DNA of 21,363 nt, taken from assembly GCA_009602735.1 (NCBI GenBank), contig WELA01003305.1, forward strand, positions 199,752 to 221,114, given 5' to 3'. Of the stretch, positions 1 through 21,363 are shown piece by piece. This DNA comes from Mesotaenium endlicherianum (lineage: Eukaryota). The translations under genes were made by a program, and so were the position numbers. Numbering within the stretch: the first letter of the stretch is position 1; the number at the start of each line of letters is the position of its first letter. The notes under the pieces were generated by a model that worked only from the letters and a program-made list of their open reading frames with translations, was not told the origin of the DNA and made no database searches.

Positions 1-2
1 TG

Positions 3-1012
3 TCCAAGTGGATCGAGCTTGTGCCTTTGCCCAGCAAGGCCAGTGAGGGGATCGCTCAGGCCTTCCTTGATCAGGTCCTTAGCCGCTTCGGTGGCTGCGC
101 AGAAGTGCTGACCGACCAGGGCAAGGAGTTCCAGGGCTGCTTCCAGACGCTACTGGAGCGCTCTATGATCGACCACCGCACCACCTCCCGCGATCACCCA
201 CAGGCTGACGGCCTTGCAGAGCGCATGGTGCAGACCGTCAAGCTTGGGTTGTGGAAGTACTGTCTTGCCCACGACAGCACCCACTGGGACGACGCACTCC
301 CGTGGCTGGCCATGGGGTACAGGTTCAGAGAGCAGGCCTCATTGGCCTCGCATTCTCCCTACTTCCTCCTCTACGGCCGCCAGCCAGTCCTACCCGCAGC
401 AGCCAGGATCGTGGCCAAGAACGTCGTGGACTTGGACAGTCCCGAGACGTGGAGCGCTCTTATCGGGCAGCGTGCTCAGCTCTTTCAGCGCCTGATGCCC
501 ATGGCCATGGATAAGCTCGGCATTGCACAGCATCGCAATACGCTAAGGTATGCCATGACTCGTGGAGGAGCCTATCGTCCTCGGGTGTTGCAATTTTCCG
601 CAGGTGACTTTGTGTACCTGCGACGCCAGACGAAGAACACCCTCGACACCAGCAGCTCGCCAGTCGTCCTGCGCGTCAAGCGCGTCTTACCCACAGGTGT
701 GCTGGAGCTGGAAGGCGCAAATGGCCGTCTTCACAAGGACCACACGAAGAACTGTGTGGACCATGCCATCTTCCAAACCTTGACTCGCAGGTCCGTCCCC
801 ACAACGCGCGGCCGCCCAAGGACTGGGCGTGCCAGATCTGCCACAGCCCTGGCCAGGAGGCCAATATGCTGCTCTGCGACAGCTGCAACCTCGGCTTCCA
901 CATCAGCTGCCTCGACCCTCCGCTGGCCCGCGTGCCCGCAGGAGACTGGTTTTGCTATGGCTGCTCTGAGTTGGCCTTAGGCAGCAATCACAGCTCATCA
1001 GCTAGAGGCTGA
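3..1012 (+). pseudogene. Gypsy integrase C-terminal part plus PHD finger, frameshift near 755-760
   Basis: SKWIELVPL, TDQGKEF, HPQADGLAERMVQT (DDE core). After the shift the frame reads PCHLPNLD...CQICHSPGQEANMLLCDSCNLGFHISCLDPPLARVPAGDWFCYGC (C4HC3 PHD, 830-964), with stop TGA at 1010-1012. Confidence 0.9.
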
Positions 1013-1025
1013 GAGCTGGGGGGGG
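1013..1025 (+). promoter_or_regulatory. Putative polypurine tract of element A
   Basis: GAGCTGGGGGGGG directly after the integrase stop and directly before the first repeat copy. Confidence 0.6.
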
Positions 1026-1163
1026 AATTAAAACATTTGACGCTTGACTCCCTTTTTGGCCTATAAAGCCATTTGTATTATAGACTTCATTGCAGCAAAG
1101 CCTGCTTGTCCATTGTGTGTTGCTTATGTCGACAATGCGCGCCCGATCTCTTAACGCACGACA
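1026..1163 (+). repeat. Terminal repeat B1 of element A (138 bp)
   Basis: Direct repeat of 2174-2311 with about 7 mismatches. Starts AATTAAAAC and ends GCACGACA. Confidence 0.92.
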
Positions 1164-1165
1164 GC

Positions 1166-2173
1166 TGTCATGATTTATTGAGTCGAGGTTGTCGCACAAA
1201 GCCGAGCTCCACATGTGTGAACCATCAACCTAGGAAGGCCGACTTTGCATAGACTTTACGCATCCATACGTTGACCTTTTCTCAATTTCCAAGTCATTAA
1301 AGTGTACGCGTCGAGTCACCTTCCGAATGGCACCGGGTTCGCGTCATTTGGTCAAGTATCGAGCGAGATATGAGCGATCTAGTCCGCGTCACCTATCGGC
1401 CCCTAGCGGATCCTCACCAAAGGGCAATTTGTGTTTCAATGTGCCCAAGGGACACATTCTTGCCTATTCGTGACCCCCTAAAACCCCCAGCTTGTGCGCA
1501 CAAATCCGCGAGCTCCTAGAGCACACATACCTTGCATTTCCATAGTATAAGTGCATCATTGAGGCTATAACTAGGTGACTGCATCAACTACGCCTAGAGG
1601 AAGCTTCCTCAAATTTTCGATCTTCGTTTGAGGTGCTATCTAGGTAGAATCACCCAAGGTAAGCTCCACCAATGAGAGACACATAGCATATTCTACATGC
1701 CTTGCTTTGATTGGATTGAGTTATGCTTAGCCTATAGGAGTGCTAGTACATGCCTTGTACACATTAGTGGACATAGAGAGCCTCCTAGAGGGACTAGATG
1801 CATTGGACTCGCCGCAGACCCCGGCGGATTTCCAGGAGTATAAGTACCAGAGATGTCCCTAGAGAGACATCTTTTTAGAAGTCCATTATGCCAGATGTAA
1901 GTAACAGAGATTATCAGTAAAGCTTACACCTTTATCTCTAGTGTGTTTTCAGGACCTCTTAGTTACTCTCTTGTGAAGAGCAAGCCCTCCTGGCTTCCAG
2001 TCACTTGAAGAACTTCACAAGTGGTGAGCAAAATCACAGCTTAAATCCTTGCATGGAACCACTTTTGAAGATCATGATGTGCTTCTAGTGATATTTTGGG
2101 CCATACTTCATTAGTTGTTTTCTTACCAGTTTTACAATTTTGAGGTGCCCACTCTGGAGAGTACACACTCCTT
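1166..2173 (+). repeat. Putative A segment (copy of the element's 5' terminal region) between B1 and B2
   Basis: Starts TGTCATGATTTATTG...TGTCGCAC, resembling the 5' terminus of element B (TGTCGCGACTATTATCC...TGTCGCAC). Non-coding, with TATAAG at 1839 and AGTAAA at 1916. Confidence 0.6.
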
Positions 2174-2311
2174 AATTAAAACATTTGACGCTTGACTCCC
2201 TTTTTGGCCTTTAAAGCCATTTGTATTATAGACTTCATTGCAGCAAAGCCTGCTTGTCTATTGTGTGTTGCTTATGCCAACAATGCGCACGTGATCTCTT
2301 AACGCACGACA
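2174..2311 (+). repeat. Terminal repeat B2 of element A (element 3' end)
   Basis: Direct repeat of 1026-1163. Its final CA abuts the interrupted RT gene. Confidence 0.92.
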
Positions 2312-2469
2312 GTGGTTCTACAAATCTCCTCCTTAGTAAAAGCAAACATCTTGCGGTGTTTCTTCAGCAACCTTTCTACTTGTGCTCTCTGCTGGGCTGA
2401 GACCATTTTTCCAATGGCAAAAGTCTCAGTTTCAGGTTGCTTCTCCCCAGCAAAGGCATCCAGTAGTTG
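2312..2469 (-). pseudogene. N-terminal stub of RT-RH-IN frame, copy 1
   Basis: QLLDAFAGEKQPETETFAIGKMVSAQQRAQVERLLKKHRKMFAFTKEEI, matching the start of the 1010-aa ORF of copy 2. Confidence 0.88.
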
Positions 2470-2472
2470 CTA
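2464..2472 (-). promoter_or_regulatory. Putative stop-codon readthrough signal UAG-CAA-CUA, copy 1
   Basis: In-frame TAG followed by CAACTA (CARYYA consensus). Identical in copy 2. Confidence 0.7.
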
Positions 2473-4323
2473 TTCCTTGGGTGCAGGTTGGGGCTTTTTG
2501 CCCTCATCCTGGCCCTCAGGCTTTTTTGCCTGATTCTGGCTCTCAGGCTTTTCTGCCTGATTCTTAGGAGGTGGGGTAGCAGGCTTTGCAGCTTGCTCCT
2601 CCGTTGCCAAAGGCTTTGCAGCCTGTTTCCTAGGCTTTTTGCCTTTCCTAATGACGCGTCGCCTCTCCTGCGGTGAGGTGTACGTCAGGCGCCTCCGGAT
2701 GGGTTGCCTCAGGAACATTTCCTCGTCGACTGCAGTCCAACTGGTCCCGGTTCCTCCTTCTTCACGTGGCCGAGGTTGGTTTGCCATTGGCCAACTTGCA
2801 AGATCTGTCCTAGGGCTGATTACCCAGCCCCACTCTTGCTCAATATTAGCCATGCGGGCGACGGTCGTGCCATACTCCTCCCTTGCGGGTGGTGTGACCG
2901 TCCATGCCTGCGTCAACGTTTGCGGCCTTTGAGGTGCCGCTAGTTGTGCGAGGAAAACATCATCTGCTGCGGTCAAGCGGCTGATGGTGTTCCCCAGATC
3001 CATCAGTTCCCATTCTGGGATTGCAGGTGTCATGGGAGCAGGTGCCTCCGACCTCTGCATCCTAAGATTTGATAGTTGCAACAAGGGCGTGTTCATGCCT
3101 GGCGGCACACTCATGCCCAGTGCCATTGCCCTGCGGATCAAGCCGTCCTCTCCCTCTCTCTGCAGAATATCCCGCAGAGGTGGAGGAGGTGGGGCTGTGG
3201 TTCCTCGCGGAACGCCCTCTCTCTGAGCCTTCCCCTTATGCTTGAAATATCGCTTTAGCATCCTCCTAAAAGATGCGTTACTCTCATGGGCCACCTACCT
3301 TGGTTTGCTTGCGCGACCCTCGGGCTTACCTTGCGCTGCCTCCACTTTAGCAGTGCAGGCAGTCACCTCCTGCCGTTGTGGCGATCGTGCGGTTGACTTG
3401 GGCTCTGCCACTGGAAGACTGGCAATAGGGGTACTGGATGTTGGTGACCTTAATTCTTCATAAATGTCTGCCGAGCTTGGCCCCATTAGGTGGTCAGCTA
3501 CCCAGTGGTCTGTCCTCAAAACCTGTAAGTCAAGCAGATTCAACTCTGGCGTGGGAAAACGTGGAATTTCTTCCCTGGCTTCCTCTCCATTGATGAGTGA
3601 TGGCAACTCAAACTCTGAGAGGCCTTGCATCTCTGCATCCTCTCCCACCTCCGGCTTCTCTGTTCCAGGAGGCGGCGATTCTTCATCCCCTCCTGTGTTG
3701 AGCCTCGCCATGTTGATGATGGCTGACTGTAGAGCGCGAGCTAATTTCGCCACTTTCTCTTCCTTGAGTCGAGGGGCGTCTGCTTCCAGCAACTGCTCCA
3801 TGATTTGCCTGGTGATCGACTCAGCTGTGCTCCCAACTGTGTCTTGTGGTTGCCCTTTGGCCTCTAGCTCTGGGCTCATCAGAACAAGTGTGGCGGGCAA
3901 TGTCTCGATCGTCTTCTTCCTGCGTTCTTCAAAATCACCTCCGGGCATGGTCTTCCCAGACCCTCCAGAATTTCTTGAATTCTGACTGCATTCTTTGGCC
4001 CATTCGCCAATATTGCACTGCCGTTCTTCATATCTTGATGTTACCGCTTCTGGGGATGGGCTCCCAAAGACCTGGTCTGGGGCCATGTTTCGTAACTCAG
4101 AACTGGTATAATCTTCCCATTCCGGCATCCTCCCAACTACCTGGCTGGAGCGTTTTGCAGATGCTGGGACCTCCTGTGATTTGCTTGCTGCAGCGCTCGC
4201 GAAAGGGTTTGCTTCACCAATTGCCTGGTCTTCCATGGCTACGTCTTCCCGCAGCCTTTGCAACTTTCTTTCCAGAGGGTCGTGTAGAGCCGTCATCCGA
4301 TTGTCAATTTGTGCCAGTAGGTC
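2470..4323 (-). pseudogene. Low-complexity P/E/S/K-rich polyprotein linker of unknown function, copy 1
   Basis: ORFs 3295-4296 and 2470-3294 are in one frame, split by TAG where copy 2 has AAG. They are also in frame with 4324-5154. Confidence 0.75.
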
Positions 4324-5615
4324 TTAACACCTGGTCAGCTCAACCACTCTGGTTTCTCTGAGTGCTTCACCTTGGTCAGCCTCAGCTGCGTCCCTTTCAA
4401 CACCATATTCTTCTTGTTGCTGATGCGCTTCCTTGATAGCTCTCTGATCAGAGATTGGCACCACATGGACTCCAATCGTTACTGGTCTCGGCCTGGGCAT
4501 AGGCTTGTCAAAGATTGTCATCTGCTGCCAAGTCATAATCGTCTCCAGCAACCACGTCATGGAGTGATGCCCAATCATATTGCCGAATATCTTCCCAGCG
4601 TCGTCCTGTCCCACCATCGCAACGATTTCTTGTGCAATGGAGTTGGGTACCCCCAGGCACCTTCCCTTCCCTTCAGCTGTCGGCTCTCTCCACTGAGCTT
4701 CTCTGTCGTGCGCATTCTTCACCATACTTGGTCCTCCATTCACGAATGCGCGTGATCCTGGGTATGCTGTGAAGGTGGGCAGCACCACCTTTGGCAGGCC
4801 TGGCTCGTTGACGACGTACTGTGGGTAGGAATCCCTCCTGATCACTGGCTTGGTTTCCACCAACAGTGCTTCTCCCACAGATACTGCCGTTGGTGTGCGC
4901 CGCGTAATCTCCTCCATCTCCCTCAGGATTTCAATGGACATGCCGTTGGTCCAGAATAGTCTGGCCTGGTGTGAGAGTCCTCCGTGCCTGGCGTCGTTGA
5001 TCAATACATGATGACCCAGGGTGGAGTCAAAGACCAGCCATGGATCTCCTTGCTTCATCTGGTTGTAATTCATCCCTGGATGTACATTCTCAATCACAAA
5101 CACTGGTGGGTAGAGATGCTGGCGTTCCCGCGGCATACCGATGATTTCCACCAACCATCCTCAGTGTTGTGCTCCCCGGGTCATTGAATCCCCTCCTGTT
5201 CCCAGTTTGCGAGAAAGGTTGACAAGGAATCCCGCAAAAAATCCAGTCAATCCTATAACCATACAAGTCCTCAGACTTCACATCGAGAATGTTTCCTCCA
5301 GCAAGACGCACCAAACTAGTAGGCACCAACGCCTTGAAATGGTACATTTGCCGCATCTGACTCTTGACCTCCTTAAATGCTGAAAGCACTCTCATCATTG
5401 TCCACATACAGCACTTTTGGTACCTGGATACCCTGCTGAATCAGTGAGATGGTTCCAGAACCAAGTCCGGCAAACAACTCCAGCACTACTACTCCTCTCC
5501 TGCGAAAAGGATCTTCCATCCTCACAATGCCTTGCGGCAGCGGGTCTACTCCATGCATCAAATTGGCAGTAGACTTAACTGCATAAGGAACTTGGCAGCA
5601 GCTCTTGCGGGCCAC
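4324..5615 (-). pseudogene. C5 cytosine DNA methyltransferase domain, frameshifted, copy 1
   Basis: ELFAGLG (I), GIPCQPFS (IV), IENV (VI), HQARLFW (VIII) and FGNM (X) are spread over three frames. Confidence 0.88.
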
Positions 5616-6657
5616 GGTCCCTGTTACTCACAGCCTCTAGTTGCTCCATAATCCAAGGTTGCCAAACCAAGGGAGTCGGCATGTTGATGCTGGTGTAGAT
5701 CTTCTCTTCGTGTTGCATGATGAGGTCATAATGGTCTGGATACTGGTCATTCACACAGCAGTCTAGCAGTCCGTAGTTTGCTTCTCCTGAGCAAACCATT
5801 TTTACAGGAATTTCTCCTGTCGGCTGCCGATCTGTCGACTGGTAAGTCACCCTCTGCTTCCGCAGGTCGATGACCATACCCAGGGGAATCAGGGCTTCTG
5901 TCCCCAAGAGAACATCATAGTTCTCTGCCTCTGTCACCGTGCATTTTATGGGCAGTGACGCCTCCTCAGGTTTCCCCAAGTTTATTGTGATTTTCACAGG
6001 CTTGCGGGTGATTCCACAAGACTTTAAAATCTGCCCAGATGCAGTCCTCAACTGAAAAGAAATTTCTTTCAGGTCCCTTGCCGTCAATCCCAGAGCTTTC
6101 ACAGCTCGCTTTCCCAAGATTACTGGCTGTGCGCCATTGTCCAATAGGATATTGGGAGCGGCCCAGTTGTTAAACGTCAAAACTCTATCCTTGTTCTGCA
6201 CTCTCACAGTGCTGAAATTAGTAGGCAGCGAAGCGCTGTTCGCGCCTTCCTCAGCATGGTCCAGCTGCTGTCCGGCTTCTTCAACCGTGAAAGGATACGT
6301 AAGACGCAGATCAACGAGTGAAAGACAAGGAATATGCTGAATCCGGTGTTCCACCAGAGCCTTCAGCTTCTCCAGCGAAAAACTAAATGTCTTGCGTGGC
6401 TCAGGCTTGGCTTGTCGTAGCTGCGCAATCTCGTTCTCATCGAGAGTGATCCAAAAGGTCTGAGGAAGCTTCTCAGCATTCCTTGGAACCAGACGGTCAT
6501 GATCTGCGCGCTCCGCAGCCGTTGCAGCCACGGCCTTCTCAGACGTCAGCTTCTCACCTTTGCAGACGGTCTTTTCGGCCACATCTGCATCATAATAGAC
6601 ATTAGGCACATTTAGTCTTGCAAATTGAGCTTTCAACTCTGCAATCTCTGCACTCAT
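5575..6657 (-). pseudogene. Retropepsin aspartic protease region, copy 1
   Basis: ILLDNGAQ (DTG in copy 2) and DVLLGTEAL. Confidence 0.85.
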
Positions 6658-8299
6658 AGCATCATACTTCTGGTTACCCTTTGGGTTACCAAATTTATCT
6701 TTTCCTTTTTCTTACCCTTATCTGCCTCTTTCGTGGCAGCATTAGCCCATGGTGGCTTCAGATTTGGGTTCTTGGACCAACACTCATCTTCTGAGTGTCC
6801 CTTTTTGCTGCAATGTGCGCATACCTGCGCCTTGCTAGCAGACAATTGCTTAGCATCCGGGTACGGACAATCTCTCTTTTGATGTCCCGATTTCCCGCAA
6901 TTCCAAGAGCCCTCTTCTGTCTCAGCAGTGTTGGCGTGCTTAGCAAACCTATTGAAAGACCCGCTCTTTTTCTTAAACTGAAAATTAGAGCTATTGGCCT
7001 TAGGCTGAAAGGATTCCTCCTTTCTCTCAGGAGCCATAAGCGTCCTGGAAGCCTCCTTGTACCAGACTTTACCTTCCTCGACATTGCGTGCTATTTCAGC
7101 AGACTCGTTGATGTTCCAATCGATTCCGCGTTTTGCAGATAGGTGCGGCCTGACCTCCCGATCTGTGTCTTTACCCAAACACAATAAGAATTTGTCAGCC
7201 ACAATCCTAGGCTCATAGATTCCTGCCTTCTTGGCAAGGTCTACCAATTTGGATTTGACCTCCATCACTGTCTCGTTCTTCTGACGGACAAAATGCACAT
7301 AGCGGTGCACCTTAAGACTGCGATCCTCTGGGAATTTTGCTTCAAGCAACTTAAAGAAACGACGCAGACAGTGCTCAGAGTCTAACTGGTCATCCCCAGC
7401 CTCCATATCCCTACGGCAACTAGCCAATGCTTGCGCATGGCTTGCTTTNCGCATGGCTTGCTTCGTGGTGGCACTATCACCATGCTACCCTGTAAAAGGT
7501 GCAGCCCTACGTGTTACTTATTCGTGAGCATTAGCAATCTTTTCAGACAATTCTGCACACACTTTACGCAATTCTGCGACAGACCCAGCATCATCATCTC
7601 GAGTAGCCGCTCGCTGCTGACCCTCGGTGAGTTGCTTCATGGCATCTGTTAATTCTTGTGTTAGTGCAGCTAAGTCTATGCTCTCAACAGGTGCAGCAGG
7701 TATCGCTCTTCCTGATGACAAAGCGGACAGGCGGGCTTTCGCAGCCTCTTTCTGAATTTTAATATCCCTCGCCTTCTTTTGCTCGTCAAACGCCCATTCC
7801 TGGGTAAGGTTCTCATCCTTCTGGAATTGGCCATAAAGCAACAAGGCATCCTTGTCCAAGTACTGAACCAAGCTTATAAAGCGAAAGACTGAGTGTAAGA
7901 AGAATCCTTTTGGATTCTCTCAAAGAAGTCAGCCCAATAGATCTCATCAAACTCTTCGAAAGTGAGACTATTTCCACCGGTTCGTCCACTAAAACACTTT
8001 GTAGACAGCTTGAACTTAGGATTTTCATCCTTATCATCACCAGTCATTTCGAACGGTGACCAAGACTCACTATCTTTACCCCACACGTCGTGCTCTCTGC
8101 CCAAATTGGGTACAAAGGCTTGCGCGTTATACGGATTCTCACCGTTCGTGGCAGTATGGCAAGACTCGTCTCCGGACGGTTGCTCACTCCACAGGTTATC
8201 CGTGCGCTCTGATGTCTCACTTCCTCGTGGACTCTGGCTTGAATCAGAACCTTCCGCAGGCTCCACAGGGTAGTAGAGTCTTCCACTCCTCAACCGCAT
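6654..8299 (-). pseudogene. gag: Gag with zinc knuckles, frameshifted, copy 1
   Basis: MRLRSGRLY start and CAHCSKKGHSEDEC knuckle. The first knuckle has C-to-S. The frame is broken near 7875, 7518 and 7449. Confidence 0.82.
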
Positions 8300-8908
8300 G
8301 TACAGTTGAATTTCTCCGGATCCCCTTCCAGGTTGAGCACCGGCAGCCCTCACAGGCCTCAATCCCCAATTTGCTTGGGAATTTCTATTCACCTGAATTA
8401 CAGAACCGAGGTTCTCAGAAGTAGGATGGAAGTCTCTTACTTCCACATAGGCTTTATGCCTTAAGGTTCTTGGGTTCACAGGCGAGCAAATTGTAGTTTG
8501 CAAAACACTCTAAGCAGCTTGACATACAACGTCAGATTCAGAGAAAATCGCCCTTCAGGCTTTCGCTTAACTTTCACAAAGTCACAGCTTACAAAACTCT
8601 GAAACTACACGTCTATGCTGGCCTGGGTCAAGCTCTTCACTTAACACCGCGCCTTAACAGTTCTTCACTGCCAGGCTAGGCTCACTCATTTCTTCACTGA
8701 GAGCCTTATCTGCCAATACTACCCTCTCTCTTCGAGATGCGAATGCGACTTCTAAGAACCTGGAAACTAACACACAACTCATCATTTTAAGGCTGCTTCA
8801 CACACACTTGTGGCGTTCGGCCAAATCTGTGCTAATCTCCTAGCAGATTCTATTCTGCAGTTTTCCTACTTTCAACAGTGAGATTCCCTTTTGGGAACTC
8901 CTACAATC

Positions 8909-9127
8909 CTAACTTATCTTCGATACACTAAGAAGAATCTTCAGCGTCGGCAGAAGCGTGGGGCCTCGGCTCTCCAATGGCCTTGGGAACTCCTTCTTCT
9001 TCTTCGCGCCCTTCTTCTCCTTCCTTCTGCTCTTTCTGCTCCTTCTGCTTCTTGGCAAAAGTGCGTGAGAGTGAATAACATGTCTCAGGCAAGATTCGTG
9101 CCTTCCGCAGGCACCACACAGCGTCAT
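8909..9127 (-). CDS. Possible small Cys/His- and Lys/Arg-rich upstream ORF, copy 1
   Basis: ATG start, CGACGRHESCLRH, basic tract. The frame is open in both copies. Confidence 0.25.
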   Translation of the reverse strand: MTLCGACGRHESCLRHVIHSHALLPRSRRSRKSRRKEKKGAKKKKEFPRPLESRGPTLLPTLKILLSVSKIS

Positions 9128-9723
9128 CTTTCGAGAATGGCGTGCTTAGTCACAAAGCTTAGCTTCATGTCGCTTCTTCCTAGCCATGCTCAACTCAAAC
9201 TCGTAGTCACTCGGCATGCATGCACACCTCGTGACTGTCGCTTCTCAGCTGGCAGTCACGCCTAATTGGCTCGTGGCTAAGAACTCCTGAGCGGCGTGTA
9301 CAAGCAAATGCCCCTTGCTCAAGATTCCCAACCGGGCGGCCGTAACCTATCTTGGCATTGCGGCCATGACCTGGCTTAATCTGCCAGTCACACAGTATCT
9401 GACTTGGTACCTGCTGGGCAACTCATCACTGATCCCCAACTTCTAGCCTCGCGGCTGTCTATGATGTCAAAACCTCCCCCATCCCTGGGTGTGGGGCACA
9501 TTGACATTGACCCCTTGCCAGTGGTCTTGACGCCGACATAACCACTGACTGCGACGTAATCAGTCAAGTGGTCGGTGAGTCAACGTTGACTTTCCGAACC
9601 TGGATGGCCGTAGCTTGCGCTGCGTGTGCGGCACCGTCAAACGGATAGTAGTCGCGACACCAATTCTATACCGTAGTATATACCTACCTCTATTATATTC
9701 TACCACATTAATTAATATATCTC

Positions 9724-9727
9724 ATCA
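9724..9727. repeat. 4-bp target site duplication ATCA (left)
   Basis: ATCA|TGTCGTG at 9724-9734 and CGCGACA|ATCA at 20288-20298. Confidence 0.75.
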
Positions 9728-10023
9728 TGTCGTGCCTAACAGTGTCGGTCCCTCGGCACGTGCGTAGCCTTCCAGCACGTGTGCCTTCGGCCTGGTTGAT
9801 GTGTCGGTGGCCCTCCTGACGTGTGGCAGACATGGTCGATCGACCTTTGCACGTGTGTTGGTGACAAGCCTTACCAGGGTTAACCCATCCCTGGGTTCCT
9901 GAACTTGCACCATGCAGCCTTGACCAACACTCAGGGTGACGTTCTCTGTCACCCGGCTCTCACCATCTGCTTATCCTAAGACTTTAGCAGAAAATTTTAA
10001 AAAATACTTGCCTTGCCTTAATT

Positions 10024-10044
10024 CCTCTTACACCCTTCCCTTTC
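10024..10044 (-). promoter_or_regulatory. Putative polypurine tract of element B
   Basis: Minus strand GAAAGGGAAGGGTGTAAGAGG, overlapping the integrase stop and followed by AATTAA as in element A. Confidence 0.6.
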
Positions 10045-13000
10045 AGCTGAGGCGTCCCTGCCTTTCCTGCTGAAAGCTATTATTTTCCAGCCCTGCGGCT
10101 AGGGGTTTAGGAAGGCAATCAGGACATTCCCATCGTCCTGCCATAATTTCTTCCTCGCCAATGCAGAAAGTGTGCCAACGGGCACCACACTCGTCGCAAG
10201 TTACCATTGCTTCCTGATCGTCCAGCACTTTGCACCTGGCACAAGGCGTGGCCGGCACCAATTCCTCGGGCACCACCCTAACTGTGGGATCAATATTCGG
10301 CAAATGGCATAGCGAGCAATTCTGCACGTGGTCTCTCATGGTTTTACCATCAAAACCTTCCAGTTCTAACACACCATTGTCAAACGCATGTTTCACGCGC
10401 AAGATCACTGCACCTGAACTGGTGTCGATGGTGGTCTTGGTCTGGCGCTTGCGGTAGACAAAGTCTCCTTCTTGTATCCGCGTCATCTGCAGGCGGTAGC
10501 TCCCGTCTCGCGTCCTAGCGTAACGTTGCGTATCTCTTTTCTGTGCAATTTTCAGATTGACTAGTGCAGCCGGTATCATGCGTTCAAATAACGCCTTACG
10601 GCGCACCATCACTTTTAACAGTTCATCAGGGCTGTCCAGGTCTTTCACCTGTTCAATCTCCTGCTTGATGCTGCTGGGCACTACTGGACTTCTGCCAAAC
10701 AGTATCTGATATGGCGAGTAATTTGCCAAGGCAGCCTGCTTGCTAAATCTGTAACCCATAACCAGCCATGGCAGGGCTAGATCCCAGTCACGCTTGTCAT
10801 GCTCAAGGCAAAACTTGCGCAAAGCAGACTTAATGGTTTGCACCATCCTTTCTGCCAGACCATCTGCTTGCGGATGATCTCTAGACGTAGTGCGATGATC
10901 GATGAAGCATCTGTCCAAGAGTTTCTGAAAAGACCCTTGGAACTCAGACCCTTGGTCTGTCAGCACTTCTGCTGGAGCTCCATGACGCACAATCACACCA
11001 TTGAGGAATGCTTCCGCGGTCCCTAGGCTTTCCTTAGCAGTCAGAGGGACAACCTCTATCCACTTAGAGAAATGCTCAATCATGACCATGATATACTTGT
11101 TACCTTGCTTAGACAGCGGTAGCTCACCTGCGAGATCGCAGCTCCAACGGTAACCTAGGCCCATGATTGGCAAATGTTGCAAGTGTAGGTGTTGCTGCGT
11201 AAAACCAGCCTTGACGCGATCACAGCTTTGGCAAGCCTTGATCACATCTTCACACTGCTGCTTCATGCCCCTCCACCAGTAAGACAGCTCCAAAAGACTA
11301 TATGTCTTCTTGACACCATAGTGTCCAGTGTTCTTGTGCATTTCTTGCACAAGGGCTCGTCCTTTGATGGGTTCTGGCACTAACTTCTCCTGACCAGTTT
11401 CTTCAATTCTGAAGAGGTTGTTGCATTTCCAGCAAAACCTTTTAGCTCGATGGTTTACCTGGTCCTTCTCCTTCACTGATAGTCCTTCCAAGTGAGTTCC
11501 CGTCTTAAGCCAGTGCATAGTAGCTTGATCTTTCCAGATCTCTGTACTGAACAGGGGTAGAGGCTCAGCTTCACCTGATGCTACTATTCCAGCCATTTCG
11601 GCTAGGCAAGCCACCAACTCTGCTGGGCTGCTCGGGTCTTCGTCCTCTCGAGCTCCTGTTCTGTCGTCTGAAGATGGGTCTGGGTTCCTGCTGAGTCCAT
11701 CGGCGTCGTTGTTGAGCACTCCTGCTCTGTGCACCACCGTCATTTGGTACTCTTGCAGCTTAAGAGCCCAGCGAGCCAACTTACCAGTGAGGTCTCCATT
11801 CTTCATCAGCCATAGTAATGGTGAGTGATCCGTGATCAGTGTGAAGGGTCTTCCCCACAGATACTCTCTGAAGTGTGTGACCGCCCAAACCACTGCCAGC
11901 AGCTCTCCTTCATAGGACGAGTAGTTGCTCTCCGCTCGATTGTTAGAGCGTGAGGCATAGGCAATGACATACTCCTCTCTAGGGCTTGTGGCCTGAGTGA
12001 GTACTGCGCCAATTCCCACACGACTCCAGTCAGTGTGCATATTGAACGGTTTGGAGTAGTCAGGCGTTCGCAAGACTGGGGCTGTTACCAGCCGCTTCTT
12101 AAGCTCGTTCATGGCTTTCTCCTGAGCTTCTGTCCACACAAAAGGTACATCCTTTTTCAGGAGTTCCGTAAAGGGTTTAGCAATTCTGCTATAATCCTTC
12201 ACAAACTTACGATAGTATCCGCTTAGCCCTAACAGAGCTTTCAGCTTAGACACATTCGCAGGTGCAGGTATCTTGTAAATAGCCTCAGTCTTCACAGCCT
12301 GAGGGGACATAGCATTGTTCCCAATCTCATGTCCTAGGTAAGGCACGTGTGCCTCAAAGATTTTGCACTTCCCAGGATGCAGCTTCATCTGGAATTTCTC
12401 CAGGCGCTGGAACACTTGTTCCAAGTGCTCGAGGTGCTCCTCTATGGACTTGCTGAATACTACCACATCGTCTATGTATGGCTTAGCGAAATCCAGCCCC
12501 TCTAGCACTTTATCCATAGTCCTCTGAAATATGGCTGGGGCATTTTTCAGCCCAAATGGCATTACTGTCCATTGCCAAAGTTCCCTTTGAGCCCAAAAAG
12601 CAGTTTTACCTCGATCTTCTGTTTTCACAAGGATCTGGTTGAAGCCTTGGCGCAGATCGATAATGCTGAACACCTTTCCGGTGGTGGCAATTACAAAGAT
12701 CCGTTCCGGCGTAGGCATCACATAGCTATCCGGCTCCGTGTAGAGATTCAGTCGCCTGTAATCTCCACACATACGAGTGGCAGTGTAATTGCCGGCCTCG
12801 TCCTTTTTAGTGACTACTATTGTAGGAGCTCCATGTATTGAGGTAGATTTTTCAATCATGCGGAGCTTATGCAGCTCTTCACAAGTGTTCTCCACACAGT
12901 CCCATTCTGTCTGACTGAGCTTATGCGGCCCTAGTCTGATTGGGTTATCAGTAGTTAGTGTGATCTCACACGCACTGGCAGTGGTTCCACCAATCTCCTC

Positions 13001-13138
13001 CTTAGTGAAAGCAAATACCTTGCGGTGTTTCTTCAGCAACCTTTCTACTTGTGCTCTCTGCTGGGCTGAGACCATTTTCCCAATGGCAAAAGTCTCAATT
13101 TCAGGTTGCTTCTCCCCAACAAAGGCATCCAGTAGTTG
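10043..13138 (-). CDS. pol: Pol: reverse transcriptase - RNase H - DDE integrase - PHD finger (open frame)
   Basis: RT: CGDYRRLN, IDLRQGFNQI, MPFGLKNAP, YIDD (about 12467-12478). RNase H: TDWS, YEGELLA, TDH, DADGLSR. Integrase: H-H-C-C, CDLAG, TDQGSEF, AERM. PHD C4HC3 at 10115-10243. First ATG at 13075, but the frame is open from 13138. Confidence 0.96.
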   Translation of the reverse strand, partial: QLLDAFVGEKQPEIETFAIGKMVSAQQRAQVERLLKKHRKVFAFTKEEIGGTTASACEITLTTDNPIRLGPHKLSQTEWDCVENTCEELHKLRMIEKSTSIHGAPTIVVTKKDEAGNYTATRMCGDYRRLNLYTEPDSYVMPTPERIFVIATTGKVFSIIDLRQGFNQILVKTEDRGKTAFWAQRELWQWTVMPFGLKNAPAIFQRTMDKVLEGLDFAKPYIDDVVVFSKSIEEHLEHLEQVFQRLEKFQMKLHPGKCKIFEAHVPYLGHEIGNNAMSPQAVKTEAIYKIPAPANVSKLKALLGLSGYYRKFVKDYSRIAKPFTELLKKDVPFVWTEAQEKAMNELKKRLVTAPVLRTPDYSKPFNMHTDWSRVGIGAVLTQATSPREEYVIAYASRSNNRAESNYSSYEGELLAVVWAVTHFREYLWGRPFTLITDHSPLLWLMKNGDLTGKLARWALKLQEYQMTVVHRAGVLNNDADGLSRNPDPSSDDRTGAREDEDPSSPAELVACLAEMAGIVASGEAEPLPLFSTEIWKDQATMHWLKTGTHLEGLSVKEKDQVNHRAKRFCWKCNNLFRIEETGQEKLVPEPIKGRALVQEMHKNTGHYGVKKTYSLLELSYWWRGMKQQCEDVIKACQSCDRVKAGFTQQHLHLQHLPIMGLGYRWSCDLAGELPLSKQGNKYIMVMIEHFSKWIEVVPLTAKESLGTAEAFLNGVIVRHGAPAEVLTDQGSEFQGSFQKLLDRCFIDHRTTSRDHPQADGLAERMVQTIKSALRKFCLEHDKRDWDLALPWLVMGYRFSKQAALANYSPYQILFGRSPVVPSSIKQEIEQVKDLDSPDELLKVMVRRKALFERMIPAALVNLKIAQKRDTQRYARTRDGSYRLQMTRIQEGDFVYRKRQTKTTIDTSSGAVILRVKHAFDNGVLELEGFDGKTMRDHVQNCSLCHLPNIDPTVRVVPEELVPATPCARCKVLDDQEAMVTCDECGARWHTFCIGEEEIMAGRWECPDCLPKPLAAGLENNSFQQERQGRLS

Positions 13139-13141
13139 CTA
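13133..13141 (-). promoter_or_regulatory. Putative stop-codon readthrough signal UAG-CAA-CUA, copy 2
   Basis: TAG at 13139-13141 is in frame with pol, 21 codons before the ATG at 13075, in CARYYA context. Confidence 0.7.
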
Positions 13142-15040
13142 CTCCTTAGGTGCAGGTGGGGGCTTCCCGCCCTCATCCTGGCCCTCATGCTTTTCTGCCT
13201 GATTCTGGCTCTCAGGCTTTTCTGCCTGATTCTTAGAAGGTGGGGTAGCAGGCTTTGCAGCTTGCTCCTCCGTTGCCATAAGTTCGGCAGCCTGTTTCTT
13301 AGGCTTTTTACCTTTTCCAATGACGCGTCGCCCCTTGCGGTGAGGGGTATGTCAGGCGCCTCCGGATGGGCTGCCTCAGGAACATTTCCTCGTCGATTGC
13401 AGTCCAACTGGTCCCGGTTCCTCCTTCTTTACGTGGCCGAGGTTGGGTAGCCATTGGAAAACCTGCGGGGTCTGTCCTAGGGCTGATCGCCCAGCCCCAT
13501 TCTCGCTCAATAATAGCCATGCGGGCGACGGTCGTGTTATACTCCTCCCTTGCGGGTGGTGTGACCATCCATGCCTGCGCCAATGTTTGCGGCCTTTGAG
13601 GTGTTGCTAGTCGTGCGAGAAAGGCATCATCTGCTGCGGTCAAGCGGCTGATGGTGTTTCTCTGATCCATCAGTTCCCATCCTGGGATTGCAGGTATTAT
13701 GGGAGCAGGCTCCTTCGACCTCTGTATCCTAAGATCTGATAGTTGCAACAAGGGCGTGTTCATGCTTGGCGGCACACCAATGCCCAATGCCATTGCCCTG
13801 CGAACCAAACCGTCCTCTCCCTCTCTCTGCAGAATATCCCGCAGGGGCGGAGGAGGTGGGGCTGTGGTTCCTCGCGGAACGCCCTTTCTTTGAGCCTTCC
13901 CTTTATGTTTGAAATATCGCTTTAGCATCCTCCTAAAAGATGCGTTACCCTCACGAGCCTCCTTCCTTGGTCTGCTTACGCGACTTTCGGGCTTTCCTCG
14001 TGCTGTCTCCACTTTAGCAGTGCAGGCAGTCACCTCCTGCTGTTGCGGCGATTGTGCGGCTGACTTGGGTTCTGCCACTGGAAGACTGGCAGAAGGAGAA
14101 CTGGATGTTGGCGACCTTAATTCTTCATAAAGGTCTGCTGGGCTTGGCCCCATCAGGTGGTCAGCCACCCAGTCGTCTGTCCTCAGCTCCTGTAAGTCAA
14201 GCAGATCCAACTCTGGCGTGGGAAAACGTGGAATTTCTTCCCTAATGTCCCCTTCATTGTTGAGTGATGGCAACTCCAACTCCGAGAGGCCTTGCATCTC
14301 TGCATCCTCTTCCTCCTCCGGCTTCTCTATTCCAGGAGGCGACAATTCTTCATCCCCTCCTGTGTTGAGCCTCGCCATGTTGATGATAGCTGACTGTAGA
14401 GCGAGAGCTGCTTTTGCCACTTTTTCGAGGGGCGTCTGCTTCCAGCAACTGCGCCATGATTTGCCTGGTGATTGACTCAGCTGTGCTGCCAACTGTGTCT
14501 TGTGGTTGCCCTTTGGCCTCTGGCCCTGGGCTCATCCGAGCAAGTGTGGCGGGCAATCTCTTGGCCGCCTCCTTCTTGTGTTCTTCAAAAATCACCTCCA
14601 GGCAAATGGTCATTCTAGACCCTCCAGAATTTCCTGAATTTTGACTGCATTCTTCGGCCCATTTGCCAATATTGCACTGGCGTTCTTCATATCTTGATGT
14701 TACCGCTTTTGGGGATGGGCTCCCGGAGACCTGGTCTGGGGCCATGTTTCGTAACTCAGAACTGGTATAATCTTCCCATTTCGGCATCCTCCCAACTACC
14801 TGGCTGGAGCGTTCTGCAGATGCTGGGACCTCCTGTGATTTGCTTACTGCAACGCTCACCAAAGGGTTTGCTGCACCAGTTGCCTGGTCTTCCATGGTTA
14901 CATCTTCTCGCAGCCTCCGCAACTCTCTTTCTAGAGGGTCGTGTAGAGCCGCCATCCGAGTGTTAATTCACGTCAATATGTCTTGACACCTGGTCAGTCC
15001 CACCACTCTGGCTTCTCTGAGTGTTTCCTCTTAGTCAACC
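13139..15040 (-). pseudogene. Low-complexity linker region, copy 2 (frameshifts and stops)
   Basis: Homologous to 2470-4380. Indels near 13333, 14425 and 15050, and stops near 14968 and 15031. Confidence 0.75.
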
Positions 15041-17752
15041 TCAGCTGCGTCTTTCAACAGCATATTCTTTTTGTCGCTGATACGCTTCCCTCATAGCTCT
15101 CTGATCAGAGGTTGGCACCACATGAACTCCAATCGCTACCGGCCTCGGCCTGGGCATAGGCTTGTCAGAGAACGTCATCTGTTGCCAAGTTATAATCGTC
15201 TCTACCAACCATGTCATGGACTGATGCCCAATCATATTGCCGAACATCTTCCCAGCGTTGTCCTGTCCCACCTTTGCAACAATTTCTTGTGCAATGGAGC
15301 TGGGTACCCCCAGGCACCTTCCCTTCTCTTCAGCTGTCGGCTCTCTCCACTGAGCTTCTCTGTTGTGCACATCTTTGACCATTCCTGGCCCTCCATTCAC
15401 GAAAGCGCGTGATCCTGGGTATGCTGTGAAGGTGGGCAACACCATTCTCGGCCGGCCTGGCTTGTTGACGACGTACTGTGGGTAGGAATCCCTCCTGATC
15501 ACTGGCTTGGTTTCCACCAACAGTGCTTCTCCCACAGATACTGCCGTTGGTGTGCGCCGCGTAATCTCCTCCATCTCCCTCAGGATTTCAATGGACATGC
15601 CGTTGGTCCAAAATAGTCTGGCCCGGTGTGAGAGTCCTCCGTGCCTGGCGTCGTTGATTAATACATGATGACCCAAGGTGGAGTCGAAGACCAGCCATGG
15701 ATCTCCTGGCTTCATGTGGCTGTAATCCATCCCTGGATGTACATTCTCAATCACAAACACTGGTGGGTAGAGATGCTGGCGTTCCCGCAGCATAATGATG
15801 ATCTTCACCATCCTTCCCCAGTGTTGTGCTCGCGGGTCATTGAATCCCCTCCTGTTCCCAGCTTGCGAGAAAGGTTGACAAGGGAATCCCGCAAAAATCC
15901 AGTCAATCCTGTAATCATACAGGTCGTCAGACTTCACATCGAGAATGTTTCCTCCAGCAAGACGCACAACACTAGTGGGCACAAATGCCTTGAAATGGTA
16001 CATTTGCCGCATCTGACTCATGGCCTCCTCAAATGCTGTAATAACATTCTCATCATTGTCCACATACAGCACTTTGGATACTCGGATACCTCGCTGAATC
16101 AGTGTGATGGTTCCAGTACCAAGTCCGGCGAACAATTCCAGCACTACTATTCCTCTCCTGCGAAAAGGATCTTCCATCCTCACAATGCCTTGCGGCAATG
16201 GGTCTACTCCAGGCATCAAATTGGCAGCAGTCTTAACAGGATAAGGAACTGGCAGCAGCTCTTGCGGGCCACGGTCCCTGTTACTCACAGCCTCTAGTTG
16301 CTCCATAATCCAAGGTTGCCAAACCAAGGGAGTCGGCATGTTGATGCTGGTGTAGATCTTCTCTTCGTGTTGCATGATGAGGTCATGATGGTCTGGATAC
16401 TGGTCATTCACACAGCAGTCTAGCAATCCGTAGTTTGCTTCTCCTGAGCAAACCATTTTTACAGGAATTTCTCCTGTTGGCTGCCGATCTGTCGACTGGT
16501 AAGTCACCCTCTGCTTCCGCAGGTCGATGACCATACCTTGGGGAATCAGAGCTTCTGTCCCCAATAGAACATCATAGTTTCCTGCCTCTGTCACCGTACA
16601 GTCTATGAACAGTGACGCCTCCTCAGGTTTCCCCAAGTTTACTGTGATTTCCACAGGCTTGCGGGTGATTCCACAAGACTTTGAAATCTGCCCAGATGCA
16701 CTCCTCAACTGGAAAGGACTTTCTTTCAAGTCCCTGGCCGTCAATCCCAGAGCTTTCACAGCTCGCTTTCCCAAGATTACTGGCTGTGCGCCAGTGTCCA
16801 ATAGGATATTGGGAGCGGCCCAGTTGTTAAACGTCAAAATTCTATCCTTGTTCTGCACTCTCACAGTGCTGAAATTAGTAGGCAGCGAAGCGCTGTTCGC
16901 GCCTTCCTCAGTTAGGTCCAGCTGCTGTCCGGCTTCCTCAATCGTGAAAGGATATGTAAGACGCAGATCAGCGAGTGAAAGACAAGGAATGTGCTGAATC
17001 CGGTGTTCCACCAGAGCTTTCAGCTTTTCCAGCGAAAGACTAAATGTGTTGCGTGGCCCAGGCTTGGCTTGTCGTAGCTGCGCAATCTCGTGCTCATCGA
17101 GAGTGATCCAAAAGGTCTGAGGAAGCTTCCCAGCATTCCTTGGAACCAGACGGTCATGATCTGCGCGCTCCGCAGCCGTTGCAGCCACGACCTTCTCAGG
17201 CGTCAGCTTTTCGCCTTTGCAGACGGTCTTTTCGGCCACATCTGCATCATAATAGACATTAGGCACATTTAGTCTTGCAAATTGAGCTTTCAATTCTGCA
17301 ATCTCTGCACTTATAGCATCATACTTCTGATTACCCTTCCGGTTACCAGAGTTATCTTTCTCCTTTTTCTTAGCCTTATCTGCCTCTTTCGTGGCAGCAT
17401 TAGCCCATGGTGGTTTCAGATTTGGGTTCTTGGACCAACACTCATCTTCTGAGTGTCCCTTTTTACTGCAATGTGCGCATACCTGCGCCTTGCTAGCAGA
17501 CAATTGCTTAGCATCCGGGTACGGACAATCTCTCTTCTCATGTCCTGATTTCTCGCAGTTCCAACAGCCCTCTGCTGTCTCAGCAGTGTTGGCGTGCTTA
17601 GCAAACCTATTGAAAGACCCGCTCTTTTTCTTAAACAGAAAGTTAGAGCTATTGGCCTTGGGCTGAAAGGATTCCTCCCTTCTCTCAGGAGCCATAAGCG
17701 TCCTAGAAGCCTCCTTGTACCAGACTTTACCTTCCTCGACATTGCGTGCTAT
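15041..17752 (-). CDS. Polyprotein segment: two CCHC knuckles, aspartic protease, C5 cytosine methyltransferase (about 15200-16150)
   Basis: CWNCEKSGHEKRDC, CAHCSKKGHSEDEC; LLDTGAQ; ELFAGLG (I), AGFPCQPFSQAG (IV), IENV (VI), HRARLFW (VIII), RCLGVP (IX), FGNM (X). Confidence 0.93.
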   Translation of the reverse strand: MARNVEEGKVWYKEASRTLMAPERREESFQPKANSSNFLFKKKSGSFNRFAKHANTAETAEGCWNCEKSGHEKRDCPYPDAKQLSASKAQVCAHCSKKGHSEDECWSKNPNLKPPWANAATKEADKAKKKEKDNSGNRKGNQKYDAISAEIAELKAQFARLNVPNVYYDADVAEKTVCKGEKLTPEKVVAATAAERADHDRLVPRNAGKLPQTFWITLDEHEIAQLRQAKPGPRNTFSLSLEKLKALVEHRIQHIPCLSLADLRLTYPFTIEEAGQQLDLTEEGANSASLPTNFSTVRVQNKDRILTFNNWAAPNILLDTGAQPVILGKRAVKALGLTARDLKESPFQLRSASGQISKSCGITRKPVEITVNLGKPEEASLFIDCTVTEAGNYDVLLGTEALIPQGMVIDLRKQRVTYQSTDRQPTGEIPVKMVCSGEANYGLLDCCVNDQYPDHHDLIMQHEEKIYTSINMPTPLVWQPWIMEQLEAVSNRDRGPQELLPVPYPVKTAANLMPGVDPLPQGIVRMEDPFRRRGIVVLELFAGLGTGTITLIQRGIRVSKVLYVDNDENVITAFEEAMSQMRQMYHFKAFVPTSVVRLAGGNILDVKSDDLYDYRIDWIFAGFPCQPFSQAGNRRGFNDPRAQHWGRMVKIIIMLRERQHLYPPVFVIENVHPGMDYSHMKPGDPWLVFDSTLGHHVLINDARHGGLSHRARLFWTNGMSIEILREMEEITRRTPTAVSVGEALLVETKPVIRRDSYPQYVVNKPGRPRMVLPTFTAYPGSRAFVNGGPGMVKDVHNREAQWREPTAEEKGRCLGVPSSIAQEIVAKVGQDNAGKMFGNMIGHQSMTWLVETIITWQQMTFSDKPMPRPRPVAIGVHVVPTSDQRAMREAYQRQKEYAVERRS

Positions 17753-18943
17753 TTAAGCAGCCTCGTCGATGTTCCAGTCGATTCCGCGTTTCGCAAATAG
17801 GTGCGGCCTGACCTCCCGATCTGTATCTTTACCCACACACAATAAGAATTTGTCAGCCACAATCCTAGGCTCATAGATTCCCGCCTTCTTGGCAAGGTCT
17901 ACCAATCTAGATTTGACCTCCATCACTGTCTCGTTCTTTTGACGGACAAAATGCACATAGCGGTGCACTTTAAGACTGCGATCCTCTGGGAATGTTGCTT
18001 CAAGCAATTTAAAGAAACGACGCAGACAGTGCTCAGAGTCTAACTGGTCATCCCCAGCCTCCATATCCCTACGGCAAATAGCCAATGCTTGCGCATGGCT
18101 TGCTTCCGTGGTGACACTATCACCATGCTGCCCTGTAAAAGGTGCAGCTCTGCGTGTTACTCGTTCCTGGGCATTAGCAATCTTTTCAGACAATTCTGCA
18201 CACACTTTACGCAATTCTGCGACAGACCCAGCATCATCATCTCGAGTAGCCGCTCGCTGCTGACCCTCGGTGAGTTGCTTCATGGCATCTGTTAATTCTT
18301 GTGTTAGTGCAGCTAAGTCTACGCTCTCAACAGGTGCAGCAGGTATCGCTCTTCCTGATGACAAAGCGGACAGGCGGGCTTTCGCAGCCTCTTTCTGGAT
18401 TTTCAAATCTCTCGCCTTCTTTTGCTCGTCAAACGCCCATTCCTGGGTAAGGTTCTCATCCTTCCGAAATTGGCGATACAGCAACAAGGCATCCTTGTCC
18501 AAGTACTGAACCAAGCTTATAAAAGCGACTGACTGAGTGTAAGAAGAATCCTTTCGGATTTTCTCAAAGAAGTCAGCCCAATAGATCTCATCAAACTCTT
18601 CGAAAGTGAGACTATTTCCACTGGTTCGTCCACTAAAACACTTTGTAGACAGCTTGAACTTAGGATTTTCATCCTTATCATCACCAGTCATTTCGAGTGG
18701 TGACCAAGACTCACTATCTTTATCCCACACGTCGTGCTCTCTGCCCGAATTGGGTACAAAAGCTCGCGCGTAATACGGATTCTCACCGTTCGTGGCAGTA
18801 TGGCGAGACTCGTCTCTCGACGGTTGCTCACTCCACAGGTTATCCGTATGCTCAGATGTCTCACTTTCTCGTGGACTCTGGCTTGAATCAGAACCTTCCG
18901 CAGGCTCCACAGGGTAGTAGAGTCTTCCACTCCTCAACTGCAT
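17753..18943 (-). pseudogene. gag: Gag N-terminal/capsid region, copy 2, cut from the downstream ORF by one nonsense codon
   Basis: First ATG at 18943 (MQLRSGRLY). TAA at 17753-17755 corresponds to GAA in copy 1, and the frame is the same as 15041-17695. Confidence 0.82.
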
Positions 18944-19546
18944 GTACAGTTGAATTTCTCCGGGTCCCCTTCCAGGTTGAGCACCGGTAGCCCTCACAGG
19001 CCTCAATCCCCAATTTGCTTGGGAATTTCTATTCACCTGAACCACAGAACCCAGGTTCTCAGAAGTAGGACGGAAGTCTCTTACTTCCACATAGGCTTTA
19101 TGCCTTAAGGTTCTTGGGTTCACAGGTGAGCAAATTGTAGTTTGCAGAAATCACACTCTAAGCAGCTTGACATGCAACGTCAAATTCAGAGAAAATCGCC
19201 CTTCAGGCTTTTGCTTAACTTCCACAAGTCAGCTTACAAAACTCTGAAACTACGTCTATGCTGGCCTGGGTGAAGCTCTTCACTTAACACCGCGCCCTAA
19301 CAGCTCTTCACTGCCAGGCTGGGCTCACTCAGTTTTTCACTGAGAGCTTTATCTGTCAATACTACTCTCTCTCTTCGAGATGCGAATGCGACTGCCGAGA
19401 ACCTGGAAATCAACACACTACTCACCATTTTAAGGCTCCTTCACACACACACACTTGTGGCGTTCGGCTGACTCTGTGCTAATCTCCTAGCAGATTCTAT
19501 TCTGCACTTCTCCTTCTTCAACCGTGAGATTCCCTCTTGGGAACTC

Positions 19547-19753
19547 CTACAATCCTAACTTATCTCTGATACACAGAAGAATCTTCAGCGTTGTCAGAAG
19601 CGTGGGGCTTTGGCCCTCCAATGGCCTTGGGAACTCCTTCTTCTTCTTCGCGCCCTTCTTCTCTTTCCTTTTGCCTCTTGGCAAAGGTGCGTGAGAGTGA
19701 ATGACATGTCTCAGGCAAGATTCGTGCCTTTCGCAGGCACCACACAGCATCAT
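19547..19753 (-). CDS. Possible small Cys/His- and Lys-rich upstream ORF, copy 2
   Basis: MMLCGACERHESCLRH...KRKEKKGAKKKKE, homologous to 8909-9127. Confidence 0.25.
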   Translation of the reverse strand: MMLCGACERHESCLRHVIHSHAPLPRGKRKEKKGAKKKKEFPRPLEGQSPTLLTTLKILLCIRDKLGL

Positions 19754-20294
19754 CTTTCGAGAATGCCGTGCTTAGTCACACAAGTTAGCTGCATGTCGCT
19801 TCTGCCTAGCCATGCTCAACCCAAACTTGTAGTCATTCAGCATGCATGCACACCTTGTGACTGTCGCGCGTGACTGCTTAGCTTCTCAGCTGGCAGTCAC
19901 GCCTAATTGGCTCATGGCTAAGGATTCCTGAGCGGCGTGCAAGCAAATGCCACCTGCTCAAGTTTTCCCAACCGGGCGGCCGTAACCTATCTTGGCATTG
20001 CAGCCATGACCTGGCTTAATCTGCCAGTCACACAGTACCTGACCTGGTACTTGCTGGGCGGCTCATTGCTGATCCCCAGCTCCTAGCCTCGCGGCTGTCT
20101 TGTCAAAACCTCCCCCATCCTTGGGTGTGGGGCACACTGACATTGACCCCTTGCCAGTGGTCTTGACGCCGCCATAACCGCTGACTGCGATGTAATCAGT
20201 CAAGTGGTCGGTGAGTCAAGGTCGACTTTCAGCACTAGGTGGCCGTAGCTTGCGCTGCGCGTGCGACACCGTCAAACGGATAATAGTCGCGACA

Positions 20295-20298
20295 ATCA
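20295..20298. repeat. 4-bp target site duplication ATCA (right)
   Basis: Matches 9724-9727. Confidence 0.75.
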
Positions 20299-20869
20299 TC
20301 CTCATTAATTGTGAATTTCCCTAAGTTCAAACCTGATTTGCTCGAAGTCGGACGATCGCAGACCATAAAAAACTGGCCGCCTGCACGCGACGAGGCGCTG
20401 CACGCCTGTACGCAGACAACAGCAGACAACAGTGTACCACTCGCCACTCGCGATATATTCGTACATTACCGTACGAAACTTTGTTTGCCTCGGGCATTTT
20501 CACAGCATTCGCCACAAAATGGACGGCGTTTCAGGCTTCAGCCCATGCCTCTTGCCTCGTACTCGATCCTCACGTGGTCCCTTCGTGCATCTTGAACTCG
20601 CTGCATGCTTCTCTCAGCCCAAGAGTACGAATTTCAAGTTAAGGAACTTTGTTATCGCTCTAGAATCAATTGATATGCGTGCATTAGCACGCATCTATGC
20701 AAAAACCCAATTTTTATGAGAAGCTCCAAGCCATGTCGGGTCTAACCATTCTGGTGCTTTTGTGTAGCATCGTGATCTTTGCAATCTTGCCCATTCATGG
20801 AGTCAGCGACGATGGTAAGGCATTTCACGCCTTCGACACTCCTGCTATACTCGAAATCACTTCTCATAG

Positions 20870-21070
20870 CCCGCTGCCTTATCCACCCGTGGAAAAACCT
20901 CTACATTACTACATTGTGCTCTTTGCTTGCTGGCGGGTCAACCCTGTGGGAACCATCTCACATGATTTCCCGCACACAGTCCTTCTCTTGCCGCTGGAGC
21001 AAAAACTCCAGGTGCGCTCTGAACTTATGCGACACTGACGTCGTCGTGGACCGTCTCACTAAGATTTCCT
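20870..21070 (+). pseudogene. Possible highly decayed Gypsy integrase relic of a different family
   Basis: TISHDF (about 20952-20969) and DVVVDRLTKI (21037-21066), in different frames, resemble the W..ISMDF...VVVDRLTK integrase signature. Confidence 0.4.
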
Positions 21071-21235
21071 GCTTGATGTTGTTCTCTCCTAGCAGCTGGA
21101 GTTCAGATTCCGGACGCGTTCAGACCTGCTGCCAGCCTCATGTACGCCAAAGTGACTGAGCCTACCCTGGACACGCCTCACCTGGAAGGTGACTTCTGAA
21201 TGCTTCTACATGAGCACCCCTGCATTTGGGATTAA

Positions 21236-21275
21236 CACGACTTCATATGACGTCACACGATTTCACACGACTTCA
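21236..21275 (+). repeat. 10-bp tandem repeat x4 (CACGACTTCA consensus)
   Basis: CACGACTTCA TATGACGTCA CACGATTTCA CACGACTTCA. Confidence 0.75.
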
Positions 21276-21331
21276 CTCAATTGCTTATTAGACAACGACC
21301 AGACTAAAGTATAGTGTGCGCGTATGTCTGT

Positions 21332-21363
21332 GGGGTGGGGTGAGGGGTGCGGGTTGGGGGGGG
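21332..21363 (+). other. G-rich tract with G-quadruplex potential
   Basis: Five runs of three or more G with short spacers, cut by the window edge. Confidence 0.45.

Follow-up and report, generated by a model that had tools for sequence, protein, structure and literature searches.

Split direct repeats at the end of a DDE-integrase Gypsy lineage: a probable self-primed cycle with an internal integrase attachment site

Element A, a Ty3/Gypsy element with a DDE integrase from Mesotaenium endlicherianum, ends in split direct repeats, in which a 138-bp unit (B1) follows the purine tract (PPT) and recurs (B2) behind a 1008-bp segment (A2), and this is the normal end of its family and no one-off duplication. 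The terminus is lineage-wide and does not mark a tyrosine-recombinase element. We consider it probable, with real room for doubt, that element A is inserted in the form A1-ORFs-PPT-B1-GC-A2-B2, that its cDNA is self-primed and that its integrase cuts an internal CA-GC-TG palindrome. The layout is known once before; new here are a candidate self-primer where A1 meets the leader and a fixed palindrome inside the repeat that is predicted to serve integrase attachment.

The terminus of element A and its neighbours

All coordinates are positions in the window, i.e., the whole stretch of 21,363 nt of contig WELA01003305.1 that was analysed. Element A enters at its left edge, with the 5' end outside, and is followed by two copies of a related element, B. 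The features of element A are the following:

3-980 (+), C-terminal half of the DDE integrase core (Pfam rve, E 8.7e-7; motif positions)
608-1012 (+), C-terminal PHD finger of the integrase, in a frame different from that of the core (Pfam PHD, E 1.1e-12)
1013-1025 (+), PPT, a purine tract ending in a run of eight G, predicted plus-strand primer (from the sequence)
1026-1163 (+), B1 repeat, ending in CACGACA, predicted start of the reverse-transcription LTR (repeat comparison)
1160-1169 (no strand), palindromic junction GACA-GC-TGTC, predicted internal integrase attachment site (spacer and motif recurrence in relatives)
1166-2173 (+), A2 repeat, starting with TGTCATG, copy of the element's 5' end (loose ends in runs X5 and X21; fork in run X1)
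1839-1844 (+), TATA-like box of putative function, 30 bases ahead of the predicted transcript start (from the sequence)
1869-1881 (+), predicted start of the RNA and predicted self-primer (reverse complement, without mismatch, of leader bases 1-13 in other copies)
2174-2311 (+), B2 repeat, right end of element A, with the A2/B2 joint at 2173/2174 (mixed flanks in runs X5, X11 and X22)

From 5' to 3', the right end thus reads integrase-PHD, PPT, B1 (138 bp), GC, A2 (1008 bp) and B2, and the coordinates first given for the 138-bp units, the GC and the segment opening with TGTC hold on re-comparison. The two B units are identical at 131 of 138 positions, with seven differing sites. The GC lies at 1164-1165, A2 opens at 1166, B2 closes with CACGACA at 2311 and the sequence from 2312 on is that of element B copy 1; around the B1/A2 border, the palindrome at 1160-1169 is perfect. 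The copy is defective, with integrase core and PHD finger in different frames, and the stop codon of the PHD-bearing frame ends at 1012. The rve match stays under the curated Pfam cut-off because the domain is cut by the window edge; the second D and the E are 35 residues apart (D38 and E73 of the frame), and the first D falls outside the window. A2 had been likened to the 5' end of element B, which is right for about its first 40 bases (0.75% and 1.8% of control positions score equally) and wrong for the full 1008 bp, where 46 and 31 of 100 shuffles score as well against the 5' region of element B.

The stretch 1166-2311 was also considered as an independent insertion; this was rejected, since its flanks, CAGC and GTGG, form no duplication. 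The end of B2 (2291-2312) is similar to 12960-12981, where element B copy 2 retains the sequence as it was before the insertion: for the last 21 bases of B2 that stretch is the best match of 38,060 positions, and in the equivalent comparison of the B1 end it stands at 15 of 38,060 (three lengths tried). Two bases in the B2 end deviate from most copies of the family yet match the element B target. The right junction of element A may therefore have been made by homology, or carry a heteroduplex patch, rather than being a clean insertion, and the GTGG duplication predicted for the 5' end of element A is accordingly uncertain.

The features of element B are the following:

2312-9659 (-), element B copy 1, 5' part, starting with TGTCGCGAC at 9659 (91.8% identical to copy 2 over 7.4 kb)
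9724-9727 (-), right target duplication of copy 2, TGAT (4 bp)
9728-20294 (-), element B copy 2, a full-length related Gypsy element of the form A-ORFs-B (domain search and self-comparison)
20295-20298 (-), left target duplication of copy 2, TGAT (4 bp)

Copy 1 is broken off at the start of pol, at its border with element A, and a 68-bp AT-rich target (9660-9727) separates the two head-to-tail copies. Copy 2 contains gag, protease, a C5 DNA methyltransferase, unknown ORFs, RT, RNase H, integrase (catalytic residues D669, D728 and E763) and a PHD finger, and ends in TGTCG...CGACA. Its integrase core is 59% identical to that of element A, and both elements have GGAATTAA behind the PPT and GCACGACA at the terminus. 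The 3' segment of element B has no copy in the 5' region of either element B copy, and copy 2 is an A-ORFs-B element without an LTR pair. The scanned ORFs of element B gave no Pfam match to a tyrosine recombinase (E up to 0.01). As self-primers, element B offered candidates of just 8-10 bp, which were rejected as being at chance level (84 of 200 shuffles reach 10 bp). The C5 cytosine methyltransferase domain lies behind the protease at 15041-17752 (-) (Pfam E 5e-17); it stands ahead of RT in element B and in the related locus L005 described below, and several of the homologues listed carry it too. Between methyltransferase and RT, both element B copies have long ORFs with no Pfam match (13308-14967 and 2470-4323, both on the minus strand), and in many loci of the L005 family this gap is just about 300 bases.

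A layout shared by family A and its relatives

Other copies of family A were taken from public sequencing runs (here numbered with X), which were aligned to the window and whose contigs or reads were then compared. The family is highly repeated, with 4390 contigs of X1 and 3126 of X3 aligning to the window (the two runs represent one sample). Ahead of 1166 the sequence is mixed in four contigs of X5 (agreement 0.56) and in seven reads of X21 (0.73), which indicates that copies of the family begin at this position; in one contig each of X1 and X3, 1166 is joined to position 499 of the opposite strand. Eleven contigs of X1 depart from A at 2174 into one common leader that is not B (agreement 0.8; region 2060-2330), a fork found in X1 only among the best-supported loose ends listed, and after 2311 the sequence is mixed in X5, X11 and X22 (agreement 0.59-0.68). 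The original prediction was that the 5' end would be a copy of 1166-2173 without the 138-bp unit, and this is exactly what other copies of family A show. The refuting alternative named at the time, a full 1166-2311 LTR at the 5' end, did not appear, as A runs to the leader at 2174 and 11 distinct full-length relatives have A1 without B. Depth ratios of A, B and the ORFs in the runs were too noisy for use, and the RNA reads aligned to the window, few in number and none of them 99% alike, show no start pile-up.

Searched with the integrase-PHD region, 203 of 7994 scored proteins matched at E up to 1e-20, and the 120 matches listed include three named proteins, from Klebsormidium, Haematococcus and Volvox. 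In a scan of metagenomes, the best 80 of 490 related stretches were kept as loci; they come from few metagenomes and from short-read assemblies, and the full-length examples represent one related family. This family, typified by L005, comprises 52 of the 80 loci and is 55-61% identical to element A in the integrase core (eight loci compared). A G-rich tract stands ahead of B1 here too. Among its 37 distinct right ends, 21 show B-A-B, one shows A-B and 15 show B only; among its 15 distinct two-ended loci, 11 have the full order A1-ORFs-PPT-B1-A2-B2, one has the same order with B1 deleted and three have A-ORFs-B. Together with the forks in family A, the 11 full-length relatives bear out the proposal that a Gypsy lineage with a DDE integrase uses the A1-ORFs-B1-A2-B2 architecture.

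The ends of the L005 family are the heptamers of the window, TGTCATG and CACGACA, with some decay. At the 11 full elements, a 4-bp target duplication is recognized by 36 matching bases among 44 in the flanks, five loci being perfect; the match at 2, 3, 5 and 6 bp is 18-35%, and none of 20,000 shuffled pairings reached 36. The A-ORFs-B loci are less uniform, with three of four bases matching in L064, one of four (no duplication) in L035 and a damaged left end in L063. L005 itself has rve, PHD and methyltransferase matches, and the 12 ORFs of this full-length copy yielded no Pfam match to a tyrosine recombinase at E up to 0.01.

Outside this family there are 28 loci, 11 of them with at least 600 bases behind pol. 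Six of the latter (L001, L002, L006, L013, L014 and L076) carry GACA-GC-TGTC or a one-base variant, and in the other five the motif is absent or doubtful. L014 likewise shows B-A-B. The order in L002, L006, L013 and L076 is pol-B-GC-A-primer site-leader, which is that of a 1-LTR circle; these loci may be collapsed assemblies, tandem copies or circles. Viral contigs contributed one distant locus. A quick tree, built without a canonical outgroup and not fixing the positions of A and B within it, unites A, B, the split-repeat loci and the Klebsormidium nitens protein P0001 in one group of 31 rows (SH-aLRT 99), with six rows outside, the Volvox and Haematococcus proteins among them.

Putative signals for priming and for cutting

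In X1, the leader behind A opens with 13 bases that match the reverse complement of 1869-1881 at every position, a fit that a given 13-mer would show by chance with a probability of about 1.5e-5. In the L005 family, an arm situated about 32 bases after a TATA box pairs with the A1/leader border at 13 of 17 A1 loci, over up to 15-16 bp, and the stem closes the predicted fold of the RNA 5' end (z -3.44, with borders chosen by the analyst). The loci L002, L006, L013 and L076 have perfect arms of 14-16 bp, 188-250 bases apart and of quite different sequences, each pair beating 200 of 200 dinucleotide shuffles; no such pairing was found in L014, and L001 is too short to show one. The two complementary arms covary across families. 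No leader examined opens with TGG; pairing is instead seen between leader and A. Self-priming of the Tf1 type is recognized by a primer site that pairs with the 5' end of the RNA (PMC4600332, PMC6317226), and the complementarity between the leader and the predicted transcript start in A likely reflects priming of this kind.

The two repeat junctions behave very differently. At the B1/A2 border the spacer is 2 bp in 33 of 33 loci of the L005 family, its bases being GC (12), AC (11), GT (7), AT (2) and AA (1), so that 32 are GC or its transition derivatives. Of 21 distinct loci, in contrast, 11 have a blunt A2/B2 joint; two lack one base there, six lack two and one lacks about 149, and one locus is ambiguous. 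The scars at 9 of the 21 joints would fit end-joining, and later AT slippage may also account for the loss of two bases. The palindromes of the L005 family decay through G-to-A and C-to-T changes at CAG/CTG sites, which would be expected from CHG methylation of the plant type.

Among the relatives, B2 differs from the B1 of its own element by a distance of 0.074 and from the B of other elements by 0.102-0.106, without clustering of B2 with B2, and the A repeats differ by 0.115 within an element and by 0.167-0.169 between elements; the closest B comes from the same element in just 8 of 20 cases. Loci ending in B only and in B-A-B did not differ in a test of age (0.114 and 0.106, p 0.29), a comparison that is uninformative about the origin of the former.

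A model of the cycle and its alternatives

Because the PPT marks the start of plus-strand DNA, at B, and the primer site the start of minus-strand DNA, at the end of A, the functional LTR of reverse transcription is likely B-GC-A, with the integrase cut lying within it. In the cycle that we propose on the basis of these signals, the RNA would begin inside A1, cross B1-GC and run into A2. As in Tf1, its first 12-14 bases would serve as the primer of minus-strand synthesis where A1 meets the leader, and plus-strand DNA would be primed by the PPT at the start of B, giving a linear cDNA of the form [B-GC-A]-ORFs-PPT-[B-GC-A]. Integrase would then act on the left repeat, nicking each strand of its palindrome after CA; the resulting pair of CA-3'OH ends, each with a 5' overhang of two bases, would be what such an enzyme normally uses, and the fixed 2-bp spacer would follow from the geometry needed for these staggered nicks. 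End-joining, either preceding or following strand transfer, would connect the true ends of the cDNA (the end of A and the start of B), so that the A2/B2 joint would be made anew in every cycle. The inserted form would be a permutation of the cDNA, opened at CA-GC-TG in the left repeat and with the end of A joined to the start of B. The fixed spacer, the variable A2/B2 joint and the proximity of B2 to its own B1 all fit this cycle.

The mirror form A-B-GC-A-ORFs-B is not seen at any of the 15 distinct two-ended loci, as compared with 11 split forms. The left junction might be favoured because it would become double-stranded at a much earlier stage than the right one, which is a post-hoc reading of these same counts. 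Copies of the form A-ORFs-B, such as element B copy 2, could have arisen by way of 1-LTR circles, by cutting at both junctions or by recombination between B1 and B2.

The missing mirror forms are directly accounted for by a different route, which we regard as unlikely while giving it more weight than any other alternative: the RNA would read through B2, and strand transfers of unknown nature would lead to a linear A-ORFs-B-GC-A-B cDNA that is used by integrase in the conventional way, with the internal palindrome being a by-product or a transfer signal. The inserted ends and the 4-bp duplications are indeed typical of an ordinary integrase. However, minus-strand synthesis primed at the A1/leader border would be unable to copy B2, and on this route one would not expect B2 to follow the B1 of its own element rather than other B2 copies, the A2/B2 joint to vary while the palindrome spacer is fixed, or the palindrome to be kept across families with unrelated repeats.

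The scars at 9 of 21 A2/B2 joints are also explained if the linear cDNA is closed into a 2-LTR circle, the joint being the circle junction, and if integrase opens either internal CA-GC-TG junction at random, for which foamy virus integrase provides a precedent (PMC1180852). Such a symmetric scheme predicts equal numbers of mirror and split forms, and with 0 against 11 among the 15 loci (0.5^11, about 0.0005, calculated by hand) we hold it to be improbable; a circle in which one of the junctions is preferred belongs to the cycle proposed here and not to this symmetric alternative. Far less probable again is the integration of circles by a tyrosine recombinase acting in trans, as in PAT or Ngaro, whose repeat layout is the same (PMC4157794), since full-length copies have no recombinase match, the DD35E spacing is intact and the elements have TG...CA ends and 4-bp duplications of varied sequence. 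Least probable of all is an ordinary LTR at 1166-2311 with a one-off 138-bp terminal duplication, a nested solo LTR or an assembly error, which is suggested by the textbook TG...CA appearance of this stretch in a copy spanned by no long reads. Against it stand the unduplicated flanks (CAGC and GTGG) and the seven sites that differ between B1 and B2, and as an explanation for the family it is refuted by the 5' copies of A that continue into the leader without B and by the recurrence of the layout at 21 distinct right ends of the L005 family and in L014.

Relation to known elements and significance

A group of this kind was at first tentatively taken to be undescribed; it had in fact been noted already, in the legend of Fig. 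4c of PMC5890265, for KnitGypsy-Dnmt3 of Klebsormidium nitens, which combines DIRS-type repeats (A-coding-B-A-B) with Gypsy domains (de Mendoza et al., 2018, PMC5890265). KnitGypsy-Dnmt3 and family A share A-ORFs-B-A-B repeats on a Gypsy domain set; as to the C5 methyltransferase, it is present here in element B and L005, and the window does not extend to the part of element A in question. The passages of that paper on KnitGypsy-Dnmt3 concern a single algal family and do not deal with ends, target duplication, priming, junction or mechanism. The top named integrase-PHD match is the K. nitens protein P0001, 57% identical to the element A integrase core, a likeness that does not establish a link to KnitGypsy-Dnmt3. 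In the literature searched, with subscription journals, Repbase and Dfam beyond reach, the name KnitGypsy does not occur outside the 2018 paper, and no other paper found there names a Gypsy group with split repeats or a mechanism of this kind, nor did the priming and cutting signals turn up, although the supplementary figures of PMC5890265 may hold more.

With canonical Ty3/Gypsy elements the lineage shares the order protease-RT-RNase H-integrase (seen in element B and L005, element A showing the integrase end only), the DD35E integrase, the PPT, the TG...CA ends and the 4-bp duplication, the last being seen in the relatives and in element B copy 2. It differs from them in having no pair of full LTRs, the 5' ends bearing A alone, and in that B rather than a TG end comes after the PPT, with the inserted ends lying inside the unit from PPT to primer site. 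As in Tf1/sushi and plant Tcn1, the primer site is complementary to the predicted RNA 5' end, apparently in place of a tRNA (PMC4600332, PMC6317226); those are LTR elements, mostly with chromodomains, whereas the lineage of family A has a PHD finger and permuted repeats. The A1-ORFs-B1-A2-B2 split direct repeats are those of PAT, TOC1, Kangaroo, Ngaro and VIPER (PMC4157794), which encode a tyrosine recombinase, in contrast to the DDE integrase and the integrase-type ends and duplications found here. Foamy virus integrase cleaves the palindromic LTR junction of 2-LTR circles (PMC1180852), and the enzyme of family A would likewise be a DDE enzyme opening a palindromic CA-spacer-TG junction to processed ends. 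The foamy virus junction is formed from cDNA ends, whereas the one considered here would lie inside the repeat and be inherited through the RNA.

Retroviral-type integrases are taken to act on linear cDNA ends, and a comparable opening of a palindromic junction by a DDE enzyme is known from the circle junctions of the IS3 family. Whether joined LTR junctions are true integrase substrates has long been argued for foamy virus and HIV, and the present elements appear to form a natural lineage that depends on an LTR junction, with sequence signals precise enough for testing. Search tools that rely on paired LTRs would miss these high-copy elements, some of them with a DNA methyltransferase, or set their boundaries wrongly. 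On a wider scale, we lean slightly towards the view that in a broad green-lineage Gypsy clade the integrase attachment site has shifted away from the cDNA ends and into an LTR-internal palindrome, each insertion being a circularly permuted self-primed cDNA. If true, a retroviral-type integrase would here be obliged to work through an internal junction, and the clade would provide a possible link from LTR elements to the split-repeat elements with a tyrosine recombinase, with a working model of how the split repeats of the latter may have arisen from ordinary LTRs.

Follow-up and report, generated by a model that had tools for sequence, protein, structure and literature searches.

Terminal sequences are carried as split direct repeats by TOC1, in the order A1-ORFs-B1-A2-B2, while in bacterial insertion sequences of the IS3, IS911 and IS30 type a DDE enzyme opens circles at abutted ends that are separated by a short spacer of fixed length. 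Split direct repeats are assigned by the account in PMC7192593 to the tyrosine-recombinase elements PAT and Ngaro. KnitGypsy-Dnmt3 of Klebsormidium nitens (de Mendoza et al. 2018, PMC5890265) combines Gypsy domains with a C5 methyltransferase in pol; its repeats are arranged DIRS-like according to the legend of Fig. 4c and follow the order A-coding-B-A-B according to the legend of Fig. 1e. No seam sequence, target-site duplication (TSD) or primer site is given in the parts of that paper available to us, which describe neither a repeat-free form nor a mechanism, and the terms 'circular' and 'target site' are absent from its main text. Gypsy-7a_cRei of Chlamydomonas is described as having a PHD finger and LTR subparts, the term 'split direct' being unmentioned in the available part of the source (PMC9940879). 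Foamy virus and HIV-1 integrases are reported to cleave palindromic LTR-LTR junctions (PMC1180852, PMC1905944), with just two nucleotides lost between junction and provirus in foamy virus (PMC1180852); for retroviruses, linear DNA is described as the accepted precursor and the circle-junction route as rejected (PMC11054761). In Tf1/sushi and plant Tcn1 chromoviruses, self-priming is predicted instead of a tRNA primer site (PMC6317226). Troyka was rejected as a candidate relative, its termini being given as CG and its LTRs as ordinary in the available part of PMC12440569.

Here we show that a perfect palindrome, GACAGCTGTC, at positions 1160-1169 of the window (the whole 21,363-nt stretch of DNA that was analysed) is a conserved CA-2 nt-TG seam of two integration ends located inside a Gypsy-type terminal repeat. 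The att-att seam, GCACGACA-GC-TGTCATG (1156..1172, plus strand), was delimited from the sequence, from run contigs and from the same seam in relatives; it consists of GCACGACA (1156-1163), found again at 2304, the 2-nt spacer GC (1164-1165) and TGTCATG (1166-1172). A bare 10-bp palindrome is at chance level, with 19 perfect 10-mer palindromes in the window against 18.0 +/- 3.7 in 30 first-order Markov simulations, although GACAGCTGTC itself occurs only once. What departs from chance is its placement, because it joins the end of a recurring 138-nt segment to the 5'-start motif of the family.

The element carrying the seam, a member of what we term family P, occupies positions 1-2311 on the plus strand. 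Its 3' pol (3..980, plus strand; Pfam and translations) encodes the integrase core and then, in another frame, a PHD finger, with a frameshift near 755 between the two; Pfam reports rve on 3-977 (E 8.7e-7) and PHD on 611-1009 (E 1.1e-12), and INT-PHD are the sole family P domains within the window, the left end and A1 lying beyond it. Downstream on the same strand follow a polypurine tract (PPT), GAGAGCTGGGGGGGG (1011..1025), immediately 5' of repeat B1, just as a G-run abuts B1 in related loci; the 138-nt B1 itself (1026..1163), ending in GCACGACA, where contigs stop; the spacer; the 1008-nt repeat A2 (1166..2173), starting with TGTCATG and copying the 5' end of the element, as indicated by loose contig ends and by A1 equalling A2 in full-length relatives; and repeat B2 (2174..2311; sequence and repeat comparison), whose right terminus is again GCACGACA. 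B1 and B2 differ at 7 positions (95% identity). The start of B1 appears to be the start of the reverse-transcription LTR in family P, and a motif scan tentatively places a TATA-like motif at 1839 in A2. The palindrome is the conserved B1|A2 seam of a family P element of the form PPT-B1-GC-A2-B2 and not a chance neighbour.

The first-pass annotation had reported the palindrome and the lack of a TSD around 1166-2311, and the sequence confirms both: positions 1162-1165 read CAGC and 2312-2315 read GTGG. This absence is expected, because 1166-2311 did not insert on its own and the window does not reach the left end of the element. Breakpoint alignment places family P within the pol of a second element, M1, with the breakpoint at 2311/2312. 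In the region 2291-2315, the terminal 21 nt of family P resemble the target beside the insertion point in family M pol (12960-12984), and BLAST spans the breakpoint; the likeness may be fortuitous or may reflect either a preference for such targets or a recombination breakpoint, and because of it GTGG is not established as a TSD.

Family P copies were assessed via run contigs and related loci only. Runs X1-X4 represent a single sample, from which the window itself may derive, the region examined around the seam was 1104-1223, and variants were listed from the 1% level. Contigs from three of four runs (X2, X5 and X15, with three organism codes and from three studies) span the seam, and among the pieces listed these show no alternative letter and no indel at 1% over positions 1155-1179; of the 23 pieces listed (beside 275 others), nine have at least 15 letters on each side of the seam and one satisfies a 31-letter rule. 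The fourth run, X11, supplies one piece only, which starts at 1166 and does not reach across. Other family P contigs stop at 1163 or start at 1166, and 22 X2 contigs carry unrelated loose sequence upstream of 1166 (agreement 0.38). Contigs crossing the seam, together with loose ends before 1166, indicate that the seam is present in several copies and that TGTCATG is also the 5' end of family P. The A|B joint (2166-2170 to 1026) is mostly of one length and reaches a summed depth of about 2000 in X1 and X3, two runs of one sample, which shows family P to be high-copy, summed contig depth being no copy number. Two RNA runs contributed 77 and 138 reads, whose small number and divergence precluded transcript-end mapping.

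Integrase alignment was used to take the best 80 of 480 metagenome loci, corresponding to 59 distinct loci in 12 DNA-level families. As a loose seam regex returned many chance matches, it was replaced by B ends fixed by alignment. Excluding duplicate assemblies (which reduced 80 to 59), loci in which the end of B1 is incomplete or missing (e.g. L006, L009, L017), other families, and L088 and L089, 36 complete B1 ends were obtained in two large families, 16 running into A and 20 into unrelated flank. When offsets 0-5 were tested, B1 was followed by A at offset 2 in 16/16. Spacers were GC in four cases, AC in eight, GT in two and AT in two, types that could derive from C-to-T decay of GC in CAGCTG on either strand. 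The att-att composition first proposed for this locus (a 3' end, 2 nt and a 5' end) is constant over copies and families, with a CA-NN-TG spacer that is invariably 2 nt and a seam that is not unique to the locus.

Both ends were visible in eight distinct metagenome relatives. Five (L003, L031, L044, L053, L079) have the layout A1-ORFs-PPT-B1-NN-A2-B2, and three (L016, L042, L072) are repeat-free, A-ORFs-PPT-B, the same form as a complete element, M2, in the window. A 4-bp TSD at the outer TG/CA is present in all eight (six exact, two with one transition) as well as in M2. In every case the 5' end is A without B, while the 3' end is either B or B-NN-A-B.

The seam is found in 8 of the 12 DNA-level families, and in the six besides the two aligned ones it lies downstream of the PPT. 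In these six, the motif that caught 6 of 7 loci presupposes a 2-nt spacer; when no spacer was imposed, a scan again retrieved 4/6, at spacer 2. It is also present in four of seven genome-bin contigs, two of them 41-42% alike in integrase, and is retained at 41-53% integrase identity between families whose adjoining repeats are unalignable. No seam was found downstream of the integrase in L014, L071 and L087; L036, L059, L085 and L086 contain little sequence there. No relatives were found among viral contigs. The genome-bin contigs (L081-L087) come from prokaryote bins and carry a eukaryotic retroelement with 37-49% integrase identity, probably through binning contamination. One of them, L081 (9285 bp), has identical 127-nt ends, and both L081 and L004 have the order B-NN-A-primer site-internal; these two were regarded as possible assembly collapse and were not counted as evidence of circles. 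At L032:3510-3985, B-AC-A is followed by unrelated sequence without B2, and at L002:1805-1929 part of repeat A occurs on the opposite strand directly past the B end, at the end of the contig.

Two family M elements lie on the minus strand of the window. M1 (2312..9659), delimited by BLAST to M2 and breakpoint alignment, has its 5' end, TGTCGCGAC, at 9659, is interrupted by family P and is 92% identical to M2 over 7.4 kb. M2 (9728..20294, 10,567 bp; termini, TSD, self-BLAST and Pfam) is whole and repeat-free and reads TGTCGCGAC...gag-PR-DNMT-unknown-RT-RH-INT-PHD-PPT-296 nt-GCACGACA, with TGTCG...CGACA ends and the TSD TGAT on both sides. Its PPT is at 10044-10024, 296 nt before the element end, and self-BLAST revealed no repeat of more than 15 nt within M2, which has no terminal repeat. 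The C5 methyltransferase is located after the protease (Pfam, E 5e-17), the best PDB match of M2 is Ty3 Gag-Pol (E 2e-93), and its integrase region has its top homologue in K. nitens (a protein of 46% identity), the few named homologues being from Klebsormidium, Haematococcus and Volvox, which makes a green-plant host likely. Open frames of about 1.7 kb between the methyltransferase ORF and RT (13308-14967, minus strand) match no Pfam family, and in L003 a single ORF encodes both methyltransferase and RT.

These elements are Ty3/Gypsy (Metaviridae) by their proteins but not by their structure, which lacks paired LTRs. The order PR-RT-RH-INT and a Ty3-like RT are found in M2, L003 and L053, and TG...CA termini with a TSD in the 4-6 bp range are found in M2 and 8/8 two-ended relatives. 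Two full direct LTRs are not present at the ends of integrated copies, and the PPT does not directly precede the TG of a 3' LTR, as B intervenes. The likeness to KnitGypsy-Dnmt3 includes a C5 methyltransferase within pol (M2, L003, L053) and A-ORFs-B-A-B repeats (the family P 3' end, L003, L031, L044, L053, L079). DDE integrases have a standard D-35-E spacing. The integrase triad is present in M2, and 34 residues lie between D and E in M2 and in family P; of 120 homologues 17 were unparsed, and 102 of the other 103 have the same number; this spacing (10043-13138, minus strand; 3-755, plus strand) is possibly a clade mark tied to an unusual substrate.

It had also been proposed that integration ends differ from reverse-transcription ends, and this agrees with the PPT and primer site, which mark other ends. 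In related loci the PPT or G-run abuts B1 rather than TG, which follows approximately 60-300 nt farther downstream. A tRNA-type TGG after A1 is absent in eight 5' ends. In family 1, the 15 nt at the end of A1 are complementary at 13-15 of 15 positions to a site lying 31-32 nt past a TATA box in 6/7 copies, compared to at most 10-12 in controls and 11 in L044; L081 and L004 have primer-site pairings of 13 and 16 bp with different sequences. The pairing at the A1 end is the signature expected of a self-priming site, for which it is a candidate. No such complement was found in L044, in L042, or within 1.4 kb of the 5' end of either M1 or M2. Given a PPT before B1 and a self-priming-type site after A1, the reverse-transcription LTR is likely B-GC-A, with the integration ends internal to it.

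The palindrome does not lie where two cDNA ends would meet, but between the PPT-defined start and the primer-site-defined end. The A2|B2 seam corresponds in position to the primer-site end plus the PPT end, and at 2173/2174 it would represent the end-to-end join of the cDNA. The LTR thus likely carries the palindrome as part of its template and renews it at each cycle, and the cDNA join is likely the non-palindromic A2|B2 seam. Of the circle junction originally suggested, the joined integration ends are retained; the palindrome is not, however, the ligation point of a circle, being carried within the LTR. Among 12 family-1 copies the A|B seam shows differences of 1-4 nt or deletions and, judged by eye, does not track the integrase tree, whereas in family 2 it is nearly constant (3/3 copies). 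Near constancy, in family 2 as in family P, allows precise ligation and inheritance alike. B2 is nearest to its own B1 in 7/11 copies (distance 0.097 within copies vs 0.149 among B2s) but not in the other 4/11, which counts against the reading favoured below. In L082, B1 and B2 are 100% identical, and A1/A2 and B1/B2 identities covary (92/94, 90/88, 88/86, 91/92, 85/86).

That the integrase makes its ends at the seam, a claim common to three readings of the data, is very probable. Of these readings we favour, with reasonable but limited confidence, one in which the integrase cuts the seam in circular cDNA and so makes the ends that it integrates. Self-primed reverse transcription would yield linear cDNA with B-GC-A as the LTR at each end, the true ends lacking TG/CA. 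A staggered integrase cut after CA, on both strands of CA-GC-TG, would leave a recessed CA-3' end on either side of the break, each with a 2-nt 5' overhang, as 3' processing does in retroviruses. If both seams of a linear cDNA, or one seam of a 1-LTR circle, were cut, the product would be the repeat-free A-ORFs-B; if the cDNA ends were instead joined (A|B) and the 2-LTR circle opened at the seam beside the primer site, A-ORFs-PPT-B-GC-A|B would result. Being unable to restore the promoter part, the former would be a dead end, and the latter, which alone keeps the promoter and a whole 3' LTR, would be the form that copies on. Alternatively, the repeat-free form could arise by B1-B2 recombination after insertion. 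On the stronger proposition, that this is a green-plant Gypsy lineage whose att sites have moved to mid-LTR and which multiplies only via end-joined circular cDNA opened by integrase like an IS-type circle junction, our judgement is evenly divided.

A symmetric 2-LTR circle is expected to give rise to a mirror product, A|B-GC-A-ORFs-PPT-B, as well. This form was found in 0/8 loci with a visible 5' end vs five of the other, an outcome of 1 in 32 if both were equally likely, which counts against a symmetric circle and would fit a one-sided jump of reverse transcriptase or an inherited B2. In the first case, reverse transcriptase would jump from the right to the left end of the cDNA via 1-3 nt of microhomology and recopy B-GC, after which the integrase would cut both outer seams, the molecule being linear or lariat-like and at no point a closed circle. 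End-jumping by reverse transcriptase occurs in other retroelements, would yield A-ORFs-B-GC-A|B without the mirror (5 vs 0), and is consistent with the AT shared by both ends at family-1 A|B seams; large seam deletions such as that in L044 look more like end-joining repair, and we consider this explanation unlikely, though a serious contender.

In the second case, a cycle of the PAT/Ngaro/TOC1 kind would operate with a DDE integrase: RNA would span A1 to B2, B2 and A|B would be inherited, and the inner B1-GC-A2 would act as the template that joins B2 to A1 in a circle opened by the integrase. Such a cycle predicts no mirror form and accommodates an A|B seam that is near constant in family 2 and family P, and the split-repeat order is that of PAT, Ngaro and TOC1, as far as PMC7192593 and PMC5890265 describe it. 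Set against this, the primer-site signature at the end of A1 and the PPT before B1 suggest priming of the ordinary LTR kind, by which B2 would not be copied, B2 follows its own B1 in 7/11 copies, and family-1 seam variants are scattered over the tree, making this cycle distinctly doubtful. Finally, although chance-level 10-base palindromes in the window and the TG...CA ends of 1166-2311 would suit a seam that is a relic and no substrate, i.e. an ordinary LTR (1166-2311) with an old 3' duplication or chance-adjacent insertions, this is barely credible given 5' ends of A only without B (8/8 loci), a PPT that abuts B1 rather than TG, a spacer of 2 in 16/16 and a seam that persists at 41-53% integrase identity amid unalignable repeats.

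Several known systems can be compared with these elements. Like PAT, Ngaro and TOC1, relatives here have the order A1-ORFs-B1-A2-B2, in which the joined ends are present as an internal copy; unlike them, they possess a DDE integrase (rve), TG...CA ends, a 4-bp TSD, a PPT and a primer site. Scans of 44 ORFs (8 from the window, 10 of 11 from L003, 14 of 20 from L053 and 12 from M2) gave no hit to a tyrosine recombinase, although a decayed one could escape such a search. The 2-LTR junction of foamy virus and HIV-1 is likewise a palindromic CA...TG, and its cleavage into processed ends is what we propose here; there, however, the palindrome forms where cDNA ends meet and serves a side route, whereas here it would be templated inside the LTR and be the sole route to ready ends. 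IS3, IS911 and IS30 are DNA transposons with a transposase-made circle, in contrast to the reverse-transcription cDNA envisaged here. A signature of the self-priming type predicted for Tf1/sushi and Tcn1 is seen in 6/7 family-1 ends, L004 and L081 and was not found in M1, M2 and L042; where those elements have ordinary paired LTRs and chromodomains, these have a PHD finger and a permuted repeat, and no chromo hit was obtained after the integrase in the scanned ORFs, the PHD finger being found there.

What had been described before is the DIRS-like repeat layout of KnitGypsy-Dnmt3, from one figure legend; in the literature within our scope, which lay outside Repbase and subscription journals and was available in part, we found no earlier description of the seam, the mechanism or the repeat-free form. 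If correct, the mechanism would mean that the ends used by a DDE retro-integrase are of its own making, through cleavage of a palindrome templated within the LTR, and that circles are productive intermediates and not dead ends; circle-junction integration would become testable in a natural system, and a route from LTR elements to split-repeat elements like PAT and Ngaro would be suggested. Were circles obligatory, these elements would realize in nature the circle-junction model that was given up for retroviruses, and split direct repeats would have arisen in them independently, with about half of the copies lacking any LTR. Because copies have no paired LTRs (20/36 3' ends are repeat-free), programs that search for LTR pairs would overlook a high-copy family or set its boundaries wrongly. 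The pairs A1/A2 and B1/B2 provide two clocks for insertion dating.

Two minor observations concern the surroundings of M2. M1 begins 68 bp past the 3' end of M2, in the same orientation and beyond an AT-rich spacer (9660-9727); this adjacency looks like two separate insertions rather than like a CA-NN-TG seam. The flank beyond M2 (20299-21363) contains several short ORFs.

Follow-up and report, generated by a model that had tools for sequence, protein, structure and literature searches.

A split-repeat Gypsy family with a C5 methyltransferase in Mesotaenium endlicherianum, and a possible route to its short form by integrase cutting within the LTR

The elements in the window

The window, by which we mean the whole 21,363-nucleotide stretch of contig WELA01003305.1 that was analysed, contains a retrotransposon on the reverse strand at positions 9728-20294 (copy 1). 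Pfam matches give it the domain set of a Gypsy element in the Gypsy order, namely gag, protease, reverse transcriptase (RT), RNase H and integrase, to which a C5 methyltransferase and a PHD finger are added. A stop at 17753-17755, absent from a second copy of the family in the window, separates the N-terminal gag region (17753..18943) from the frame that follows. The following 903-aa frame (15041..17752) contains, from Pfam and motif matches, two CCHC knuckles, an aspartic protease (about 16547-16810) and a C5 cytosine methyltransferase, for which the Pfam match covers about 15737-16144 and the motifs FAGLG, FPCQ and ENV are all there. The methyltransferase frame is 29% identical (E 6e-24) to a Klebsormidium DNMT-RT-integrase protein, and similarity to this K. 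nitens protein is what suggests the label Dnmt3; a search of solved structures with the methyltransferase gave HaeIII methylase as the sole match. A C5 methyltransferase was found in 47 of the 80 related loci.

Next comes a long linker coding region (13142..15040), which has no Pfam match and carries frameshifts in copy 1. Just ahead of the RT frame, both window copies have an in-frame TAG followed by CAACTA (13133..13141), which we take to be a readthrough motif, the TAG being likely a programmed readthrough stop. The motif is complete in 5 of 53 related loci, with a near match in 9 others, and a literature search on readthrough found nothing. The open 1031-aa frame (10043..13138) then encodes, from Pfam and motifs, RT (YIDD), RNase H, an H2C2 finger, the integrase core and the PHD finger. 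The core residues D668, D728 and E763 show the D,D(35)E spacing of an rve core. Among solved relatives of this frame, Ty3 Gag-Pol ranks best (E 2e-93), and the RT frame is 43% identical to a K. nitens protein with Gypsy and methyltransferase domains. The 11 frames scanned gave no match to a tyrosine recombinase.

Copy 2 (2312..9659, reverse strand) is 92% identical to copy 1, the differences being 376 transitions and 128 transversions. Its 5' end is intact, and its junction there with the window flank is present in the public DNA run X1 at depth 71. Its 3' part has been cut at the start of RT by an element of another, related family, and the tail is lost. The 3' part of that related family lies on the forward strand at 1..2311, with integrase-PHD at 3-1012, a polypurine tract (PPT) ending at 1025, and direct repeats in a full split form: B1 1026-1163, GC 1164-1165, A2 1166-2173 and B2 2174-2311. 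A 1-N gap and a small duplication at 7449 are a sign of short-read scaffolding.

Ends, repeats and junctions

Copy 1 is flanked by ATCA (9724..9727 and 20295..20298, forward strand), and the left 11 nt match the reverse complement of the right 11 nt at 9 positions, as a first reading made from the sequence alone had described. The copy has TG...CA ends and a target-site duplication (TSD) within the 4-6 bp range of Ty3/Gypsy elements. That reading had also found no long repeat between tail and leader in either copy, and for copy 1 this holds: self-BLAST at word size 4 gave exact repeats of at most 15 nt (best E 0.33). Its lengths are likewise borne out, the tail being 315 bp (9728-10042) and the leader reaching to the gag ATG at 18943; the longest word common to the two is 9 nt, where 20 shuffles give 8-11. 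For copy 2, whose own tail is lost, the comparison is of its leader with the tail of copy 1, and these share a word of only 13 nt (E 0.036). Two identical terminal LTRs are thus absent from copy 1 by self-comparison, and full family copies have split repeats.

Contig joints from public DNA runs divide the ends into two blocks. Block B (305 bp, 9728..10032, reverse strand) forms the 3' end of the element and terminates in the right att half-site; its inner edge is set by joints 10032->19067 (runs X1, X5 and X6) and its outer edge by joints 20294->9728 (run X1). Block A (1228 bp, 19067..20294, reverse strand) forms the 5' end, begins with the left att half-site, and is single in copy 2. B would be the first part of U3, and A the remaining U3, R and U5. 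The layout A-coding-B-A-B is absent from copy 1, which has A-ORFs-B only. However, the same blocks are joined elsewhere in public DNA run contigs as both B-NN-A and A|B, the A|B joints coming from three studies (X1, X5 and X6), and coverage of A and B exceeds that of the ORFs. The full layout of this family is therefore read from separate joints, no single contig spanning a full copy. No empty-site joint was seen among the joints listed, X5 and X6 hardly covering the flanks.

B starts directly after a PPT (10033..10043 in copy 1, reverse strand) in both window families and in the families of L010, L028 and L074. The inner end of A adjoins a likely primer-binding site (PBS; 19051..19066, reverse strand), complementary to 19391-19406 (reverse strand). 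This second stretch is a likely self-primer with which the RNA would begin, and it lies about 25 nt past a weak TATA-like word (19427-19435). The pairing is 12/14 plus one G-U pair, the best of 100 shuffles being 11; a perfect-repeat test of the window self-primer is not significant, and the PBS is weak in this decayed copy. Among 16 regions, 9 have the inner end of A adjoining a perfect 12-16-nt complement of a word that follows a TATA box by about 30 nt. These pairs differ by family, and no more than 2 of 100 shuffles do as well; the perfect-inverted-repeat test failed in the other 7 (both window copies, L062, L071, L074, L075 and L078). These pairings make a PBS of the self-priming type likely for the family. 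In run X24, sense depth is 1.4-3.3 over A with little over the ORFs, a pattern compatible with RNA ends in A but too thin, coming from 88 reads (6% of the run).

The two junctions differ in character. B-NN-A is a precise att-att palindrome, with a two-letter spacer in 15 of 15 copies that show it. The spacers in X1 are always two letters (AC at depth 497, GC 180, GT 135, AT 94), the set expected if a GC palindrome decays by C-to-T change. A scan of 34 loci found 12 junctions after pol, and 9 of them have GC. A|B is an exact join of PBS border to PPT border in 6 of 14 copies and ragged in the other 8, with 1-215 nt lost or letters added; X1 holds several variants, some retaining PBS letters. 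The raggedness could partly come from few parents, or arise after insertion.

Related loci carry the full form, A-ORFs-PPT-B-NN-A-B, with 4-bp TSDs, and the short form A-ORFs-B occurs as well. Many of these loci are old, decayed copies drawn from few metagenome assemblies. Ten insertions have both ends in one locus: six have a TSD of 4/4 and two of 3/4, the exceptions being L019 (abnormal) and L044 (ends eroded), and at 5 bp none exceeds 3/5. The recurrence of this length in related insertions puts the 4-bp TSD of the earlier reading above chance. In two related families the short form accounts for 9 of 23 insertions (B 175 bp) and 4 of 6 insertions (B 115 bp), respectively. The count for the L010 family left out L008 (in which B meets an inverted A fragment), L035 and L044 (eroded ends), and L022 and L024 (B-NN-A present, B2 absent). 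Short forms end cleanly, with a TSD of 4/4 in L014 and 3/4 in L047. Permuted copies (A-B-NN-A-ORFs-B) were seen at none of 14 visible 5' ends, and six full against no permuted copies has p 0.016 under 50:50.

Candidates for circles were set aside. L065, L066 and L068 show the same 16.2-kb unit, with its one junction, in different circular permutations, and a collapsed repeat graph looks identical. Viral contigs contained no protein relatives of the element, and 19 viral-contig matches to the junction word are chance, none lying near RT, integrase or methyltransferase.

Copy 1 is a Gypsy element and not an LTR-less kind. Given the two junctions in public runs and the relatives with both forms, the suggestion of the sequence-only reading, a split-repeat element in an A1-ORFs-B form, stands. 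That copy 1 belongs to a methyltransferase-bearing Gypsy family with split repeats is close to certain, and within that family it is classed as a derived short form.

A proposed replication route and the origin of the short copy

Since B starts at the PPT, A ends at the PBS, and B-NN-A is precise while A|B is ragged, RT likely produces B-NN-A as the LTR, which would have the att sites internal to it. The RNA would start inside A at the self-primer and end in the second A; B2 is unlikely to be in the RNA, because an end signal in B would stop the RNA already in B1. RT would prime itself in the Tf1 manner, giving the linear cDNA B-NN-A-ORFs-B-NN-A, an ordinary two-LTR product. Its blunt ends, the A end at the PBS border and the B start at the PPT border, would be end-joined to give A|B. 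Integrase would then cut CA-NN-TG in a staggered fashion, after the CA of each strand, to yield two ready att ends, much as foamy virus integrase has been reported to cut a circle-junction palindrome on both strands with the loss of two nucleotides (PMC1180852). Cutting the two-LTR circle at the first B-NN-A junction would produce A-ORFs-B-NN-A-B, a full form that keeps R at both ends and could move again. Opening a one-LTR circle, or cutting the cDNA at both junctions, would produce A-ORFs-B, which has no R at its 3' end and would be unable to move again. The absence of permuted copies disfavours a symmetric cut of the circle, and some unexplained bias is required.

Judged from the sequence, the steps of RNA, self-priming and two-LTR cDNA, end-joining and palindrome cutting are, taken jointly, rather probable. 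The whole account, in which integrase cuts B-NN-A inside the LTR and copy 1 is an inserted one-LTR circle or doubly cut cDNA, has our slight preference. In a wider version, towards which we also lean a little, a Gypsy lineage widespread among streptophyte algae and bryophyte-grade plants would have shifted its att sites to mid-LTR, and its productive insertions would always go through an end-joined two-LTR circle, opened by the DDE integrase at a built-in CA-GC-TG palindrome. By the same modest preference, the split direct repeats would be a permuted two-LTR circle, and the window element an integrated one-LTR circle.

For copy 1 itself, direct integration would be an evenly balanced proposition. 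The sequence-only reading had named the right candidates, namely recombination between B1 and B2, assembly collapse and integration of a single-repeat circle; we would place the one-LTR circle or double cut first, B1xB2 recombination a close second and collapse last. On the second reading, copy 1 went in as the full form and only afterwards lost NN-A2-B2, B1 and B2 having undergone recombination or single-strand annealing, possibly following an integrase cut at the chromosomal B1-NN-A2. The route proposed for the family can still hold in that case. Solo LTRs commonly form by LTR recombination; the direct repeats of this family are only about 1.2 kb apart, the product retains the TSD and clean ends, and copy 1 is old, to judge from its 92% identity to copy 2. 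Against this, divergence puts short forms at no greater age than full ones (medians 0.100, n=11, and 0.108, n=12; p 0.37, in a test of little power), they are equally common where B is just 115 bp, and none of 9 multi-assembly sites is polymorphic for full and short forms, a comparison of low power in which samples may be related. From sequence alone the two origins look alike, and we regard loss by recombination as a serious contender, nearly as likely for copy 1, if the lesser of the two.

A separate question, at the level of the family, is whether replication proceeds as in PAT and Ngaro, with an RNA from A1 into B2, template switches that rebuild the ends, and A|B copied. The layout A1-ORFs-B1-A2-B2 is the same (PMC4157794; PMC5890265), permuted copies would be absent, and the 6 of 14 exact A|B joins would be accounted for. 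However, this leaves unexplained why B starts at the PPT and A ends at the PBS, why A|B is ragged and B-NN-A precise, and how the RNA passes B1 yet ends in B2; the family also lacks a tyrosine recombinase and has TSDs. We consider it unlikely.

Collapse of B1 and B2 in assembly, with deletion of A2, is improbable. The scaffolding signs at 7449 point that way, but in the same window the B1 and B2 of the other family (95% identity) were kept apart and two 7.4-kb copies, 92% identical, were resolved. Moreover, over the 8 pieces listed, 208 of about 6,100 letters (about 3%) differ between copy 1 and the X5 contigs, so the B1 and B2 of copy 1 would differ also. Short forms occur in other assemblies too, and for one of them two assemblies agree on the site (L019, L025). 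Least probable is a self-sufficient LTR-less element, either a Ginger-like DNA transposon with RT or an RT element needing no terminal redundancy: TGT...ACA ends, a 4-bp TSD, PHD after integrase and the missing repeat would suit it, but the inverted match is 11 bp against Ginger terminal inverted repeats (TIRs) of 40-270 bp, gag, protease, RT and RNase H are present where Ginger is described without RT (PMC2836005), and a redundant form exists in the family.

LTR finders that require a pair of LTRs, as in PMC6317226, would overlook both forms, and annotation of a large family may therefore be incomplete. If the proposed route is true, this lineage would offer a natural case of routine circle integration, legible from genome sequence; it would link retroviral integrases to junction cutting of the IS3 type and give split direct repeats a simple origin. 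A full copy would also be an uncut integrase substrate in the chromosome, and a possible break site.

Comparison with known systems

The accepted view is that retroviruses and LTR retrotransposons integrate from linear cDNA and that LTR circles are dead ends. Circle-junction integration is an old proposal, surviving mainly for foamy virus and drug-blocked HIV, and the role of the foamy virus circle-junction palindrome is disputed. In the copy-out-paste-in route of IS3 and IS911, a related DDE enzyme cuts the circle junction of abutted ends, which have a 2-3-bp spacer; these are DNA transposons whose spacer comes from flanking DNA, whereas the spacer here is a fixed GC. The two-LTR circle of foamy virus, described by Delelis et al. 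(2005; PMC1180852), likewise has a palindrome with two nucleotides between conserved CA ends. There it is made by joining LTR ends, whereas in the present family it would be copied along with the LTR and is retained after integration.

Tf1/Sushi and Tcn1 share the order RT-RNase H-integrase and a PPT before the 3' repeat, and they have a PBS that pairs with the 5' end of their own RNA, as the present family may have. They are described as having att sites at the LTR ends, integrating as LTR-ORFs-LTR and ending in a chromodomain, where the present element ends in PHD (PMC6317226, PMC4600332). PAT, Ngaro and VIPER have the split layout but use a tyrosine recombinase (PMC4157794), in place of the DDE integrase, att ends and 4-bp TSDs found here. 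Ginger1 and Ginger2 resemble the element in their TGT ends, 4-bp TSD, Gypsy-like integrase and sometimes PHD (Bao et al., 2010; PMC2836005). The likeness drawn earlier to Ginger stands for the ends and goes no further, TGT...ACA being also Gypsy; with long TIRs and no RT in the published description, Ginger does not include copy 1.

The closest system is KnitGypsy-Dnmt3 of Klebsormidium nitens, which combines Gypsy domains with a C5 methyltransferase and for which de Mendoza et al. (2018) had already drawn DIRS-like repeats in the split layout A-coding-B-A-B (PMC5890265). That was the only paper found on 'KnitGypsy'. The sequence-only reading had not noticed this precedent, the likely self-primer or the likely place of the att sites within the LTR made by RT. 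For replication of split-repeat Gypsy elements no paper was found in a search with Repbase Reports, theses and subscription journals outside its scope, any of which could describe the junction. Compared with KnitGypsy-Dnmt3, copy 1 has its methyltransferase and RT set apart by about 630 codons of linker and a likely readthrough stop, and its layout is reduced to A-ORFs-B. The passages of PMC5890265 on the element describe neither a TSD nor an att junction, and neither the mode of priming, a short form nor a mechanism. What is new here is that B lies at the PPT, that A ends at a likely self-primer PBS, and that a precise B-NN-A palindrome stands beside a ragged A|B.

Copy 1 and its neighbours in the window

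Copy 1 (9728-20294, minus strand) is a real feature. It has ATCA on either flank, its ends match as inverted repeats at 9 of 11 positions, and comparison of the element with itself gives no internal repeat above chance; the flanks, inverted ends and missing LTR pair described in the sequence-only reading are thus all reproduced. The first coding part comprises gag (two CCHC knuckles), protease and C5 cytosine methyltransferase, followed by a long unassigned linker. An open frame of 1031 aa then encodes RT, RNase H, integrase and a PHD finger, which may steer insertion targeting. The element is decayed: a single premature stop interrupts gag, and frameshifts break up the linker.

Just before RT, both window copies (13133-13141 and 2464-2472) have a TAG in frame with a CARYYA context after it, the motif of plant-virus readthrough. 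The same arrangement occurs in 5 of 53 related loci (L001, L003, L004, L040 and L070), and a stop plus CAACCC in nine further loci of the 53. Readthrough at the TAG is likely to set the dose of RT-integrase.

Copy 2 (2312-9659) is 92% identical to copy 1, lies 68 bp from it and lacks the 3' part; at 7449 it contains a single N inside a short duplication, a typical scaffold gap. Window 1-2311 is the 3' end of an element of a related family. Three insertions of the lineage are grouped in AT-rich DNA at 1-20294, one of them nested in copy 2 at the RT start. An expressed host gene (plus strand) extends from 20667 to beyond 21096, starting about 370 bp from the 5' end of copy 1, and reads over it skip a GT-AG intron that ends at 21095.

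Split repeats and the two forms

Contigs of three public DNA runs (X1, half of which was read, X5 and X6) and reads of one RNA run were aligned to window 9662-21000. Two joints recur. In X1, the right end of copy 1 leads back to its left end with exactly two letters (NN) between, these being AC, GC, GT or AT; in all three DNA runs, 10032 is connected to 19067. Block A is therefore 19067-20294, block B is 9728-10032, and the family layout is A-ORFs-B-NN-A-B. These joints reject an LTR-less family, and bear out the proposal that copy 1 is the A1-ORFs-B form of a split-repeat element. A and B are also deeper than the ORFs in 3/3 DNA runs, depth being a rough measure. No aligned DNA-run contig held a whole copy of this family, while for the window's other family the layout can be read directly (B1 1026-1163, GC, A2 1166-2173, B2 2174-2311).

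A search of metagenome contigs gave 541 matching stretches, of which 314 were confirmed and 80 kept as loci. In one family (B of 175 bp), 35 loci reduce to 23 insertion sites: 11 are full, nine have one B only, with a clean transition to flank, one has B-NN-A without a second B, one has B fused to an inverted piece of A, and one is eroded. A second family, with a B of 115 bp, has a single B at 4/6 3' ends. Most single-B loci lack a 5' end, their form resting on the 3' end. Among ten insertions with both ends visible, six have an exact 4-bp target-site duplication (TSD; five full, one short, L014), two, one of each form, match at 3/4 positions, and the remaining two comprise an abnormal and an eroded case. 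The survey of forms and TSD lengths proposed from the sequence thus finds both forms in relatives, each with exact 4-bp TSDs.

Some ends are irregular. At L019:13212-13229 and L025:3590-3607, a short-form copy has two extra spacer-like letters (AC) at the B end and then 6 bp duplicated from the left flank, a pattern suggestive of aberrant insertion after a cut at the junction. At L008:1805-1929 the B end runs into a segment of the element's own A in inverted orientation, and from L022:3986 onward (L022/L024) inverted internal sequence is attached to the A2 end; autointegration or nested insertion is possible for both.

Nature of the blocks and a proposed integration route

A polypurine tract (PPT) directly precedes B in five families. 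The sequence immediately following A is complementary to a word within A itself, located some 30 nt downstream of a TATA box. In 9/16 regions the pairing is perfect over 12-16 nt and has a different sequence in each family (shuffles reach at most 2/100); this test missed the other seven, both window copies among them. With the test fixed at the A end, copy 1 pairs at 12/14 positions plus a G-U pair, above all 100 shuffles, copy 2 at 13/14, which shuffles reach, and L028/L040 at 14/14. At the B-NN-A junction, two integrase end (att) half-sites form a palindrome whose spacer is always two letters, mostly GC or the C-to-T decay products of GC. The A|B join fuses A's primer-binding site (PBS) border to B's PPT border, exactly in 6/14 copies; in the other eight, 1-215 nt are missing or letters have been added. 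Six copies were judged by sibling A ends instead of their own.

Given a PPT before B and a likely self-priming PBS after A, ordinary LTR reverse transcription would, by the standard pathway, yield a linear cDNA B-NN-A-ORFs-B-NN-A, with B-NN-A as its LTR. Its ends would not be att sites, these being internal to each LTR, and the blunt ends would be end-joined before or after strand transfer, leaving A|B joins that are exact or have losses or extra letters. If CA-NN-TG were cut after CA on each strand, the stagger would leave two ends with 3' CA and 2-nt 5' overhangs. A two-LTR circle opened at its first junction would then insert as A-ORFs-B-NN-A-B, and an opened one-LTR circle as A-ORFs-B with a proper TSD, as in copy 1; two cuts, after which the first A and the first B are inserted as a pair of ends, would give the same product. 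Equal cutting at both junctions would, however, be expected to produce permuted copies, and there are none among 14 visible 5' ends (6 full against 0 permuted, p 0.016).

Alternatively, copy 1 may have lost NN-A2-B2 through B1xB2 recombination, an event with an identical product. Short copies do not, however, exceed full ones in age (p 0.37, n=11 and 12), and they are common even where B measures 115 bp; together these points tilt the balance no more than mildly towards direct integration. A collapse in assembly is unlikely for copy 1. It is worth adding that L065, L066 and L068 carry the same 16.2-kb unit in three circular permutations, with just one B-GC-A junction; a one-LTR circle would have this topology, which collapse of the assembly graph could also give. 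Lacking a second A, copy 1 has no 3' R and would have no means of copying itself; it is a short form and likely a dead end. What makes it interesting is that, together with its relatives, it reveals on sequence grounds a probable route of integration through circle junctions in a lineage of Gypsy elements.

Kinship and known systems

A search with the RT frame gave 2109 relatives out of 7979 scored candidates, the named organisms near the top being Calypogeia, Klebsormidium, Closterium and Riccia, from which a streptophyte alga or a plant of bryophyte grade is the likely host. The methyltransferase is also present in 47/80 kept loci. In the families of L062, L065-L069, L071, L077, L079 and L080 it lies within the RT-to-integrase span and not before RT; since its position differs among families, the domain moved within the lineage.

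The literature searched (without Repbase and subscription journals) yielded no internal att palindrome, self-priming or end-joined A|B border, nor a short form or TSD, for a split-repeat Gypsy element. The split layout in a methyltransferase-bearing Gypsy element is already in print: KnitGypsy-Dnmt3 was described in Klebsormidium by De Mendoza et al., and one line of a figure legend there gives it a DIRS-like repeat arrangement with Gypsy domains (PMC5890265). The copy 1 methyltransferase is 29% identical to that of a K. nitens protein that has these domains too. The pairing of the stretch after A with the inner word is the self-priming layout described for Tf1 and Tcn1 (PMC4600332, PMC6317226), and foamy virus integrase is reported to make the same both-strand cut as proposed here at its own circle junction (PMC1180852).

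Follow-up and report, generated by a model that had tools for sequence, protein, structure and literature searches.

In a Ty3/Gypsy retrotransposon of Mesotaenium endlicherianum that carries a cytosine methyltransferase (DNMT), an in-frame TAG followed by a CAR-YYA hexamer probably works, to judge from sequence comparison, as a programmed readthrough site. The window, by which we mean the whole stretch of 21,363 nucleotides that was analysed, contains two copies of this element, A and B, both Ty3/Gypsy with DNMT, both on the minus strand and 93% identical to each other. The first-pass annotation had placed the stop after the protease (PR) and the DNMT and just before the reverse transcriptase (RT), and the domain order given by Pfam and catalytic motifs agrees with this placement.

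Results

Layout of the element

The features on which the analysis rests are as follows.

9728..20294, minus strand: copy B, full span, with TGTCG...CGACA ends, ATCA on both sides and no terminal direct repeat
13142..18943, minus strand: ORF1 of copy B, about 1,940 codons, interrupted by a stop and by indels that are private to this copy
16547..16810, minus strand: aspartic protease domain with DTG motif (Pfam PF13975, E 9e-6, under the curated cut-off)
15173..16162, minus strand: C5 cytosine methyltransferase domain with ELFAG, GFPCQ and IENV motifs (Pfam PF00145, E 5e-17)
13142..15172, minus strand: linker from DNMT to stop, about 680 codons, no Pfam family
13139..13141, minus strand: TAG stop of copy B, which ends ORF1 (Gag-PR-DNMT-linker); proposed readthrough codon
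13133..13138, minus strand: CAA CTA hexamer of copy B, which fits the CAR-YYA tobamovirus-type readthrough context
13045..13135, minus strand: predicted long 3' stem-loop, spanning +4 to +94 from the stop (folding z -2.0 in copy B and -3.0 in copy A, 120 nt)
10043..13138, minus strand: ORF2, RT-RNase H-integrase-PHD, 1031 codons, open, with a TGA end (Pfam, ORF translation)
2312..9659, minus strand: copy A, which ends about 50 codons past the stop, cut by the end of a related plus-strand element
2464..2472, minus strand: TAG CAA CTA of copy A, identical to the copy B 9-mer

The Ty3/Gypsy domain order Gag-PR-RT-RH-IN is present according to Pfam, with the PR match lying under the curated cut-off; the Gag region returned no Pfam match, and Gag was assigned from its position and from CCHC-type knuckles in the sequence. 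The DNMT, with its catalytic motifs, sits between PR and RT, as it does in KnitGypsy-Dnmt3-like elements. The linker that follows it is 5-10 times longer than the 70-139 residues found in relatives. Synonymous versus nonsynonymous change between copies A and B is near neutral there (29/62), and we call the linker coding because it contains no shared stops and not on the grounds of dN/dS. Having neither a Pfam match nor shared stops, it may hide a domain. Our search found no long relatives of the window DNMT region, which is weak evidence.

The stop codon in the two window copies

Both copies encode APKE * QLLDAF (13141-13133 in copy B and 2472-2464 in copy A), and the TAG CAA CTA that had been reported in frame in both was confirmed on the minus strand, as were the silent differences in the codons flanking the stop (CCT/CCC and GAG/GAA). 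At 93% identity any 9-mer would remain unchanged about half the time, such that agreement between the copies is by itself not beyond chance; the two are too close to reveal selection, and the evidence that goes beyond chance comes from variants in run X1 and from distant relatives. Copy A forms a single open frame from 5176 to the TAG except for private stops, and copy B keeps a single frame between 19149 and 15052, interrupted by one private TAA. It had been claimed that every other stop compared is private to one copy, and apart from the TAG we indeed found no stop shared in the ORF1 frame in aligned blocks of at least 60 nt between the gag start and the end of copy A. Since the open stretches of A and B overlap and no other stop is shared, ORF1 and Pol lie in one frame, one codon apart.

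Variation among family copies

The family is present at high copy in the public run X1, where 973 contigs aligned on 1.5 kb. Over 13092-13188, covered by 72 X1 contigs, ten variant rows of at least 1% were obtained, all of them at 13142-13155. Within 13123-13157, our own estimate of the zone where variants can be listed, variants of at least 1% affect 9 of the 16 positions upstream of the stop (13142-13157) and none of the 19 from 13123 to 13141 (Fisher p 1.6e-4), and third codon positions vary at 5/5 sites upstream versus 0/6 at or after the stop (p 2e-3); both p-values are descriptive, given that the copies are related, and the underlying listing comprises variants of at least 1% in contigs, which drop rare variants. 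Synonymous-site conservation at and just 3' of the stop, a hallmark of type I signals, is therefore seen in X1. The scenario in which most copies carry a sense codon at this place, which the first-pass annotation had named as fatal to its proposal, does not describe these 72 contigs, in which no variant of at least 1% falls on the stop.

Alignment of the most divergent X1 pieces among the matches listed (about 82% identity) breaks off at 13142-13201, in three cases at 13142-13144, directly beside the stop. Run X11 contributed two contigs with no variant listed at the stop, coverage in run X9 reaches only to 13140, and that in run X13 does not extend to the stop. The RNA run X24, of which about 6% was read, gave 0 reads on 13092-13188.

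Conservation in distant relatives

Our scans yielded 87 loci, the metagenome part being the best 80 of 521, and 48 RT starts were found in them. In four (L001, L002, L082 and L044) the first stop met upstream of RT is TAG-CAR-YYA; it lies in the DNMT frame, 21-28 codons ahead of the RT match, and these relatives share about 48% Pol identity with the window element. The same combination accounts for 33 of 97,755 stop triplets in these sequences. The hexamers read CAA TCA in L001 and L082, CAG TTA in L002 and CAA CTA in L044, so that the encoded residues shift (Gln-Leu, Gln-Ser) while CAR-YYA holds (CAA/CAG; CTA/TTA/TCA); conservation thus appears to operate at the nucleotide and not at the amino-acid level. 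Because L001, L002 and L082 are close kin, independent support amounts to 2-3 lineages. Two decayed copies, L028 and L031, have TAG CAA CCC, which is off consensus, at the same place. The fixed TAG-CARYYA that the first-pass annotation had suggested looking for in related families is therefore present at the homologous place in the four relatives, and an in-frame UAG followed by CAR-YYA, the type I (tobamovirus) arrangement, is common to them and the window copies.

Pol is open for at least 1000 codons in eight elements, three near (48-49% identity) and five distant (39-41%). In 3/3 of the near ones TAG-CAR-YYA is the only stop between DNMT and RT, with 728, 1369 (L002) and more than 1162 open codons upstream of it; in the five distant ones no stop occurs near RT as far as the contigs reach. 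The remaining RT starts belong mostly to a decayed sister group, in which nine have no stop between DNMT and RT, four have scattered stops and others are frameshifted or cut. Among 25 matches in the sister group, a lesion near this place reads TAG in 7, CAG in 14 and CAA in 4, and it lacks CAR-YYA. Viral contigs contributed one distant locus in one search and none in another. The contigs of L082-L087 sit in bacterial MAGs, where they most likely represent eukaryotic contamination of the bins. Taken together, these comparisons show, at the level of sequence, that the stop is real and in frame, that it is fixed among copies, and that distant relatives conserve it at the homologous place.

Protein clusters and phylogeny

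Thirty-five protein clusters are related to the ORF1 of L002, and the 16 best (43-85% identity) stop 70-139 residues past DNMT, without RT; this evidence is at the protein level, where the codon context at the ends is not visible. The remaining clusters comprise three from Marchantia that end 12-74 residues past DNMT, seven fused to RT, seven with DNMT further C-terminal and two without DNMT. Two Marchantia proteins, P0208 and P0213, both marked partial, end at a similar place. Seven clusters, P0218-P0224, appear to have DNMT after integrase, so that the position of DNMT differs among elements. The named relatives are charophyte algae and liverworts, from which a host in that range would be expected. 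Those in which DNMT runs into RT are the more distant ones, including that of Klebsormidium nitens, and since such fused relatives without a stop exist, the stop is not needed by every DNMT-Gypsy element.

In a quick tree, from which the L028 row is disregarded (a different element lies on that contig), a single well-supported clade unites L001, L002, L082 and L044 with proteins from Calypogeia and Coleochaete. P0024 lies within this stop-bearing clade yet is fused, and the Coleochaete protein P0002 has no stop at the homologous place. The window element forms a long branch in an unresolved fork and is not placed with support in the stop-bearing clade; a topology that joins it to these elements is not rejected (p-AU 0.854; 20 of 33 rows). 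One old origin of the stop followed by losses is possible, and convergence is likewise open to the data.

A predicted structure 3' of the stop

In eight cassettes an arm starting 4-17 nt past the stop is predicted to pair about 75-115 nt downstream, over the codons for VSAQQR or LTGAE. Folding z-scores run from -2.0 to -5.0 for the window element, L001, L002 and L082, but do not reach significance for L044, L028 and L031. Ranked among 30 windows, the one after the stop comes second in the window element and fifth, fourth and first in relatives, with z from -2.5 to -6.0. Within the first 100 nt the two copies differ at three bases, all of which keep the fold, two being C-G/U-G swaps and one affecting an unpaired base. 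Covariation is weak, both sides changing in 2 of 13 pairs, a value reached by 54 of 500 shuffles, and RNAalifold pairs the same 5' arm preferentially with a different stretch, on 3+3 sequences that are too weak to fix the stem. Structure-stimulated readthrough (Firth et al. 2011) involves a conserved 3' stem past a short spacer, with compensatory changes; the long 3' stem-loop here has modest support from prediction, and we treat it as a lead only.

Ends and neighbours of the element

From its sequence the element appears to work like Gypsy; its ends are non-canonical. We found no long terminal direct repeats between the ends of copy B; relatives have split repeats. The 4-base ATCA on both flanks of copy B resembles a target-site duplication. 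DIRS-like A-coding-B-A-B repeats, absent from copy B, are present in L006, L032, L070 and L080, where they sit on integrase-encoding elements, as for KnitGypsy-Dnmt3; those of L006 pair 3593-3881 with 13215-13503 and 13035-13215 with 13504-13684. Copy B may be an A-coding-B-A-B element that lost A-B through B-repeat recombination.

Positions 1-2312 on the plus strand hold the 3' end of a related integrase-PHD element, which interrupts copy A. Its purine tract is followed by a 139-bp repeat (1026-1164 and 2174-2312) around about 1 kb, and its CGACA-GC-TGTC junction recurs in L001 and L082, with GT in L002; the stretch 1026-2312 fits, and suggests, the B-A-B terminus of Gypsy elements with split repeats. 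Copies A and B are separated by only 68 AT-rich bases (9660-9727), and this third relative is nested at the other end. Such clustering could possibly reflect targeted insertion, perhaps via the integrase PHD finger.

Discussion

The proposal of a leaky stop gains support from two sides, the absence of any X1 variant of at least 1% at the stop or hexamer and the retention of TAG-CAR-YYA in distant relatives. In plants, UAG-CAR-YYA is enough for readthrough, with insertion of Tyr (PMC2754532). In the element, most ribosomes would terminate at the TAG, yielding Gag-protease-DNMT-linker, and the minority that decode it with an amino acid, perhaps helped by the 3' stem-loop, would go on to translate RT-RNase H-integrase-PHD. 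This would set protease and DNMT at a ratio of about 1:1 to Gag and far above the amounts of RT and integrase, and DNMT could be packaged in the particle and methylate the new cDNA, the latter being a hypothesis put forward in PMC5890265. That readthrough occurs, the rate at which it does, and a DNMT abundance at Gag stoichiometry are what we infer from the signal.

The main rival to this reading is splicing at the TAG, in which, as in Ogre elements, the AG of the TAG would serve as acceptor and a minor spliced RNA would join upstream coding sequence to pol. The TAG does fit a YAG acceptor and short pyrimidine runs precede it in some relatives, but the 30 nt upstream have an ordinary content (pyrimidine share 0.43-0.60, with 1-3 earlier AGs), and in X1 sequence is free to vary on the 5' side of the TAG and constrained on the 3' side, which is the reverse of what an acceptor would produce. 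Splicing explains neither CAR-YYA nor the match between the ORF1 and pol frames at every linker length, and the Ogre ORFs are about 274 bp apart as against one codon here; we accordingly hold it to be unlikely. Less likely again is separate production of Pol, from an internal promoter or by reinitiation past the stop. In its favour, codon 22 past the stop in the window is an AUG in good context, and in yeast the junction of Tca2 shows weak activity as an internal promoter (PMC2194720). Yet the first AUG lies at codon 22, 14, 117, 117 and 48 after the stop, with no conserved restart, its use in L002 and L082 (codon 117, just before the CGDY motif) would truncate the N-terminus of RT, and the hexamer would be left unexplained.

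Two further explanations deny that the TAG is a leaky stop, and we give each of them very little credence. An inherited lesion common to a non-autonomous subfamily would suit two window copies that are 93% alike and carry many lesions each, and 7 of 25 decayed sister-group matches do have the TAG form of a CAG/TAG lesion near this place. This is largely refuted: X1 has no variant of at least 1% at the stop, the same signal recurs, in otherwise fully open frames, in relatives of about 48% identity, and the genuine lesion of the sister group is polymorphic and comes without CAR-YYA. Recoding of UAG as Gln is known from some green algae, and a host that reads it so would accommodate the TGA with which Pol ends in 4/4 open elements. 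All 190 Gln codons of four Pol frames and all 145 of the open upstream frames are, however, CAA or CAG, each element has one TAG, at one homologous site, and the named relatives include liverworts.

If programmed readthrough is accepted, in-frame readthrough stops are already known elsewhere in retroelements, and what appears new, in that our searches did not find it, is UAG-CAR-YYA after the protease of a Ty3/Gypsy element. Avian sarcoma/leukosis virus also exerts control after the protease, between Gag-PR and Pol, by a -1 frameshift and without a DNMT. The stop of soybean SIRE1 reportedly lies in a CAR-YYA context. SIRE1 is likewise a plant retroelement with stop suppression, but it is Ty1/copia and its stop is at the pol/env boundary and not ahead of RT (Havecker and Voytas 2003, cited in PMC2194720). 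Ogre (PMC6317226) also splits GAG-PROT from RT-RH-INT after the protease, via an intron, and has no DNMT; there, as in avian sarcoma/leukosis virus, protease is produced together with Gag. In Tj1, Tosmo1-3, Tcry1, Tca2 and MuLV one in-frame gag/pol stop sets the ratio of structural to enzymatic products (bioRxiv 10.1101/2022.12.06.519325, PMC2194720) and, as cited in the same two texts, it is essential for Tj1; these stops separate Gag from PR-RT-IN and rely on UGA-CU or a pseudoknot, whereas here protease and DNMT are upstream. The type I signal of tobamoviruses (PMC2754532, PMC3159437) has the same stop and hexamer and splits an abundant N-terminal product from the polymerase. Unlike tobamoviruses, the present carrier is a retrotransposon and not an RNA virus, and the codon 5' of its stop mostly does not end in A (GAG, GAC, GAT, AAG), whereas TMV has xxA. 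The tobamovirus hexamer needs no structure (PMC3159437); the long 3' stem-loop predicted here is more like the alphavirus, furovirus and benyvirus cassettes, and its layout resembles the readthrough cassettes of PMC3159437. In our literature search we came across no description of CAR-YYA readthrough downstream of the protease or in an element with a DNMT, although Gao 2003, Havecker 2003 and the supplements of the bioRxiv paper, PMC5890265 and PMC6317226 might hold one.

The nearest described element is KnitGypsy-Dnmt3 of K. nitens (de Mendoza et al. 2018, PMC5890265), which has the same Gypsy domain set with DNMT in the polyprotein and whose DIRS-like split repeats are also found in relatives of the window element. 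Its DNMT is described within the Pol polyprotein ORF, whereas here the same frame is kept with a TAG in between, and the K. nitens protein P0044, a 43% match to Pol, runs from DNMT into RT without a stop. The main text of PMC5890265 uses "stop codon" once, about LINEs, and does not use "frameshift".

Why some retrotransposons carry a cytosine methyltransferase is an open question (PMC5890265), and the position of the recoding signal tells on which side of the structural/enzymatic divide the DNMT lies, with the fused relatives providing a natural comparison. Annotation would treat intact members of this clade as broken or divide each of them between two genes, which is what protein collections do, and the Marchantia proteins P0208 and P0213 suggest a model plant for study. 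As a broader proposal, which we advance tentatively and regard as somewhat more apt to fail than to hold, a widespread charophyte and bryophyte DNMT-Gypsy clade would possess an ancient TMV-type signal with a 3' stem-loop, by which DNMT would be kept at capsid level, RT and integrase would be rationed and the cDNA would be methylated in the particle before integration, and in which the stop, gained or lost, would act as a dial of DNMT dose.

Follow-up and report, generated by a model that had tools for sequence, protein, structure and literature searches.

The window considered here, the whole 21,363-nucleotide stretch of Mesotaenium endlicherianum DNA, holds a dead Ty3/Gypsy retrotransposon in which a Gag-protease frame runs into a complete DNMT3-related C5 cytosine methyltransferase. 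For active members of its family we lean, by a little, towards an enzyme that would enter the particle along with Gag and methylate the cDNA of the element itself ahead of integration. The insertions and coding regions concerned are as follows:

9728..20294, minus strand: copy 2, a Ty3/Gypsy insertion, complete but decayed, 10,567 bp long and with the layout A-ORFs-PPT-B (self-BLAST, ends, duplication)
17756..18943, minus strand: Gag-like region, likely start codon at 18943, named from its position and matching the Gag region of P0095
17438..17569, minus strand: two CCHC-type zinc knuckles (sequence; PF00098)
16490..16831, minus strand: retropepsin protease, Asp-Thr-Gly at 16798 (PF13975, PF13650, PF08284)
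15170..16150, minus strand: DNMT3-related C5 cytosine methyltransferase of copy 2 (motifs I-X, Pfam, profile, AlphaFold, Foldseek)
13142..15170, minus strand: region of about 650 codons between methyltransferase and RT, no Pfam match
10043..13138, minus strand: RT, RNase H, integrase and PHD finger, 1,031 codons with no stop (PF00078, PF17917, PF17921, PF00665, PF00628)
2313..9659, minus strand: copy 1, same family, ending at the start of RT (sequence, Pfam, self-BLAST)
1..2312, plus strand: right end of an insertion in copy 1 by a related PHD-integrase Gypsy element (sequence, Pfam)

Copy 2 has the protease-RT-RNase H-integrase order, polypurine tract, TG...CA ends and target duplication of a Ty3/Gypsy element: it ends in TGTCG...CGACA, lies between 4-bp duplications of ATCA at 9724-9727 and 20295-20298, and reads Gag, zinc knuckles, protease, methyltransferase, 650-codon orphan region, stop, RT, RNase H, integrase and PHD finger. 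It is without a terminal direct repeat, self-BLAST finding no two full LTRs in that arrangement, and its relatives carry split repeats instead. Pfam gave no match to the Gag-like region, a weak one to the zinc knuckles of copy 2 (PF00098, E=0.14, aa 62-77; 7e-5 in copy 1) and one to the aspartic protease slightly below the cut-off (aa 315-402, E=9e-6, 26.6 against 28.2 bits). The original prediction had motifs in order and in frame in copy 2, which stands; it had missed that copy 2 is dead as well. A premature in-frame TAA that separates Gag from the zinc knuckles (17755-17753; copy 1 is open there) and a 2-base indel near 15051, just past the methyltransferase domain, leave copy 2 unable to make the polyprotein from the Gag start; it is a dead, non-functional element. 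Copy 1, 93% identical over aligned columns, carries its methyltransferase at about 5500-4520 on the minus strand, frameshifted as had been proposed (indels near 5593, 5389, 5241/5227 and 5177) and with one invariant motif-VIII arginine lost; it also contains an assembly N at 7449 and a 15-base duplication near 7449-7463. In copy 2 the 650-codon region is interrupted by a TGA at 14970 and by indels near 15051, 14606, 14591, 14426 and 13335; in copy 1 it is a single frame apart from two stops of its own. It had no match in Pfam or among the fetched homologous proteins and loci, and Atlas leads reached at most 0.81, for one 342-aa piece.

A minus-strand open frame of 903 aa (17752-15041) comprises the zinc knuckles, the protease and the full methyltransferase, which confirms the claim of a complete C5 enzyme within a Gag-protease polyprotein. 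The suggested PF00145 search placed a match at aa 537-672 (E=5e-17) far above the curated cut-off (62.7-65.6 against 22 bits); it spans motifs I-VI only, motifs IX and X being placed by an alignment of 63 homologues and the AlphaFold model. Numbered by the C5-MTase motif scheme, the parts of the domain in copy 2 run in order, placed by the homologue alignment unless otherwise given:

16144-16118, minus strand: motif I
16069-16052, minus strand: motif II
15955-15935, minus strand: motif III
15895-15857, minus strand: motif IV, Pro-Cys
15880-15878, minus strand: catalytic Cys codon
15760-15740, minus strand: motif VI, Glu-Asn-Val
15661-15602, minus strand: motifs VII-VIII, both arginines present
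About 15600-15350, minus strand: target-recognition region
15349-15302, minus strand: motif IX (alignment and AlphaFold model)
15256-15215, minus strand: motif X (alignment and AlphaFold model)

The AlphaFold model of the domain is confident (pLDDT 92.1, pTM 0.90; only 31.6 pLDDT when folded without an alignment) and shows a class I methyltransferase fold, which Foldseek places closest to DNMT3: DNMT3B matched at E 1e-15 with TM 0.64/0.77, and DNMT3A/B/C took ranks 1-12 and 14, with M.HaeIII at rank 15. A 64-member family profile scored DNMT3A at 1e-24, DRM at 3e-13, M.HhaI at 1e-10 and M.HaeIII at 2e-7, and the domain has the His-Arg-x-Arg-x-Phe-Trp-x-Asn signature and short target-recognition region of DNMT3-type enzymes. 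Recent, independent capture of a bacterial or phage restriction-type methyltransferase is accordingly very improbable, although several observations point that way: the catalytic loop resembles those of M.HaeIII and M.HhaI; the copy 2 domain as a single sequence prefers M.HaeIII (3e-8) to DNMT3B (0.01); word-index protein searches returned only stand-alone enzymes, of about 30% identity (26-50% over short stretches); the two best-matching Atlas clusters come from viruses; and in trees without named DNMT3 references the domain is the first branch after the bacterial outgroup. That basal position is probably long-branch attraction. Retroelement-borne homologues match down to 4e-37 over the whole domain, no stand-alone enzyme scores better than 1e-10, and the sister family, as judged by RT, has its domain in the corresponding place. 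Retroelement homologues, family profile and Foldseek together largely refute a bacterial origin; the domain is DNMT3-related and, by profile and fold, nearer to DNMT3 than to DRM, DNMT2 or the bacterial enzymes, for all that its catalytic loop looks bacterial.

Whether such an enzyme would be catalytic is a separate matter. The core catalytic residues are all kept (FxGxG, Pro-Cys, Glu-Asn-Val, Arg-x-Arg and Gly-Asn), and judged from its sequence the domain is a small, compact DNMT3 unit with catalytic residues intact and without accessory domains. Between copies 1 and 2 the dN/dS of the methyltransferase, a check the original prediction had called for, is 0.46 (p=0.0017), similar to 0.40 for Gag; the motif IX-X block gives 0.32 (p=0.04), the orphan region 0.56 and 0.81 in two blocks, and 66 pairs of 12 related loci give 0.41 for the methyltransferase against 0.42 for RT. 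Purifying selection on the domain is thus about as strong as on Gag, though values of 0.4-0.5 are weak and mix selection with decay after the element's death. A retained but weakened or non-catalytic fold, binding DNA or RNA or serving as a spacer or targeting part with no methylation of cDNA, is unlikely given these residues, the confident full fold and selection that also covers the IX-X block. It would nevertheless account for the methyltransferase branch (2.0 long, against 0.57 for the RT of the same element, and the longest in the domain trees) and for substitutions at near-invariant positions, most of them common to both copies: Asn in motif III (Asp in 51/57 homologues), Ser before the motif-VIII His-Arg (Ala in 58/62), Lys-Gly in motif IX for Arg-Glu (50 and 54 of 59), and in motif X Ala for Arg (47/53) and Gly for Asp (46/53). 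The motif-IV Pro is also replaced by Glu in 31/58 relatives, and the Klebsormidium enzyme, in the accessible text of PMC5890265, was inactive in yeast. Almost no reads fell on the methyltransferase in two poly(A) libraries of one study, of which roughly 6% and 12% of the runs were sampled. CpG depletion (0.60) and transitions raised at CG and CHG (15% and 10%, versus 7%) are explained by host silencing; as a trace of self-methylation the depletion is non-specific, the neighbouring element having the same (0.60-0.71).

An exhaustive search found methyltransferase homologues in 213 protein clusters at E<=1e-10 (clustered at 50% identity). Retroelement domains accompany 97 of the best 150, with the methyltransferase on the RNase H/integrase side in 80 and on the protease side in 17, and Pfam confirms the domain orders in P0065 and P0077/P0108. 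Where related loci offered at least 1,500 nt upstream of RT, the domain lay there in 36 of 37 and was preceded by protease in 29; none of 80 related loci had it between RNase H and integrase. The same order in those 29 loci, two 93%-identical copies with no intron, domain borders without a break, and contigs from runs with two organism labels that cover 30/30 and 29/30 bins refute a fusion by chance, a host gene nested in the element or an artefact of assembly, whose probability we put next to nil despite the N and duplication of copy 1.

Two points go beyond the original prediction, namely the element's odd ends and a leaky-looking stop common to both copies, and both would shape how the enzyme is made and used. 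The stop is given here:

13133..13141, minus strand: TAG-CAA-CTA, candidate readthrough site, the only stop common to both copies (copy 1: 2472-2464)

Its TAG codon (13141-13139) lies just upstream of RT, and methyltransferase and RT otherwise share one frame across the copies. The consensus for TMV-type readthrough is UAG-CAR-YYA (PMC3159437, accessible text), which TAG-CAA-CTA of both copies matches exactly and directly upstream of RT, a 3' context that copy 2 has at 10 of its 2,905 codon positions; the candidate stop differs from the TMV-type comparison in following protease, methyltransferase and orphan region and not Gag. We think it somewhat more probable than not that RT-integrase would be made by leaky readthrough of the TAG after one long translated ORF1, but the shared TAG may be decay instead. 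Related loci had no conserved readthrough signal at the corresponding place, and in 13 of the 36 rows listed, out of 41, one and the same glutamine codon ahead of RT is a stop. A search of mostly open-access literature found none combining CARYYA, retrotransposon and readthrough. By putting the methyltransferase on the abundant Gag side, a leaky stop would yield far more methyltransferase than RT per particle. Such an enzyme, present at Gag levels, in excess of RT and untethered, might act in trans or at the target, methylating the insertion site, other elements or the element RNA and not cDNA; the PHD-finger integrase suggests chromatin targeting, and three Gypsy insertions are clustered in the window. 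We nonetheless regard action in trans or at the target as quite unlikely, since the RNase H/integrase-side position of the domain in 80 of the 97 homologues with known neighbours, and the frame it shares with RT in related loci, favour action on cDNA.

The ends of the element comprise the following parts:

19067..20294, minus strand: repeat part A, 5' end of the element and presumed downstream part of the LTR; its second copy starts at 9659
19051..19066, minus strand: predicted self-priming primer-binding site, directly 3' of A (complementarity to 19406-19391 inside A)
10043-10033, minus strand: polypurine tract (sequence)
10032-9728, minus strand: repeat part B, 305 bp, TGT...ACA (sequence)
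1..2312, plus strand, neighbouring element: integrase/PHD tail, PPT, B1 1026-1163, GC, A 1166-2173, B2 2174-2312

Repeat B showed no similarity beyond shuffles to A or to the upstream flank of copy 2. Contig joints run from 9659/20294 to 9728 with two letters between, and from 19064-19070 to 10029-10032; together with the neighbour and related loci they give a family layout of A-ORFs-B-NN-A-B with TG...CA ends and 4-bp target duplications, copy 2 itself showing the shorter A-coding-B form. The B-NN-A-B part is directly visible in the neighbour (1026-2312), of which any methyltransferase it may carry would lie outside the window. Among nine related elements with both ends, the 4-bp duplication was exact in five, 3/4 in three and 2/4 in one. 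A strict junction pattern picked out 20/62 related loci and a tolerant one 35/62; the others have decayed, are truncated or belong to different subfamilies. That B by itself might be an ordinary LTR is ruled out, none of 14 related elements having B ahead of the first A. The predicted primer site pairs at 14/16 positions in copy 2 and 13/14 in copy 1, or at 16/16 with the letters at 19394 and 19396 seen in nearly all of the X1 depth, and the same arrangement occurs in four of five full-length relatives. Split repeats, TG...CA ends and 4-bp duplications suggest integration through an attachment site within the LTR.

In the favoured reading, ORF1 would be translated as one long product, with RT-integrase supplied by readthrough, and the protease would release the methyltransferase inside the particle. 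Reverse transcription would start from the self-priming site beside A and from the PPT beside B, giving a cDNA of the form (B-NN-A)-ORFs-(B-NN-A). This would close to a circle on which integrase would act at the internal CGACA-NN-TGTC site, a two-LTR circle giving A-ORFs-B-NN-A-B and a one-LTR circle, or later B-B recombination, giving the A-ORFs-B form that copy 2 has; the circle step is proposed purely from how the ends are laid out. The enzyme would act on the double-stranded cDNA as a de novo methyltransferase, with CG as the likeliest context, and new copies would thereby arrive with a host-type mark. A bolder extension, doubtful as a whole, is a widespread green-lineage Gypsy clade that would be self-primed and circle-integrating via the intra-LTR site, its DDE integrase behaving like a DIRS recombinase, with an active DNMT3 on the circle, a leaky stop and an orphan 650-residue protein.

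Transposons carrying a host silencing enzyme are known from few lineages, and the number of protein clusters makes the Gypsy-DNMT3 design far wider than one alga. Within the polyprotein, members of the family have the methyltransferase at one of two sites, and the repeat layout that accompanies it points to integration from a circle; the compact domain is a testable enzyme.

As had been anticipated, the class is rare but already known: de Mendoza et al. 2018 (PMC5890265, in its accessible text) describe KnitGypsy-Dnmt3, SymbioDIRS-Dnmt3 and SymbioLINE-Dnmt. In KnitGypsy-Dnmt3 of Klebsormidium nitens, as in the element in the window, the Gypsy domains are joined by a Dnmt3-related domain that is divergent, lacks introns and is under purifying selection. 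Its repeats are DIRS-like, A-coding-B-A-B (Fig. 4c legend), which the layout of the window's family matches; that layout is noted but left unexplained there, and self-priming and an internal attachment site, predicted features of the window's family, are not mentioned for it in the accessible text. Its domain lies in one ORF with RT and RNase H, whereas some 650 orphan codons and a stop intervene in the window. The homologue searches returned no named Klebsormidium protein, and the likeness drawn here is one of description. The authors call the lack of methylation by the Klebsormidium enzyme in yeast inconclusive; two SymbioDIRS-Dnmt3 domains methylated CG de novo in the same host. The Symbiodinium elements, an independent capture according to the authors, are likewise retrotransposon-borne C5 methyltransferases, SymbioDIRS-Dnmt3 sharing with the window's family both the Dnmt3 type and split repeats, but they use a tyrosine recombinase or LINE endonuclease in place of a DDE integrase.

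The EpiLTRs of Euglena gracilis and Cymbomonas tetramitiformis (bioRxiv 10.64898/2026.05.21.726589, accessible text) also join Ty3/Gypsy to a cytosine methyltransferase and a chromatin-reading domain, but their enzyme is a DNMT4 sister with a Dam domain and chromodomain, and they are stated to be distinct from streptophyte Gypsy-DNMT3. The window's enzyme is DNMT3-type with a PHD finger, and Pfam found no Dam or chromodomain in the 10 scanned frames. Amongst Tf1/Sushi/Tcn1 elements (PMC6317226), Tcn1 self-primes without a tRNA primer, as predicted for the window's family, and has a chromodomain where the window's element has a PHD finger; Chlamydomonas Gypsy-7a_cRei (bioRxiv 10.1101/2022.06.16.496473) shares a PHD finger in a green-lineage Gypsy polyprotein. 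These have paired LTRs, with no methyltransferase mentioned in the accessible text of either source. No literature on Gypsy-DNMT3 in bryophytes, or explaining split repeats, was found in a search of mostly open-access literature. The Gypsy-DNMT3 kind has been described once before, in Klebsormidium; the element in the window, whose Gypsy polyprotein likewise includes a Dnmt3-related domain that has no introns and evolves under purifying selection, is a variant of that rare known kind.

Three clustered Gypsy insertions occupy the window, an arrangement suggesting that they target heterochromatin or elements of their own kind:

20294-9728, minus strand: retrotransposon (copy 2)
9659-2313, minus strand: same retrotransposon family as copy 2 (copy 1)
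1-2312, plus strand: third, related element

Copy 1 and copy 2 lie head-to-tail at 93% identity over aligned columns, with a spacer of 68 bp of AT-rich DNA (9660-9727). An open frame of 903 amino acids in copy 2 (17752-15041, minus strand) matches zinc knuckle, protease and, in the Pfam profile search that had been proposed, PF00145 (E=5e-17), with all ten C5 methyltransferase motifs in order (16144-15215, minus strand). The original prediction of a complete methyltransferase after the protease is thereby borne out, as is a frameshifted counterpart in copy 1, where four indel sites fall within and immediately upstream of the domain. Its description of copy 2 as in frame holds for the protease-methyltransferase frame, but a TAA at 17755-17753 severs Gag from the remainder of the polyprotein and more breaks follow 3' of the domain, so that copy 2 is dead. 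The RT, RNase H, integrase and PHD finger of copy 2 remain open over 1,031 codons, and frame 5163-2472 of copy 1 is uninterrupted except for two stops private to that copy. As all breaks but one (a stop before RT, common to both) are confined to a single copy, and as copy 1 retains this single frame, the family has a single long frame of Gag, knuckles, protease, methyltransferase and about 650 orphan codons, which RT, RNase H, integrase and PHD finger follow in that same frame. The orphan region (15170-13142 in copy 2, 4520-2473 in copy 1, minus strand) is weakly constrained, holds a 27-bp repeat (2492-2564; 13189-13233) and corresponds to only ~140 codons in relatives.

Of the third element, which belongs to a second Gypsy family with a PHD-integrase, the right end is present, with a coding tail of 61% GC; it is inserted at the start of the RT of copy 1, and its integrase tail is frameshifted upstream of the PHD finger. 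An assembly N with a 15-base duplication at 7449-7463 of copy 1 is probably a gap artefact. The flank at 20295-21363 contains no long frame and, at an o/e of 0.92, is not depleted of CpG.

A single-sequence search against solved structures placed M.HaeIII best (3e-8; DNMT3B 0.01), and two word-index protein searches returned stand-alone enzymes only. This bacterial-looking identity was overturned by an exhaustive homologue search, in which 1,124 clusters reached E<=0.001 and 213 of them 1e-10 (top match 4e-37), by a profile of 64 homologues (DNMT3A top at 1e-24, then DNMT3C/B, DRM at 3e-13 and M.HhaI at 1e-10), and by Foldseek, which ranked DNMT3 structures ahead of M.HaeIII and M.HhaI. The predicted fold reached pLDDT 92 when modelled with 63 homologues, an alignment on which it depends, as the single sequence gave no confident model. 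Among the 150 best homologues, 97 carry retroelement domains, 80 of them having the enzyme on the RNase H/integrase side and 17 on the protease side, and 53 show the enzyme without other domains (six architectures checked by Pfam).

In a phylogeny (FastTree, 140 rows: the window's domain, 119 homologues with at least 250 aligned residues and 20 bacterial-type rows; 31 shorter homologues dropped) all 74 RNase H/integrase-side domains form one clade (0.977) nested among protease-side domains, and the window's domain is a long first branch; the root is weakly supported. A tree built on RT-RNase H (51 rows) unites all eight protease-side elements, that of the window among them (1.0), a clade absent from the corresponding tree of the domain; the window's branch measures 2.0 for the domain against 0.57 for RT. 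Searches, profile, fold ranking and trees place the enzyme in a DNMT3-related family carried by Gypsy elements, within which it evolves fast. Its core catalytic set is intact and six well-conserved family positions are substituted; that the domain is weakened or non-catalytic seems unlikely. In 31 of 58 aligned homologues (P0057-P0204) the motif-IV Pro is replaced by Glu (Gly-Trp-Glu-Cys-Gln), a variant catalytic loop common within this retroelement family, the metagenome loci (L) among them.

In the proposed comparison of dN/dS across copies, the two copies give 0.46 over the 325 codons of the domain (p=0.0017), near Gag (0.40), with 0.52 for the protease region. A metagenome scan using the RT-integrase frame as query recovered 80 loci of 40-56% identity, which come from repeated assemblies and make up one family rather than 80 independent cases. 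Sufficient sequence upstream is available for 37 of them, and the domain lies 5' of RT in 36, with a protease ahead of it in 29; across 12 of these (66 pairs; one duplicate removed) the domain has a dN/dS of 0.41 and RT one of 0.42. In L030, L031, L037, L046, L048, L050, L054, L060 and L064, insertions of ~830 bp, perhaps another small mobile element, fall within RNase H, the integrase tail or the stretch that links protease and methyltransferase.

Among public runs, 11 rows from five studies and four organism labels reach a word fraction of at least 0.2, and 10,575 contigs of run X1 map to the element. From two poly(A) runs in a single study (~6% and 12% of runs read) came 40 and 143 reads, chiefly in part A of the split terminal repeat, and almost none in the domain. 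Low-level poly(A) reads at 18986-20400 cover part A only, mostly in element sense, assuming usual library strandedness; many continue into unrelated sequence, which suggests that A fragments sit inside other transcripts.

Copy 2 begins TGTCG (20294) and ends CGACA (9728) between ATCA flanks, and despite these ends it has no terminal repeat: part A (20294-19067) stands at one end, and the integrase stop is followed by a polypurine tract and the 305-bp part B (10032-9728) at the other. In X1 contigs B is joined to A with two letters between (B-NN-A), and other contigs link A, at 19064-19070, imprecisely and in several versions to where B starts; the neighbour element (1026-2312) reads polypurine tract, B, GC, A, B directly. 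B-NN-A occurs in 35 of 62 related loci with enough downstream DNA, a second B in 33; of 17 loci with sufficient sequence upstream, 14 have the first A, and B precedes it in none of them. Four-bp target duplications in nine related elements with both ends are exact in five, near (3 of 4) in three and poor in one. The 13-16 nt that immediately follow the first A on its 3' side are complementary to a site within A in four of five full-length relatives and both window copies, as expected for predicted self-priming of the kind known from Tf1/Tcn1-type elements (PMC6317226). Primer site and polypurine tract predict a cDNA that begins with B and finishes with A, its termini coinciding exactly with the imprecise A-B joint, while integrated ends correspond to the internal B-NN-A site. 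Integration from a circle via that site is the simplest reading. Cutting of LTR-LTR junctions has been reported for retroviral integrases (PMC1180852, PMC1905944).

Transitions between copies 1 and 2 (CG 77/509, CHG 77/761, CHH 144/2,023) are raised at CG and CHG over CHH, and a Streptophyta-dominated Atlas cluster ranked third (score 0.96) among matches; both are consistent with an alga or early land plant with plant-type methylation as host. The shared stop, TAG-CAA-CTA immediately 5' of RT, fits the TMV-type readthrough consensus UAG-CAR-YYA (PMC3159437), whose 3' context copy 2 shows at 10 of its 2,905 codon positions. Relatives have no TMV-type stop signal before RT; a stop at one glutamine codon is common to 13 related rows (among 36 of 41 rows listed), so that methylation-driven decay or common descent could also explain it; on balance, readthrough is somewhat favoured.

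The family combines its anatomy with an intact catalytic set, constraint at the level of Gag and RT, a conserved domain position and odd ends. The polyprotein, methyltransferase included, would be packaged into the particle, where protease would release the domain to methylate double-stranded cDNA or the circle de novo, probably at CG, given that SymbioDIRS-Dnmt3 domains of Symbiodinium methylate CG in yeast (PMC5890265); new copies would then reach the genome already marked, with the PHD finger steering integration. That the enzyme acts on the target or in trans instead is rather improbable, and the element's CpG depletion (0.60) does not discriminate between explanations of the domain's role. 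The element is not an EpiLTR, the Euglena/Cymbomonas Ty3/Gypsy type with a DNMT. As anticipated, the class is known rather than new: by description, the family has the features of KnitGypsy-Dnmt3 from Klebsormidium nitens and would work like it, except that the window's domain is separated from RT by the orphan region and the shared stop; the Fig. 4c legend there gives the same DIRS-like repeat layout without explanation (PMC5890265). No other descriptions of such Gypsy-DNMT3 elements were found in the literature searched, mostly outside subscription journals. To this class are added breadth, two domain positions, a self-priming split-repeat geometry and possible readthrough.
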